A stretch of DNA of 64,000 nt, taken from positions 3,913-67,912 of IMG/VR virus record IMGVR_UViG_3300036773_000110. One strand, 5' to 3'. The position numbers were made by a program, and so were the translations under genes. This stretch comes from a virus (Duplodnaviria > Caudoviricetes). This document shows, one piece after another, positions 1 to 64,000 of the stretch. A model generated the notes under the pieces. It did no database searches. It saw only the letters and a program-made list of their open reading frames with translations, and was not told the origin of the DNA. Within the stretch, counting starts at the first letter, position 1. Each line of letters begins with the position of its first letter.

Positions 1-34
1 GGCCCCCTGGTGAAGCACACTTCACCAGGGGGCC
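1..34. terminator. Inverted repeat, likely intrinsic terminator downstream of the GNAT gene
   Basis: GGCCCCCTGGTGAA / TTCACCAGGGGGCC perfect 14-bp stem with 6-nt loop. Confidence 0.6.
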
Positions 35-64
35 TCCCTGTGTCGAGCGGAGGGTTGAACCCAC

Positions 65-640
65 CTATGCCGGATTGGTCCACTCTGCTGCAAGCACGGA
101 GTAGAGCACCGAGTCACGCCAGGCTTCGTTGGTGAAGACATGATCGCGGAGTACGCCCTCCCGGACGAATCCGAGGCGCTTGACAACGGCGTGGGAAGCC
201 GCGTTGTCAGGGCCGATGGCCGCTGTTACGCGGTGGAGATCCAGCGGCCCGAAGGCGAAGTCGAGTGCGCACCGGACTGCGTCAGTGGCGAATCCCCTAC
301 CCCAGTAGTCAGCTGCGACGGCGTAGCCCAACTTCGCTGCCCGGACTCCGGAGAGACCGAGGCGGCAGAAGCCGATGACCCGGTCGTCCTCGTCGCAGGC
401 TATGCCCAGGTAGTACTCGGTGCGCGGGCGGATTTTGGCGCGTTCGACAGCTCCGTCGATCATCGACTGGGCGGCGTCGCGATCTCGGCTGGCGAAGGAC
501 AGGGAGCGGGTTACACGGTCGTCTCCCACGATCGCGAACGCATCGGGCCCGTCGGTAGACCGAAACTCGCGAAGCCGTACGTGCGCGCCTTCGAGGTTGA
601 TCCCGCCGTCCGTCTTGTCGTCGAACCCATTCGAGGTCAC
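65..640 (-). CDS. GNAT N-acetyltransferase, RimJ/RimL family
   Basis: 191 aa; LGYAVAADYWGRGFATDA acetyl-CoA motif, N-xxS-xxV-xxRLGF-xxEG-xLR. Confidence 0.9.
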   Translation of the reverse strand: MTSNGFDDKTDGGINLEGAHVRLREFRSTDGPDAFAIVGDDRVTRSLSFASRDRDAAQSMIDGAVERAKIRPRTEYYLGIACDEDDRVIGFCRLGLSGVRAAKLGYAVAADYWGRGFATDAVRCALDFAFGPLDLHRVTAAIGPDNAASHAVVKRLGFVREGVLRDHVFTNEAWRDSVLYSVLAAEWTNPA

Positions 641-1956
641 TGGTTGATCGCCAGACGCTGGGAGGCGAACGCGTTCATCGACTCCTCCAGTTCGCCGATG
701 ACACGGTCATTAGCGGTCACTCCGGCGAGGTGGCGTTCCACGTGCTGCACCGCGACGACCACGCCATGGGTGCGTTTGGCAACGGGTAGCGTAAGAACGC
801 CATCCATGGCTTCGACGGCACCCTCAAATTCACCCCGGTTGATCCGCGCGATAGCGAGCGCGCAGCGGGTGCCCGCCTCGTCTCCGAACGCCCGGTCTCC
901 TGCATCCGCAGTTTCGTAGGCGCGGATCGCCTCCATCGCGAACTGCTCCGTGCGCTCCGCCGCGTCGACACCTGCCCAGGAGAGGGCCTCAGCCGCATAG
1001 TAGAGCTGGCGCGGCCGGTTGAACGTGCAGAACCCGCCGAGGTCGTCAAGGTCATCGTGCCGAACCCGGTCACGTGCATCAACGGCGCGCTGCACGGATT
1101 GCTGCGCTTCACCATGCCGACCCAACGCCGCGAGTGAGCGCGCCTCGCTGGAGGCGATCCAGACCGCTGACGTGTTCTGGCTCCGGTAAGCGAACTCGGC
1201 GCCTTGCGCGGCGTACTTCACGGAGTCCTTGTATCGCCCCGCCCAGTAGGCGATCAACGACTGTAGGCCCTTGACCCAAGCCTTGAGCCCATCGTGTCCG
1301 GCGTTGTCGGCAGAGGAGAACGCGGCTCGGGCGTGAACCATGGCCTCGTGCGATGCCCCGGTGTCGTGGGCGGCGCGAGCCATCAGCCCGGAAGCAACCC
1401 CGGCGAGCAAGAACAGGTCACGCGTCTGCTCCGCTCGCTGCCGACCCTCCAACAGCTCGAACGCCTTGCTCTGCGTTTCGCTCATGTCCGCGAGCAGGGA
1501 TTCCAGCGGGGTCTGTTGGTACGCGACTGTCAACCGACGAACATCATCGGTGAGTTGGTCGAGGGTCTCTGCACCCACGTTGGATACCTCCGTCATCCTC
1601 AGGAACTCGCGGGCGCGGATTGCGCTTGCCGCGATCACCTGACGTTGCCAATCGGATTGCCCGTATTCGAGCGATCCTCCGCTCAGTTCGAGCGGGCGTG
1701 CCTGTGTGCTTAGGCCGCCGCCGTGCGGCGGGCCGAACAGCTGGGTGGCCGCTTCGCTGAACATCTGTTCGAGTGCGGACTGTGAGTGCGCGTACGGCAG
1801 CCTCTTTACCTCACCGGTCACCCACCGCTGGAGCTGACGTTCGGACATCATCGTGCCGGTTATCTCCTGGTACCGGCCTTGTAGATCACCAAGCGTCATG
1901 TGGCGCTCCGCCATGAGCTGCCCCAGCCGGGTCTTCGGTATCTCGTCGCCCATCAC
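637..1956 (-). CDS. XRE-type HTH transcriptional regulator with helical-repeat (TPR-like) C-terminus
   Basis: N-terminal SERQLQRWVTGEVKRLPY HTH plus Ala-rich helical body typical of actinomycete XRE regulators; overlaps GNAT start. Confidence 0.75.
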   Translation of the reverse strand: MMGDEIPKTRLGQLMAERHMTLGDLQGRYQEITGTMMSERQLQRWVTGEVKRLPYAHSQSALEQMFSEAATQLFGPPHGGGLSTQARPLELSGGSLEYGQSDWQRQVIAASAIRAREFLRMTEVSNVGAETLDQLTDDVRRLTVAYQQTPLESLLADMSETQSKAFELLEGRQRAEQTRDLFLLAGVASGLMARAAHDTGASHEAMVHARAAFSSADNAGHDGLKAWVKGLQSLIAYWAGRYKDSVKYAAQGAEFAYRSQNTSAVWIASSEARSLAALGRHGEAQQSVQRAVDARDRVRHDDLDDLGGFCTFNRPRQLYYAAEALSWAGVDAAERTEQFAMEAIRAYETADAGDRAFGDEAGTRCALAIARINRGEFEGAVEAMDGVLTLPVAKRTHGVVVAVQHVERHLAGVTANDRVIGELEESMNAFASQRLAINQ

Positions 1957-2022
1957 ACCTGCCCTCGTGTCAGACGCCTCTCACAGTAAGGCGCAACCGG
2001 AGCCCCTCGCGACCGCCATCGA

Positions 2023-2084
2023 AAGAAGTCAGGAAGAAGTCCGAAGAAGTCTGAAGAAGTCAAGACCCGTGACATTCCGATGTC
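2023..2084. promoter_or_regulatory. Four AAGAAGTC direct repeats plus a GACAT-N4-ATGTC palindrome in a divergent promoter region
   Basis: AAGAAGTC at 2023, 2034, 2044, 2054; palindrome at 2071-2084. Confidence 0.55.
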
Positions 2085-2220
2085 AGTCGCTCTGCGGAAG
2101 TGTAAGTGGCCGACACGTTGAGTAACCGACACCGAGAGCGGCCCTGTTGTCCTACGGCCCAGTCGGTGACAACAAGTGACCGCGAAGCGTCCGCACGCTC
2201 CGCACTGAGGGGTTGAGCGC

Positions 2221-2649
2221 ATGAATTCAGGCGTGATCATCGTTCTGGCAGCGGCGTGCGGCGGAGCGGGTTGGTTGCTGTTCCTCTGGGCGTCCCGGCC
2301 GGTGAAACCCCGGAACGGCGCACCGACCGTCGAGGACATCAAGGCCCGGCTGGAGCGGGAACACGATGCGAAGGCCGACGAGATCCAGGCGGGGATCGAG
2401 CAGGCGCGGCGGGCTGCCTTCCAGGAGCGTGCCACACGCAAGGCCCGCCAGCGGGGTGCCGAGCAGGATCGGGAGCTTGAGCGGGCTGGCCAGGCAATCC
2501 AGTGGCCGGACGGCGACGTGGACGTGGAGAACGCGAACGAGGTCACCGCCGTCACTCCGCCGAAGATCCCCCCGCCGCGCCGCAGTCGCCGGTATGCGCT
2601 GGGGCTTCGCCATCCTGCTTCGCAGGAGCGGCGGGAGGTGTCGGCATGA
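2221..2649 (+). CDS. Hypothetical membrane-anchored protein
   Basis: N-terminal hydrophobic helix then charged coiled coil; stop overlaps next start. Confidence 0.65.
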   Translation: MNSGVIIVLAAACGGAGWLLFLWASRPVKPRNGAPTVEDIKARLEREHDAKADEIQAGIEQARRAAFQERATRKARQRGAEQDRELERAGQAIQWPDGDVDVENANEVTAVTPPKIPPPRRSRRYALGLRHPASQERREVSA

Positions 2650-2978
2650 GCGGCGTCTGGCCGAGTTGGCTGACCAGTGAGCAGCTGAGCCAGCTCCGAG
2701 ACCTGGGCGCCGCCCGGTTCACCTGGACGACCGGGGCCGGTCCTGCCGACTCGGCGCCGGAGTTGCGTGGCCAGTGGGCCCGCGAGCTGACCGAGATCGA
2801 CGTCTGTCTGTCGCGGGATTACCCGGAGGTGTGTGTGGTCGGCGTCTACCCGCGCGGGGAGGGCTTCTTCCGGTCCGGCCGCGAGCCGACCCGGGATGGC
2901 TCCCACATGTTCGCGACGGGGACTGTCGACGAGGTTGTTCAGCTGGCCGACGACTGGGCGAGGGCGAGGGAGTACTGA
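2646..2978 (+). CDS. Hypothetical protein
   Basis: ATG 2646 overlapping the upstream stop (ATGA), GGAGG RBS; MSGVWPSWLTSEQL... Confidence 0.6.
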   Translation: MSGVWPSWLTSEQLSQLRDLGAARFTWTTGAGPADSAPELRGQWARELTEIDVCLSRDYPEVCVVGVYPRGEGFFRSGREPTRDGSHMFATGTVDEVVQLADDWARAREY

Positions 2979-3223
2979 TGGCCAACTCCGTCCCGGGCGT
3001 GTCGATCACCCTGTCGGGCTGCCGCGCCGTGGACCTTTTCGGCACTTACCTCGGCGAGGGCGAAGACGCTGCCGCCGTGATGGTGGCGCTGAAGCGAACC
3101 CTCGAAGCTCTCCAGCGCGAGGTCGGCGACGACCTGGAGCTTGTGATCGAAAAGTGGGGCCAGTACAGGAATGCCGACCTGATCACGGTCGGTGTGTTCC
3201 CGCCGCCTGGCATGTGCGGCTAG
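2978..3223 (+). CDS. Hypothetical protein
   Basis: TGATG coupling with upstream gene; MANSVPGVSITLSG... Confidence 0.6.
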   Translation: MANSVPGVSITLSGCRAVDLFGTYLGEGEDAAAVMVALKRTLEALQREVGDDLELVIEKWGQYRNADLITVGVFPPPGMCG

Positions 3224-3250
3224 CTCCTGACCGCTGGCCGCACTCCTCGC

Positions 3251-3338
3251 CTGGCCCCGGCCGAGTACCACTCCTCACTCGGCCGGGGCCGGGCCCCAGA
3301 CACCGGCTCTGCCTCGGCGCCTCCCTCGCCGAGGCCGG
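3251..3338. other. Two adjacent strong hairpins in an intergenic region
   Basis: 16-bp stem 3251-3266/3277-3292 and 9-bp stem 3311-3319/3327-3335. Confidence 0.5.
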
Positions 3339-3369
3339 GTCGGTCCCATCGCCGAAGGACAGGAAAGCT

Positions 3370-3621
3370 ATGTGCGACAACGAAAGCCTCACTCCCTCGC
3401 AGCTGGCCGAGACCGTCATGGTGTGGTCGGACTTCACCGGCCCGTGGGGTCTCCGAGGCCAGACCGGTGAGACGACGCTGTTCGGCGAGACAGTGTGGAT
3501 GACCCGCACGCCGAACGCGGATTACGAGAGCGGCTTCTCCTACATGATTTACAACCGTGCGGCCTGGGCCGCGTTCGGGCCGACCGTGACGATTGCGGCG
3601 CGGGAGGGGGTCCATGCCTAG
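3370..3621 (+). CDS. Hypothetical protein
   Basis: AGGA RBS; MCDNESLTPSQLAET...; coupled to next gene. Confidence 0.55.
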   Translation: MCDNESLTPSQLAETVMVWSDFTGPWGLRGQTGETTLFGETVWMTRTPNADYESGFSYMIYNRAAWAAFGPTVTIAAREGVHA

Positions 3622-3961
3622 CGATCTGCACGCCGTTGCGTCCCAAGGGGATGTCGCGCTGGCAATCAAGGCCGGTGAGGCTGCCTTGTGCCCGTGGGAG
3701 TGGCTGGCCAAGGATGCCGGGCCGCTCGACTGGGCCAACATCATCGTCAACTACGGCACGCTCTTGGGTTTCCGCGTCGGCATCAGCCACGTGGCGAAGT
3801 TCCAGCTGACCGTGGCAGTCAACGTTTCCAACGCGCCGTCCATGGATCAGGTGGCGCGTGCGATGGCCGAGCTGGAGTACTACCGCGACCACGACTCGAT
3901 GCCGCCGACGAAGCAGGCTCTGTTATTGACGAGCCAGTACGTCCCCAGGCTCAAGCTCTAG
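3614..3961 (+). CDS. Hypothetical protein (contains in-frame TTA at 3923)
   Basis: GGAGG RBS; MPSDLHAV... Confidence 0.6.
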   Translation: MPSDLHAVASQGDVALAIKAGEAALCPWEWLAKDAGPLDWANIIVNYGTLLGFRVGISHVAKFQLTVAVNVSNAPSMDQVARAMAELEYYRDHDSMPPTKQALLLTSQYVPRLKL

Positions 3962-4003
3962 CGCGTCATGGTCCGAACCAAACGAAAACAAGGAGGACGA
4001 CGA

Positions 4004-5101
4004 GTGAAAGACGCCCACGATCTTGTAGACGCGCTGAGGGCGGCCGGGAAGTACCCGGACGTCCTCGGTTCCCTCTTCGTCGACGTGCGACGCGACGATT
4101 TCCTCCCGAACAGGATCTGGTACCGGGATGCGGACTGGAAAGTGGTTCCGGTGGACCGGGAGGTGGCCCCGGAGGAGTGGGCGGCAGCGGTGAACTCGGA
4201 CGGCCCGATCGTCACCCAGTGGAACGACGGGGAGGTTGAGTGGCCGGAGGCTGGCGACACTCCGTCGAGTTCTGCATCCCAGCCCTCCGCCGTGGCGGCC
4301 ATGCTCGTGGCGCTTGGCGTAGAGACGGGTGACGCGGTGCTGGATATCGGCACCGGCACCGGTCTGAACGCGGGGTACACGGCCAGGCAGGCGGGCGACG
4401 ACGGCCGGGTCAGCACGGTCGAGATCGACGAGAACGCACTGACGTGGGCCAGCATGGCTCTCGGCCGCGCCGGATTCGCCAGTGTCAAGACGGTCCTCGG
4501 GGATGGCGCGTTCGGCGATCCCCAGGGCGCGCCGTTCGACCGCGTGATCTCGACGATGAGTATGTTCGCGGGCCGCGTTCCGTACGCCTGGGTGAAGCAG
4601 ACCAGGCCGGGTGGCGTGATCGTCGCCCCGGTGCGGGCGGACATGGATTCCGGCCCGTTGGTCAAGTTCACCGTTCAGGAGGACGGCACTGCCACAGGCC
4701 GAATTCAGCCGATGAGCGTCGGGTTCATGATTTCGCGGACGCAGCGGCAGAGCAGCGTGGACGACCACGACCCGCGCTGGTTGATCGCAGCGGAGCATGT
4801 GACGACGACCCAACTCGATCCGGCTGAGGTGTTCCGGAACGAGGCAGTGCTGTGGACCGTGGCGATGGCCGTGCCGCACTGCCGGTACAACGACGACCCC
4901 GGGTGGTGGCTGCGCGACCCCTTAACTGGGTCGTGGGCGACCATCGACGACAACCTGACCGTGCGCCAGCGCGGGCCGCGTCGGCTGTGGGACGAGGTCA
5001 CGGCGGCCTGGTACTGGTGGCAGGACCAGGGCAGCCCACCACTGGACGCTTGGGAATGGATCATCACGCCCGCCACGCAGTACATCACCCTTGCCCGGTA
5101 G
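4004..5101 (+). CDS. SAM-dependent methyltransferase, protein-L-isoaspartate O-methyltransferase-like
   Basis: SSASQPSAVAAML, VLDIGTGTGLNA, VSTVEID, GDG, PFDRVI motifs; AGGAGG RBS before GTG 4004. Confidence 0.85.
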   Translation: MKDAHDLVDALRAAGKYPDVLGSLFVDVRRDDFLPNRIWYRDADWKVVPVDREVAPEEWAAAVNSDGPIVTQWNDGEVEWPEAGDTPSSSASQPSAVAAMLVALGVETGDAVLDIGTGTGLNAGYTARQAGDDGRVSTVEIDENALTWASMALGRAGFASVKTVLGDGAFGDPQGAPFDRVISTMSMFAGRVPYAWVKQTRPGGVIVAPVRADMDSGPLVKFTVQEDGTATGRIQPMSVGFMISRTQRQSSVDDHDPRWLIAAEHVTTTQLDPAEVFRNEAVLWTVAMAVPHCRYNDDPGWWLRDPLTGSWATIDDNLTVRQRGPRRLWDEVTAAWYWWQDQGSPPLDAWEWIITPATQYITLAR

Positions 5102-5117
5102 GCCGCCGTTGCGGCGG

Positions 5118-5471
5118 ATGCCGACCATTGCGGACGTGATCATCAGTTGCCAGTCGAGAAACGGGGAACCCGACGACCCGGACTGGTCCAAGCGACAGCT
5201 CGACATCAAGAACTCCGGCCTGTTCATCCCGCGCAACCAGCCGCATCCCTTCGCCGTCTGGGAAATCATCGAGTCGTACGCGAGGGGACTGAGCCTCATC
5301 GGAGCCGGAAAGAAGGTCGGCGTCACATCCGATACTGCGATGAGGTGGATGGAGCGGGCTGGTGCCCCACGACGATCCCCCGGCAGTGGCCGGGAGTTGG
5401 CCCACCACCGCGATCGCGAGCTGAGCAGACAACGGATCGCCCGGTCTCGCGAGCAGGAGGTTGAGTTATGA
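5118..5471 (+). CDS. Putative HTH DNA-binding protein
   Basis: YARGLSLIGAGKKVGVTSDTAMRWMERAG HTH-like segment; start uncertain. Confidence 0.55.
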   Translation: MPTIADVIISCQSRNGEPDDPDWSKRQLDIKNSGLFIPRNQPHPFAVWEIIESYARGLSLIGAGKKVGVTSDTAMRWMERAGAPRRSPGSGRELAHHRDRELSRQRIARSREQEVEL

Positions 5472-5731
5472 CAAGCCCCGTGCAGCAACTGAAAGCAGAA
5501 GTCGAGGCCATCGCACAGGCATACATCGATCTGCAACAGGTGTTGGACAACATCGCCCGCGACGCAGAGCAGCTAAAGCACCGGTGGTACAACACCGGGC
5601 TCAGTTCGAACGCCAAGCACGTCGCCAACACCAACGACGAGCTTGGCCGGTTCCACACCGACCTCGGGTCACTTGGCGCCGGAGCGTTCCACCTCGGCGT
5701 CTGCGTCGGCGTGGTCGGCGCCAACCTCTAG
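5468..5731 (+). CDS. Small helical protein, loosely WXG100/ESAT-6-like
   Basis: 87 aa, two predicted helices around a central W; no canonical WxG. Confidence 0.45.
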   Translation: MTSPVQQLKAEVEAIAQAYIDLQQVLDNIARDAEQLKHRWYNTGLSSNAKHVANTNDELGRFHTDLGSLGAGAFHLGVCVGVVGANL

Positions 5732-5738
5732 AACGCAA

Positions 5739-5801
5739 GGAAAGCCCCCCACCGCTCTGCCGGGGGTGACGACGACGCCGGTGAGCTGGTGGGGGATTTC
5801 C
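5739..5801. terminator. Imperfect long hairpin, terminator-like
   Basis: GGAAA-GCCCCCCACC...GGTGGGGG-ATTTCC arms directly after the stop codon. Confidence 0.4.
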
Positions 5802-5891
5802 GTATGGACCGCCCGGAGGGGGAACGATCCGGGTCGGTCCGGCCGAGGGCCTCGGGGCCGGATGATCAGCAATCGAGAGAGAAGGTGCACC

Positions 5892-6773
5892 GTGTATGAA
5901 GAACCGTTCCGCCTTCGTGTAGCGACAGCGAACCTGAAGCGGGGAGGGTACGACCGCCGGACCCGCCGTCACGACCACGGCAAGCTCAGGAGCATGCTGT
6001 CTCCGCTCAAGCTGCCCCCACACATGTTGTGCCTCTCCGAGTGCACGTCCTATATGGACTTTGACCGGGAACCGCTGCACGAGGTGCTGGAGCTACTCAG
6101 TTCCATGTGGGGAGAGCACCGCGACGAGGACGGCCGCGCGTACGGGTCGATTCCCTACGTGCCGTACATCTCGGATGTCCAAGGATCGGTGAACGTGCCG
6201 GGACTGTTCGTCGACCCGCGTTACGTCCGGCCCGTCGTGTGGCATCACCCGGACGACAGCCGGGCGATGCTCGCGAACACCCTTGAGGCACTGATCAACG
6301 GCCACCCGTTCACGCTGAAGTGCGCGCACTGGAACGGCTCTCGTGGCGAGACCGGGTTCACGATGCAGGCCGACCAGGACGGCCAGCTCGGTTCCCGCAA
6401 CGCCTTTGTCGCCGGAGATTTCAACGCGACGAGTTCCCTTCCCGGCGAGATCTACCCCGCCGACTGGGGCGCCCAATGCGACGAGGCGGACGAGCCGTGG
6501 AAAAGGAGCCAGAAGGGTATGCGGACACCTGACGGCTGGAAAACGAACACCGCCGCCATCGACCGTTTCACCGAACACGGATGGAAGGACGCCGGGGCCG
6601 AAGCGGCGGACTTCACGCCCACCGCCGTGGGTGGACTCCGGATAGACCGCATTGCCTGGTCCAAGGTTTCACCTGCCGTGCTCGCGCCGGGTAGCTATGC
6701 GGTACACAAGAATCGCATGTTGTCCGACCACGACTTGGTCACCTGCGCGTTCGACATCGCGCCAGCCCAGTAG
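5892..6773 (+). CDS. Endonuclease/exonuclease/phosphatase (EEP) family protein
   Basis: VATAN, CLSE, VAGDFN, RIDRI and SDH catalytic motifs in canonical order. Confidence 0.85.
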   Translation: MYEEPFRLRVATANLKRGGYDRRTRRHDHGKLRSMLSPLKLPPHMLCLSECTSYMDFDREPLHEVLELLSSMWGEHRDEDGRAYGSIPYVPYISDVQGSVNVPGLFVDPRYVRPVVWHHPDDSRAMLANTLEALINGHPFTLKCAHWNGSRGETGFTMQADQDGQLGSRNAFVAGDFNATSSLPGEIYPADWGAQCDEADEPWKRSQKGMRTPDGWKTNTAAIDRFTEHGWKDAGAEAADFTPTAVGGLRIDRIAWSKVSPAVLAPGSYAVHKNRMLSDHDLVTCAFDIAPAQ

Positions 6774-6802
6774 CGAAGGAAAAGCCCGTGCGGTCAGCTG
6801 CC

Positions 6803-6897
6803 GAGAGAGAGGGATCACCGTGTGCGAAGGACCGTTCTACGTTCGCGTAGAAACGCAAACTGACAAGTGGGGAGGGCGCAATCATGCCCAGGCCTAA
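6803..6897 (+). pseudogene. Diverged duplicate of the RBS and first ~20 codons of the EEP gene
   Basis: VCEGPFYVRVETQTDKWGG vs VYEEPFRLRVATANLKRGG; DNA similarity extends into the GAGAGA..CACCGTG leader. Confidence 0.55.
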
Positions 6898-7207
6898 CAA
6901 GGGGGGAATGGCGTATCAACTGTTCGACCCGGAGACGCGGCGGGAAGTGGTCCGCCTATACGTTGATGAAGGCATGATCATGCGAGAAATCGCCGATCAC
7001 TTTAACAACCAGGGCGACCTTCCCACCATGACAAAGACTCACGTGGACAAAATCCTGAAGACCGAAAGGGTCGTCACGTGGTCTAGGGGTAACTACCCTA
7101 AAACGAACACCGGCGCGAAGTCTGCCGCAAGCCAAAAGGAAGACCCCGTAAGTAAAGGTATTGCTGAACTACTACACCAGGCTGCATACCTATGGCCCAA
7201 GGTTTGA
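6884..7207 (+). CDS. HTH DNA-binding protein
   Basis: VVRLYVDEGMIMREIADHF...TKTHVDKILK. Confidence 0.65.
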   Translation: MPRPNKGGMAYQLFDPETRREVVRLYVDEGMIMREIADHFNNQGDLPTMTKTHVDKILKTERVVTWSRGNYPKTNTGAKSAASQKEDPVSKGIAELLHQAAYLWPKV

Positions 7208-7225
7208 CTTGCCCCTGAACGCAAC

Positions 7226-7270
7226 AAAAGCCCCCGATCGCCCGTGGTACCTGGGCGATCGGGGGCTTTT
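7226..7270. terminator. Bidirectional intrinsic terminator
   Basis: AAAAGCCCCCGATCGCCC / GGGCGATCGGGGGCTTTT between convergent genes. Confidence 0.85.
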
Positions 7271-7294
7271 GCGTGGGACCACACGTCGGACTCG

Positions 7295-8233
7295 TCATCG
7301 GAAGCTGAGGCTGGCGGTGCGCTCCGGGTGGTCCTTCGCGTAGGTGTAGATGATGGAGCCGTTGGTGGCGCCGGGGGCGACGTCGATCTTCCAGGGTCGG
7401 AGTCGGTCGATGCGGAAGTCCTGCTCGTAGCTCCACTTGTAGTCGAAGTCGGTTCCGGCGGGGAGGCCGTCGCCGGACTGCCAGATGCCGTGGACGGTCA
7501 TCCAATCCACCGGGCAGTTGACGCGGATCTTCGTGGCGCCAGGCGGGATGTCGAACGAGGTCGAGCAGTGGTCTCCGGGGTCGAGCTTCATGGTGGTCTC
7601 CTCGTCGTCGGTGAGGCGGGTGGTGGTGCTCGCCGACGCGGCGGAGAGCAGGAGGGCGGAGACGTCGTTGGTGTAGCTGAGGTCCACGGCGCCGGTGGTG
7701 CCGGGCGCGTGGCCGTTGCTGGTGAACTGGTGGAGGTCGACGCGGCCGTTGTAGTAACGGATCGCGGAGCGCTGGCCGGTGTTGAGGTTGTATTCGGCCG
7801 CCCAGGTGACATCCCAGTCGTAGGGCCAGGTGTCCGGGCGCAGCGCCGCCAGCCAGCTCGTGGACGCGTACAGCGCGACGCGGGGGTAGCTCTGGTGCAC
7901 GCGCTCCAGGAAGGAGCGCGCGAAGCCTGCCCGCGTGGAGAGGGGGATGTCGCCGGTTTCGAGGTCAAGCGCCGGGGCGAGTTGGCCGCCGTACTTGCGG
8001 TACATCGAAACGAACACCTCGGCCTGCCGGACGGGGTCTCCGGCTTCGGCGAAGTGGTAGCCGCCCCACGGGATTCCGGCGTTCTTGCACCCGGCGACGT
8101 AGGTGTCCGCCGTGACCTGAGCAGAGCCGTTTCCGTCTGAGTACTTGATGTACGCGGCGTCCACGTAGCTGCGCAGCGCGGGCCAGTTGGTAACGGGGTT
8201 GTACTTCTGGTAGAGGTCGATGATCAGGGGCAT
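7295..8233 (-). CDS. Endolysin, GH25 muramidase with C-terminal extension
   Basis: IIDLYQKY, AYIKYSDG, GGYHFA, PALDLE, LYAS, HQFTS, VDL motifs; ATG 8233. Confidence 0.9.
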   Translation of the reverse strand: MPLIIDLYQKYNPVTNWPALRSYVDAAYIKYSDGNGSAQVTADTYVAGCKNAGIPWGGYHFAEAGDPVRQAEVFVSMYRKYGGQLAPALDLETGDIPLSTRAGFARSFLERVHQSYPRVALYASTSWLAALRPDTWPYDWDVTWAAEYNLNTGQRSAIRYYNGRVDLHQFTSNGHAPGTTGAVDLSYTNDVSALLLSAASASTTTRLTDDEETTMKLDPGDHCSTSFDIPPGATKIRVNCPVDWMTVHGIWQSGDGLPAGTDFDYKWSYEQDFRIDRLRPWKIDVAPGATNGSIIYTYAKDHPERTASLSFR

Positions 8234-8237
8234 GGCG

Positions 8238-8657
8238 TCACTTCCCGATCCGTGTGCAGTCGCGCTGGGCGTAGGCGGTTTCCATGTATGTGCGGAACTC
8301 GGCGAGCTGTTGCTTGCGTGCCGCCGTCTGGCTGTCCGGGTCGTTCGCTGCTGCGTCCAGGACGTAGTTCCACAGGTTGCGGCTGGCCGCACGCGTCTGG
8401 TTGCTGGAGGTGCAGGTGTCGATCTGGCTTTGGCGGTTGGCCGATGCCGCGTCACCGGCGTTGTTGGCGGTGACGGCCACGATGACCACGGCGACGGTCA
8501 GGAGGATGTCGAGGGCCAGTGAGATGCCGAGGCCCACGATGAGGCGCCGGTTGCGGCGGCCGTAGGCGCGGAGTCCGCCGATCTCGTCTTTGAGGTCCAC
8601 AACGGACTCTTGGAGGCGGGCGGCGGCGGCGATGGCGGGATTCTGCGGCTCAGTCAT
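8238..8657 (-). CDS. Lysis-cassette membrane protein
   Basis: Basic RRNRR, one long TM helix, Cys pair in C-terminal part. Confidence 0.7.
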   Translation of the reverse strand: MTEPQNPAIAAAARLQESVVDLKDEIGGLRAYGRRNRRLIVGLGISLALDILLTVAVVIVAVTANNAGDAASANRQSQIDTCTSSNQTRAASRNLWNYVLDAAANDPDSQTAARKQQLAEFRTYMETAYAQRDCTRIGK

Positions 8658-8809
8658 TTCTCTATCCCATAGGCACTCTTGAGCATGGTGCTCAGCTCTT
8701 GGACGACCACGTCCAGTTCCTCGACGATGAGGTCGGCCCGCGCCGTGAGGCGGGCTACTTCCGCGTCGTAGGAGGCGGAACGTTCGGGCGCCGGGTTCTT
8801 CTCGGGCAC
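8654..8809 (-). CDS. Small coiled-coil protein B (51 aa, absent from ORF track)
   Basis: GGAGG RBS, GTG start, stop overlaps next ATG; PEKNPAPERSASYDAEVARLTARADLIVEELDVVVQELSTMLKSAYGIEK. Confidence 0.65.
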   Translation of the reverse strand: MPEKNPAPERSASYDAEVARLTARADLIVEELDVVVQELSTMLKSAYGIEK

Positions 8810-8823
8810 GCGTGTCCTCCACC

Positions 8824-8988
8824 TCATCGGGGTTCTGCTCCCAGGGATCGGAGGCGTTCGGCCATCTCCTCCATGACTTCGTGGAGTTCGTCGAGCAGCG
8901 TTGTGGCCTTCGACGTGAGCGCCTCTACTTCCTCGGGCCGGTACTCACGAGGACCGTTTGCCGCGTCGCCTGGTTTCCTTGCTGTCAC
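8824..8988 (-). CDS. Small coiled-coil protein A (54 aa, absent from ORF track)
   Basis: GTG start with GAGG; ...EYRPEEVEALTSKATTLLDELHEVMEEMAERLRSLGAEPR; similar to protein B. Confidence 0.55.
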   Translation of the reverse strand: MTARKPGDAANGPREYRPEEVEALTSKATTLLDELHEVMEEMAERLRSLGAEPR

Positions 8989-9331
8989 TCGGAACCTCAC
9001 TGGCTCGGATCAGTCCCTGAAGGATCGGGATCATCTGCTGGAGCGCCTGAATCTGCTGGAGGACAGGCATGAGTGCCCTCGTCGTGCTGATGAAATCGCC
9101 GACGACCGGGAGCAGTTTTTCTTGCAGGACTTGGGCCATGGCGTCCCGCTGGGCGTCGGCCTTCTCGCGCTCCTTGATGGCGCGGTCGCGTTCCTCGATG
9201 AGCTTGTCGACCGACGGCTTGGCCCAGATCCAGCCCGTCACGATCGCGAGGAACACCAGTCCGAGCACGCCGAAGTTGACCCACGTCGTGACGTCGGTGA
9301 GCGTGCCACCCTCGGCCGCCAGCGCGGTCAT
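8945..9331 (-). CDS. Putative holin-like membrane protein
   Basis: N-terminal TM (NFGVLGLVFLAIVTGWIW), coiled coil, basic C-terminus; in lysis cassette. Confidence 0.55.
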   Translation of the reverse strand: MTALAAEGGTLTDVTTWVNFGVLGLVFLAIVTGWIWAKPSVDKLIEERDRAIKEREKADAQRDAMAQVLQEKLLPVVGDFISTTRALMPVLQQIQALQQMIPILQGLIRASEVPSDSKETRRRGKRSS

Positions 9332-9858
9332 CGCGACGAGATGAACTGAACCGTCATCTCAGTGGGGATGGCGAAGCTTGTGGCCTGAAGGGTTCCGCCT
9401 GATGCGCTCGGGAAGTTCGACCAGTAGAGCTTGGTCCCAGCGGCGAGGAAGATGCGTGCGCGGAACGCGTTCAGCACGACGCCTTCGGAACTCAGCTGGA
9501 TGCCGATGTCCGAGGCGAGCGAGTTGGCAACGGAGGTGCCGCTGGTCGAGATCTTCGCCGCCGCGATGGAGTTGCCCGGCTGCCCTGTCACGTTGCTGTG
9601 GTACGCCAACTGGTAGTACCCGTCGAGTCCCACGGTGATGAAGCTCGGACTGCCCGAGGTGAACCAGGCGAATGGATCTTCGCGAACATTCCAGACGCCA
9701 GGCGCGAAGGCGTCCACTCCGGCGGTCAGGCCGATGGCGGCGTTCAGGGCCACGCGGCAGGCGGGAACAGCGGGTGCTTTCCGCGTGAGTTCGGCGACCT
9801 GACGGCGGAGGTCGTTGAGCTGGTCGAGCAGAGAGCCCGTGCCTGGCGGCTGGGTCAT
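9328..9858 (-). CDS. Minor tail protein with beta-sandwich (C1q/TNF-like) domain
   Basis: LNDLRRQVAELTR coiled coil, ITVGLDGYYQL strand, position after tail genes. Confidence 0.65.
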   Translation of the reverse strand: MTQPPGTGSLLDQLNDLRRQVAELTRKAPAVPACRVALNAAIGLTAGVDAFAPGVWNVREDPFAWFTSGSPSFITVGLDGYYQLAYHSNVTGQPGNSIAAAKISTSGTSVANSLASDIGIQLSSEGVVLNAFRARIFLAAGTKLYWSNFPSASGGTLQATSFAIPTEMTVQFISSR

Positions 9859-10997
9859 CAGGTCACCGCCAACGTGTCCTGGAGTTCCAGGGAGACCGTG
9901 CTTTCGGTGTCGCTGCTGAAGCCGAGGATGCGGCGGCGGTACTGCCCGTCCACGATCCACGGGTGTCCGCTGATGCCGAAGATCGGGGCGTCGCCGAGCG
10001 ACCATCCGGACAGCTTGGGCGAGACGACGACGCCGTTACTGCTGGAGCCGTCCACGCGGACGCTGCACTTCCACGCCTCGGTGGGAGCGCTGAACTGGGC
10101 GAGGTCGGCGGTGGCGTAGGTGTCCAAAGTGGCCTTGACGACGACGGACGTGTGGTTGGTGTCGATGTAGTCCGTAGGCGGGTAGCCCAGGGCGATGAGG
10201 GCGTCGTTGGAGGCGTAGCCCGCGAGCATGGTGCGCTCCGTTCCGGACCCCTTGACCCACGCTTTGGTGCACGGCGACGCGGAGCCGTTGACGTCCACGT
10301 CGATCTGGCCCAGGGCGCCGCCGTAGTCCCACACGCCGGTCGAGGTCTGGTTTCCCAGGGTGGGGCTCCCGATGACCAGCTCCCACCGCACCTGGTTCCC
10401 GGCCGACGTGAGGTAGGGCCGGAAGTCGATCTCCGGTCCACTGTCCACTTTCGACAGTTCGTCGAGCCGGTCCCAGACAGTGGCGAGGTCGTAGCCGAAG
10501 TACGTCCTGGTGTTGGTGCCGGTTTCGGCGGCCGGGACGTCGATGGGGAGTCCGTATCCGGTCTGGGTGAGGTTGGCGTTCACGATCTCGCGGCCGATCC
10601 CCCGGAGCGTGAAGTTGGTGAGCACGAGGTCGTTGTTGACGTGGACGATGTTGTTCGCCGGGCCTGCCGGGTTCCGGAGCGCCCGGCGGTCGAAGAGTCC
10701 TTGGATGCCGGTGCCGGACGCCGACAAGTTCCTCGTGTTCTCGTCGAACTGGTAGGTGAATACCGGTCCTGCCTGGCAGATGTAGTCGTCGCACAGCACG
10801 ATCCACGAGTAGTGCCCGGCGTCCACATAGGTGTGGAGGTCCACGGCGTAGTTTGCCCGGTCCTCCGGCAGGACGTTGACGGTCCAGGTCCCCTTGTCCG
10901 TGACCTTGCGCGAGAAGCTGGGACTGTCGCGCGGGGTCACGTCGGAGAGGATGTTGCCGGTCACGGTGTCGGCGATGAGGACGCGCCAGGTCGCCAT
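9858..10997 (-). CDS. Minor tail (baseplate hub-like) protein
   Basis: 379 aa in tail module; typical actinophage minor tail pattern. Confidence 0.75.
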   Translation of the reverse strand: MATWRVLIADTVTGNILSDVTPRDSPSFSRKVTDKGTWTVNVLPEDRANYAVDLHTYVDAGHYSWIVLCDDYICQAGPVFTYQFDENTRNLSASGTGIQGLFDRRALRNPAGPANNIVHVNNDLVLTNFTLRGIGREIVNANLTQTGYGLPIDVPAAETGTNTRTYFGYDLATVWDRLDELSKVDSGPEIDFRPYLTSAGNQVRWELVIGSPTLGNQTSTGVWDYGGALGQIDVDVNGSASPCTKAWVKGSGTERTMLAGYASNDALIALGYPPTDYIDTNHTSVVVKATLDTYATADLAQFSAPTEAWKCSVRVDGSSSNGVVVSPKLSGWSLGDAPIFGISGHPWIVDGQYRRRILGFSSDTESTVSLELQDTLAVT

Positions 10998-12182
10998 CTA
11001 CACCGCCGGAGGCTGGGTGGTCGCCGGGAAGACGAGGCAGGTGATGGTGTTGGCCCCGACGTCGTTGCCGCGGAAACCGAATCCCGAGTACTGCGAGGCG
11101 CTGTCGCGCATGGCGCACGACAGCACGACATCCACGGACCCGGTGAGGGGACCGTAGTGTGTCGGCGCGACGTTCGGGACGCACAGCTTGTCTGTGGTGG
11201 CTCCGTAGGTGTGGAAGCGGGTCCAGTGGATGTCCGAGCCGCTCGTGGAGCCGGTGTTGATCCGGAGGTCCGCCGCGCTGTTGGACGACAGGGTGACCGA
11301 GGCTTTCCCTGTGGGGTAGACGAAGTAGGGGACTCCGGGGTCGGGAATGGTGACGCGGCAGATCTCCCGTGTGACGCCGTATCCGCCGACGAAGCTGAAT
11401 TCGCCCGCCGGTGCGGCGGCGTAGTAGCGCAGGCAGTTGAACACCCCGCGCCAGCCTTGCTGGGCGCCGTAGTACACCTGGTGCTGGAACCCTGGGGCGT
11501 GAACCCACCTGACCTCCCCGGGGTATGCCCCTGCTTCCGCGAAGGCCGTGCTCGTCGTCTTCGCGTCTGCGCCGTAGAGCGCACGCATTCCGCCCCGGGC
11601 AACGAGTCCCGGACCGCGAAGGTCCTGGATACTCGCTGCCGTCAGGGATGTGACGGTCTTGCTCACCGTCACGGCCGCCAGCGGAGTCCAGCCGTTGGCC
11701 GGGGTCGGCGTCGGCGTGACCGGCGTGCCGGAGGAGTAGTCCCCCTGCCATACCTCCACCGTGAACTTCCGTGTCCCTGACGGACTGGCGATCGAGGTGT
11801 TCAGGTCGTCGTAGACCCTGGCGATGATCAGGTCCACTCGGTTCTGTGTGGAGCTGGCCGCCGCGAGGGAGAGCGTCTTCTGGGCGTCGAGTGCGCACAT
11901 GTAGGCGCCCTGGCCGGGACTGTTGACCACGGCGTTGCCCATCTCGACCGTGACCGACAGGACGCCGGTGACCGGGGCGACGCGCATCGCCATGTGGGTC
12001 GGGGTGCCGGTCAGGCCGATGTCACCGGAGGCCATGACACCGCTGCGGTAGTCGATGTAGGAGAGGTTCGGTCGCGGCATGAGCACGCTGTCCAGAGCTA
12101 GGCGTGCGTCCGCGAGTCCGATGCGTGACTGGACGGACCAGGGGTCGTACGCGCTCTGCGCGACCGTGCCCAGCGAGACCAT
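10998..12182 (-). CDS. Minor tail protein
   Basis: QNRVDLIIARVYD and PLAAVTV motifs seen in actinophage tail proteins. Confidence 0.75.
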   Translation of the reverse strand: MVSLGTVAQSAYDPWSVQSRIGLADARLALDSVLMPRPNLSYIDYRSGVMASGDIGLTGTPTHMAMRVAPVTGVLSVTVEMGNAVVNSPGQGAYMCALDAQKTLSLAAASSTQNRVDLIIARVYDDLNTSIASPSGTRKFTVEVWQGDYSSGTPVTPTPTPANGWTPLAAVTVSKTVTSLTAASIQDLRGPGLVARGGMRALYGADAKTTSTAFAEAGAYPGEVRWVHAPGFQHQVYYGAQQGWRGVFNCLRYYAAAPAGEFSFVGGYGVTREICRVTIPDPGVPYFVYPTGKASVTLSSNSAADLRINTGSTSGSDIHWTRFHTYGATTDKLCVPNVAPTHYGPLTGSVDVVLSCAMRDSASQYSGFGFRGNDVGANTITCLVFPATTQPPAV

Positions 12183-12185
12183 GGG

Positions 12186-12488
12186 TTATGCTCCTGCGGT
12201 CGGGAAGTTCGAGGTGACGGGGCGGAATTGGCTCGCGCGAAGGACTTCGTCGGTCATCGGGCTGACGCCGTTGTAGAGCCAGTCGCCGAAGTTCAGCTGG
12301 TAGTAGCCGAACCAGCGGACGGTGTCGCCGTCCAGCCGCGCGTCTGTGCTGCCGCCGAATGCGAAGTTGATGCGGTCGATGAACCACTGGGCTTCGCCGA
12401 CGTCCGTGTACTGGACGCAGTCGTGGGTGTCGACGATCTGGTAGTAGGACGGCGGATCGGGCTCGTTGGAGTACACGCCCATCGGCAT
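12186..12488 (-). CDS. Hypothetical tail-module protein
   Basis: 100-aa ORF with RBS, co-oriented in the tail operon. Confidence 0.65.
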   Translation of the reverse strand: MPMGVYSNEPDPPSYYQIVDTHDCVQYTDVGEAQWFIDRINFAFGGSTDARLDGDTVRWFGYYQLNFGDWLYNGVSPMTDEVLRASQFRPVTSNFPTAGA

Positions 12489-12515
12489 TCTCCTTGCTCG
12501 TAGAGGTTTTTCTGC

Positions 12516-13460
12516 TCAGAACCAGTAGGCGCGGTAGGTCGCGGTCACGTAGCCGCCTGTCGTGGAAGCCCCTGAGTGGGCGAGCGAGACGCTCAACGTG
12601 CCTGACGTCCCACCGGCAGCCGGCGGAATGTTGAAGGGCTCGAAATTGGCTGGGTACAACAGTTCTCGCCGGGATGTTGCTCCATTGAGGACCACCGAGG
12701 GCAGTGACGGGTCGATGGTCACGTAGTCGCCAGTGGCGAGGGTGCCGTTGTAGCGCATCGAGTAGCCGGTGTTGGTGGTCAGCACCGGGTTGGTGAGGGG
12801 GCCGTAGAGCGTGTAGACCGGTGTCGCCGGGGCTGTTCCGGGGTTGGTCAGGGTCATGAACCCGGAGCCGTTGAACGTGCCGAACGCCAGCCCATCCGTC
12901 GCCGGATTCGCTCCGAAGAACAGCCCTGGATTGGAGTCGGGGCTGACGACCTGGCTGAAGTCCAGGCCGTCTCCGGAGTCCTGCGGGAGACCGGCAGTCT
13001 GGGTTTGGATGTCCGGGCTGTACTTGCGTGGATCAGGCGCCACGAGTTGGAGGGAGAACTCCACGCCGGGTTCGGACACGATGTCCAGGGGCGTGCAGAG
13101 GATCGCGTCGTCGAGGAACACGTCCAGGCTGAGCGCGCCGTTTTCGGCGTAGCACGTGAGTTTTCCGGGTGTGCGGGGGTCCGACAGTAGGCCGAGTACG
13201 GTGGATTCGGCCTGCCGGAGGACCGCGTAATCGGGGTGGTAGCACCGGCCGGTGAGGGTGACGATCCGTTCCTTCTTCCACCCCGGGGACCGGAACATGC
13301 CGTGCTTGTTCAGCCGTGGCGACAGTGTGGCGTTGGTTCCGGGTGTTCCCCAGAAGCCCTCTTCCTTGGTGACGATCCATTGCACGCCAGCGGAATCGCG
13401 GACCTTGGGCGAGTGGTGGAAGGTGATCGTGTCGAGCGTCCAGACCTGACCGCCGAGCAT
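12516..13460 (-). CDS. Distal tail protein (Dit)-like
   Basis: Directly follows tape measure; ERIVTLTG, FSLQLVAPDPRKY, PVYTLYGPLTNP. Confidence 0.75.
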   Translation of the reverse strand: MLGGQVWTLDTITFHHSPKVRDSAGVQWIVTKEEGFWGTPGTNATLSPRLNKHGMFRSPGWKKERIVTLTGRCYHPDYAVLRQAESTVLGLLSDPRTPGKLTCYAENGALSLDVFLDDAILCTPLDIVSEPGVEFSLQLVAPDPRKYSPDIQTQTAGLPQDSGDGLDFSQVVSPDSNPGLFFGANPATDGLAFGTFNGSGFMTLTNPGTAPATPVYTLYGPLTNPVLTTNTGYSMRYNGTLATGDYVTIDPSLPSVVLNGATSRRELLYPANFEPFNIPPAAGGTSGTLSVSLAHSGASTTGGYVTATYRAYWF

Positions 13461-13469
13461 TCCGCCTCC

Positions 13470-16400
13470 TTAGAGCCGTGCGCCGATGGACATGTGCCGG
13501 TCGATGACGTGGGCGATGTGCTCCGGGCTGGCGTCGGTGCGGGCGTTGACGGTGACACTGCGCCCGCTCGTTCCCCGCTGGAGCCCGGCCATGGAGGACA
13601 GCGCGTTCCACTGATCTTGAGTGAGGATCGCCTCGGGCTCACCGGTGTGGTTGGCGACGGTGGTGTAGCCGGGCGGGAGCCAGCCGCCGTCGTCGTACCA
13701 ATGTGGACTGCGGCTCGACCACTGCGCGTACGCGGCGGCGGGGCTGCCGTAGTCGGGTCGGCCCTTGATGTAGCCCAGGCCCCAGAGAATCTGGGTCGCG
13801 GGGTTGGTTCGCCAGTCCGGCCCCTGAGACGCCATCTTCTCCGCCGGGAGTGCCTGCGGAATGCCGTAGGCACCGGAACTCCGGTTCAGGGCCGTGTAGT
13901 CCCAGCGCGATTCCCCCTGCCACAAGGAAACCAGGGGCGCCATCTGCTCAGGCCCCCACCCGAAACGCGGAAGCGCACTGCGGGCGAAGTTCTGCGCGGC
14001 TGCGACGGCCGGGCCACCAGCCACGGAGTTGACGGCGATCTTCTGGACGGCGATCTTCTGGAGAGCGTCGCTGCCGTAGGCGGCTTCCCCGGCGCCGGAG
14101 CTGGCGGCGATGTTGCCGGGATACCGGCCCCGGAGGTTCGCGATCATCGCGGCCGTGTCGGTGAATGCCGACGCGACGAGGGCGGCCGGGTCGAAGTCGG
14201 CGCCGCCGCCGGAGATGAACTTGCCTCCGACGACGGGCAGCGACGACTGCGCCGAGAACTGGCTATCGTCGGCGCCGTGGGCGTCGCCGCCGAAGCGGAC
14301 GTGGTCCCCGGTGGCCTCCACGTTGATTCCGCCCAGGGTCCCGGCGGTGTGCACGGGGCTCGCGCCGAGTGCCCACGAGGAGCTGAGTCCGCGCACGAAG
14401 CCAGGCCACGGCTCGGATGCCGCCTGGCCGAGCCGCTTGTACGGGCTGGCCGCGCCGAGGAGCACGTTCGTCACCGCGCTGGCCAGGCCCGAGCAGTCGT
14501 ATCCGGCCGGGCCGACGCCACCCCAGATGTAGGGCTTTCCCCGCTGTGCGGCGGCGAATGCCTGCGCCTTGGTCACTGCGGCGTTCAGTTGCGAGCCGGT
14601 GTCGGCGACGATGCCGCCCTGGGCGTACCCGGCCGCCTGAAGGGCTTCCGCCTGGCCGCCGCGCAAGGCTTCGAGGAACGGCAAGATCCGCTTGGTGAGC
14701 CATGCGGGCATGACGTACTCACCGTTGGACAGGCGGGTGAGGATGCTGTCCGACGTGCCGGTGCCCGGCCCGTGCACTGCTCCGCCTTCGGCGAACGCGA
14801 TGGGCACGGGGTTGAGGTGGTGGTTCAAACCAAAGCTGGAATCCAGGTAGTTCCAGGCGGTCACCAGGCCCGCGTTGACTGGCCCGGCGAGGGTGTCCAC
14901 CACCGGCTGGCGGGTGTAGCCGCGAATCGCGCTCCAGGTGGTGTTCACCCAGCCGGAGGTGTTCGCGAACGCCTGGCCGGTGAGCTGGAGCCCGGTCCGC
15001 AGGGTGGCGAGGTAGCCGCCGATCTGCGTGACCGCGTTCGCCGTGGAGGCGGTCATTCCCGCCGTGGAGCTGGCGATGACGGCGGCCGTCGCGTTGAATC
15101 CGCCCTGGACCGGCGGGAGCAGGGCCATGAGCGCGTTGAGTGCCGGGTTGACGGCGGCGTTGACCTGCCCCACGAGCGGCACGAGCGCCGTCGTGGTGAA
15201 CGAGACGGTGGCCGTCTGAAGCGCGGCCAGGGCGACGGCGAGCGCGTTGGCCGCGTCCGTGCTGCCGCCCATCGCGGCCGTGAGCGCGGCCAGCTGGTCC
15301 GGCGCCGCCGGAGCCACCGGGGCGGCACCTGCGGCTGTCGTCGCGGCTCCTGGGCCGCCGGACGGGGTCGCCACGGCACCGGCCGCGAGCCCGAGGACGC
15401 CACCGAGGGCCATCTGCGCGATGGGCGCGAGCAGGAACCCCATGCGCTTCGCGGTCTCGCGGAGGATGTCCACGGAGCGCGGCGAGGTGTTGACCGGGAT
15501 GAACGCTTCGTCGCCCTGGGCGCGGTCGCCGACGACTCGCAGTGTGTTCGGCGGGACGACCCGCGCGACCGTCGCCGACATCCCTTGCACCTGACGGAAC
15601 CCACCGGCGGAGTAGAACTCCAGGAGGTTGCCGAGTGCACTGTGGAGCGGGAGTGGCGGCGCACCTGGCGCTGGGGCCGTCGGCGTGACGGTGAGGTTGA
15701 GCTGGCTGAGGTAGTCCTGAGCCCATTTGCCATACGCCGTCAGCTTGTCCGTGGCGGGCTGCGTGTTCGCGTCGAGAACCGCCCAGCCCTTGGTGTGGTC
15801 GGCGGCGTCCTTCCAGATCTTCACCTTGCCGTCTGCGGGGTCCGTGAACGCGTCCAAGTTGGTCAGACCGCGTGTGCCGTCCGCGTTGGTTTTCCAGATC
15901 TGCACCTTGCCGGTGGCGACGTCGGTGATGGCATCGAGCTGCGCCTTGGCAACCGTGCCGTCCGAGTTGCGCTGCCAGAACACCGTCTCGCCGGTCGCCG
16001 GGTCGGTGTCGGCGAACAGCGTCACCGTGGCGTGCTGGCCGTTGGCGTAGGTCACGGTTGCGTCGATCTTCGTGCGCGCGGGGCGGTCGTCGGCGTCGAG
16101 CTTGATCGACGTGCCGTCGGGCAGTTTGACGATGGCGGCGCCGAAGTCGTCGATCGTGGTGGTGAACCCCGCTGCCGACGCGCTCGCCAGGTCCATGCCC
16201 TTGATGGAGTCCTTGACCGCCTGCGGCAGGTCGCCCTTGTAGGTCTTGACGACGTCCAAGAGCGCCTTGTTGCGATCGGTGGTCGCCTTGTTCTCCCGCT
16301 CCAGTTCGGGGAGATTGTGGTTACGGGCCTCGGATTCCCGCTGGGCAGCGTCCAAAAGGGACAGAATGGAGTGCTCTTCGGAACGTCGGGCGTCACTGAG

Positions 16401-19400
16401 ACGATCCGAGGCGTCGGACGCTTCCTTGCTGTCGGCGCCGTGCTCCTTGACCGCCGCGTTGTAGTCACTTTGGGCTTCGGTGATGCCCTTCTGGCTGTCG
16501 TGGAGATCGTTCTGAGCGTCGCGGAGAGTCAGGCTGGCCTCGGCCAGCTCCTTCGTGACGTCGCGCAACTTCTGCTGCGCTTCCCACTGCTTGACGGTCG
16601 CGTCGGTGACGTTGGCAGACGCCGCCTCCAAGAGGAGGTACGTGTCCCGGGCGTCCTTGTTCTTCTTGATCTGGTCGCCGACGGCGGCGTTGCCGTTCAA
16701 GATCGCGCTGACCTGGCTCAGCTGAGCCTTGGTGAGTCCGATGATGCCGTTACCGTTGGCGTCGAACGAGTCGGTGGCGATGGAGACGTCTTGGGCGAGG
16801 TTGGTGTAGTTCTGGCCGGTGCTGAGTGCAGTAGTTCCCACTGCCGCAAGTGCGTCGCCTTGCTGACTTGTGAGTCCGGCCTGATTCGCGATGCTGTGGA
16901 GTGCGCTATCCGACGCCTTCGTGACCTGGTCGAGCGCGGTCGCGTTGCCGTTGGCGGCGGCGGCGTAGACGTCGAACGACGAACCGGCCGCACGTGCGTT
17001 GTCCGCCGCGTTGGCGTCTGCCAGCGCCTTGTTGTTCGTGTTGATGATGTTGTCGTCAAGGAAGCCGTTCGACTGCTTGTACGCCTCGGTAAGGGAATCA
17101 ACGTCCCTCTTGTAGTCTTCGGCCTTCTGCGCGGCCTCCTGCTGCTTGTCGACCAGGAAGCCGAGGAGCAGGGTTGCGCCGGTGATGGCCAGTCCCCATG
17201 GACCACCCAGGGCGTTAAAGAGCCCGGACATTGCTCCGCCGAGGCCCTTGCCGATCGCTTGGGCCGCTCCGCCCGCTGCGCCTGCGATGCGCACCAGTCC
17301 GCTTTCGAACCCCGTGGCCGCCCGCGACATGCCGGTGCTCACGGATGCGCCGAGGTTGCTGGCGGCGCCGGACACAACGCTCACGGCGTTTGTCAGCCCG
17401 TCGCGGATCGCCGGTCCGAGGTTGCGGATGGCAGTTCCGGCAACGGACATGCCCTCTGACAGTCGCGTCCGGACAGCGTCGGCCATCCGACCGGCCGCCG
17501 AGGTGCCCTGATCGAGTACGGCGGCCGTCTCACGCACCGGCGGGTTGAACACCGAGCGCAACTTCGCGCCCGCGTCCTCGATGCCCACGGCGACACGCGC
17601 CATGGTGCGGTCCAGGAGATCCGCCGGGTTCCGCACGGCCTCCAACCCGTTCGCGAGCTTGACGCCCAACGCGCTCGCGGTCCGGGACACGGCCGCGCCG
17701 ATGTCGTCCATGCGCTCGACAAGCGAAAGCGACGCCGGGCCGATCCGGGTCAGGATCGCGTCGGCCGCCGACGACGCCGCCGCACCGACGCGCGCGGCCA
17801 TGTCCTGCGCGCCAGTGGCAAAGTCGGCCAGGCGGCTGCGCATGTCGGCCACCTGGCGGGCCTGCGCGACCAACGCCCCGCCCGCATTTCCGCCGCCGGA
17901 GGGAACCGCCTGCGCGTTCAGCTGGGTCGTCATCCACTGCCGGGTGGCGCGGTCGCCCTCGCGGTAGGCGTCGGCGAGGCTCTTGGCCGCGTCACGCAGC
18001 TTGCCCACGGGGTTGATCGCGGCCTGGGCGGCACCGGACCACCGGCCGGTGCCGTCCGCTGCGCTCTGCACCTTGTCGCGAAGGTTTCCCATGGTGCCCG
18101 TGAAACGGGTGAGGCCGAGCTTGCCGGATGCAAACGCGCCGACGACGCCGTTCACCGCACGACCGAGCAGGAGGAGCGCCGTGACTCCGAGACCCACTCC
18201 GGCGATGATGTTCGTCAGGAGGGGGTGCGCCGTGGTGAAGGAACTGATCAACCGGGCGAAGGCGTCCACGATCTTGATCAGGCCGCCGCCGAGGGGAGCC
18301 AGGGCCAACGCGAGGTCGACAACGGCCTTGCCCACGTCCACCAGGAAATGCAGGACGTCCTTCAGGTTCTCGCCCGCGTCGCGCATGAACGCGGCGAGTT
18401 CCCCGGTGGCGCGCTTGCCCTGGATGAAGGTGTTGAACGTGGCCGCACCGTTCGCGGCCATCTGCGCGAAGTCCAGCAGCACAGGACCGACTGCCACGAG
18501 GAGCGACCGGAATGAGTCCGTAATGGACAGTCCCGCGTCTCCCAGGTCGTACATGACCTGGTTGTTGGTCTTCATGATCGTGGCGAAGTCCTTGCGCCAC
18601 GGGCCGGATGTCATCATCCGGGAGCCCTTGAGCGCCAGGTCGCCGAGCACGTTCGCGGTGTCGGTCAGTCCGGCGGTGACTTCCGGGGACAGCTCCAGCA
18701 GGTTCCGGAACGCCACGGTCAATTTCGGCAGGAGGGCGGCCTGGACCGCGCTGCCCATGTCCTGGAGTGCTGGCTTGGCTTCCTTCTGCAAGAAGGTGAC
18801 GAAGGAGCGACCGGCCGGGGACAGCTTGGACATCGCCAGCTGGAGCTTGTCCATCGCGGTCGTGCCGTCGGTGCCTGCCGTGACGGCCGCCGCCGCGAGG
18901 CTGCGTTGCGCATCGGCCACGGCCTTCGTGGCGGCTTCGTTCGCCCAGGCCGCGTGTTCCTGCGACTGGGAGACCGCTTGCGCCGCCTGCGCGGCCTGAG
19001 CCTGCGCCTGGGCCACTTGGCGGGCGCCGTCGGTCCGCGCCTGCGCCAGGGAGCGTTCCGACTCCTGAACGCGGGCGGTGGCGTCGTCGGCGGCCTGGTG
19101 GGCGGCGATCACCGCCTTGTCGCCCTCGACGCCGGTCTTCGCGGCGTACGCGGACTGCTTCTGAAGGTCGGAATACCGGTCGCGTACCTCCGCGAGGGAC
19201 TGGGCCGCTTGGCGGGCGGCGAGGTCCGCCTCGCGGTAGTCCAATGTGGTCGGACCGACCCCCGCGTCCTTCAGCGCCTGAAGCTTCTGCTGCGCCTTCT
19301 CCAGGGCGATGGATGCGGATTCCTCGTCCAGCGCTGCACCCTTGAGCGACAGCTTGAGGTCGTCGATGCGCGCGACCGCGTCTTCGCGAGCCTGGTTGAG

Positions 19401-20483
19401 AGCTACCTGAGCGGCGCGGGAAGTTGCCTGGGCCGACGCTAGCGAGCGTTCACTGTCCTGGACGCGGCTGAGCGCCGTCTCCTGCGCCTGCGCGAGGGAA
19501 TCCTGCGCCCGAGCGGATGCCTCACGGGCCGACTGAACCTCTTCGGCGCCGGACACCGCCGTGTGGTCGGCGGAGGTCTGCGCGGACTCCAGCGCGCTCT
19601 GCGCGGACGCGACGGAGTTGGCCGCCGAGGTCCGCGCCTTGGCATTGGTGGTCGCCTTCTTGGCCGACTCGTCGTCGGCGGCCTGGTATGCCTTCAGGGC
19701 GGTACCGACGCCGTTGAACGCCAGCAACAGCGTCCCGACACCCTGGGCCGCGCCGGTGATCGCGGCCGGGATGGCGGCGATCGCGGCAGCGGCGGCCGGG
19801 GCGGCGAACCCGGCGGCGCCGATGCCCGCCGTGAGCAGAGCCATGATGGCGATCGCGCGGGACGCGGTCGAGGACTCGACGTTGATCTGGGCCTTCTGCC
19901 CGTTGATGTGCTGGATCTCGCTGTCCAGCGCCGCGAGCTGGGCCTGTGCCCCTGCGGTGTCGGCGTCGGCCTGGATCTCGATACGTGCGCGCTTGGCCTC
20001 CAGCGCGGCGATTTGCGCCTCGACCTTCGCCGTCTGGAGATCGACGTCGACACCGATCTTCGGCGTGCTGTTCGCCAGCTCCGCGAGCTTGGCGCGCGCC
20101 TGGGCAAGGTCGAGGTCCACCTGCGCGAGGACGGAGATGCGCTTGGCCGCCAACTCCTTCGCCTTGGCCTCGGCGAGCCGGGTGTCGAGGTCGGCTTCCA
20201 GCTCGACCTTCTGGCCCTTGCCGACGCCGGAGAGCTGCTTGCCCACATTGGACAGATCAAGCTTCGGCTCGCCGAGGTCGACCTGCGTACCCTTGGCCGC
20301 CTTCTCCGCCGCACGCCGGACTTCGTTGCCGAAGTTCTTCATGTCGATCTGCGCCGGGATGTTGATCGGACGCATCCTCGACACGAAGTCGTCGACCTTG
20401 CGCTGTGTGCCGTCGAAGGACGGGGCGACTTCCAGGAACGCCCGGCCGATTTCGTATCCTGCGCCCTTGGCCACGGGGGTCAC
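13470..20483 (-). CDS. Tape measure protein with NlpC/P60 and lytic-transglycosylase-like domains
   Basis: 2337 aa, Ala-rich helical; GKPYIWGG..GYDCSG; GESRW..N.SSGAYGIPQAL..NPATQI.WGLGYIK.RYG-like motif; start may be GTG 20474. Confidence 0.93.
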   Translation of the reverse strand: MTPVAKGAGYEIGRAFLEVAPSFDGTQRKVDDFVSRMRPINIPAQIDMKNFGNEVRRAAEKAAKGTQVDLGEPKLDLSNVGKQLSGVGKGQKVELEADLDTRLAEAKAKELAAKRISVLAQVDLDLAQARAKLAELANSTPKIGVDVDLQTAKVEAQIAALEAKRARIEIQADADTAGAQAQLAALDSEIQHINGQKAQINVESSTASRAIAIMALLTAGIGAAGFAAPAAAAAIAAIPAAITGAAQGVGTLLLAFNGVGTALKAYQAADDESAKKATTNAKARTSAANSVASAQSALESAQTSADHTAVSGAEEVQSAREASARAQDSLAQAQETALSRVQDSERSLASAQATSRAAQVALNQAREDAVARIDDLKLSLKGAALDEESASIALEKAQQKLQALKDAGVGPTTLDYREADLAARQAAQSLAEVRDRYSDLQKQSAYAAKTGVEGDKAVIAAHQAADDATARVQESERSLAQARTDGARQVAQAQAQAAQAAQAVSQSQEHAAWANEAATKAVADAQRSLAAAAVTAGTDGTTAMDKLQLAMSKLSPAGRSFVTFLQKEAKPALQDMGSAVQAALLPKLTVAFRNLLELSPEVTAGLTDTANVLGDLALKGSRMMTSGPWRKDFATIMKTNNQVMYDLGDAGLSITDSFRSLLVAVGPVLLDFAQMAANGAATFNTFIQGKRATGELAAFMRDAGENLKDVLHFLVDVGKAVVDLALALAPLGGGLIKIVDAFARLISSFTTAHPLLTNIIAGVGLGVTALLLLGRAVNGVVGAFASGKLGLTRFTGTMGNLRDKVQSAADGTGRWSGAAQAAINPVGKLRDAAKSLADAYREGDRATRQWMTTQLNAQAVPSGGGNAGGALVAQARQVADMRSRLADFATGAQDMAARVGAAASSAADAILTRIGPASLSLVERMDDIGAAVSRTASALGVKLANGLEAVRNPADLLDRTMARVAVGIEDAGAKLRSVFNPPVRETAAVLDQGTSAAGRMADAVRTRLSEGMSVAGTAIRNLGPAIRDGLTNAVSVVSGAASNLGASVSTGMSRAATGFESGLVRIAGAAGGAAQAIGKGLGGAMSGLFNALGGPWGLAITGATLLLGFLVDKQQEAAQKAEDYKRDVDSLTEAYKQSNGFLDDNIINTNNKALADANAADNARAAGSSFDVYAAAANGNATALDQVTKASDSALHSIANQAGLTSQQGDALAAVGTTALSTGQNYTNLAQDVSIATDSFDANGNGIIGLTKAQLSQVSAILNGNAAVGDQIKKNKDARDTYLLLEAASANVTDATVKQWEAQQKLRDVTKELAEASLTLRDAQNDLHDSQKGITEAQSDYNAAVKEHGADSKEASDASDRLSDARRSEEHSILSLLDAAQRESEARNHNLPELERENKATTDRNKALLDVVKTYKGDLPQAVKDSIKGMDLASASAAGFTTTIDDFGAAIVKLPDGTSIKLDADDRPARTKIDATVTYANGQHATVTLFADTDPATGETVFWQRNSDGTVAKAQLDAITDVATGKVQIWKTNADGTRGLTNLDAFTDPADGKVKIWKDAADHTKGWAVLDANTQPATDKLTAYGKWAQDYLSQLNLTVTPTAPAPGAPPLPLHSALGNLLEFYSAGGFRQVQGMSATVARVVPPNTLRVVGDRAQGDEAFIPVNTSPRSVDILRETAKRMGFLLAPIAQMALGGVLGLAAGAVATPSGGPGAATTAAGAAPVAPAAPDQLAALTAAMGGSTDAANALAVALAALQTATVSFTTTALVPLVGQVNAAVNPALNALMALLPPVQGGFNATAAVIASSTAGMTASTANAVTQIGGYLATLRTGLQLTGQAFANTSGWVNTTWSAIRGYTRQPVVDTLAGPVNAGLVTAWNYLDSSFGLNHHLNPVPIAFAEGGAVHGPGTGTSDSILTRLSNGEYVMPAWLTKRILPFLEALRGGQAEALQAAGYAQGGIVADTGSQLNAAVTKAQAFAAAQRGKPYIWGGVGPAGYDCSGLASAVTNVLLGAASPYKRLGQAASEPWPGFVRGLSSSWALGASPVHTAGTLGGINVEATGDHVRFGGDAHGADDSQFSAQSSLPVVGGKFISGGGADFDPAALVASAFTDTAAMIANLRGRYPGNIAASSGAGEAAYGSDALQKIAVQKIAVNSVAGGPAVAAAQNFARSALPRFGWGPEQMAPLVSLWQGESRWDYTALNRSSGAYGIPQALPAEKMASQGPDWRTNPATQILWGLGYIKGRPDYGSPAAAYAQWSSRSPHWYDDGGWLPPGYTTVANHTGEPEAILTQDQWNALSSMAGLQRGTSGRSVTVNARTDASPEHIAHVIDRHMSIGARL

Positions 20484-21007
20484 CTCCCCCCGGTCATCCG
20501 ATTGACGATGTCGTCGATGCGCTCGACACGGTGGCGGGCTTCGATGCGCTGGAACGCCGTCTCCGGTCGCGGTGCCCGGTTGGGCCGCTGGAAGGCGCTG
20601 CGCTTGGGGGTGTTGACCGCGACGAGGGTTTCGTTGATCGCGTTCATCGCGTCGAAGAGGTTGTCCAGCCGCGCGGCGATCTCGCTGTAGCCAGCCAGCG
20701 GGACGCGAGGTTCCTCGTCATCGTCGATCCGGGGCAGCGCCGCCGCGATCGCGGCGAAATCCTCGTCATCGTCGATCGCGGCCTTGTAGCGGGAGTGCCG
20801 GGGAAGCCTGGAGATGAGCCGTTCCAGCTGACCCCACGGCTTGTGCCCCCGGAAAAAGTCGAGGAGGTCCCATCCGCGTTCGAACAGCTCGTACTCGATC
20901 TCCCCGCCGAACCGGTCGAGCAGCTCTATGCGGCGCTGGAGTTCGCGCGCGGCGTCGAACGCTTCCGCGTGGTGGTGCGCCGGACGGGCGGCTTGGAGGA
21001 TTTTCCC
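20480..21007 (-). CDS. Tail assembly chaperone, frameshifted (GT) extension
   Basis: The -1 frame is open from GGGAAAA (21007-21001) to TGA 20480; LLDFFRGHKPWGQLERLISRLPRHSRY; no own start. Confidence 0.8.
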   Translation of the reverse strand, partial: GKILQAARPAHHHAEAFDAARELQRRIELLDRFGGEIEYELFERGWDLLDFFRGHKPWGQLERLISRLPRHSRYKAAIDDDEDFAAIAAALPRIDDDEEPRVPLAGYSEIAARLDNLFDAMNAINETLVAVNTPKRSAFQRPNRAPRPETAFQRIEARHRVERIDDIVNRMTGGR

Positions 21008-21333
21008 GGCTCCACCTCGGTCTCCGGGGTCTCCGGGTCGTCTTCGATGAACCCGAACTTGCGCATGACGTCGAGCAGAAACCCGTCCAGGACATGGTGC
21101 GGGTGGTCGGCGGACAGCTCCGCGACGCGGCCCCCCGCCTCCTCGCCGAGCAGGGCGACGAGCAGCGCATCCGCGTCGCCGGACGCCTGGGCTTCGGCGA
21201 TCTTCTTGCCCTGGCGGCGGGTCGGGTACGGGATGACGTAGACCTCGTCATCGGTGAGGGGAAGCTCGATCGCGTTGTCCTCGATAACGCCGGATTCCGC
21301 GACGTACGCGTCCCAGCCTTTGAGCGACTTCAT
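20926..21333 (-). CDS. Tail assembly chaperone (G-like)
   Basis: Between major tail and tape measure genes; slippery site near 3' end. Confidence 0.85.
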   Translation of the reverse strand: MKSLKGWDAYVAESGVIEDNAIELPLTDDEVYVIPYPTRRQGKKIAEAQASGDADALLVALLGEEAGGRVAELSADHPHHVLDGFLLDVMRKFGFIEDDPETPETEVEPGKSSKPPVRRTTTRKRSTPRANSSAA

Positions 21334-21369
21334 GGATTGTCCTTGGGGTGGCGTCGTTGTGGCGTGCGG

Positions 21370-21576
21370 TCAGTTGTCGTCGGTCTCGGCCGTGGCCTTC
21401 GGCTTCGGCGCGCGCACGGTGGGGCGCTGAGGTTCGCTGAGTGGGGCCGGAGCCGGCTCGGTTGCGGGGGCGGGGCGGTAGCCCTGGCCGTAGCGCAGAT
21501 CGTTGTATTCGGCGGCGGAGCGCGCGGTGAACACGCGGCCGTCCGGCGCGATGAGCTTTTCGGCGAAGCTGGTCAT
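21370..21576 (-). CDS. Small hypothetical tail-module protein
   Basis: AGGAG RBS; MTSFAEKLIAPDGRVFTARSAAEYNDLRYGQGY. Confidence 0.7.
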   Translation of the reverse strand: MTSFAEKLIAPDGRVFTARSAAEYNDLRYGQGYRPAPATEPAPAPLSEPQRPTVRAPKPKATAETDDN

Positions 21577-21602
21577 GGTTCTCCTGGGAAGTCGGTGGAG
21601 GC

Positions 21603-21648
21603 GGTTGGGGCGCCGGGGACACCACCCGTGGCAACCGGCGCCCCAACC
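21603..21648. terminator. 14-bp hairpin after the major tail gene (terminator or mRNA stabiliser)
   Basis: GGTTGGGGCGCCGG / CCGGCGCCCCAACC. Confidence 0.55.
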
Positions 21649-21655
21649 GGGTTCG

Positions 21656-22594
21656 TCAGGCGACGCCAACCGCCGGGCTGGTGCCGCCGGTCAGGCCGGT
21701 GCCGCTCGCGGTCATGGCCGGAACGTTGGTGCCGGAGAACTGCCCCTGGAACATGACCACCCACGGGCCGCCAGCGGAACCGGTGACGGCGACGTCGCCC
21801 GGCAGCACGTTGGACAGTGCCTCGATCGCGGCCTGCACCGTCGCGGCCGTCGCGTTGAACGCGATGGCGGAGGTGGTCTGGCCGCTGAAGGTCAAGGTGT
21901 ACGTGCCGCCAGTCGGCGCGCCGGTGATGGTCACGGTCTGGGTGTCGTTCGCGAAACCCATGTCGCTCAGCAGGCTTGCGATGCCCGGACCGCCCCACAT
22001 CTCCCGCATGGCGAAACCGAGGTCATCGTCCACATAGGCGGTGAACGTGAGCGGATACCGAAGTTCGTCGCCCTTGGTCCAGGGCTGCTCCGCGTAGTCC
22101 GTAATGGACGCTCGCGGGCAGAACCGGGCGAAGTAGATCGTGTCCGCACCCTGACCGTCCGAGGCGACGGCGAGCAGGCGCCAGTACCGGGTGGACGGCG
22201 TCCGGCTGCGGTTGAACCCGAGTTCCTTTGTGGTCGCGTCCGGGGTGATCCCGGACAGGTCCACGTTGTGGAACATTTCCAGGCTCAGGAGCTTGGTTTC
22301 CTGTGCCAGCACGACAAGTCCGGTGACGTCCGAGCTGATGTCGCGGCGCGTCGGCTCACTGGAGCCGTGCGACCGGACGTCGTCGCTGTTGACGTCCCGA
22401 GTCCAGTTGACGCCGTCGCTTTCCGTGTGGTGGCCCAGAGAGCGCCAGGCGGCGGGAAGGGTCACCAGATCGCCGGAGGCACCGGTGGTGATGGCAGTGA
22501 TCGGGTCGGAAGCCTCGTCGGCGGCGAAAATGGCCGCGTCCTGGGCCTTGCGGATGAGCTTCTGCTGGCGCTGCGCGAGAGTCGCGATGGACAT
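21656..22594 (-). CDS. Major tail tube protein with C-terminal accessory beta domain
   Basis: ATG 22594; SLGH..SDGV, SHGSSEPTRRDI, YPLTFTAY motifs; C-terminal QTVTITGAPTGGTYTL domain. Confidence 0.85.
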   Translation of the reverse strand: MSIATLAQRQQKLIRKAQDAAIFAADEASDPITAITTGASGDLVTLPAAWRSLGHHTESDGVNWTRDVNSDDVRSHGSSEPTRRDISSDVTGLVVLAQETKLLSLEMFHNVDLSGITPDATTKELGFNRSRTPSTRYWRLLAVASDGQGADTIYFARFCPRASITDYAEQPWTKGDELRYPLTFTAYVDDDLGFAMREMWGGPGIASLLSDMGFANDTQTVTITGAPTGGTYTLTFSGQTTSAIAFNATAATVQAAIEALSNVLPGDVAVTGSAGGPWVVMFQGQFSGTNVPAMTASGTGLTGGTSPAVGVA

Positions 22595-22668
22595 AGAGAG
22601 CCCCCTTCGTGAATTGGGCTGAGGAACAGCCCCGAGGAGGGGCTGAGGGTTCGGCGTGTGGTGGGCAG

Positions 22669-23046
22669 TCAGCGCGTCCGGCGCAGCGCGAGGCGGTAGG
22701 TCGCCACGTAGCGCTGGCTCTTCGGGTCGCCGTAGGGCGCGAAGGTGGGCGCGGACTCGGTCCAGGACTGATCGATGCTGGCGTGGCCGAATCCCGTTGC
22801 GGGGGCGGCAAGGATGAGTTGCCTGCACTGCTCGGACATGTCCGCCGCTTGCCGACGTGTCGCGCCGAAGCAGTCGACCTGGATGCGTGGGAGGTCGGTG
22901 ATCATGTCGTCGGCGCCGCCGATGCGACGGACCACGACAAGAGGCGGCGCGATCACCTCGGGTGTAGCGAGCACTGTTGGGCCCACGGGTTCCAACAGTT
23001 GGAGCGTGAAATCTTCGATATCGGGGAACGCGTTGAGCAGTTCCAT
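22669..23046 (-). CDS. Tail terminator / completion protein
   Basis: VVRRIGGADD..DLPRIQVDCFG; position before major tail gene. Confidence 0.75.
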   Translation of the reverse strand: MELLNAFPDIEDFTLQLLEPVGPTVLATPEVIAPPLVVVRRIGGADDMITDLPRIQVDCFGATRRQAADMSEQCRQLILAAPATGFGHASIDQSWTESAPTFAPYGDPKSQRYVATYRLALRRTR

Positions 23047-23049
23047 GCC

Positions 23050-23406
23050 TCACCCCCGGTGCTTCCGGGCCTGCCCGGGGTCGGCGTCTTCGATACGGTC
23101 GAGGAGCTTGGTCAGCGGCCGGGGCGGCACGAGGATGTCTGCGGACCCGATCTCCAGAATCGCGGCGTACGGAGTGTTCGCCGCGATCTCCACGGCCGCG
23201 CGCGGGAGTCCGTTGATCGTGACCGTGATCGCGCTGACCGTGATGGAGTCGACGTATTCCCCGGTGTTGCGCTTGAACAGCGTGGGCGCGAGGGCGCGGA
23301 GTTCGTCGGCCCAGTAGCGGCCGACCACCTGAGTCATGTGCTGGGAGACCCTGCGGCTCGTGGCGAGCCTGGTGAATCCGGCCGCGTCAGGCTGGTACAC
23401 GCCCAT
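23050..23406 (-). CDS. Head-tail joining / neck protein (HK97 gp10-like)
   Basis: TGEYVDSI and YAAILEIG motifs; position. Confidence 0.65.
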   Translation of the reverse strand: MGVYQPDAAGFTRLATSRRVSQHMTQVVGRYWADELRALAPTLFKRNTGEYVDSITVSAITVTINGLPRAAVEIAANTPYAAILEIGSADILVPPRPLTKLLDRIEDADPGQARKHRG

Positions 23407-23410
23407 CGGA

Positions 23411-23731
23411 TCACCCCGCTATTCGCTTGAGAGCAACAACATCGGGTGGGTTCCAGCCACCCCATGGGGATTCCCATTGCTCCGGGCGGCCGTCGACTTG
23501 GTAGACGGTGCCGTCGTCGAACTCGATCTCGTCGGATGCCTCGATCCCGGCGGTGGCCGGGGTATACAGGTCCGCGTCGGCGACCACGGTCGTGGACCGG
23601 TCGTTGTCCTCGGAGCTGCTTCGGGGTGCGAAGACGCACCCTCCAATGTGGAAGGTGCCGACGAGCTGCCGGTCGCCGTACCGGTTGAGCCGGTAGCGCC
23701 GGACGGTGACGGTGTGCTGGTTCAGAGCCAC
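23411..23731 (-). CDS. Head-to-tail stopper
   Basis: DEIEFDDGTVYQVDGRPEQW..P motif; position. Confidence 0.75.
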   Translation of the reverse strand: MALNQHTVTVRRYRLNRYGDRQLVGTFHIGGCVFAPRSSSEDNDRSTTVVADADLYTPATAGIEASDEIEFDDGTVYQVDGRPEQWESPWGGWNPPDVVALKRIAG

Positions 23732-24192
23732 GGCTTGTCCACCGTTCCGATGGGAAACAGCTCGCAGCCGAAGTCATCTTCGACGTAGAGCGTGCTGTCC
23801 CAGTCCTCACCCCGGGTAGTGCGTTGGGTCCACAGGCCGGTGCTTTCCTTGCGGTAGCGCCGGACGATGGCCAGTTCGGCGGGGGTGAGGTAGACCCCGA
23901 CCTCGGCGGCCTTCAGCGTCCGGCTGAAGGGGCCGATCGTCTGACTGATCTCGCTGTCCGGGTTCCGGTAGGTCCGTAGTGATGCACCGAGCACTACCCG
24001 GACGAGAGGAGCAGGCGCCGTGATGTCGGTGGTGACGGGGTCTACCCAGTCCTGGCGGGTTTCCTCGCGCACGAGGGCGGAGGCATCATCCAATGCGGCC
24101 TGCGCGCGCGCCCGCTCCGGCCCGGCGAGAGTGTCTGCGTCCAGGCCGAGGCGAGCTTCGAGGTCGTTGACCGTGGCGAGCGCGGGCAGCAT
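23722..24192 (-). CDS. Head-to-tail adaptor
   Basis: ATG 24192; LATVNDLEARLG, RTYRNPD..ISQTIGPFS. Confidence 0.8.
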   Translation of the reverse strand: MLPALATVNDLEARLGLDADTLAGPERARAQAALDDASALVREETRQDWVDPVTTDITAPAPLVRVVLGASLRTYRNPDSEISQTIGPFSRTLKAAEVGVYLTPAELAIVRRYRKESTGLWTQRTTRGEDWDSTLYVEDDFGCELFPIGTVDKPWL

Positions 24193-24203
24193 CGGCGTTC
24201 TCC

Positions 24204-25430
24204 TTACAGGAGGGAGAGCTTGACTGCGCGGACGAACGACCCGAGGGTGCTTCCGGTGGTCGCGGTGGCAACCGTGACGCCCGGCGCAGTGCCACCGGTC
24301 AGACCCGTACCGCTCGCGGTCATGGCCGCGACGTCGGTGCCGGAGAGCGTTCCCGTGAAGCTCACGCTGTACGGGCCACCGGCGGAGCCCGACACCGAGA
24401 CGTTCCCGGTGCCGATGGTGGACAGTCCGGCCAGCGCCGCCTGAACGGTGGTCGACGTCGCGTTGTACGCGATCGCCGCTGTGGTCTGACCCCCGTAGCT
24501 CAGGGTGAAGGTGCCACCCGTGGGGGCGCCGGTGACGGTGACGGTCTGCCGCTCGTTGGTCTTGCCATCCGCCACGATGTTCGTTCCGGCGTAAACGTCC
24601 ACAAGGGACCGATCCTGCACGTTCCGGAAGTCGTAGTCGCGGAGCCAGCGCATCGCGAGCCCCTGATACGCCTGGGAGTGCCCGAAGCTCGCACCGTCCG
24701 GGACGGACGGAGCCTTCATGCTCAGGACGTACGCGGTGCGGTGGAAGCAGTACCCGACGTCGGGCGGGAGAGCGTTGCTGACGTAGATGTTGCCGAAGCC
24801 CGCGACGCGACCGATGACGGCATCGCGCAGGGCACTGTCCGAGCCGGACTTGTCGACCATCGCGATGTGTTCGCTCTTCAGGAAAACACCTTCCAAGTCC
24901 GCACCCACAACACACGTGCGCTCGCTCATCGGAATGTTCGCCTTGTTCATGGCCACGCGGGCATCGACGAGGGTGTTGTAGGGGTCGGCGGTGTCGATGT
25001 CCAGCTCGGTGGCGTAGGTCGCGCCGACCATTTCCGCCGCGAGCTTGTCTTCCAAGCCCTCGGCAACGGCCCGCACCTGCGGGGCGAGGATCTGTCCGCC
25101 GAAGGAGGTGATGTCCAGCGCCAGTTCCTCATCGGTGATCGGGACGGCGTTGTAGATGGCCTCGTCCAGGGTGACGTCCACCTTGGTCTCGGTCAGCTCG
25201 TCCATGGTGATGATGCCGTTGCCCTCGGACGCGCTGGTTCGGGTTCCGCGCAGGACGCGGGTGCGCGCCTGGGTGCGTGCCGGGACGCGGATGGAGATGG
25301 TGTCTCCCCCGGCTCCGGCGAAGTCGCCTCCGGCGTCGCGCCAGACGAGGGCGGGGAGAACGATCTCCCGCTCCAGCAGTCCAAGTGCGGCGGACGCAAT
25401 CTTGGTTGCCTTCAGAAACGTGTTGACCAC
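24204..25430 (-). CDS. Major capsid protein with inserted accessory beta domain
   Basis: GAGGDTISIRVPA, AFHRTA-like motif, YDF...DR; follows scaffold gene. Confidence 0.9.
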   Translation of the reverse strand: MVNTFLKATKIASAALGLLEREIVLPALVWRDAGGDFAGAGGDTISIRVPARTQARTRVLRGTRTSASEGNGIITMDELTETKVDVTLDEAIYNAVPITDEELALDITSFGGQILAPQVRAVAEGLEDKLAAEMVGATYATELDIDTADPYNTLVDARVAMNKANIPMSERTCVVGADLEGVFLKSEHIAMVDKSGSDSALRDAVIGRVAGFGNIYVSNALPPDVGYCFHRTAYVLSMKAPSVPDGASFGHSQAYQGLAMRWLRDYDFRNVQDRSLVDVYAGTNIVADGKTNERQTVTVTGAPTGGTFTLSYGGQTTAAIAYNATSTTVQAALAGLSTIGTGNVSVSGSAGGPYSVSFTGTLSGTDVAAMTASGTGLTGGTAPGVTVATATTGSTLGSFVRAVKLSLL

Positions 25431-25495
25431 GAAGACCTCCTTTAAGGTCGGTTAGACCGCCAGCGGCCTTCGCGGCTTGCCGTGCGGTGGAGAGA

Positions 25496-26074
25496 TCAGT
25501 GGCGGCCGATGGCGTCCGCGAGCTTGCGCGGGTCCATCTCCTCCGGGTTGTCGTCCGGCTCGCCGCCCCCGGACAGCCGTTCCTTCGGCTTGCCGGGCGG
25601 TTCCTTCTTGGTCGTGGTGGCGTTGTCCTTCTGTGGCGCGAAAAGGGCGAACAGCTCGTCGCAGTCCGCTTCCAAGTCCTCGTCGCTGTCACCGGAAATG
25701 CGCTTGGCCACGGCCTTGATGTGCGCGAGCGTCGCGCCTTCGGGCGCGCGGTCGAGGGCCATCTGGAGCTTCCGTGCGCTGGACTCGGCCTTTGTGGCAC
25801 GGGTCTTGGCGTCCTCGGCGGCCTCTTGGAGGCGCTGCCCCTCGGTCTTGTCCTTGTCCTCGTAGTTCTTGAGCTTTGCCAGGAGTTCCGCCGTCTGCTT
25901 CTTGGCGGCGTTCTTCTCCCGCTTCATCGCGTCGAGCGCGCGCTTACCGGCATCGCCGAGCTTGCTGGCGTCGCCGTCCTCCTCGGACGTGGGGTCGTCC
26001 TTTGTGGTGTCCGGCTTGTCGTCGGGCTTGTCGTCCACCGTCTCGTCGGGCTTGTCGACGTCTTCCTCGGCCAT
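25496..26074 (-). CDS. Capsid scaffolding protein
   Basis: Acidic N-terminus, LGDAGKRALDAMKRE coiled coil, DPRKLAD C-terminus. Confidence 0.85.
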   Translation of the reverse strand: MAEEDVDKPDETVDDKPDDKPDTTKDDPTSEEDGDASKLGDAGKRALDAMKREKNAAKKQTAELLAKLKNYEDKDKTEGQRLQEAAEDAKTRATKAESSARKLQMALDRAPEGATLAHIKAVAKRISGDSDEDLEADCDELFALFAPQKDNATTTKKEPPGKPKERLSGGGEPDDNPEEMDPRKLADAIGRH

Positions 26075-26141
26075 GCGGGGTTCCTTTCCCATTGCGGGAT
26101 GGCCGCTCGTCGTTGCGACGGCGGCCGGGTGGATGGGGTGA

Positions 26142-26954
26142 TCAGCGCCCGGTGCGCTGGGTGGGGATTGCTGCCTGGCGGGCTTCGAATGCCTGGCGGA
26201 AGGCGTTCACGACGGCCTTGCCGCTGTGGCCCTTCTTGGCGTCTTTCCACATCTGGTTGAGTTCGCGGGTTTCGTCCGGCCAGTCCTGTTTGGCCAGGCG
26301 GCGGAACATCGGCTCGGCACCGCACATGCAGTTGTCGTGATACTTCTGACCGGGGCCGCGCTCGCTGCGCACCGTCGTGCGAAGGGCGGTCTCCTCGGTC
26401 AGATACACCGGGCCGCGCGAGGCCAGCATCGCGCAGAAGTAGCAAGGCTTGGGCCCCAAAGTCCGCACGAAGCCGACGCTGCGAGTGTCGGACGCAACGG
26501 CTGTGTCGATGGCGTCCCGGCCGCCGTTGAGCACGTGCCGGGACGCGGCGCCGGAGACGCTGACGAGCGCCTGGCGCCCGATGTCCTTGAGGTCCCGGCC
26601 CAACGCGGTGTCGTGCTTGATCTTCACCGGACCGGTGACGATCAGGGATGTCCGGATCGCGTCAAGGTTCGGCCGGATCAGGTCGGCGAGATGGTCGGCG
26701 TGGAAGGCCGGGAGCCCCGTCTCCGCCGAACGGAACTTGTCGTAGTAGACCAGGGAGAGCGTCGCGGACTGCGTGCGGAAACCGATGACCAGGTCGAGAA
26801 CGAGGCTCAGCCACGATGCCGCAGTGGCATCGAGGCGCACCGGGTCGAGCAGCGGCCACACCTTGTGCAGCTCACGAAGGAACTGGGCTCGCAGCGCGAT
26901 CTGCTGCCTCCGGAGGCGTTCAGTGAGCAGCTGGCCAGGGATCGTGTCAGCCAT
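26142..26954 (-). CDS. Minor capsid / MuF-like head morphogenesis protein
   Basis: CYFCAMLASRG.VY and KYHDNCMC motifs; between portal and scaffold. Confidence 0.75.
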   Translation of the reverse strand: MADTIPGQLLTERLRRQQIALRAQFLRELHKVWPLLDPVRLDATAASWLSLVLDLVIGFRTQSATLSLVYYDKFRSAETGLPAFHADHLADLIRPNLDAIRTSLIVTGPVKIKHDTALGRDLKDIGRQALVSVSGAASRHVLNGGRDAIDTAVASDTRSVGFVRTLGPKPCYFCAMLASRGPVYLTEETALRTTVRSERGPGQKYHDNCMCGAEPMFRRLAKQDWPDETRELNQMWKDAKKGHSGKAVVNAFRQAFEARQAAIPTQRTGR

Positions 26955-26957
26955 CGT

Positions 26958-36252: not shown

Positions 36253-36780
36253 TCACGCCGGGACCTCGGCTGCCAGGAGCGTGATGTTGCTGTCGTTCCG
36301 ACCGTCGAATCCCCATAGGCCTTCGGCGATGCCCGACATGGACGTGTCCACTCCGCGCCGCCCGAGGCGGTTCATCTCGTCGTGGATCTCATCCCACCGC
36401 CGCTGGGCCGCGACGAGTGCAGGCCACTCGCGACTCCACTGCACGGGACTTGATTCCGTCCAGTCGTGATAGACGGGCACGGGCTGCTGGCCTGGCACCG
36501 AGCGGAGCGAGATCCACTGAGGTGTCCACTCATACAGTTCGCGCACCGGGATTTTCGGGTCGGCGGTGCTGCGGACCACGCGGTGCACGATGTCCGGGTA
36601 GATCAGCGGGTGACGGGCACGATGCCCGTGCTCGCAATCCAGCCAGGCGACCTCTCCATCGAGGTCGGAGGGCTGGTCGATGATCATCGTCCAGCGGTCT
36701 CCGGAACCACAGTCCCCGCAGGTCAGGACGTGTCCCCGCCACCGCAGAGACCCTGTCGCCACGCTCGCCACAATGCCCAT
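36253..36780 (-). CDS. Hypothetical protein with Cys/His motifs
   Basis: LTCGDCG, LDCEHGH..RHP. Confidence 0.6.
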   Translation of the reverse strand: MGIVASVATGSLRWRGHVLTCGDCGSGDRWTMIIDQPSDLDGEVAWLDCEHGHRARHPLIYPDIVHRVVRSTADPKIPVRELYEWTPQWISLRSVPGQQPVPVYHDWTESSPVQWSREWPALVAAQRRWDEIHDEMNRLGRRGVDTSMSGIAEGLWGFDGRNDSNITLLAAEVPA

Positions 36781-36929
36781 GTCGTGACTGTAACCGGAAT
36801 GGGGTAGTTCCGTCCTTCGAATGGCGGTACTGGCTGGCTACGCCGTGACGGGTGGCCGGGCCGCTGACCAGCGGAAAGTCAGGGTCCCCCACCGGCGGGA
36901 GAGTCAACCTGAGTTGACAGTCTGAGAGG

Positions 36930-37232
36930 ATGTGCCCCATGAATTTCGACGCCTTTCTCCGCCACCTCGAAGTGGACGCCACGGTGCTGCCCACGGCTCC
37001 GGCCGGGGATGCCGGGCAGCTGATCGAGCATCGCCGAACCGACGAAGTACACACGTGCCTGATCTGCGGAAACCGGGCCGCCATGGCGTTTCTGGTCGAG
37101 ACCGCGCAGGACGACCGGCGTTGGCTTGACCTGTGCATGAACCACGCTCGGGACCTGTACCACGTGTCCGGCGCACGCATGGGCGACGAGGACAGCCCGC
37201 TGTTCCCCGATACCGACAGGCCACTGTCATGA
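36930..37232 (+). CDS. Hypothetical zinc-binding-like protein
   Basis: CLICG...DLCMNH; GAGAGG RBS. Confidence 0.55.
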   Translation: MCPMNFDAFLRHLEVDATVLPTAPAGDAGQLIEHRRTDEVHTCLICGNRAAMAFLVETAQDDRRWLDLCMNHARDLYHVSGARMGDEDSPLFPDTDRPLS

Positions 37233-37509
37233 CCTGGCTTCCGCCCGACGAAATGGCGTCAGATGAAGCCGTTTCCCGGAGACACGTTCCCTGACCTGGG
37301 GAAATTAGGGTGGCCTATGTTACGAGGCAACCCAGGAAGAGGGTCAGATGCTATGCAGACCGGTCAGCATTTTCGCTGGTAGGGGGCCTCCCCCCACCTG
37401 TTTCCGCAGGTCAGAGCGTGTGTCCTTTGTGTTCTGTGGTGTGTGGACGGAAAGATCGGTTGGGTTTTCACCGGGGATCTTTCTGTCGTGTGTGGAGGGC
37501 AACGGTTGA

Positions 37510-37788
37510 TCAGGGGTCTTGGTGATCATCGATGCGTGCCGCGATCTGGGCTTTGGTGCCGTAGGTCGGTAGGCCGAGGGCTTCGGCTTGGGCTTTGAGT
37601 CCGGCGAGGGTGGCCGTGTCCGGGCCCGGGGTGTCCTCGGGTGTGGTGGTGTCCGCTGGTGCGTCTCCGGCCGTCTCAGTGGGCCGTGCGTGGCCGCGTG
37701 CGATGAGCCACCGTGCCTCGGTCTCGGATAGCTCGCGCGTGGTGCCGTGCCCGTGCTGGCCGAGCCGGTGTGTGTAGGTGACGCGCAT
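37510..37788 (-). CDS. Small protein with C-terminal SAP-like DNA-binding motif
   Basis: TLAGLKAQAEALGLPTYGTKAQIAARI matches SAP consensus L..L+..L...GL...G.K..L..RL. Confidence 0.7.
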   Translation of the reverse strand: MRVTYTHRLGQHGHGTTRELSETEARWLIARGHARPTETAGDAPADTTTPEDTPGPDTATLAGLKAQAEALGLPTYGTKAQIAARIDDHQDP

Positions 37789-37791
37789 GGC

Positions 37792-38097
37792 CTATCCCTT
37801 CTGGTCGAGTGGGTGGGGTTCGGCCGGGCGTAGGCGCGCGTGCCGTAGGGCCGTGCGTGCGTCGACCCCTTCGCGTGCGCTCTTGCGCCGATGGCAGTAG
37901 GGCGCGACGTCTTGGTGGATGGGCGCGAGGTTGGCGAGGGAGTGATCATCACCGGGCCGGATGTGGTCGACCGCGTCCGCCCCGGGCCCGTGGCAGACGT
38001 GGCACGTCCGCCGGTGGGCGTGCATCACGTAGGGCACGATGCGGGCTGCCCAGTCGGCGGGGAGGCGTGCGTTACGGTCCGAGTGTTCCCAAGCCAT
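37792..38097 (-). CDS. HNH endonuclease, packaging-associated type
   Basis: CHVC, AVDHI, HSLANL, CHRRKSAREG. Confidence 0.85.
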   Translation of the reverse strand: MAWEHSDRNARLPADWAARIVPYVMHAHRRTCHVCHGPGADAVDHIRPGDDHSLANLAPIHQDVAPYCHRRKSAREGVDARTALRHARLRPAEPHPLDQKG

Positions 38098-38524
38098 GGC
38101 CGTTGACCTGCGGTTTCCTTGTTGATCAGTAAACGTTCGATAACGGCCGTGCGTGTTCTGCAACGCTCACGGGTCCAGGTTCGACATAGTCAGCGTTAGA
38201 CAACTTCACAGCAGGCCGAACGGCCACCGGGCAGGCAACCGACAAGCGCGCCGCCCCTACGGCCAGGACCCCCGCAGAAGACGTCTCACAGCACGCCTGA
38301 TCCTTGAGAACTAAATAGCGAGAGTGAAGCGGCCTACTCAGTGACCGCAGTGACCTAGCACTGATATCCGTCACCGAACGACGACGAGTCGACGTCACGC
38401 CTGATGGTTGCCGATAAGCGGTTTCCGGGGTCGAGGTTCTACCTCCCCCGCCGCGAGCACACGGGCGCCCGACACGAGTCGCGGAGTGCGCTAGGGACAA
38501 CGGGATTCACAACGTTTCACGGTG

Positions 38525-38572
38525 GGGCGCGACTTCTGCGCGCCCTCTCCGTGTCCGTTGTGGACAGGAGAG
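38525..38572 (+). repeat. Twin-hairpin element R1
   Basis: GGGCGCG/CGCGCCC then TGTCC-GTTGT-GGACA; stem extends CTCTCC/GGAGAG. Confidence 0.65.
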
Positions 38573-38582
38573 AGGGGTAGTC

Positions 38583-38681
38583 ATGATCGAGAGTGTCAGA
38601 GTGCGGCTCATTCTGTGGGCGCTCACCGTGACCCTGGTGTTCGCGGGGGCAGTGGCCGTTCAGTACTTGTTCACGCACTAG
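38583..38681 (+). CDS. 32-aa single-TM peptide (cassette 1)
   Basis: MIESVRVRLILWALTVTLVFAGAVAVQYLFTH behind R1 and RBS; not in ORF track. Confidence 0.55.
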   Translation: MIESVRVRLILWALTVTLVFAGAVAVQYLFTH

Positions 38682-38705
38682 AGGTTGGCAACGCGCAACG
38701 GTGCA

Positions 38706-38746
38706 GTACGGGCCTTGTCCGTACCGTGCCGTGTCCGTTGTGGACA
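38706..38746 (+). repeat. Twin-hairpin element R2
   Basis: GTACGG/CCGTAC, spacer CGTGCCG, TGTCC-GTTGT-GGACA. Confidence 0.7.
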
Positions 38747-38761
38747 GAGGAAAGGAATGCT

Positions 38762-39190
38762 ATGCAGCGCATCACCGGTAAGGTCATCCGACACGTCAGC
38801 AACGCGGACCGGCGGTACCACGTCCGGCATTACAACGAGTCCAGCGACACGTACACGCTGGAATCCTTGGACGGGAAGCACAAGGGGGCGGTATCGGCCG
38901 TTCACGTGCACCCTGTCTCATACGAGGTTTACGGGCCGGACGGCTGGACTCCCCTGGGGGACGCCAAACTCCCCGTGTGGACGCACGAAGAGCCCCACTG
39001 GTGGGGCCCGATTGAGTGCGACGGGCTCTTTCTCTTGTTCGACACGTCCGCGCACGTGAACGACGGCGTGCCGTCCGTAACCGTAGAAGAGGCAGTGGAG
39101 CACGTCACCGGGTGCGCGAAGTGCAACGAGCTGGACATGCGCATCACGGTCGACGGTGAGGGACTGGGGACGGTCGAGAACGTTTCCTAG
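38762..39190 (+). CDS. Hypothetical protein (cassette 2)
   Basis: GAGGAAAGG RBS; MQRITGKVIRHV... Confidence 0.7.
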   Translation: MQRITGKVIRHVSNADRRYHVRHYNESSDTYTLESLDGKHKGAVSAVHVHPVSYEVYGPDGWTPLGDAKLPVWTHEEPHWWGPIECDGLFLLFDTSAHVNDGVPSVTVEEAVEHVTGCAKCNELDMRITVDGEGLGTVENVS

Positions 39191-39202
39191 CCGCTTTGGT
39201 GA

Positions 39203-39241
39203 CGCGCGGGGACCCGCGCGTGCGCCATGGCCGCTAGGTCA
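39203..39241 (+). repeat. Twin-hairpin element R3
   Basis: CGCGCGG/CCGCGCG, TGCGCCA, TGGCC-GCTA-GGTCA. Confidence 0.75.
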
Positions 39242-39260
39242 GCAAAGGAAGGGAAACCCC

Positions 39261-39599
39261 ATGGAAATCTCAATGACTGCGCATCGTGTGGCGTCGCACG
39301 TGTTCGACTACTGCGCCACGCGCTTTGACGACGCGGTCAAGTACTCCGTGTGCTACGGCGGAACGCATCCGCTCAGCCCCGGCGAGAACGGTGTCACCAT
39401 CGGCGACGTAGCGCGGCATTACGGCTCACGCTTCTGGTGGGCCACGTCGGACACCGGCGACGCGGACACACTCCGGTGGTTCGGGCCGTTCACCTCGCGC
39501 AAGGAAGCCTCCGTGTTCCTGGTGGGCGCACGGATCGAACGGGACATGCCCGCACGGTCAACCATTCAGGGCGTAGTGCGCGAGCTTCGCTCCGCGTGA
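39261..39599 (+). CDS. Hypothetical protein (cassette 3)
   Basis: AAGGAAGGG RBS; MEISMTAHRV... Confidence 0.7.
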   Translation: MEISMTAHRVASHVFDYCATRFDDAVKYSVCYGGTHPLSPGENGVTIGDVARHYGSRFWWATSDTGDADTLRWFGPFTSRKEASVFLVGARIERDMPARSTIQGVVRELRSA

Positions 39600-39621
39600 G
39601 TAGGGCTAGCGCTTTCGGTGG

Positions 39622-39660
39622 CGCGCAAGAGATTGCGCGTGTGCCGTGACCGCTAGGTCA
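39622..39660 (+). repeat. Twin-hairpin element R4
   Basis: CGCGCAA/TTGCGCG, TGTGCCG, TGACC-GCTA-GGTCA. Confidence 0.8.
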
Positions 39661-39687
39661 ACGATCCCCTAGGGAACGAGGGACGCA

Positions 39688-40023
39688 ATGAGCCGATACA
39701 GGATCACCACGCACACCACTGCCTACGGCCCGTGGGGCGAAGAGATGGACGAGCCTCCGAAGCTGGGCACCGAGTCCGAAGATCACGAGTTCGACACGCT
39801 CCGCGAAGTCGCCGACTACCTGGAAAGCGAGGGACTTTCTCAGCCGTCGCAGGACCCCGGGCCGTACAACCTGCACACGTGGATGACCCTGCCGGACGGT
39901 TCGCGCCCGCACGGCAGTCACGGGAACTACACGGGCGAGACCGAAGAGATGAGCGCTCACCAGGCGGACGGGTTCACCGAACGCACGTGGAACGCGGTTC
40001 TCCGGGTCGTAGTGGGCAAGTAG
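39688..40023 (+). CDS. Hypothetical acidic protein (cassette 4)
   Basis: GAGGG RBS; 111 aa. Confidence 0.7.
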   Translation: MSRYRITTHTTAYGPWGEEMDEPPKLGTESEDHEFDTLREVADYLESEGLSQPSQDPGPYNLHTWMTLPDGSRPHGSHGNYTGETEEMSAHQADGFTERTWNAVLRVVVGK

Positions 40024-40042
40024 CCCGTGTTCCATCGGTGGT

Positions 40043-40084
40043 CACCGTCCCACGTGGACGGTGGTTGCCGTGACCACACGGTCA
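40043..40084 (+). repeat. Twin-hairpin element R5
   Basis: CACCGTCC-CACGT-GGACGGTG, TGACC-ACAC-GGTCA. Confidence 0.85.
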
Positions 40085-40105
40085 AGCAAGGGAAGAGAGG
40101 GCAAC

Positions 40106-40300
40106 ATGGTCGGCTACGTCAAGCGTCCGCGCGTCGGCGACAAGATCGGGAGTCTGTTCGGTGTTGTCGAGGTTCGGGAAGTTCGGGAATGTGGGCGCGT
40201 TCTCGCCGTGCGCACGAGGGTGCACGGTGAGCGCATCCGACTTGAAAGGGCCACGCGCGGAACCTACGTGCGCTACCACCCGGAAACTCCGATCGGGTAA
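40106..40300 (+). CDS. Small basic beta-rich protein (cassette 5)
   Basis: GAGAGG RBS; MVGYVKRPRVGDKIG... Confidence 0.65.
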   Translation: MVGYVKRPRVGDKIGSLFGVVEVREVRECGRVLAVRTRVHGERIRLERATRGTYVRYHPETPIG

Positions 40301-40321
40301 CCCGAGCGTGCGCCATCGGTG

Positions 40322-40366
40322 GGGAGCGTCCCGTGTGGACGTTCCCGCGCCGTGACCGCATGGTCA
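40322..40366 (+). repeat. Twin-hairpin element R6
   Basis: GGGAGCGTCC-CGTGT-GGACGTTCCC, TGACC-GCAT-GGTCA. Confidence 0.85.
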
Positions 40367-40383
40367 ACCGAAAGGAAGTAAGC

Positions 40384-40707
40384 ATGAGTGACAGCAAGCC
40401 GGAGAGGCGCCGTACCGGCCCGGCGCTCGACGCGCCGGAGGGCTACGAATACACCCCCGCATCGGCGGAGGTTCACCGGGCTCTAGCCGCCCGTTTCGAG
40501 CGCGCCGCGCCGTGCTCGATTCACCCGGGCAAGCCGGGCTACGTGCTGTACGACGTGGGCAACTGGTGGGACGGCGCATCGGAAGTCAAGGACAACGGCG
40601 ACGGGTCCTACTCCTACACCGACCCCTACAGCGGCCACGCGGACCGGTTCGACGCGGATGGGTACTGGACTGCGGACGGCGAGTACAAGCGGCGGTCGAG
40701 CTACTGA
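40384..40707 (+). CDS. Hypothetical protein (cassette 6)
   Basis: AAAGGAAG RBS; Tyr/Asp/Gly-rich C-terminus. Confidence 0.7.
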   Translation: MSDSKPERRRTGPALDAPEGYEYTPASAEVHRALAARFERAAPCSIHPGKPGYVLYDVGNWWDGASEVKDNGDGSYSYTDPYSGHADRFDADGYWTADGEYKRRSSY

Positions 40708-40728
40708 GCGCCCGTGTGCCATCGGTCG

Positions 40729-40772
40729 CGTCCGTCCACCGTGTACGGACGTCGGCCGTCACCACATGGTGA
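40729..40772 (+). repeat. Twin-hairpin element R7
   Basis: CGTCCGT/ACGGACG, TCACC-ACAT-GGTGA (compensatory change). Confidence 0.85.
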
Positions 40773-40792
40773 ACCCGAGAGGAGAGGCAGTC

Positions 40793-41059
40793 ATGCCCAA
40801 GGAGATCAGCGAGAAACTCGCCCGCGAAACCATGGCTCTGGTGGTCCAACGGTTCCGGGGTGAGGTAGCCGACGTCGACACCTATGGCCCGACGCTCCAG
40901 GAGCCCGGCGAACAGTGCCCCGGGTGGGCGATTGTGTGGGAGGACGGGGCTCCGGAGGACTGGGCGGTGCGCGCGTTCGCCGACGGCAAGACCAACGCAC
41001 CGGCGGGAGTGTTCGCGGAACCGGCGAATCACTTGTGTATCGGCCTGTACCCCGCGTGA
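40793..41059 (+). CDS. Hypothetical protein (cassette 7)
   Basis: AGGAGAGG RBS; GWAIVWEDG.PEDW. Confidence 0.7.
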   Translation: MPKEISEKLARETMALVVQRFRGEVADVDTYGPTLQEPGEQCPGWAIVWEDGAPEDWAVRAFADGKTNAPAGVFAEPANHLCIGLYPA

Positions 41060-41067
41060 TCAGCGGT

Positions 41068-41112
41068 CGTTACCGTCCCGCGTGGACGGTGGCGTCCGTG
41101 ACCGCACGGTCA
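41068..41112 (+). repeat. Twin-hairpin element R8
   Basis: CGTTACCGTCC-CGCGT-GGACGGTGGCG, TGACC-GCAC-GGTCA. Confidence 0.85.
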
Positions 41113-41134
41113 AATGAAACGAAGGGAGCAGGGC

Positions 41135-41365
41135 ATGGCTATGACGCTGGACAAGCTGACCACCGTGAAGAGCGGCCGAGCGTACCGCGCGGTGATCAGC
41201 GGGACCGTCCACTTTTTCGAGGTGGACCAGGACAACACGGGTGTGTTCGTCCGCACGCTTGCGAGAACGCTGGGCGGCTACCGACTGGACAGGTTCGGTG
41301 ACGGACTCTCGCCGACCACGCTCCGCGCGTTCCTGCTGGACTCGTGGCGGGTGTCCGTTGCCTAG
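41135..41365 (+). CDS. Hypothetical protein (cassette 8a)
   Basis: AAGGGAG RBS; MAMTLDKLTTVKSG... Confidence 0.65.
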   Translation: MAMTLDKLTTVKSGRAYRAVISGTVHFFEVDQDNTGVFVRTLARTLGGYRLDRFGDGLSPTTLRAFLLDSWRVSVA

Positions 41366-41618
41366 CCCGGAGACGGTGACCGTGTGGGCGGACGGCTACG
41401 GCCGGTTCGGCGCACGGGTTACGTTCCCGGCCGCGTACGGACCGGCTGAGTTGGCCGCTGCGCGTCGCCGGGTGCGCCGGAAGGCCAGGCGTCGCATCCG
41501 GCAGGCGCTCGCGCTCAGGGGTGCGTGCGGCCCCGGGTGGCGGTGCCGAGTGGTCCCGCTCGACACGGCGACCGATGAGCACGGCGGCACGCTCTCTGTG
41601 GCCTACCGGGAGCGGTGA
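41358..41618 (+). CDS. Arg-rich hypothetical protein (cassette 8b)
   Basis: TTG start overlapping upstream stop; no repeat in front. Confidence 0.5.
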   Translation: MPSPETVTVWADGYGRFGARVTFPAAYGPAELAAARRRVRRKARRRIRQALALRGACGPGWRCRVVPLDTATDEHGGTLSVAYRER

Positions 41619-41621
41619 GGC

Positions 41622-41810
41622 ATGGCGGAGCGTGACGAACGACTAGACCGGCTCGCCATCGGATCGAACTGTCACCGATGCGGCGCGGGTGCGGACGACC
41701 AGTGCCGTACGCCTAGCGGCAAGGTCACCAAACCGCACCGTAGGCGGATTGACCGTGCGGTTAGTCAGTACCTCGCACGGCGCCGACAGCAGACCGACGC
41801 GGACAACTAG
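41622..41810 (+). CDS. Small phage zinc-finger protein (cassette 8c)
   Basis: CHRCGAGADDQC...PHRRR; GTGAGG RBS. Confidence 0.7.
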   Translation: MAERDERLDRLAIGSNCHRCGAGADDQCRTPSGKVTKPHRRRIDRAVSQYLARRRQQTDADN

Positions 41811-41827
41811 CCCGTGAGCCATCCGTG

Positions 41828-41872
41828 GGGAACGTCCACTCCGGACGTTCCCGCGCGGTGACCACACGGTCA
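41828..41872 (+). repeat. Twin-hairpin element R9
   Basis: GGGAACGTCC-ACTCC-GGACGTTCCC, TGACC-ACAC-GGTCA. Confidence 0.85.
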
Positions 41873-41893
41873 AACGAGAGAGGCGGGCAGGAA

Positions 41894-42271
41894 ATGGGAA
41901 AGATCACCCCGACGGACACGCACGACACGTTCATGGGCTCCGGCGCGCTCAGCTACGCGTGGTGGCTCATCACGGAAACCACGGGCAGCGACCTTGACCC
42001 CGCCGACGACTGGACCGTCACGGTGCGGGAGTACGACCCCGACCACGACAAGGAAGGCGACAAGCTGACCACGTTCGACCACAAGGCGCTGACCGAGGCC
42101 GTCAACACCCTGGCACGTACGGCGGAGGACAAGAAACCCAAAGGAATGCATCCCGCCGTCCTCCGCGAGTGCCGCACGTTCATCGCGGACCCGGAAGACG
42201 CCGACTTCGACGCCGATGCGGCCGACCAGGTCATGCAGTATGTGGCGTTCGGAGAGGTGGTCTACGGCTGA
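41894..42271 (+). CDS. Hypothetical acidic protein (cassette 9)
   Basis: Ends DFDADAADQVMQYVAFGEVVYG. Confidence 0.7.
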   Translation: MGKITPTDTHDTFMGSGALSYAWWLITETTGSDLDPADDWTVTVREYDPDHDKEGDKLTTFDHKALTEAVNTLARTAEDKKPKGMHPAVLRECRTFIADPEDADFDADAADQVMQYVAFGEVVYG

Positions 42272-42295
42272 CACGCCCGCACGTGACATCGGCGA

Positions 42296-42341
42296 GGCAC
42301 GGTCCACAGTGGAACGTGCCGACGCCGTGACCGTACGGTCA
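42296..42341 (+). repeat. Twin-hairpin element R10
   Basis: GGCACGgTCC-ACAGT-GGAaCGTGCC, TGACC-GTAC-GGTCA. Confidence 0.85.
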
Positions 42342-42362
42342 AATGAAACGAAGGGAACGAAC

Positions 42363-42698
42363 ATGACTGACGACTTCTGGGCCACGATTCGCGCGCAGCT
42401 CAAAGAGCTGGAGACCGCCAAGAACGCCGACGACGTGGCCCGCATTCTGGCGCACGAACGGAACCCGTACGGCCCGGAATGGGACGGCGCGGCGGGCGGC
42501 ACGGTCGGATTCTTCGCCGGTAGCGGCGGAGACAACACGGTGGCGAACGCCCTGGAAACGGCAGGGTGGGACTACGTGTGGGCGGCGGCGTCCTATCACT
42601 ACTGCATGAAAGCCTCGGACGGATCGATGATCACCTACGTGGAGGGTGACATCTACGCCGGGAACCCCGCCAACCAGCGGCCCAGCACGTCCGTGTGA
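42363..42698 (+). CDS. Hypothetical protein (cassette 10)
   Basis: AAGGGA RBS; GWDYVW...YHYCM...ITYVEGDIY. Confidence 0.7.
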   Translation: MTDDFWATIRAQLKELETAKNADDVARILAHERNPYGPEWDGAAGGTVGFFAGSGGDNTVANALETAGWDYVWAAASYHYCMKASDGSMITYVEGDIYAGNPANQRPSTSV

Positions 42699-42705
42699 CC
42701 GCTTT

Positions 42706-42778
42706 CGCGCCTGTCCGCTGTTCGGTCATGACAGAACACCGAACACTGTGGACGGTCGCGGGCGTGGCCGCACGGCCA
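42706..42778 (+). repeat. Twin-hairpin element R11 (expanded first hairpin)
   Basis: CGCG.CTGTCC/GGACGG.CGCG enclosing TGTTCGGT/ACCGAACA; TGGCC-GCAC-GGCCA. Confidence 0.75.
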
Positions 42779-42802
42779 ACTCAGGACGATGAAAGGTCGC
42801 TC

Positions 42803-43033
42803 ATGAAGACCATCCCCAGGAATCACACGCGCAAGGTTGCCGATGTCAAGGAGCGCACGACGCGCTGTGTGGTGTTCAGTCTCGCGAACGACTTCGCACC
42901 CAAGGAGTGCGCGCCCTCGATCGCGTGGGAGCAGCTCGAAAAGTACAGCTTTGCAAGACTTGTCGAACATGACGACAAATGGAGCGTGAACATCCACGGG
43001 AACCTTTGGTACGAGCTGAGGACCGCGTCATAA
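42803..43033 (+). CDS. Hypothetical protein (cassette 11)
   Basis: GAAAGG RBS; VNIHGNLWYEL. Confidence 0.65.
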   Translation: MKTIPRNHTRKVADVKERTTRCVVFSLANDFAPKECAPSIAWEQLEKYSFARLVEHDDKWSVNIHGNLWYELRTAS

Positions 43034-43052
43034 AGTCCGTGCTGACATGGTG

Positions 43053-43097
43053 GCGGCCGTCCCTTGTGGACGGCTGTACGCCACGGCTGCACGGCCG
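43053..43097 (+). repeat. Twin-hairpin element R12
   Basis: GCGGCCGTCC-CTTGT-GGACGGCTGT, CGGCT-GCAC-GGCCG. Confidence 0.8.
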
Positions 43098-43122
43098 GAA
43101 CCCCAAGTGAGAGGAACTGAAC

Positions 43123-43782
43123 ATGAGAAGCACGTGGAATGACCGCGTTGTCGACACGGCCGAGGTCACCGTCTGGGCACGCGACGTATTCGCCAACCCG
43201 GAGTGCGCCGACGACTGGGTGAGGAACACGCTGGTGGCCGGAGTGGTCCTCCGGTCGACCTGGCCAGAGTTCGCCACGCTGGCGCCGTGGGCTGAGAACG
43301 TGATCCGGCGAAGCGACCTCGCGGGCGATCGGGCGTACAACCTGCTGGCCGCGCAGCTGGTGATCACCGAGGGCGTGCTGTTCTCACCGGGCAGACCGCA
43401 GTTCGAGGCGCGCGGTCCGAGTGAACCGGAGAAGGCCGGGGACATCGGCGGGGACTACCAGACCGGGGAGGCGTACTCCAGGCGCTTCGCGGCGAGACTG
43501 GACGCCGAGCACTGGGCCGTCGTCACGGTCCAGTACTACATCGGCCTGGCCAGCTACTCCGACGAGACGCCGACGCTGTGGCGCCAGGACGAGTACATCC
43601 TGTGCACCGACCCCGACCACCCCTGTGACAGCGAGGTTCGGTCGGACCAACGGGACTACGAGGTGCCGGATGTCATGCCGTGCGAGGATGACGCGTTCGA
43701 CAACTGCGCCGACTTCCCGCCCGACGCTGTCCTGTGGCTCGACAGTGTTTCAGACGGACTGATCAAACACGAGGCCGTATGA
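43123..43782 (+). CDS. Hypothetical acidic protein (cassette 12)
   Basis: GAGAGGA RBS; 219 aa. Confidence 0.7.
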   Translation: MRSTWNDRVVDTAEVTVWARDVFANPECADDWVRNTLVAGVVLRSTWPEFATLAPWAENVIRRSDLAGDRAYNLLAAQLVITEGVLFSPGRPQFEARGPSEPEKAGDIGGDYQTGEAYSRRFAARLDAEHWAVVTVQYYIGLASYSDETPTLWRQDEYILCTDPDHPCDSEVRSDQRDYEVPDVMPCEDDAFDNCADFPPDAVLWLDSVSDGLIKHEAV

Positions 43783-43800
43783 ACCGCGCTGCGCATGGTG

Positions 43801-43845
43801 GCGGCCGTCCACTTGGGACGGCCGTGCGCCACGGCCGCACGGCCG
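43801..43845 (+). repeat. Twin-hairpin element R13
   Basis: GCGGCCGTCC-ACTTG-GGACGGCCGT, CGGCC-GCAC-GGCCG. Confidence 0.8.
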
Positions 43846-43865
43846 AGGAAGGAAGGAGGTGGGAC

Positions 43866-44708
43866 GTGAGCGAAAAGCCGACGAAGACCGGGGTCAGCGC
43901 GGCCATGCTCCGGATGATGGAGCAGGTAGCGCGAGGAGAGGTGATCACCAAGCGGCCGACGATGCAGGCGCTGATTCGGCGTGGTCTGGTCGAGGCGGCG
44001 TGGGACGGGGCTGTGGTGTGCTGGATGCACCCGTCCCTGACGGAGGCCGGTGAGGCTGCCGTGGGCGCGGAGCGGCTCGCCGAGATCGCTGCCGAGGTGG
44101 CCGCTGCGCGTGTTGCGGAGCAAGAGGAACGCGACCGGCGGGCAGCGGCAGACAAGGAGCGCGCGGAGCGCCTGGCGAGCGCGCCCGCGCCGCCGTCGAG
44201 AGCCGAGCGTCCTCGGGTCGTGGCTTCGCGGGTGTCGGGGCAGCTGAAGCGGGCCGGGTGGAATCCGGGGTATCAGGACAAGGACGTGGACGGCCTGCAA
44301 ATCCACCAGGTTCAGAACTACGAGGTCCGCGCCACGTTCCGCCGCTCCGACCATCCCTCGGCGGACCTTGCGGAGACCGCCGACGAGCTGGTGCGCACCT
44401 TGCGCTGGCTCGGGTACACGGCTGAGATCTCGGGTGAGCCGAGCACGACCCGGGCCAGCGTGCGCGTCACGCTCGGGTCGCGTGTGGAGCGCACTCAGCA
44501 CTCATTCGAGAAATGCCCGCTGTGTGACCGGCCTCGGCAGCCGCTGCTGAAGGTCCGGGATGGCGTGTGGGTCTTCTCAACCCACAAGTGGCTGGACCGG
44601 GTCACGCCTTGTGAGGGCTCGCGCCTGACGCCCGAGCAGGCCCAGGCCATGGCCGACGGTCGCGCCCCCAGCCCCGGGCATCGGCTGACGGCAGAGCAAG
44701 ACCGGTGA
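43866..44708 (+). CDS. Hypothetical multi-domain protein (cassette 13): winged-helix-like N-terminus, C-terminal Cys/His zinc motif
   Basis: AGGAGG RBS; TMQALIRRGLV...LTEAG; CPLC...H...C. Confidence 0.7.
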   Translation: MSEKPTKTGVSAAMLRMMEQVARGEVITKRPTMQALIRRGLVEAAWDGAVVCWMHPSLTEAGEAAVGAERLAEIAAEVAAARVAEQEERDRRAAADKERAERLASAPAPPSRAERPRVVASRVSGQLKRAGWNPGYQDKDVDGLQIHQVQNYEVRATFRRSDHPSADLAETADELVRTLRWLGYTAEISGEPSTTRASVRVTLGSRVERTQHSFEKCPLCDRPRQPLLKVRDGVWVFSTHKWLDRVTPCEGSRLTPEQAQAMADGRAPSPGHRLTAEQDR

Positions 44709-44750
44709 CCGTCCTAACAGGATGAATGCAACGAACGAAGGAGGAGGAAA

Positions 44751-44966
44751 GTGGTACGGAGTAGCAACGACCCGGACAAGAAGTATCCCGAACTGACGGC
44801 CGGTGAAGTCCAGGATTGCGCGGTGGAGGTCAACTGGAACAAGCGAATGCTCCTGGAGAGCCGCCGACAGACCGTGGTCCTGACGGAGATCCGGGATCTC
44901 CTCCAGGGCAACGACGGCAAGCTGGAGCAGATCCGCGAGCACTTCGAGAACTGGGTGGTTCAGTGA
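44751..44966 (+). CDS. Hypothetical protein
   Basis: AGGAGGAGG RBS. Confidence 0.65.
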   Translation: MVRSSNDPDKKYPELTAGEVQDCAVEVNWNKRMLLESRRQTVVLTEIRDLLQGNDGKLEQIREHFENWVVQ

Positions 44967-45556
44967 AGGGCGGCGCGACCGAGGCGGCGGAGCCGAACCT
45001 GACCGAGCTTCAGCGGACTGTGCTGCTGGCCATGGCGGGTCATGGCGGCACGTGGCCGGAGAGTTCAGGGGGCGGGCGGTGGAACTGGAACAACGTATCC
45101 GGAACCCGGCAAATCATGGAGGCACTAAGGAAGAAGGGAGCCGTCGAGCACGTCGAGCACGTCGGGTTCGACAGGTACGAGATGTCGCCCGTCGGGTGGG
45201 CGCTGGCCAAGAAGGGAACGCAAGGAGACGCAACGTCAGCCCAGGCAGCTGAGACAGCCATCGGTAAGCCGCGAGTTCACCGCCAGGACACCCACGAGCT
45301 GAACGCGGACATCGTCAAGGGGCCCATTGCCCAGGATGCCAACGGCCACGAGTTCCGCATTGACCACGTCTACGTCAGGTGGACTCGCGTGGACGGGAAG
45401 TGGTGGAGCCTCTGGGATTGCAACCTTGCAGGGCCCCGCATCCTCAAGTCCGGCAAGGAGTCGGAGACCCTGCGGGGCAAGTGGGAGGTTAGAGAAGAGA
45501 CGATTCCGGACTGGCTGGCACCGTGGCTGAAGGAGAACGGACCCCCGGCGAGCTGA
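44963..45556 (+). CDS. Hypothetical protein with winged-helix-like N-terminus
   Basis: LTELQRTVLLAM...TRQIMEALRKKGAVE...YEMSPVG; GTGA overlap. Confidence 0.6.
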   Translation: MKGGATEAAEPNLTELQRTVLLAMAGHGGTWPESSGGGRWNWNNVSGTRQIMEALRKKGAVEHVEHVGFDRYEMSPVGWALAKKGTQGDATSAQAAETAIGKPRVHRQDTHELNADIVKGPIAQDANGHEFRIDHVYVRWTRVDGKWWSLWDCNLAGPRILKSGKESETLRGKWEVREETIPDWLAPWLKENGPPAS

Positions 45557-45560
45557 CCGA

Positions 45561-46295
45561 GTGTTCCGGTTCCGGCGCGCACCCTGTCCGGGGTGCGGGT
45601 CCGGTGTCGGCGCAGTCACCGAACAGCGAGGGAGAAGCCTGTTGTCTATCAAGGGATTTCGGGTCGCGGGGAATGTCTTGACGTTCTTCGATGGCACTGA
45701 CCATGCCGTGGAGGCAAGGAAGCCGTACAACCCCGAGGAGGACGAGCGGGTGACGCTGCTGCGGCATCTGTTCGGTCTGAAGCCTCGGAGTGACGACGCG
45801 GTGTGGGTCACGGGCCTGACGGCCGGGGAACTCGATCTTCTTGCGGAGATGGCGGAGAACCTCGCCGACGTCGCCAACGGGAACAGGACGATGGAGCCGA
45901 GCGAGCGGGGTGAGCTTCTGGCCGCGCGCGCCGTGATGAAGAACTGCGCGAAGCTACGTGACAGCGCGCCGACAGTGTCCAGAATCGTCCCGACGGCGGA
46001 GCCGGAGCGAGTACCGGAGCCGGTCGAGCTTGACCCGCTCGTGGAACTGCTCCGCCTGGCGGACAAGTCCTATTCGGAGGCCCACGATGCGGCGTCCCGC
46101 GCCGGGGAGCTGCGGCAAGCGATCCGCCGTTCGAGGGACGAGAAAATCGCGCAGCTCGCGCATCTTTCACCGGCTCCTACGAACGAGCAACTCGGGGCGA
46201 TGTTCGATATCGACCCTTCGCAGGTCAGCCGCATAATTTCTGCGCAAACGCGACGAAATTCCGGACGCTCCGATGTCAACCTCCAGATGGGCTAG
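45561..46295 (+). CDS. Protein with C-terminal HTH
   Basis: TNEQLGAMFDIDPSQVSRIIS; start uncertain (possibly TTG near 45642). Confidence 0.65.
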   Translation: MFRFRRAPCPGCGSGVGAVTEQRGRSLLSIKGFRVAGNVLTFFDGTDHAVEARKPYNPEEDERVTLLRHLFGLKPRSDDAVWVTGLTAGELDLLAEMAENLADVANGNRTMEPSERGELLAARAVMKNCAKLRDSAPTVSRIVPTAEPERVPEPVELDPLVELLRLADKSYSEAHDAASRAGELRQAIRRSRDEKIAQLAHLSPAPTNEQLGAMFDIDPSQVSRIISAQTRRNSGRSDVNLQMG

Positions 46296-46529
46296 CCCAA
46301 CCGGGGCGGCGCCGCGACGCAGGCGAAACCACGGAACGTAGCCACTGAACATCACTGAAATGGACCAGTGCTTTACGGTAGAAATTTCCGAGATGAGCCC
46401 TTAGCGTCGCTATGCATGTTGCAACGTGACGCGACTCACTGCGACTAGTGCGGTAGGGCGTGACGCGGGGAGCGGGCCGGGGGTGGAGTCCGAACCTGTT
46501 GTGCAACAACGAGAAATACGAGAATTGGA

Positions 46530-47078
46530 GTGCTCATGACGGCAGTCGCCGTGGAAACCCATTACCCGACCGAAGAGCGGATTCGTTTCGTAGGTCAGAA
46601 ACTGGCCAAGCGCATGAAGGATGGCGGCATGACGTACGGGCTGCTGGCCGACGATTGGGGCGTCAGCGTGGGAACCGTGCGGAACGCGTTCTACTGGCCC
46701 ACGCCGAAGACTGTCCCTCCGGCGGATCGGATTGAGGCAACCGAAAAGGCTCTCGATCTGCCGCCTGACACGTTGCTTGACCAGTACTACGTGGAGCGCA
46801 TCAATCCGGCCTACTGGAACGGGGAGCCGGAGCCGGAGCCGGAGCAGCCGACGAAGCCGGGTAGGAAGAAGACGAGCGCCGCCTTGAGCATGGCCCCGCC
46901 GCCGAAGGCGCAGCCCGTCATCGTCGTCCCGCCGGTCCCGGAAGACGCGCTCGCGAGCCCGCTGCGGCGGCGCCTGATGCAGCTGGAGCACGTCCTGGTC
47001 GGCTTGGCTCCGCTGATCGCGGACGCGGCCGGGGTGGACGCTGACCAGCTCATCGCCGACATGGGCATCAAGGACTAG
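46530..47078 (+). CDS. XRE/Cro-like HTH regulator
   Basis: GMTYGLLADDWGVSVGTVRNA...IEATEKALDLPPDTL. Confidence 0.7.
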   Translation: MLMTAVAVETHYPTEERIRFVGQKLAKRMKDGGMTYGLLADDWGVSVGTVRNAFYWPTPKTVPPADRIEATEKALDLPPDTLLDQYYVERINPAYWNGEPEPEPEQPTKPGRKKTSAALSMAPPPKAQPVIVVPPVPEDALASPLRRRLMQLEHVLVGLAPLIADAAGVDADQLIADMGIKD

Positions 47079-47086
47079 GAGTCACA

Positions 47087-47419
47087 GTGAGAGTCTTGCT
47101 GTTTCTCGCGACGTTGTCGGTGATCGTGTGGTGCATCGTCGGAGCGGCGCTGACGCCGGACATGGTGACGGTGTCCGGCGAGGCTTGGGCTTCGTGCGAG
47201 ACCCTGGCGGGACGCCTGACGCCGACAGTGTCCGATGAGGACGGCAGGGCGCTCGGTGGTTCAGCCCGGATGAGTACGACCCAGGCGGGCGGCCGGTGCG
47301 TCGGCCGGTTCGACGTGTCGGGTGTTCCGGAGCGTGACCGGTATGTCGTCGCGGTGGGCCCGATGTCGGCTCCCGTGCCTCGGGGTGCGGTCGCCACGGT
47401 CGAGCTGTCCGGCAGCTAG
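47087..47419 (+). CDS. Exported or membrane-anchored small protein
   Basis: Hydrophobic N-terminus; two Cys. Confidence 0.55.
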   Translation: MRVLLFLATLSVIVWCIVGAALTPDMVTVSGEAWASCETLAGRLTPTVSDEDGRALGGSARMSTTQAGGRCVGRFDVSGVPERDRYVVAVGPMSAPVPRGAVATVELSGS

Positions 47420-47420
47420 G

Positions 47421-47594
47421 TCAATCGAGATCTTCTCCGGGGAGCACTGACCACGATGGACGCGACGGGCGGAAGCCCAGTTCGAACTGACCTCCGCTTG
47501 CCGCTCCCGTCTCGTCGTCCTGCTCTTCGGGCTCGGGTCCGCGCAGCTCGATGGAGAGCAGTTCCGTCCCCAGCACGGTGATCGTGAACCTCAT
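47421..47594 (-). CDS. Small hypothetical protein
   Basis: MRFTITVLGTELLSIEL... Confidence 0.4.
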   Translation of the reverse strand: MRFTITVLGTELLSIELRGPEPEEQDDETGAASGGQFELGFRPSRPSWSVLPGEDLD

Positions 47595-47626
47595 ATGGCA
47601 TTCGCAACTTCGAGGGAGTGGAAGAC

Positions 47627-48076
47627 ATGGCGCAGTCACCGTCCAAGGTGGACGAGACCGATGTTGATGCGTATCTGGAGGAGTACCCGGTGTTCCGGCT
47701 CTGCCGTGCGCGTCGCCACCGGTGGCCCGATCCTGTGACCAGTGTCCGAGACATCAGCGGGACGTGGGACAGGGTCCTGGACGCGGAGCCTGGGGAGCCG
47801 AACGCAATCCTCATGGTCGAGTGTGAGCGCAGATGTGGGTGCACGTTGATCAAGCTCGGGATGGCGGACCTGAAGGCCCAGACGTTCGAGGTTGTAGACG
47901 TGCGGCTGCTGTACCCCGATGACTACCTGGTGAAGGGCACTCGGATCGTGCCCGCACAGGCCGAGGCGTCGCTTGCGCTGTCGCACTTCCAGCTCTTGGC
48001 CGAGCGGGACAAGCCGAGGAAGGCTCCAGCGGCTCAGGCCAAGAAGGGGTCCCCTCGTCTGCGGGCTGTGGTCTGA
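47627..48076 (+). CDS. Hypothetical protein with Cys/His motifs
   Basis: LCRARRHRWP, CERRCGC; GGAG RBS. Confidence 0.65.
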   Translation: MAQSPSKVDETDVDAYLEEYPVFRLCRARRHRWPDPVTSVRDISGTWDRVLDAEPGEPNAILMVECERRCGCTLIKLGMADLKAQTFEVVDVRLLYPDDYLVKGTRIVPAQAEASLALSHFQLLAERDKPRKAPAAQAKKGSPRLRAVV

Positions 48077-48077
48077 C

Positions 48078-48311
48078 ATGGCCGAAGGCGAGTTCAGCCA
48101 CCGCCGAAGATCCCATTCGAACCTGGTGGCCGCGTTGCTGCGGGGGGCCGAGCTGCCCGGCAGGGTCGAGACGCCGTCGCGTTCGGACGGAGGCGTGACG
48201 ACCGTGCGGGAGTTCGAGGCGGCGAGCGCCGCCGAGGTGGAGGAGATCGTGCGCGTGGGCCTGGTCGGCTTCGCTCGCGTGGAGTTGGTCCTGGCGATCA
48301 CCTGGGCCTGA
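48078..48311 (+). CDS. Hypothetical protein
   Basis: ATG directly after upstream stop. Confidence 0.5.
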   Translation: MAEGEFSHRRRSHSNLVAALLRGAELPGRVETPSRSDGGVTTVREFEAASAAEVEEIVRVGLVGFARVELVLAITWA

Positions 48312-48474
48312 GAGGGGAAGCCGGGCGATTTTGCGCAGGGAGTACCTGGGCGAAACCGTACCATCGTGCACACCGCTGCGCATCGCCCGGCCCTCGGATT
48401 TTCCTAGCTGCGGAAGCTGTTTCCGTCTTACCGAGTCGCATTTCGTTGCAATTCATTGCGGTTGGAGGTTCGTC

Positions 48475-48762
48475 GTGCCCGAAAGCGACGACCCGCTGAA
48501 GCGCACGGAGCCTCGGGTACGTTGGCTGCGCGCCATTGCCCGACGGGAGTTCTGGTGTGTGCTGATGCCCACGGCGCGCGGGCCGAGGTGGTTCCCGGCC
48601 GGAGTGCCGGGGGCGGCCGACACGTGGTTGTTGCGGGAGGCGGTCACCGACATGTGGACCTCAGTGCGCACCACGGAGGCCGTGATCGGGAGGCCGTACC
48701 CGATGAAGCTGACCGCCGTCGGCGTGGCCCGGTTGCGTGAGTGGTGGCCGCCGGACCTATGA
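48475..48762 (+). CDS. Hypothetical protein
   Basis: GGAGG RBS; ends MKLTAVGVARLREW. Confidence 0.55.
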   Translation: MPESDDPLKRTEPRVRWLRAIARREFWCVLMPTARGPRWFPAGVPGAADTWLLREAVTDMWTSVRTTEAVIGRPYPMKLTAVGVARLREWWPPDL

Positions 48763-48855
48763 CTTGCCGGGTGTCCTGACACACCCGGCTGCCCTGGTGG
48801 CGCCCGGTTCCCACAGGGGGGCACCGGGCGCCCCTCTACTCGAACGGATCGACCC

Positions 48856-49656
48856 ATGAACCTGTCCGACCTGTCGCCGAACTTCGTCGTCGTCGCTGGC
48901 GATTGGCACCGGAACCTTCGCTGTAGCACCGCTGTGGCCGCCCGCCTGCCGGTGCTGCTGCCGGACGAGATGCCGCGCGTAGTGGTGCACGTCGGAGATT
49001 TCGGCATCGCGACCAACCAATATGGACAGGAGTACCTGACCACCTTGACGCGCGCGCTGGCCGACGTGGACGCCTACTTGCTGTTCGTGGACGGCAACCA
49101 CGAGAACCATGCTTTCCTGCGCGAGCTGGCGAAAGGACACGCCGACGGGGAGCCGGTCGAGGTCACCAAACGAATCTGGTGGCTGCCGCGCGCCATCCGG
49201 TGGAGCTGGCACGGGAACGCGTGGCTGGGCCTCGGGGGCGCGGTGTCGGTGGACCGCGTGTTCCTCCGCCTCGGCGTCGAGTGGTGGCCGGAGGAGGAGA
49301 TCAGCGACGCCGAGGCCGCCGCCGCCGCGCAGGGCGGCCACGCTGATGTCATGGTGTGCCACGACCGGCCCGCTTTCGCGCCGCTCGTGCTGCCCCCTCC
49401 ACCGTCCGCGTGGCGGCAGGGCGATCTTCTCCGGTCGGAGATGCACCGCCAGCGCCTCCAGGCGGTGACGGAGCACGTGAAGCCTCGGCTCCTGGTGCAC
49501 GGGCACTACCACTACGAAGACGACACGGTGATCTCCGCGCCGTGGGGGCAGCTCCACGTGACCGGCCTCGACCGCGACGGCGGCCCGGGGGCGAACGTCC
49601 GCGTCCTGAACGCGCGGACGCTGGCGTGGGTCCGGCCCGAGCGGAAAGCGGCATGA
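48856..49656 (+). CDS. Calcineurin-like metallophosphoesterase
   Basis: GDWH, GDFG, GNHE, CHD and HGHYH motifs. Confidence 0.9.
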   Translation: MNLSDLSPNFVVVAGDWHRNLRCSTAVAARLPVLLPDEMPRVVVHVGDFGIATNQYGQEYLTTLTRALADVDAYLLFVDGNHENHAFLRELAKGHADGEPVEVTKRIWWLPRAIRWSWHGNAWLGLGGAVSVDRVFLRLGVEWWPEEEISDAEAAAAAQGGHADVMVCHDRPAFAPLVLPPPPSAWRQGDLLRSEMHRQRLQAVTEHVKPRLLVHGHYHYEDDTVISAPWGQLHVTGLDRDGGPGANVRVLNARTLAWVRPERKAA

Positions 49657-50060
49657 CCGACGACCGGCCGACCCTCATGTGCTACTCGCAGATGGCCTTG
49701 GCGAAGCTGCCGAGCACGGCGCGCACGTGCGCGCAATGCGGACGCGGCATCTGGGTCAGCCTGGCCATGACTCCCCGCGTGGATCAGGGCGCCATCCGTC
49801 CACTGTGCCCGCTGTGCATGAAGGCGTTCATGGACAGTCAGAAGGACGTGGAGTTCGAGATCGCCCCGGAGCAGGCCGACGAGCTGGCCCGGTGGGGCGT
49901 GCTCGGAGCGGCGGATCAGATGGTCACGGCCCTGAACGCGCGGTACCGGACCGGTCCCCGCTTCCGATGTCCGCGATGCGGGTTGGTGTCCTGGAATCCG
50001 AAGGACGTCGAGGCGGGCTACTGCGGGCACTGCCACGAGTGGACGAGACTGGACAGCTGA
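49653..50060 (+). CDS. Cys-rich zinc-binding protein
   Basis: CAQC, CPLC, CPRC and CGHCH; ATGA overlap. Confidence 0.7.
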   Translation: MTDDRPTLMCYSQMALAKLPSTARTCAQCGRGIWVSLAMTPRVDQGAIRPLCPLCMKAFMDSQKDVEFEIAPEQADELARWGVLGAADQMVTALNARYRTGPRFRCPRCGLVSWNPKDVEAGYCGHCHEWTRLDS

Positions 50061-50069
50061 CGTGCAGGT

Positions 50070-50456
50070 CTACCTCTGGGCCTTGCTGAGCCTCTGGCGG
50101 CGCTGGGCGGTGACGAAGTCGCGGAGGTCGGCGACGCGGTAGCGCGGGCCGTCCGGTGTCTCGACGACGGGCAGGCCCTTCTCCCGCCACGCATAGATGG
50201 TCCGCCGGGCCACGCGCATCTCTTCGGCCGCCAGATCGGCGGTGAGCAGGTCCAGGGGTTCGTGGGTGCTCACGGCCGGGAGGACCCACGTTTGGCCGAC
50301 AGCGGCCATCTTGGCGTCCATCTCGGTGCACACGTCGGGAGCTGCCGTCTGGAGCGCCTGCCGGTATGCCTGCGCGACACGGCGGGCACGGTCCAATGTG
50401 GTGTCGGCGGCCCAGGGCCACACCCCGAGCCGGCTGTTGATCACAGGTTTGGTCAT
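50070..50456 (-). CDS. MerR/HTH_17-type DNA-binding protein
   Basis: LLTADLAAEEMRVARRTIYAWREKGL...RYRVADL. Confidence 0.75.
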   Translation of the reverse strand: MTKPVINSRLGVWPWAADTTLDRARRVAQAYRQALQTAAPDVCTEMDAKMAAVGQTWVLPAVSTHEPLDLLTADLAAEEMRVARRTIYAWREKGLPVVETPDGPRYRVADLRDFVTAQRRQRLSKAQR

Positions 50457-51160
50457 GCGACGTTCAGCTGCCGGTCGGTCAGGGCGAGGCACAGGGTTTC
50501 GTACTCGGACCAGGTGTAGCGGCGGGCGCAGTCGCGGCACTCGATCAGCTCGCTGCCGTCTTCGCGTTCGAGCGCCATCGCTTCGCAGCGGGGGCATGGG
50601 ACGGGGAGCTGGTGCACGAGGCGGGTCTGCCCGAGGAACAGCCGCGCCTTGTGGCGCAGGCGGAGCATCTCCAGGGCCCCGTCCAGGCCGTCGCGGGAGA
50701 CGAGGACGCGGCGCCCGTACTCCCACCGGATGTGTTTCTCGTCGCGCAACGCCAGGAACGCTGACGGTGCGCCGGACAGGAGCGTGCAGGCGCGGTCGAG
50801 GTGCCAGCCGGGCCGGACGCGGCCGATGACCCGCCACTGGTGGTTGAGGACTGCGGCGACGCTGCCCGCCCACAGGCCGGTCTCGGTGACCATCTCTCGT
50901 TGGAGGGCTTCGACGTGCGGGCGCAGCGGGATCGGGAGTTCGCGGGTCATGCGAACCGGCTCCCCGCCGACCGTGGAGCCCTTCCCGATGATCAGGTTGA
51001 GCAAGGTGTAGTCGGCGGGGAGATCGACGATCGCGCGTGCGACGTGGCGCGCGCAGGTGTCGCACAACCCGGTGGCGGGGTTGATGTGCTTCCCGACCGT
51101 GCGGCCATCCACTTTTTCGTGGTCGGCGCAGTATTCCGCGCGGTAGCATCGATGTTCCAT
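50453..51160 (-). CDS. Zinc-finger protein, candidate late-gene regulator
   Basis: N-terminal C..C..C..C and C-terminal CPRC...CRDC; position at end of early operon. Confidence 0.6.
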   Translation of the reverse strand: MEHRCYRAEYCADHEKVDGRTVGKHINPATGLCDTCARHVARAIVDLPADYTLLNLIIGKGSTVGGEPVRMTRELPIPLRPHVEALQREMVTETGLWAGSVAAVLNHQWRVIGRVRPGWHLDRACTLLSGAPSAFLALRDEKHIRWEYGRRVLVSRDGLDGALEMLRLRHKARLFLGQTRLVHQLPVPCPRCEAMALEREDGSELIECRDCARRYTWSEYETLCLALTDRQLNVA

Positions 51161-51269
51161 TTCGCCCTCTTCCAGATTCGGGTAGCGTCGAACCTGATCG
51201 GACGTCGTATGGCTGCGCTTCCTGTCGAGAGGCTCCCCGGCTAGCACGGGGAGCCTCTTCTATGTGCGG

Positions 51270-51437
51270 CTAGCTTCTGTCGTCATCAGTCGCCTGTGAT
51301 CGCGCCCAGCACAACGTAATCGCGACAAGACCGAGCACCACCCACATCACCTGATGGTCGAATGTCCAGAGGGCCAGCCCGATCATGAATGCGGTGAACC
51401 CGATCGGCAAGGCACACCCGACCTCACACCGAGACAT
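51270..51437 (-). CDS. Small two-TM membrane protein
   Basis: Hydrophobic 55 aa. Confidence 0.5.
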   Translation of the reverse strand: MSRCEVGCALPIGFTAFMIGLALWTFDHQVMWVVLGLVAITLCWARSQATDDDRS

Positions 51438-51918
51438 CGCCGTCCCATGCACCGTATCCGGCGCGCAGGAGCAGCGGGACGAGATGCTGGAGCTGGAGCC
51501 GGACGGGGATGGTGACGGAGCTTCGGCGCAGCGGGCTGCCGAGGTCGCGCGTGGCGAGCTGCCCGAGGTCGCCGATGGGCAGCCACGCCCACCACTTGCC
51601 GGGGTCCGCTTTGCCGGGGCGCCGCTGGACCAGGACGCCGTAGTCGGCTCCGGCGGCCACGGCCTGCCCCTCGGTGTCGTTGAGCGCGGCGTCGATTTCC
51701 AGGTCGCTCAAGTCGGCCACGGCCTTCATCTGCCACACCAGGCCCGGCGTGCCCCGGACGTCGCCCCGGTCCTCGAACGCACGGCTGGGGGTCTTCCAGC
51801 CGGTGAGCACGGCGCGTTCGGCGTGGGGCCACCAGGTGCGCAGGAACTTCGCGAGGTCCCGTTCGGCCTGAGCACCCTTGGACCGGTTGGTCCGGCCGAT
51901 CTCAGCCGCTGTCTTCAT
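51424..51918 (-). CDS. Holliday junction resolvase-like PD-(D/E)XK nuclease
   Basis: NRSKGAQAERDLAKFL, DRGDV, WQMK. Confidence 0.75.
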   Translation of the reverse strand: MKTAAEIGRTNRSKGAQAERDLAKFLRTWWPHAERAVLTGWKTPSRAFEDRGDVRGTPGLVWQMKAVADLSDLEIDAALNDTEGQAVAAGADYGVLVQRRPGKADPGKWWAWLPIGDLGQLATRDLGSPLRRSSVTIPVRLQLQHLVPLLLRAGYGAWDGDVSV

Positions 51919-52132
51919 CGCTCTCCGTCCCCTCCTTGGCTTCTTCCAACACGTCCACGACGGCACGCGCCCACTTGTCCCGGGCGCGGTTGCTGTCTTT
52001 GAGCGCCTCGTGGATGCCGACGAGCGCGTGCGTCACGCTGCGCAGGTCGGTGGACAGGACGTGCAGGCTCGTGGCAACGGCCTTGGTGTCGCGGGCGATG
52101 CCTGCGAGCGCGCGATCGGATGCGTCGGTCAC
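51902..52132 (-). CDS. Small coiled-coil protein
   Basis: GTGA overlap; heptad pattern. Confidence 0.5.
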   Translation of the reverse strand: MTDASDRALAGIARDTKAVATSLHVLSTDLRSVTHALVGIHEALKDSNRARDKWARAVVDVLEEAKEGTESDEDSG

Positions 52133-52389
52133 CGGCCTCGCCGTGCCTTGTGCAGGAGGGAGGTCGGGGTGGTGCGGAAGACGTTCGCGAAGGCGTAGAG
52201 GTCGTCCACGTCGACCTTGCGGAGCCCGTGTTCGATGCGCAGCACGACCTCCGGCGACATGTATCGGCCGCGCTCGCTGACCAGACCGGCGACATCCCAC
52301 TGCGTCCAGCCGCGCGCCTTGCGCAGCCGGGCGAGGTGGAATCCGAGAGCCGTGGTGACCGGGCCCGGTCGATTCTGCTTGCATCCCAT
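52129..52389 (-). CDS. XRE-family HTH protein
   Basis: LARLRKARGWTQWDVAG...VVLRIEHGLRKVDVDDLYAFA. Confidence 0.85.
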   Translation of the reverse strand: MGCKQNRPGPVTTALGFHLARLRKARGWTQWDVAGLVSERGRYMSPEVVLRIEHGLRKVDVDDLYAFANVFRTTPTSLLHKARRGR

Positions 52390-52394
52390 CGGCG

Positions 52395-52553
52395 TTACTC
52401 CGCCTTCCGGGCCTTCTCGGCGGCCTGCTGCTCTGCGGCCAGGGCCATGACGGTTTCGCGCACGGAGCGGAGCACGCCGAGGCCGATGGTGACGCCGAGC
52501 AGCACGGCGTTGATCAGGCGAACGATTTCGCTCGCCTTGGTGACTTTCTTCAT
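52395..52553 (-). CDS. 52-aa single-TM peptide (not in ORF track)
   Basis: MKKVTKASEIVRLINAVLLGVTIGLGVLRSVRE...; fills gap in operon. Confidence 0.55.
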   Translation of the reverse strand: MKKVTKASEIVRLINAVLLGVTIGLGVLRSVRETVMALAAEQQAAEKARKAE

Positions 52554-53074
52554 CACTGTCCTTCCGAGACGGTTCGGGTCAGGGCGACCCGCGACGGGTG
52601 CAGGGTGGAGATCTCGACGTATTGGCCGCGCCGGTGACCGCGCGCGAGTTGCCGGGCACAGCGGCGGCCGGGACCGGCACGGCAGTAGGGGCAGGCGACC
52701 TCCAGCGCCGCCGTGTCCTCCGGCGAGGCGCGGCGCGCCTTCCAGCCGAGCCGGGCCGCGAGTTCGCGCATGATCTCGCGTATCCGGTCCGGGTGGGCTG
52801 GGGACGTCGGCGACGCGGGGAGCTGTGCGCGGGTCGGCGGCTGGCGCCGGACGGCGCGGATCGCGGCCGTCACGTGGCCCGGCATCAGGTACTCCGTCGA
52901 GTTCGCGAAGTGATCGAGGACCGCTTCGCGCGCCTCCGGGAATGTCCAGCGCGCTCGCTGGGCCGCTTCGAGCCAGGCCATCACGGTGGCCTCGCCGGGC
53001 TTGCGGTGGTCGTAGGTCATGGCGATCGCCAAGAGCTGGCGCACCTCGGCCTCAGTCGTCACGTGCAGGGTCAT
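52553..53074 (-). CDS. Helicase loader/inhibitor-like protein with C-terminal zinc finger
   Basis: LLAIAMTYDHR...AW...AV..HF...MPGHV; CPYCRA..G..C...H; follows initiator. Confidence 0.6.
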   Translation of the reverse strand: MTLHVTTEAEVRQLLAIAMTYDHRKPGEATVMAWLEAAQRARWTFPEAREAVLDHFANSTEYLMPGHVTAAIRAVRRQPPTRAQLPASPTSPAHPDRIREIMRELAARLGWKARRASPEDTAALEVACPYCRAGPGRRCARQLARGHRRGQYVEISTLHPSRVALTRTVSEGQ

Positions 53075-53946
53075 GGGTCTCTCCCCGGTGGCAGCGCCCT
53101 CCTGGGCGGCTCGGGCTGTCCTGGGGCATCTGAGCCGCGCAGGAAGGCGGCGATCTGTTCGTCGTGGGAAGACGCGAAGCGACGCGCAGGCGACTGGGGG
53201 TCGTCCTCCCAGCACGCCTGGTTGAGCCAGGTCGCCGGATGCTTCGTGTATTGCGGGTTCTCGTCGCGTCGTTCGTCGGCATAGCGCTTCGCTCCGGCGA
53301 TGATCGCGGCCGGGTCGGCGCCGTCCTTGAGGGCCTTGGCCCACTTCTCGACGGCCGCCTTCCGGCCCACGTGCTTCGGGTACGCCGCGTAGAACTCCTC
53401 GAACTCCGGCCCTCCGTCAGGCAGTCTCCGCCGTGGCGGTGGTGAAGGTTCTTCGTCAGAAGAACCTTCAGGTACGGGTACGGGTACGGGTACGGGTACG
53501 GGTACGGGTACGGGTACGGGGTTGCGAACGTGCGGCGAACGTTCCGCGAACGTGCTGCGAACGTTCGCGGGGTGTTCGCGCGAACGATCCTTGCCCTGAC
53601 CGGCAATTGTCGGTTCCGAACGTCGGTTTTCGCGCAGTGTTCGCATGCGTTCTCGTGCTGCCTTGCGCTTCCGAACCACGGAGTCGCTGTTCGGTTGATA
53701 GTCGGCCCAGTCGTGGAACAGGTATCCGCCCCGCGTTCGTGTCCACAGCCCTGCGGCTGCCAGCCTCTGGGCGAGCGACGGTCCATCCGCATCCAATCGC
53801 GGCAACACATGATCTGGCACGAAACCGTCTTTCTCGTTTCCGCTCGACCACGTGCCCGCCATCGTCCAAAGACCGATCGCCGCTGCGCCTGCCGCCAGCA
53901 CCTTCGGGTGGGAGTAAAAGCGATCATCGACCTTGAACCACACCAC
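53071..53946 (-). CDS. Phage replication initiator protein
   Basis: WFKVDDRFYSHPKV, YLFHDWADYQP, FEEFYAAYPKHVGRKAA, KHPATWLN. Confidence 0.85.
   Translation of the reverse strand: MVWFKVDDRFYSHPKVLAAGAAAIGLWTMAGTWSSGNEKDGFVPDHVLPRLDADGPSLAQRLAAAGLWTRTRGGYLFHDWADYQPNSDSVVRKRKAARERMRTLRENRRSEPTIAGQGKDRSREHPANVRSTFAERSPHVRNPVPVPVPVPVPVPVPVPEGSSDEEPSPPPRRRLPDGGPEFEEFYAAYPKHVGRKAAVEKWAKALKDGADPAAIIAGAKRYADERRDENPQYTKHPATWLNQACWEDDPQSPARRFASSHDEQIAAFLRGSDAPGQPEPPRRALPPGRDP
53471..53518. repeat. Hexamer tandem repeat (GGTACG)x8 encoding (PV)8 linker
   Basis: Direct reading. Confidence 0.9.
53524..53586. promoter_or_regulatory. Putative replication-origin iterons
   Basis: GCGAACGT at 53524, 53535, 53546, 53557 (11-bp period) plus inverted and partial copies, inside the initiator gene. 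Confidence 0.65.
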
Positions 53947-53998
53947 CGGGCGTCCCTCATCCTCGTTCTCCGCTACCGACTCGGTGCCCGCGCTCGGT

Positions 53999-54808
53999 TC
54001 AGTCGGCCACGAGACGCCAGTCCGGGATCTTCTTCGTCTTACGGCCCTTGTTGACCATGGAGACGACCACCTCCGCCATGGCGTCGGCGACGCGGCAGGA
54101 GCGCAGCTTCTTGAGCTGCCGGGCGTCGCCGATGACGCCGACCGGCCCGCCGTCATGGCGGCCGAGTTCGACGGCGAGCTTCCGCAGATCGAGCGTCTCC
54201 CCGTACTGGAGGATGACCAGGCCGATGCCCTCGACCAGCTCCGCCCGCACGGCATCGGGGTTGTGGCCCCACGCGGTGGTGACGAGGTTGATCAGCGTGT
54301 CGCAGGCGGCGCCGTTGCCCCCCTCGAAGCGGGTCCCGCCGTCGTAGATCTTCTCCAGCGCACCCACGGCGAGGAAGAAACCCTTGCCGGACGCGCCGGT
54401 CACGCGCCAGCCGTAGTCATCCAAAATGGAGTTGAGGAGCATGGCGGTTTCGTCGCCCTCGATGACGCGGATGCAGAACTTGATGACGGGGCGGACCTGT
54501 TTGGTGTCGTTGTACAGACGGAAGAGTGCCGCCTCCTCCGCCAGCGTGAGGCCGGAGAACACCTTGCAGTCCATCAGCTCGTTGCCGAGGCCGCACTGCT
54601 TCATGGCCTCCACGCGGGTCTGGCCGTCGACCACGTGGTTGGTGCCGTCGTCGCGGGCGGAGACGATGATCGTCCCGAGGGCGGCCCGATTGAGGTTGCT
54701 GGCGATCTTGTGCACCCGGGCGGGGTCGATGGTGCGCTGAACCTTGGGGTCAACCCCGAGGTGATCCGCGCGAAGTTCCTTCAGGACAGGGGAATAGGTC
54801 GTGGGCAT
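53999..54808 (-). CDS. ParB/Srx-fold protein (DGQxR motif, DUF6551-like)
   Basis: VDPKVQR, LGTIIVSAR, HVVDGQTR, EEAALFRLYN. Confidence 0.7.
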   Translation of the reverse strand: MPTTYSPVLKELRADHLGVDPKVQRTIDPARVHKIASNLNRAALGTIIVSARDDGTNHVVDGQTRVEAMKQCGLGNELMDCKVFSGLTLAEEAALFRLYNDTKQVRPVIKFCIRVIEGDETAMLLNSILDDYGWRVTGASGKGFFLAVGALEKIYDGGTRFEGGNGAACDTLINLVTTAWGHNPDAVRAELVEGIGLVILQYGETLDLRKLAVELGRHDGGPVGVIGDARQLKKLRSCRVADAMAEVVVSMVNKGRKTKKIPDWRLVAD

Positions 54809-54819
54809 GGCTGCATTCC

Positions 54820-55689
54820 TTACGTATCGAGGGTTGCCTTGATGAGCTTGCGAACTCGGGTCAGTGCCTGGATTCCCTTCGTCATGGAGCGCACCCAGGC
54901 GGCGCGCTCGTCGGGTGTGCCGCTCGGGTCAATGGCGGTGATCTGCCTGAGGGCCAGGTCGATGCCGTTCATGTCGACCGAGATCCGGTCCAGCGCGTCG
55001 GCCGAGATGACGGTGTCGTCCTTGGGGCGCGGGCGGCGCTTGGTCGGGCCGGACGGCGCCGGTGCCTCGATCGGCGGCGCCTTGGTCGGCATCGCCATCG
55101 ACGGCGAGATACCCCGGTCGATCCTCTGCACGAACGTCGCCTGGTCGCTGGCGGGCATCTCGGACACCCGCACCGCCGTGTACAGCGGGACCTTGCCTTC
55201 CTCGGTCAGGCGGTTGAGGTCGTCGTTGCCGTTGCGCTGCAAGCGCCGTGCACGTTCGACGGCGACGCCGGAGACCTGGAGCAGCGACGCCGCGTCGCGG
55301 CGGGTCGGAGTCGCTTCGGTAAAGGCATCAGATGAAGCCTTTTCTGCCGGGCGGCCGGGCAGCCGGACTGCGAGGCGCCCGGCGATGAGGGCGCGCTGCG
55401 TGTCGGTGAGGTGTCGGCGGTGGAGGTTCGCGGAGATTACGTACCGCCAGGGATCGCCCTTGTAGGTGGCGTACCGGGGCTCCACACCGGCCTCCGCGCA
55501 CGCCAGGTAGCGGTTGCGGCCGTCGAGGAGCGCGCCGTCCTGGTCGGTGGTGAGGGCCTCCAGGAGACCGTTTTCCTTGATGTCCTGGACGAGGTCGGCG
55601 AACCGTTCCTGGGTCAGCATGGGGAAGATCTCCGCCGCCGAGTGGACCTTGACGTAGTCGGGCAGCGCGTTCGCGAGGATGGCCGTCAT
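54820..55689 (-). CDS. ParB N-terminal-domain protein
   Basis: FADLVQDIKENGL, LLDGRNRYLAC, VISANLHRRHLT..QRA. Confidence 0.8.
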   Translation of the reverse strand: MTAILANALPDYVKVHSAAEIFPMLTQERFADLVQDIKENGLLEALTTDQDGALLDGRNRYLACAEAGVEPRYATYKGDPWRYVISANLHRRHLTDTQRALIAGRLAVRLPGRPAEKASSDAFTEATPTRRDAASLLQVSGVAVERARRLQRNGNDDLNRLTEEGKVPLYTAVRVSEMPASDQATFVQRIDRGISPSMAMPTKAPPIEAPAPSGPTKRRPRPKDDTVISADALDRISVDMNGIDLALRQITAIDPSGTPDERAAWVRSMTKGIQALTRVRKLIKATLDT

Positions 55690-56078
55690 GCCGTACCCCT
55701 TTCGTAGATGATCTCCGCCTGCATCGCTCCGAAGATCAGTCCGGCAATCTCCACGGGGCTCGTCGTGCCGTCGTCGTGGAGCCACACGTAGATGCGGCCG
55801 TAGGGGCTCCACGCCCAGGCAGGAATCTCTGCTGGACTCCTGGGCTGACGCACACTCCACCCGTTGGCATATGCCGTCGTCGGGTGCTGATGGATGAACC
55901 CATGACAGCCATCCGTATTGCCGTGGCCGCAAACGTGAAGCAAGTTGGACAGATCCCATTTGCCGCCCTGGCTACGGTTCTTGCGGTGCTGAGCCTCGCG
56001 CGCCGGGCGCACTCCGCAGACTTCGCACCGGCCGCAGGAGCGTTCCGCGAGCAACCTGCGCGCGACGCCGGGCTTCAT
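55686..56078 (-). CDS. HNH-family endonuclease
   Basis: CEVC, HRKNRSQGG, SNLLHVCG...GCHGFIH. Confidence 0.8.
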   Translation of the reverse strand: MKPGVARRLLAERSCGRCEVCGVRPAREAQHRKNRSQGGKWDLSNLLHVCGHGNTDGCHGFIHQHPTTAYANGWSVRQPRSPAEIPAWAWSPYGRIYVWLHDDGTTSPVEIAGLIFGAMQAEIIYERGTA

Positions 56079-56452
56079 TCGCAGGCGGCTTCGGCGTTGG
56101 TAGTGCTCTGCGCGCCGCGCTCGTCGAGCAGTTCACCCAAGACGTTGTTGGCACGGCGGGCGATGCCGACCGTGCGGAGCGCGTTCCCCGTAAGCGTGGC
56201 GACCCGCTGGTTCGTCTCCTGGAGCCGTTGCGAGAGATAGAGGATCTCCGCGTCGGCCTGCTTGAGCTGCTTGACAAGCACCTGAACTTCCAGGCGATCC
56301 GCGAGCGAACCTTGGTGATCCTTGATGATCTGCTCCGCGATCACGGAATTCATCGCCGTGAAGATCGGCTCGTCATCGAAGGACCCGGGCGTCTCCGCGT
56401 AGCCGTGGATGCGGTAATGCGTGCCGAGCCGCCAGTTTCGGGTGTCGGTCAT
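56075..56452 (-). CDS. Hypothetical coiled-coil protein
   Basis: AGG RBS; operonic. Confidence 0.65.
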   Translation of the reverse strand: MTDTRNWRLGTHYRIHGYAETPGSFDDEPIFTAMNSVIAEQIIKDHQGSLADRLEVQVLVKQLKQADAEILYLSQRLQETNQRVATLTGNALRTVGIARRANNVLGELLDERGAQSTTNAEAACE

Positions 56453-56470
56453 GGAATTTCCCTTGCGTGG

Positions 56471-56836
56471 TCAGAGGTCTGCGCCGTCGTTGGCGTGGAG
56501 TCGATCGATCTCGCGTGCGTTGACGACCATGGTTCGGCCGTTCGCGTTCTGTTCCCTGAGCTGCCGGAGCTGTTCCTTGTGCGCGTCGGCCATCGCGGCG
56601 GACACCAACCGCTCGGTGAGGAGGTGGCCGATCTCGTCGTCGGCATCGGCGATGGTCTCCGCCCGGTTGTGCGACAGGCTTTCGCCTTCGGCCTGCGCCC
56701 GGAGGATTTCCTTGGCCCTGGCCGACTTGTGGTGCGCCTCCGCTTTCGCCGCCGCGACGGCAATGTCCCTGAACTCCGCCGCCTTGATCGCATACACCCG
56801 GGAGACGCTTCCGAGGTGGTCCATCGGGTCGGTCAT
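56471..56836 (-). CDS. Hypothetical helical protein
   Basis: ATGA overlap; operonic. Confidence 0.65.
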   Translation of the reverse strand: MTDPMDHLGSVSRVYAIKAAEFRDIAVAAAKAEAHHKSARAKEILRAQAEGESLSHNRAETIADADDEIGHLLTERLVSAAMADAHKEQLRQLREQNANGRTMVVNAREIDRLHANDGADL

Positions 56837-57060
56837 GACTTGCCCGGCGGGGGCAGGATCACCAGTCCTCGCGGCCGACCCATGTCGCGGCGGACGAAGC
56901 CCAAGGCTTCGAGGGTCTTGAGGTGATAGTGGACGGTCGAGCCGGACTTGAGGTGCACGCCGTCCGCGATCTCCCGGATACTCGGCGGGTAGCCAACGGT
57001 CGTCACGTAGTTCCGGAGGAAGCGCAGAACACGTTGCTGCGACGGCGTGAGGACGGTCAT
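56833..57060 (-). CDS. Stand-alone LexA DNA-binding domain (no peptidase domain)
   Basis: LTPSQQRVLRFL...GYPPSIREIADGVHLKS.STVHYHLKTLEALGFVRR...PRGL; 75 aa. Confidence 0.85.
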   Translation of the reverse strand: MTVLTPSQQRVLRFLRNYVTTVGYPPSIREIADGVHLKSGSTVHYHLKTLEALGFVRRDMGRPRGLVILPPPGKS

Positions 57061-57671
57061 GCCGGTGCCTCCTCACGGAGGCCGTGTTCCTTGAGATCGG
57101 CCAGATACGCCGACAGCACGTCGTCTTCCGCCGCCTGAATCTCGTCGCCGGTCCGGGCCTGGAAGTCGGCCATGATGGCGTAGAGGTCGAAGCCCTGTTC
57201 GGTGGCGTAGCTGCGGACCTGGTCCAGGAGGGACTCCGACGCACCACGCTCGTAGGTGTCGTGGTCGGGGTCAGGTTCGTTGGTGGGCAGGCACAGGGCC
57301 TGGATCAACGCCGTCCGAAGCGCCACGGACATGGCCTTGGGCGTGCCCTTGTCACCGATGTCCATTGCCTCACCGGCAACCTGGGTGTCGATGTGATCGC
57401 CGCCCGGACCGTAGATCCGATAGGTGACCAGGACGGTGCACTCGCGCATGGGCTTCGCGTTCGCCGACAGGACGTCGCGGGAGCGCGCCTCGGTCGCGTG
57501 AGGAACGATGATGACCTGATGGCGGCGCAGGACGGGACCCACCGCGTTGACCACGGCGTCGACCCCGCGAAAGCTGAATCCCTGCGCGCGGTTGTAGTCG
57601 CCCTTGCCGACGTTGCGGACGTCGGCCATGACATCGGCGAGGGCTTCGAAGACGGTCTTGGTGTCGGTCAC
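57057..57671 (-). CDS. ERF-family single-strand annealing protein
   Basis: YNRAQGFSFRGVD, GEAMDIGDKGTPKAMSVALRTAL...LCLPT. Confidence 0.85.
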   Translation of the reverse strand: MTDTKTVFEALADVMADVRNVGKGDYNRAQGFSFRGVDAVVNAVGPVLRRHQVIIVPHATEARSRDVLSANAKPMRECTVLVTYRIYGPGGDHIDTQVAGEAMDIGDKGTPKAMSVALRTALIQALCLPTNEPDPDHDTYERGASESLLDQVRSYATEQGFDLYAIMADFQARTGDEIQAAEDDVLSAYLADLKEHGLREEAPA

Positions 57672-58150
57672 TCGGCACCGTCCAGGAGGAACGGACCGGC
57701 GATCTCGTGCCAGCGCCGCGCAATGACATCGACGGCGCCGCGCTCAGCACGGTAGGTGATGTAGGGGTTGCCCGCGACGAGCCCGATGCCGGGAACGTCG
57801 TCTCCTGTCGCCGGGTCGGTCGTCTCGTTGCACCGCTTCGCGGATTCCAGGATCTTGTGTTCGAACGCGGGCCGGACGATGGTCATCACCTCGTCCGGAT
57901 AGCGCTCCTTAACCCACGCCAGGAACTCCTGCTCGCTGAACACGACGGCGCTCAGGCGGCCGTGCGCCTTGGTGACCTTCCCCAGCCGGGTGCCGTCGTC
58001 GAGGGTCGCGGCTTTCGAGTCCCCCACATCGAGGGCCGTCAGGAACTCCTCCTGGATCTCCATCTCCAGGTCGCGGATGCGGGACTTGAGGGTCTTGAGG
58101 ACGCCGTACTTGACCGCGAGCGATCGGGCTGTTTCCTGCTCCTGCGTTAC
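57668..58150 (-). CDS. Recombination-module protein (Gam/gp157-like); frame extends upstream of first ATG to a GTA codon
   Basis: EFLAWVKERYPDEV...VRPAF; open frame from 58150, first ATG 58063. Confidence 0.55.
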   Translation of the reverse strand, partial: VTQEQETARSLAVKYGVLKTLKSRIRDLEMEIQEEFLTALDVGDSKAATLDDGTRLGKVTKAHGRLSAVVFSEQEFLAWVKERYPDEVMTIVRPAFEHKILESAKRCNETTDPATGDDVPGIGLVAGNPYITYRAERGAVDVIARRWHEIAGPFLLDGAE

Positions 58151-58282
58151 TGATCCCTGCCTGCGGGTTGTGACGGACCGGTGTGCACCGGCAGTTGGTG
58201 GGTGTGTTCGCGAAGCCGATAACCCATGCCTGGGTGGGGAATCCGCATATACCGCACGGGATTCCGTAGGACGGACAGCGTC

Positions 58283-58579
58283 TCACTCGGACCTCTCAAA
58301 CGGTAGCGTGACCTCGCCGGTTCGAGCTTCTCGTTGCTGTTCAAGCAGTCCGCGCGCGACATCCCAGCCTGGCGTGTCGAGCGGGTACACCTCGATGTCG
58401 TCGATGCCCAGGACGAAGGTGACCTTGCCGCCGGAGTGCGTCGTGGTCCGGCTGAGCGACACGGCGGCCACGATCATGTGTCCGGTGTTGTCCCCGCGCA
58501 GCAACGCATTCGTGAGACCAGACAGCCCGTTGCGGTTGCCGGTGGGCGTCGTGCCGGACAGGGTGATCGTCGTTGCCAT
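58283..58579 (-). CDS. Hypothetical protein
   Basis: AGGAGG RBS; ends GEVTLPFE. Confidence 0.65.
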   Translation of the reverse strand: MATTITLSGTTPTGNRNGLSGLTNALLRGDNTGHMIVAAVSLSRTTTHSGGKVTFVLGIDDIEVYPLDTPGWDVARGLLEQQREARTGEVTLPFERSE

Positions 58580-58655
58580 CGGAGCCTCCTCGGGTGGGTA
58601 TGTTGGAGTGGAGGTGGGGCGCGCCGGGTCGGGGCAGACGCGTCCCACCTCCGGC

Positions 58656-59045
58656 TTAGGCGACCTTCATCATGGACGCGGCGTGCGCAGCCTTGACCGA
58701 GATCGCGTCGGGACAGGTGTGAGTCAGTGGGTCGATCTCCACAGGGATGTCCCAGGCGCGCAGGAGGCTGAACGCCTCGACCGAGTGGAGCTGGGTCCAT
58801 GCCAGCATCGGTTCACCGCACGCGATGTACACAGTGGACACGCGGACGAACGCGGTGCGCTCCAGGAACTCCACATTGGTGTCGAACCGCTTCGCCACCT
58901 GCACCACGTCGGCGAGGCTGGAGTAGTGCAGCCGCACGCCGATCGGGTCGAGCGGCCGGATTTCCGCGCACAGCGGGACCGGGAGCCCGGGGAAATCAAG
59001 GAACGTCTGCCGATAGGCGGTGGCGCGTTCGCCCTGGACGGTCAT
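58656..59045 (-). CDS. Hypothetical protein
   Basis: ATGA overlap. Confidence 0.55.
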   Translation of the reverse strand: MTVQGERATAYRQTFLDFPGLPVPLCAEIRPLDPIGVRLHYSSLADVVQVAKRFDTNVEFLERTAFVRVSTVYIACGEPMLAWTQLHSVEAFSLLRAWDIPVEIDPLTHTCPDAISVKAAHAASMMKVA

Positions 59046-59824
59046 ACCGCCACCGACTCCTTCGCGACGTGCAGCGTCGCACCAGCCTTGTCCTGGTTGC
59101 TGATCCACAGGTCGATCGCTTCCTGTGCCCTGTCGACCAAATCAGGGCCAGCTGTGTACAACAGGCACCCGGCGGCGAACGTCCGCCCAACGCCTTCCAG
59201 GATCACCGGAACAGGCCGCGCCTGGCTCAGGAGATGCCCACCGGCGAAGTACATGGCAATAGGTCCGGCCTTGTCGAAGGTCGGCTCAAGCTTGACGTGG
59301 TTGACGAGTTCGTCTGCGACGATGGCGAAGGCCAGCTCCGCCATGGAGGACGTCGTCAGCCGAACCGGCATGGGGGTCGGGCAGTCCGGCGTACGGCCCT
59401 CTGCGTGTGCCGTGGCGACCGTGATGGCCTGGGAGACCACCCTGGCGTCCTCGGAGCTGCGAAGGTCGCTCAGGGACCGGGTCAGGAGGTCGGCCGTCCA
59501 GCCCCAGCCCCGCCCGACGGTGAGGTCCGGGGCGCCCACGGTGTTGTGGGCGAGCCGGAGCATCGTGACCGAGCACGGCGCGCACAGGACGCGGATGTTT
59601 TCGCCCGTGCGCGGGTCCGTCTCCTCGGTGATGTGGGTGCAGAGGCGGTCGTTGACGAGCTGGACCATCGAAGCCAGGGGGCGGGGTGTGCACGAGGGCA
59701 TGTCGGTGATGCGCTTGTCGCCGTTCTCCCACGAGAGGACGTTCATGGCGCACATGTACGTCGTGCTGTGGGGATGGCTGCCCACGGCGAGGCGGGGCGG
59801 GGCGGTGAAGTCCGTGATCGGCAT
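59042..59824 (-). CDS. Hypothetical actinophage protein
   Basis: LAVGSH...MCAMNVLSW..GD..ITD.PSC. Confidence 0.7.
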   Translation of the reverse strand: MPITDFTAPPRLAVGSHPHSTTYMCAMNVLSWENGDKRITDMPSCTPRPLASMVQLVNDRLCTHITEETDPRTGENIRVLCAPCSVTMLRLAHNTVGAPDLTVGRGWGWTADLLTRSLSDLRSSEDARVVSQAITVATAHAEGRTPDCPTPMPVRLTTSSMAELAFAIVADELVNHVKLEPTFDKAGPIAMYFAGGHLLSQARPVPVILEGVGRTFAAGCLLYTAGPDLVDRAQEAIDLWISNQDKAGATLHVAKESVAV

Positions 59825-59842
59825 GGCGGGTGGTGTCCTCTC

Positions 59843-60055
59843 TTAGCGGGTTTCCTGTGGCGGCAAGGGGTTGTCGAGGTACCAGGTGTGAGCGGCGTGG
59901 ATCGCGACGGCCCGCGCCTCGGTCTTGCGGTGATGGTGCTGCCGAAGGGCATCCCGGTAGGGAGCGGGAAGCCGGTACCAGCACGCTCGGCAGGCGTAGT
60001 GGTGTCGCGGCACGGCAGACCCGCACCCGCCTGGGCAGAAGTGGGTGTGGCTCAC
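59843..60055 (-). CDS. Small zinc-finger protein
   Basis: HFCPGGC...ACRACWYRLP. Confidence 0.65.
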   Translation of the reverse strand: MSHTHFCPGGCGSAVPRHHYACRACWYRLPAPYRDALRQHHHRKTEARAVAIHAAHTWYLDNPLPPQETR

Positions 60056-60059
60056 GGGA

Positions 60060-60290
60060 TTACTCCTGGAGGATGCCTTTCGGCGGCGGCTCGTCGCCCT
60101 CACGGGCTTCGGGCTCCACGGCGCGGACAGCGGGCCACTTCGCGTTCCGGAGCTGGGAGACTTCGCGGCGCTTGCGGCGGAGAATGGCGTTGAACTCGGG
60201 CGTCTCCGGGTCCTTCTTGAGCATCTCGACCAGCGGGCGATCGGTGACGGCGCTCAGGTCGATCGGCGGAAACGCTGACGCGACAGGCAT
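60060..60290 (-). CDS. Hypothetical protein
   Basis: GAGAGG RBS. Confidence 0.55.
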   Translation of the reverse strand: MPVASAFPPIDLSAVTDRPLVEMLKKDPETPEFNAILRRKRREVSQLRNAKWPAVRAVEPEAREGDEPPPKGILQE

Positions 60291-60302
60291 TTCGTCCTCT
60301 CT

Positions 60303-60527
60303 CTACTGAAAGAGCAGAACACCGAGAGTCGCCAGATTGATCACCAGCACCAGCAACGCGGTGCCAAGCATGACGAGGGCTCGCTGTCCAATCGGGGTGT
60401 ACGCCGCGTCCACGTACTCCATGCGGAGCTTGTCGGCGGCGCGCAGGCGGTCACGCATGGACCGCCTGATCCGCTCCGCCAGCGTTGGCGGGGCCGGAGT
60501 GTTGCGTTGGTCGTGCTGCGTGGTCAC
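60303..60527 (-). CDS. Small C-terminally anchored membrane protein
   Basis: GTGA overlap; C-terminal TM helix. Confidence 0.5.
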   Translation of the reverse strand: MTTQHDQRNTPAPPTLAERIRRSMRDRLRAADKLRMEYVDAAYTPIGQRALVMLGTALLVLVINLATLGVLLFQ

Positions 60528-60721
60528 AGGTAGACCCGCCGACGCTGGGGACTGCGAGCGTGGCGTGGGGTGTAATTCCGCAGGCCGAGGTTCTCGATCG
60601 GCCACGCCTCCACCCCCGGGTGTTCGCGCTGCCAGAGGTAATCGACGCACCGGTCCAGGCATTCACCGGGGAGTCGCCGGTGGCGACGAGGAGTTCTGAA
60701 ACACTGGAATTGGGTCATCAC
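60524..60721 (-). CDS. Hypothetical protein
   Basis: GGGAGGG RBS. Confidence 0.5.
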   Translation of the reverse strand: MMTQFQCFRTPRRHRRLPGECLDRCVDYLWQREHPGVEAWPIENLGLRNYTPRHARSPQRRRVYL

Positions 60722-60786
60722 AACCCTCCCTTGTGTTTGATCAAGTGCGGCCGGGCGGCGCGGGTGTCGTCGTCCGGCTGTGCGGG

Positions 60787-61092
60787 CTAACTAGCCCGGC
60801 GGGGACGCGGCGTCTTCCTGGCGCTGCGGGCCACCTCCGCCCGTGCGGATTCGATCGCGGCCTTCTTGAGGCGGCGGAGATCCTCCATCGCGACGTACGT
60901 GCGGCTCAGGAACTTCACCCTCGGAAGCTCCTGGTTGCGCAGGAGTCGGTAGATGCTGGCACGGTTGACCCTCAGCACCGTCGCGGTCTGCTCAGGCGTC
61001 AGGAGGTCGTCGAAGATCTCGGCAGACCGGCTTTCCAGGCTGTCGTCAGTTGCAAACTGGACGCCGGTAACGTCGGCGGTTGCTGCCAACAC
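60787..61092 (-). CDS. Excisionase/Cro-like HTH_17 protein
   Basis: LLTPEQTATVLRVNRASIYRLLRNQELPRVKF; divergent from repressor. Confidence 0.8.
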   Translation of the reverse strand: MLAATADVTGVQFATDDSLESRSAEIFDDLLTPEQTATVLRVNRASIYRLLRNQELPRVKFLSRTYVAMEDLRRLKKAAIESARAEVARSARKTPRPRRAS

Positions 61093-61324
61093 GTGGCCTC
61101 CCTTTGCATTTCAGTGATCTTAGGTCGCAAGTGGACGGACAATGTGGACCGCGCGTGCGCTGGGCGGATGGCGTCCGTCGCCTTGCGTTCGGAATCGAAC
61201 AAGGTTGACCTTGCATCCCGACACGCCGAGCAGCAAGGGTTCCGGCAGAATTTTCCGAAAGTGCGATACAGGGCGACAGTCCCTCGACGCGCGACGACAC
61301 TTACCGTGCACTCAGTAACGGATC

Positions 61325-61347
61325 GATACACTCGATCGAGATGTATC
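61325..61347. promoter_or_regulatory. Near-perfect palindrome in the immunity intergenic region, candidate operator
   Basis: GATACA-CTCGATCGAG-A-TGTATC. Confidence 0.45.
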
Positions 61348-61492
61348 TGTACCGGTGGACACGGAGCGGTGCTGTACTGGTCGCAGGGTTGCGAGCTGCG
61401 ACACTGATCAACTTCGTGTACCTCTTTAGCGGTACCTGCGCGCAGGCCAAGGCACTACGGTGCGCCACCCGTTCACCAGGGAGGGCTACTCG

Positions 61493-64000: not shown

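Follow-up and report, generated by a model that had tools for sequence, protein, structure and literature searches.

The DNA analysed here (the window) is a 64,000-nt stretch, positions 3,913 to 67,912, of the IMG/VR virus record IMGVR_UViG_3300036773_000110, which belongs to a temperate Amycolatopsis phage (prophage). All structural and replication genes lie on the minus strand, and a block of 13 gene cassettes lies on the plus strand (Table 1). The original prediction that this block is transcribed in the reverse direction to all other phage genes thus holds for the structural and replication genes, but not for a 151-aa ORF (61460-61915) that adjoins the integrase and is also on the plus strand. 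Are the cassette genes really orphans? Pfam, run on 14 of the 15 block ORFs (from 38762 on), gave one match above the cutoff, Phage_zn_bind_8 (41622-41807), and one below it, DUF1816 (39261-39596); PHROGs, run on 12 ORFs, gave two matches (40793-41056 and 41894-42268), both to families of unknown function. The description as orphans therefore stands.

Every cassette, the first included, is headed by one copy of a ~57-nt element with a single fold, which is present in 13/13 intergenic gaps of the block; none follows the last cassette. All 13 copies had been predicted at these positions and all were found, so that the observation itself is confirmed. From 5' to 3' the element consists of an interrupted stem-loop of 12-15 bp (P1+P2), a 5-bp hairpin (P3) and a purine-rich RBS. 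The base of the stem-loop is formed by the outer helix P1 (CGGUG/CGCCG), which is conserved and contains a conserved U:G wobble; the middle of the stem-loop covaries and its tip (CGUCC/GGACG) is conserved. P3 has the consensus UGRCC-RCAC-GGYCA and is followed by A. Sequence is conserved in P1, the P2 tip, and the stem and RCAC loop of P3, and is free to vary in the middle and loop of P2. Because P1, which encloses the core, was missed originally, the first hairpin was put at 6-11 bp and the 3' strand of P1 was taken for a 'GYGCCR-like spacer'; since GYGCCR is that strand, there is no linker between the P1+P2 stem-loop and P3. The compensatory variants described for the second hairpin are real. 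Its inner CC/GG was called near-invariant, which is true of one C:G pair (55/56 copies) but not of the other, which is often U:G.

The copies all have one orientation and, as predicted, sit tightly between stop codon and RBS, with the 5' end 0-27 nt past the preceding stop, the 3' end 13-24 nt before the following start, and P3 13 to 34 nt from the start codon. The exception to stop-adjacent placement is R1, which is preceded by a non-coding block in this window, in A80 and in G1. Rfam contains no match to the element. A consensus scan for promoters and terminators found none: there is no conserved TANNNT or -10/-35-like box in or beside the stems and no U-tract, no T-run exceeds 3, and the 3' flanks are purine-rich, which argues that the element is neither a promoter nor a terminator.

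Table 1. Elements, cassettes and flanking features of the array (window coordinates; bits are covariance model scores)
Feature	Position	Strand	Bits	Remarks
R1	38516-38568	+	37.8	Fold -27.6 kcal/mol; P3 variant UGUCC-N5-GGACA; heads 32-aa ORF 38583-38681; type kept in A80 and G1, where the stems covary
R2	38695-38748	+	34.9	Fold z = -4.0; heads ORF 38762-39190
R3	39193-39244	+	43.8	P1 variant UGG/CCA; P3 with G:U pair; heads ORF 39261-39599; 96% identity to Amycolatopsis sp. cmx-4-37 copy
R4	39612-39663	+	44.3	Heads ORF 39688-40023; 90% identity to A. kentuckyensis copy
R5	40032-40087	+	62.5	Folds; P1+P2 of 15 contiguous pairs, 4 of them G:U; heads ORF 40106-40300
R6	40313-40369	+	71.5	Heads ORF 40384-40707; 95.8% identity over 72 nt to cmx-4-37 locus copy, flanking genes unrelated
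R7	40719-40775	+	61.5	Folds; P3 variant UCACC/GGUGA; heads ORF 40793-41059
R8	41060-41115	+	58.5	Directly 3' of stop codon; heads three-ORF cassette; P3-RBS flank identical to that of R10, P2 helices different
R8 cassette ORFs	41135-41365, 41376-41618, 41622-41810	+		No element inside cassette
R9	41819-41875	+	65.4	P1 variant CCGUG/CGCGG (compensatory); heads ORF 41894-42271; 94% identity to cmx-4-37 copy
R10	42286-42344	+	50.8	Fold z = -4.8; P1 variant CGGCG/CGCCG; heads ORF 42363-42698
R11	42700-42781 (model core 42726-42781)	+	47.2	Fold -42.2 kcal/mol; first hairpin lengthened to ~26 pairs; P3 UGGCC/GGCCA; heads ORF 42803-43033
R12	43044-43100	+	57.9	Folds; P3 CGGCU/GGCCG with U:G pair; heads ORF 43123-43782
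R13	43792-43848	+	64.4	P3 CGGCC/GGCCG; heads last cassette, ORF 43866-44708
13 cassettes	38583-44708	+		15 high-GC3 ORFs, 32-280 aa, co-oriented, nearly all without known family
Non-coding block, ~180 nt	38330-38506	+		Directly upstream of R1; conserved
Downstream ORF stretch	44751-49656	+		Element-free; better conserved among relatives

Folded alone, 13/13 copies adopt the same two-hairpin shape (z-scores -2.6 to -6.7), and in each of them the plus-strand fold is more stable than the minus-strand fold. RNAalifold recovered P1 and P3, with compensatory changes. Paired cells amounted to 86% in the 13 copies, 91% in a set of 36 and 91.5% in a set of 62, compared with 29-49% when the partners were slid as a control; the pairs changing on both sides numbered 11/20, 16/20 and 16/20, respectively. 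Covariation scores were 0.32-0.45 against 0.14-0.16 in shuffles, none of 500 shuffles reaching the real scores. Covariation in 56-62 copies from six loci, together with the G:U excess given below, bears out the original claim of selection for a structure rather than for an operator sequence alone. Both DNA strands of the element are able to fold as ssDNA hairpins. The stems contain 63 G:U against 7 A:C oppositions, so that it is the fold of the sense strand which is selected, and mRNA is the simplest form in which it would act; the U:G pair of P1 occurs in 45/62 copies and gives way to C:G in 9. We conclude that the element is a cis-acting structured RNA of 'dumbbell' shape inside one co-oriented block of genes that lack promoters of their own.

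Is the element peculiar to this phage? A covariance model search, as originally proposed, gave exactly 13 matches in the whole record of 67.9 kb, every one of them on the plus (gene) strand and scoring 35-71 bits; the next best match in the record (22.7 bits) falls on the opposite strand of an element. Outside this record the same model detected arrays in two viral contigs and four Amycolatopsis genomes, with one array locus in each host genome of 10-12 Mb. Carriers numbered 2/151 among Pseudonocardiaceae genomes and 5/147 among Amycolatopsis genomes. The sites are related prophages and one conjugative-element-like locus, where the array adjoins conjugation genes; the element family is confined to mobile-element loci. 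Comparison of relatives, also proposed at the outset, revealed both cargo turnover and differing cassette order. Between close relatives the cassette genes are almost wholly different whereas the elements are up to 96% identical: the structural proteins of G000 and G002, for instance, are 75-87% identical at the aa level, yet the two have only about one cassette in common. Array-versus-array nucleotide homology comes almost entirely from the elements (96 short HSPs, identity up to 96%), and the order of cassette families differs from array to array. Homology blocks end at elements in 26% versus 10.5% of cases, although this enrichment does not prove that the elements are recombination substrates because viable junctions must be intergenic anyway. 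The same element subtypes (at most 96% identity) lie beside unrelated genes in the prophages and the conjugative-element-like locus.

What, then, might the element do? The original interpretation is partly supported, and of the three roles it proposed an RNA-level module fits best. By analogy with known systems, our tentative preference is for an intercistronic RNA module (processing, stability or insulation) that would also be a homology patch for cassette shuffling. The elements would punctuate a long polycistronic early transcript, on the model of the T7 RNase III sites R0.3 to R1.3. Cleavage at the dumbbell or adjacent to it might be carried out by an endoribonuclease of the host (RNase III, or RNase E/J beside the fold). 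The messages so formed would end in stable hairpin caps, which would hold the purine-rich RBS clear of any upstream gene, and each cassette would be expressed regardless of its neighbours. As the same ~57-90 nt recur at every junction and are shared among mobile elements, they could act as homology patches at which recombination, for which the window encodes ERF and RusA, may swap, add or delete cassettes. Such recombination would account for the near-total cargo turnover among close relatives.

The closest functional analogue, missing from those originally named, is the set of early RNase III sites of T7 and T3 (R0.3, R0.5, R1, R1.1, R1.3), a pattern reportedly established for T7 by Dunn and Studier in 1983. 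There too a conserved irregular hairpin precedes each early message, the first included, within a single polycistronic transcript; the sites lie between stop and RBS, small host-takeover genes are gathered at one side of the genome, and neither promoters nor terminators separate them. Sequence similarity is lacking, however, and the present case concerns a temperate phage of a high-GC actinomycete host in which cleavage is a prediction. The shape also differs, and this speaks against processing: in the classic T7 R1.1 substrate the flanks make the lower stem of a single hairpin, whereas both helix ends of the dumbbell are capped and the flanks exit mid-fold. Also against this reading, predicted SD accessibility did not change consistently when the 5' half was masked as it would be by a ribosome at termination. 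A parallel from actinophages is offered by the start-associated and extended start-associated sequences (SAS/ESAS) of Cluster K mycobacteriophages and Cluster EF Microbacterium phages, which are repeats of unknown function in unusually long gaps just 5' of start codons, present in one orientation in 10-19 copies, with inverted-repeat character, and kept across relatives even before unrelated genes (PMC3203893, PMC7302621). Their sequences are unrelated to the elements, the 13-bp SAS was not found here, and the Cluster K authors saw little evidence that ESAS forms a hairpin in mRNA (PMC3203893), unlike the strong compensation seen here.

Against the processing reading, too, is the degree to which P1, the P2 tip and both stem and loop of P3 are conserved in sequence, which a generic RNase or an insulator would not need and which suggests a specific binding partner. 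The element could accordingly be the binding site of a specific protein (of phage, conjugative element or host), or act on RNA polymerase or Rho, although we find this somewhat doubtful. It would then be a put- or nut-like signal against termination or polarity, repeated along the array, or else a translational operator common to the cassettes, and the whole array would be switched or read through as one unit. Two stem-loops with a linker of 0-1 nt and ~57-65 nt in total are the architecture of HK022 put RNA, which (at ~60-70 nt for its two adjacent stem-loops) acts in cis on the nascent transcript; a conserved U:G wobble is a typical recognition feature, and gaps of ~85-105 nt of untranslated GC-rich RNA might otherwise invite Rho. 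But put and nut occur once per early operon just behind the promoter, not before each of 13 genes or cassettes, and any action on RNAP here is hypothetical; there are no visible terminators to overcome, no protein family common to all six array loci was found, and the variable P3-to-start spacing argues against direct RBS occlusion. A promoter role is far less probable still. The elements would be of the N4 or Frpo hairpin/ssDNA type, or phage-factor sites like the phiC31 early promoters, with each cassette its own unit. The early promoters and CIR operators of phiC31 are indeed conserved elements repeated in the early-region gaps of an actinophage (phiC31 genome), and plasmid leading regions use hairpin ssDNA promoters (PMC11541004), one array here adjoining conjugation genes. 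Frpo, however, carries its -35/-10 boxes within the stem (PMC11541004), and no such boxes were seen here; the favoured fold is on the sense, non-template strand, so the ssDNA/cruciform promoters of the original prediction are disfavoured. The phiC31 repeats are of different sequence, a linear ~22-bp motif and a near-perfect 18-bp palindrome, both almost invariant, and the phiC31 genome gave no model match (best 15 bits). Pfam found no match of any kind, and hence no polymerase domain, in the one giant ORF searched, at a tape-measure-like position.

The cargo turnover, varying cassette order, block-end enrichment, subtypes flanking unrelated genes and ssDNA hairpins on both strands would also fit elements that are primarily DNA recombination joints, PeSL-like patches or attC-like hairpins, with an incidental RNA fold. 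We regard this as unlikely: compensatory changes would be superfluous in pure homology patches, whereas 16 of the 20 pairs covary, the G:U excess points to the sense strand of the transcript, and the tight placement of the elements between stop and RBS, always in one orientation, is as expected of an expression signal. An integron-like site-specific system, as envisaged originally, is not supported. The array does share with integron attC arrays its co-oriented promoterless cassettes, structured sites of ~57 nt or more between them, structure better conserved than sequence, strand-biased folding and rapid cargo turnover. But the integrase scores 28.6 bits against the IntI model (cutoff 265 bits), there is no attI/Pc, and the consensus has no R''/R' cores (RYYYAAC/GTTRRRY); each element has two hairpins instead of one, heads its cassette instead of trailing it, and favours the mRNA strand. 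A weaker form of that proposal, in which cassettes would be exchanged by homologous recombination at the elements, agrees with the mosaic comparisons and recalls the promoter-early stem-loops (PeSLs) of T4-type phages. These are short conserved composite motifs that flank variable orphan ORFs in hyperplastic regions, bound replacements and indels among related phages, and have been proposed as points of homologous exchange (PMC2839356, PMC4122927). In a PeSL a terminator-like stem-loop accompanies an early promoter of the sigma-70 type, whereas the elements have neither -10/-35 box nor U-tract and show RNA-type covariation.

The non-coding block upstream of R1 is a candidate array promoter or leader, or a late-promoter or packaging site; it is 80-92% identical to its counterpart in the prophage of A. 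kentuckyensis (L089/L080) and 85% identical to that in G001, a distant viral contig, while the flanking genes differ, and its RNA structure is not unusual (z = +0.46). Past the last element the covariance model has no match on the plus strand from 43849 to 49656. The downstream ORF stretch includes a metallophosphoesterase gene (48856-49653) and has 67% nt identity over 2 kb to A. kentuckyensis.

Folded singly, all 13 of the ~57-nt intergenic elements that head the cassettes (R1-R13) adopt one shape, in which a long interrupted stem-loop adjoins, with zero unpaired bases between them, a 5-bp hairpin whose loop is 4-5 nt. Fold energies range from -26 to -42 kcal/mol, with z-scores of -2.6 to -6.7. 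Reading of the sequence and alignment of the 13 gaps confirm that there is one related element per gap, as originally predicted. Each lies, again as predicted, in the gap from one stop codon to the following start, 0-27 nt past the upstream stop and 13-24 nt ahead of the start. The GYGCCR motif that had been taken for a spacer proved to be the 3' strand of an overlooked outer helix, P1 (CGGUG with CGCCG). RNAalifold recovered P1 independently, three copies having U:A in place of C:G and one having C:G in place of G:C. Because P1 belongs to hairpin 1, this hairpin, whose presence had been correctly noted, is 12-15 bp long and not 6-11 bp; that of R5 has 15 contiguous pairs, four of them G:U. 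With P2 denoting the rest of the first stem-loop and P3 the second hairpin, the consensus of 56 copies is cCaU-[CGGUG]-[GsGnnCG-UCC]-N5-[GG-ACGnnCsC]-bulge-[CGCCG]-[UGRCC]-RCAC-[GGYCA]-A. Conservation is seen in P1, at the tip of P2, and in both stem and loop of P3; the middle and loop of P2 are freely variable. Another register for hairpin 2 (CCGUG/CACGG) was rejected by eye, R3, R4, R7, R1 and R2 fitting UGRCC/GGYCA only. In R11 the first hairpin is enlarged to ~26 pairs (-42 kcal/mol) by what looks like an insertion within the stem, the junction and P3 being retained.

Is this structure under selection, as had been proposed? In the 13 copies 86% of cells are paired (slid controls, 34-42%), both sides change at 11 of 20 pairs, and the covariation score is 0.32 (shuffles, 0.14). 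The corresponding values are 91% (32-47%), 16 of 20, and 0.45 (0.16) for 36 copies and 91.5% (29-49%), 16 of 20, and 0.43 (0.15) for 62. In all three sets cells were counted rather than independent events, and the two larger alignments were fitted to a covariance model. The MAFFT alignment of the 13 copies and the single-sequence folds agree with the model-fitted alignments. None of 500 shuffles in each of the three sets matched the observed score, and all four Watson-Crick pair types are present at several P2 positions. The strand can also be specified. G:U pairs outnumber A:C by 63 to 7, and, at one U:G pair of P1, 45 of 62 copies retain the wobble while nine have C:G instead. The antisense strand has a far lower model score and folds more weakly as RNA in 13 of 13 cases and as DNA in all four tested. 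The selection on structure is thereby borne out, and it acts on the sense strand.

The source of the window (bases 3913-67912 of a 67.9-kb IMG/VR virus record with a completeness rating of 99%) is a temperate siphovirus-type prophage. Its gene blocks on both sides of the array are on the minus strand, so that the array block is indeed transcribed opposite to them.

Features of the prophage and its cassette array
Feature	Position	Strand	Remarks
GH25 lysin	7295-8452	-	
2336-aa ORF		-	tape-measure position
P22-type coat protein, SPP1-type portal		-	
HNH endonuclease	37792-38160	-	
Conserved non-coding block	38330-38506		~180 nt; between HNH gene and first element
Elements R1-R13	38516-43848	+	
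Array block	38583-44708	+	later + strand genes to 49656
R8, P3-to-RBS stretch	41098-41130	+	
Cassette 8, first ORF	41135-41365	+	three ORFs behind one element, no internal elements
Cassette 8, middle ORF	41376-41618	+	homologues in two other arrays
Cassette 8, last ORF	41622-41810	+	Phage_zn_bind_8 domain
R10, P3-to-RBS stretch	42327-42359	+	
R11	42700-42765	+	
ORFs after array	44751-49656	+	no elements
ERF, RusA, ParB-like proteins, a DNA-binding protein		-	right of HNH endonuclease
Gene matching phrog_1568 ('DNA binding protein')	50453-51244	-	directly after RusA
Tyrosine integrase	62338-63705	-	~18 kb from array; sole integrase

The description of the cassette genes as orphans also held. 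Pfam searches of 14 of the block's 15 ORFs from 38762 on, that is, downstream of the 32-aa first ORF, yielded a single zinc-finger domain above cutoff and a single DUF below it; PHROGs searches of 12 of them yielded two matches, each to a family of unknown function. All cassette ORFs are on the plus strand and the gaps have no conserved -10-like box, so that, as in integrons, the cassettes are co-oriented and promoterless. In the window, in Amycolatopsis kentuckyensis and in the viral contig G001 the first element is of the R1 type and lies immediately 3' of a ~180-nt non-coding block. The final cassette has no element 3' of it, and the same-strand ORFs downstream have none. Since the array opens with an R1-type element and none follows the last cassette, the element heads each unit. 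The downstream ORFs are also far better conserved among relatives (67% nt identity over 2 kb versus A. kentuckyensis), so that the presence of elements is restricted to the hypervariable part.

Related arrays were found with a covariance model of the 13 copies, a check suggested with the original prediction. Within the virus record the 13 copies score 35-71 bits, all on the plus strand; the next best match (22.7 bits) is the antisense face of an element, and background is at most 16 bits. Other viral contigs were searched by pattern scan and then with the model, giving ~13 copies in G001 (78.5 kb) and ~10 in G002, a 60.6-kb provirus. Scanning species-representative genomes revealed arrays in four Amycolatopsis: A. 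kentuckyensis, A. dendrobii (the same provirus as G002), sp. NPDC021455 and sp. cmx-4-37. Whole-genome scans found a single locus, in one orientation, per 10-12 Mb genome. Of 151 Pseudonocardiaceae genomes sampled, only 2 had any copy at all; for genomes of Amycolatopsis species the figure was 5 of 147. Single or double copies in two further genomes and an Actinokineospora MAG again have the order stop codon, element, next RBS, and the Actinokineospora copy follows a homologue of the window's cassette-4 gene.

The sp. cmx-4-37 array (G004:C12:244001-276000; record flagged UNVERIFIED_CONTAM) has at least nine elements. On one side are Replic_Relax, T4SS coupling-protein and VirB4/TraG-like genes, and on the other a BTAD regulator and a T2SSE ATPase; no SPP1-type portal (Pfam PF05133, the portal type of the window's phage) was found anywhere in this genome. 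The array therefore seems to be in a conjugative element rather than a phage of the window's kind. As in the leading regions of plasmids, transcription of its cassettes runs towards the relaxase-like gene. The element family is confined to mobile elements, and this case suggests that it crosses from phages to conjugative elements.

The cassettes turn over fast. The window's virus and the G002 provirus are 75-87% identical (aa) across structural genes and have about one cassette in common, and cassette families reappear in other orders and combinations across arrays. At the nucleotide level, what any two arrays have in common is almost wholly the elements (96 HSPs shorter than 140 nt versus 32 longer ones, most over a shared gene). 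Certain element subtypes are 91-96% identical between loci whose single common cassette gene is ~70% identical. R8 and R10 have the identical P3-to-RBS stretch GGTCAAATGAAACGAAGGGA and differing P2 helices, which points to recombination within elements, that is, to crossovers inside them. Homology blocks that carry genes have 26% of their ends within 12 nt of an element, versus 10.5% expected (p about 5e-6), an enrichment given little weight because viable junctions must be intergenic and HSPs run into neighbouring, mutually similar elements. The elements lie at the joints of a rapidly reshuffled cassette array; PeSLs of T4-type phages likewise bound ORFs that are replaced or inserted between related phages.

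Are the elements a known system? The proposed integron-like cassette sites are not supported: no IntI lies next to the array, the only integrase being a generic tyrosine recombinase (28.6 bits versus the TIGR02249 cutoff of 265), and the attC cores R'' RYYYAAC and R' GTTRRRY, which close one long imperfect hairpin, are absent from the 56-copy consensus, which has two hairpins. An integron is thus ruled out. A scan of the gaps gave neither promoter-like nor terminator-like sites, and so no early sigma-70 promoter with terminator-like stem-loop (the PeSL composite). Only 3 of 13 gaps contain TANNNT, at positions that are not homologous, and the absence of a conserved box rules out a housekeeping promoter. 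An intrinsic terminator is likewise ruled out, since P1/P2 and P3 are followed by a purine-rich tract and no U-tract (longest T-run, 3; T fraction in the last 25 nt of gaps, 0.04-0.20; 3' flank 60-84% purine) and a scan of the gaps was negative. HK022 put is a single copy just 3' of each early promoter, whereas here 13 copies occur, one ahead of each cassette.

The 13-bp SAS of Cluster K phages at the RBS (GGGATAGGAGCCC) was matched once, with 2 mismatches, at a site beyond the block (26078), where ~1.7 are expected by chance; this chance-level count rules out identity with SAS. ESAS are 17-bp imperfect inverted repeats reported without compensatory support for a hairpin (PMC3203893), unlike the elements. 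REP/BIME-type host repeats, with many scattered copies in both orientations, do not fit one locus per genome in one orientation. Mimicry of CRISPR repeats (an idea from PMC10651486) is unlikely, host whole-genome model scans having matched the mobile-element locus only. The phiC31 genome gave no match to the model; its intergenic gaps at 21750-36250 (AJ006589) have ~9 copies of CCCGGGTTGCCGACTCCCTTAC and several of the palindrome CCTACTCACGTGAGTAGG, and this system of early-promoter repeat and palindromic operator, its own repeats being visible, is unrelated to the elements but useful for contrast with them. Rfam, searched over 37500-46000 with E up to 10, returned four chance-level matches (E 0.8-8.7), and a tRNA/tmRNA scan returned none. 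When the block was compared by BLAST with 50,697 phage records, one 105-nt coding match resulted (Streptomyces phage Ponzi) and the elements stayed unmatched. In the T7 early region, RNase III sites R0.3 to R1.3 stand ahead of each of five early messages. The array has this layout, with an element heading each unit, and shares with T7-type sites a conserved irregular hairpin ahead of each message, here of a presumed single early polycistronic transcript. Repeated intergenic elements bounding variable early genes (PeSLs, SAS/ESAS, T7 RNase III sites) are a known kind; a fold like the present one, with its clear RNA covariation and its occurrence both in Amycolatopsis prophages and in a conjugative-element-like locus, is undescribed in the literature searched and absent from Rfam.

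What do the dumbbells (P1 and P2, then P3) do? They form a sense-strand RNA fold, one per cassette, among co-oriented genes without promoters of their own. By analogy, we tentatively favor a role as punctuation of a polycistronic early transcript combined with provision of homology for cassette exchange. A host endoribonuclease would cut at or beside the dumbbell, the hairpins would then shield message ends and insulate each RBS from changing neighbors, and the repeated element sequence could serve as homology for exchange; the phage encodes ERF and RusA. Masking the 5' half of each element, as in ribosome-driven refolding or translational coupling, did not consistently alter how accessible the SD or the start codon is. 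The sequence conservation of P1 and P3 would suit a site for a specific RNA-binding partner, or a put-like element acting directly on RNAP or Rho, but 13 copies per operon and the lack of any gene family, and hence of a cognate protein, common to all six array loci compared make this rather unlikely.

A primarily DNA-level recombination role is hard to reconcile with the covariation and the G:U bias and seems to us improbable. Promoters of the ssDNA or cruciform kind, also foreseen originally, fare worse. Frpo has -35/-10 boxes in its stem, and its folded strand is the template (PMC11541004); the dumbbells have no boxes, and the strand that they favor (by 13 of 13 folds and by G:U over A:C) is the non-template one. 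This discards an Frpo-type ssDNA promoter and speaks against N4 hairpin promoters, and unconventional promoters as such are very improbable.

Beyond transcript punctuation, the dumbbell might be a portable 'expression joint' for a dedicated factor (an endoribonuclease, or an RNAP- or ribosome-binding protein), common to Pseudonocardiaceae phages and conjugative elements and building swappable arrays of entry-expressed genes. We regard this as doubtful. If true, it would be an RNA-level counterpart of integron attC or of the plasmid leading-region system, in which a single 57-nt unit ensures a new gene's expression and supplies the homology for acquiring it. To our knowledge, actinophage early-gene motifs (SAS/ESAS; Clusters EC, EF, EG) have been known for 15 years and lack a mechanism. 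The present family is the first of these motifs, in this analysis, to have clear strand-specific RNA covariation, and so provides a defined structure for mutagenesis together with a concrete testable hypothesis. It joins two questions usually kept apart, the expression and the rapid reshuffling of arrays of orphan host-takeover or anti-defence genes, and appears to span the boundary between phages and conjugative elements. Were it to work as an intercistronic insulator or processing site whatever its context, it could be a useful operon-engineering part for high-GC actinomycetes.

The non-coding block ahead of the first element is 80-92% identical in the A. kentuckyensis prophage and 85% in the distant contig G001, and so is far better conserved than the adjacent genes. 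A pattern scan for it found G001 only. Folding does not support a structured leader RNA (z = +0.46); the block could be an array promoter/leader, a late promoter, or a cos/packaging site. It is of note that the phrog_1568-matching gene, kept in four of five related loci, is the final gene of the leftward early operon, a position that recalls that of a late-gene regulator.
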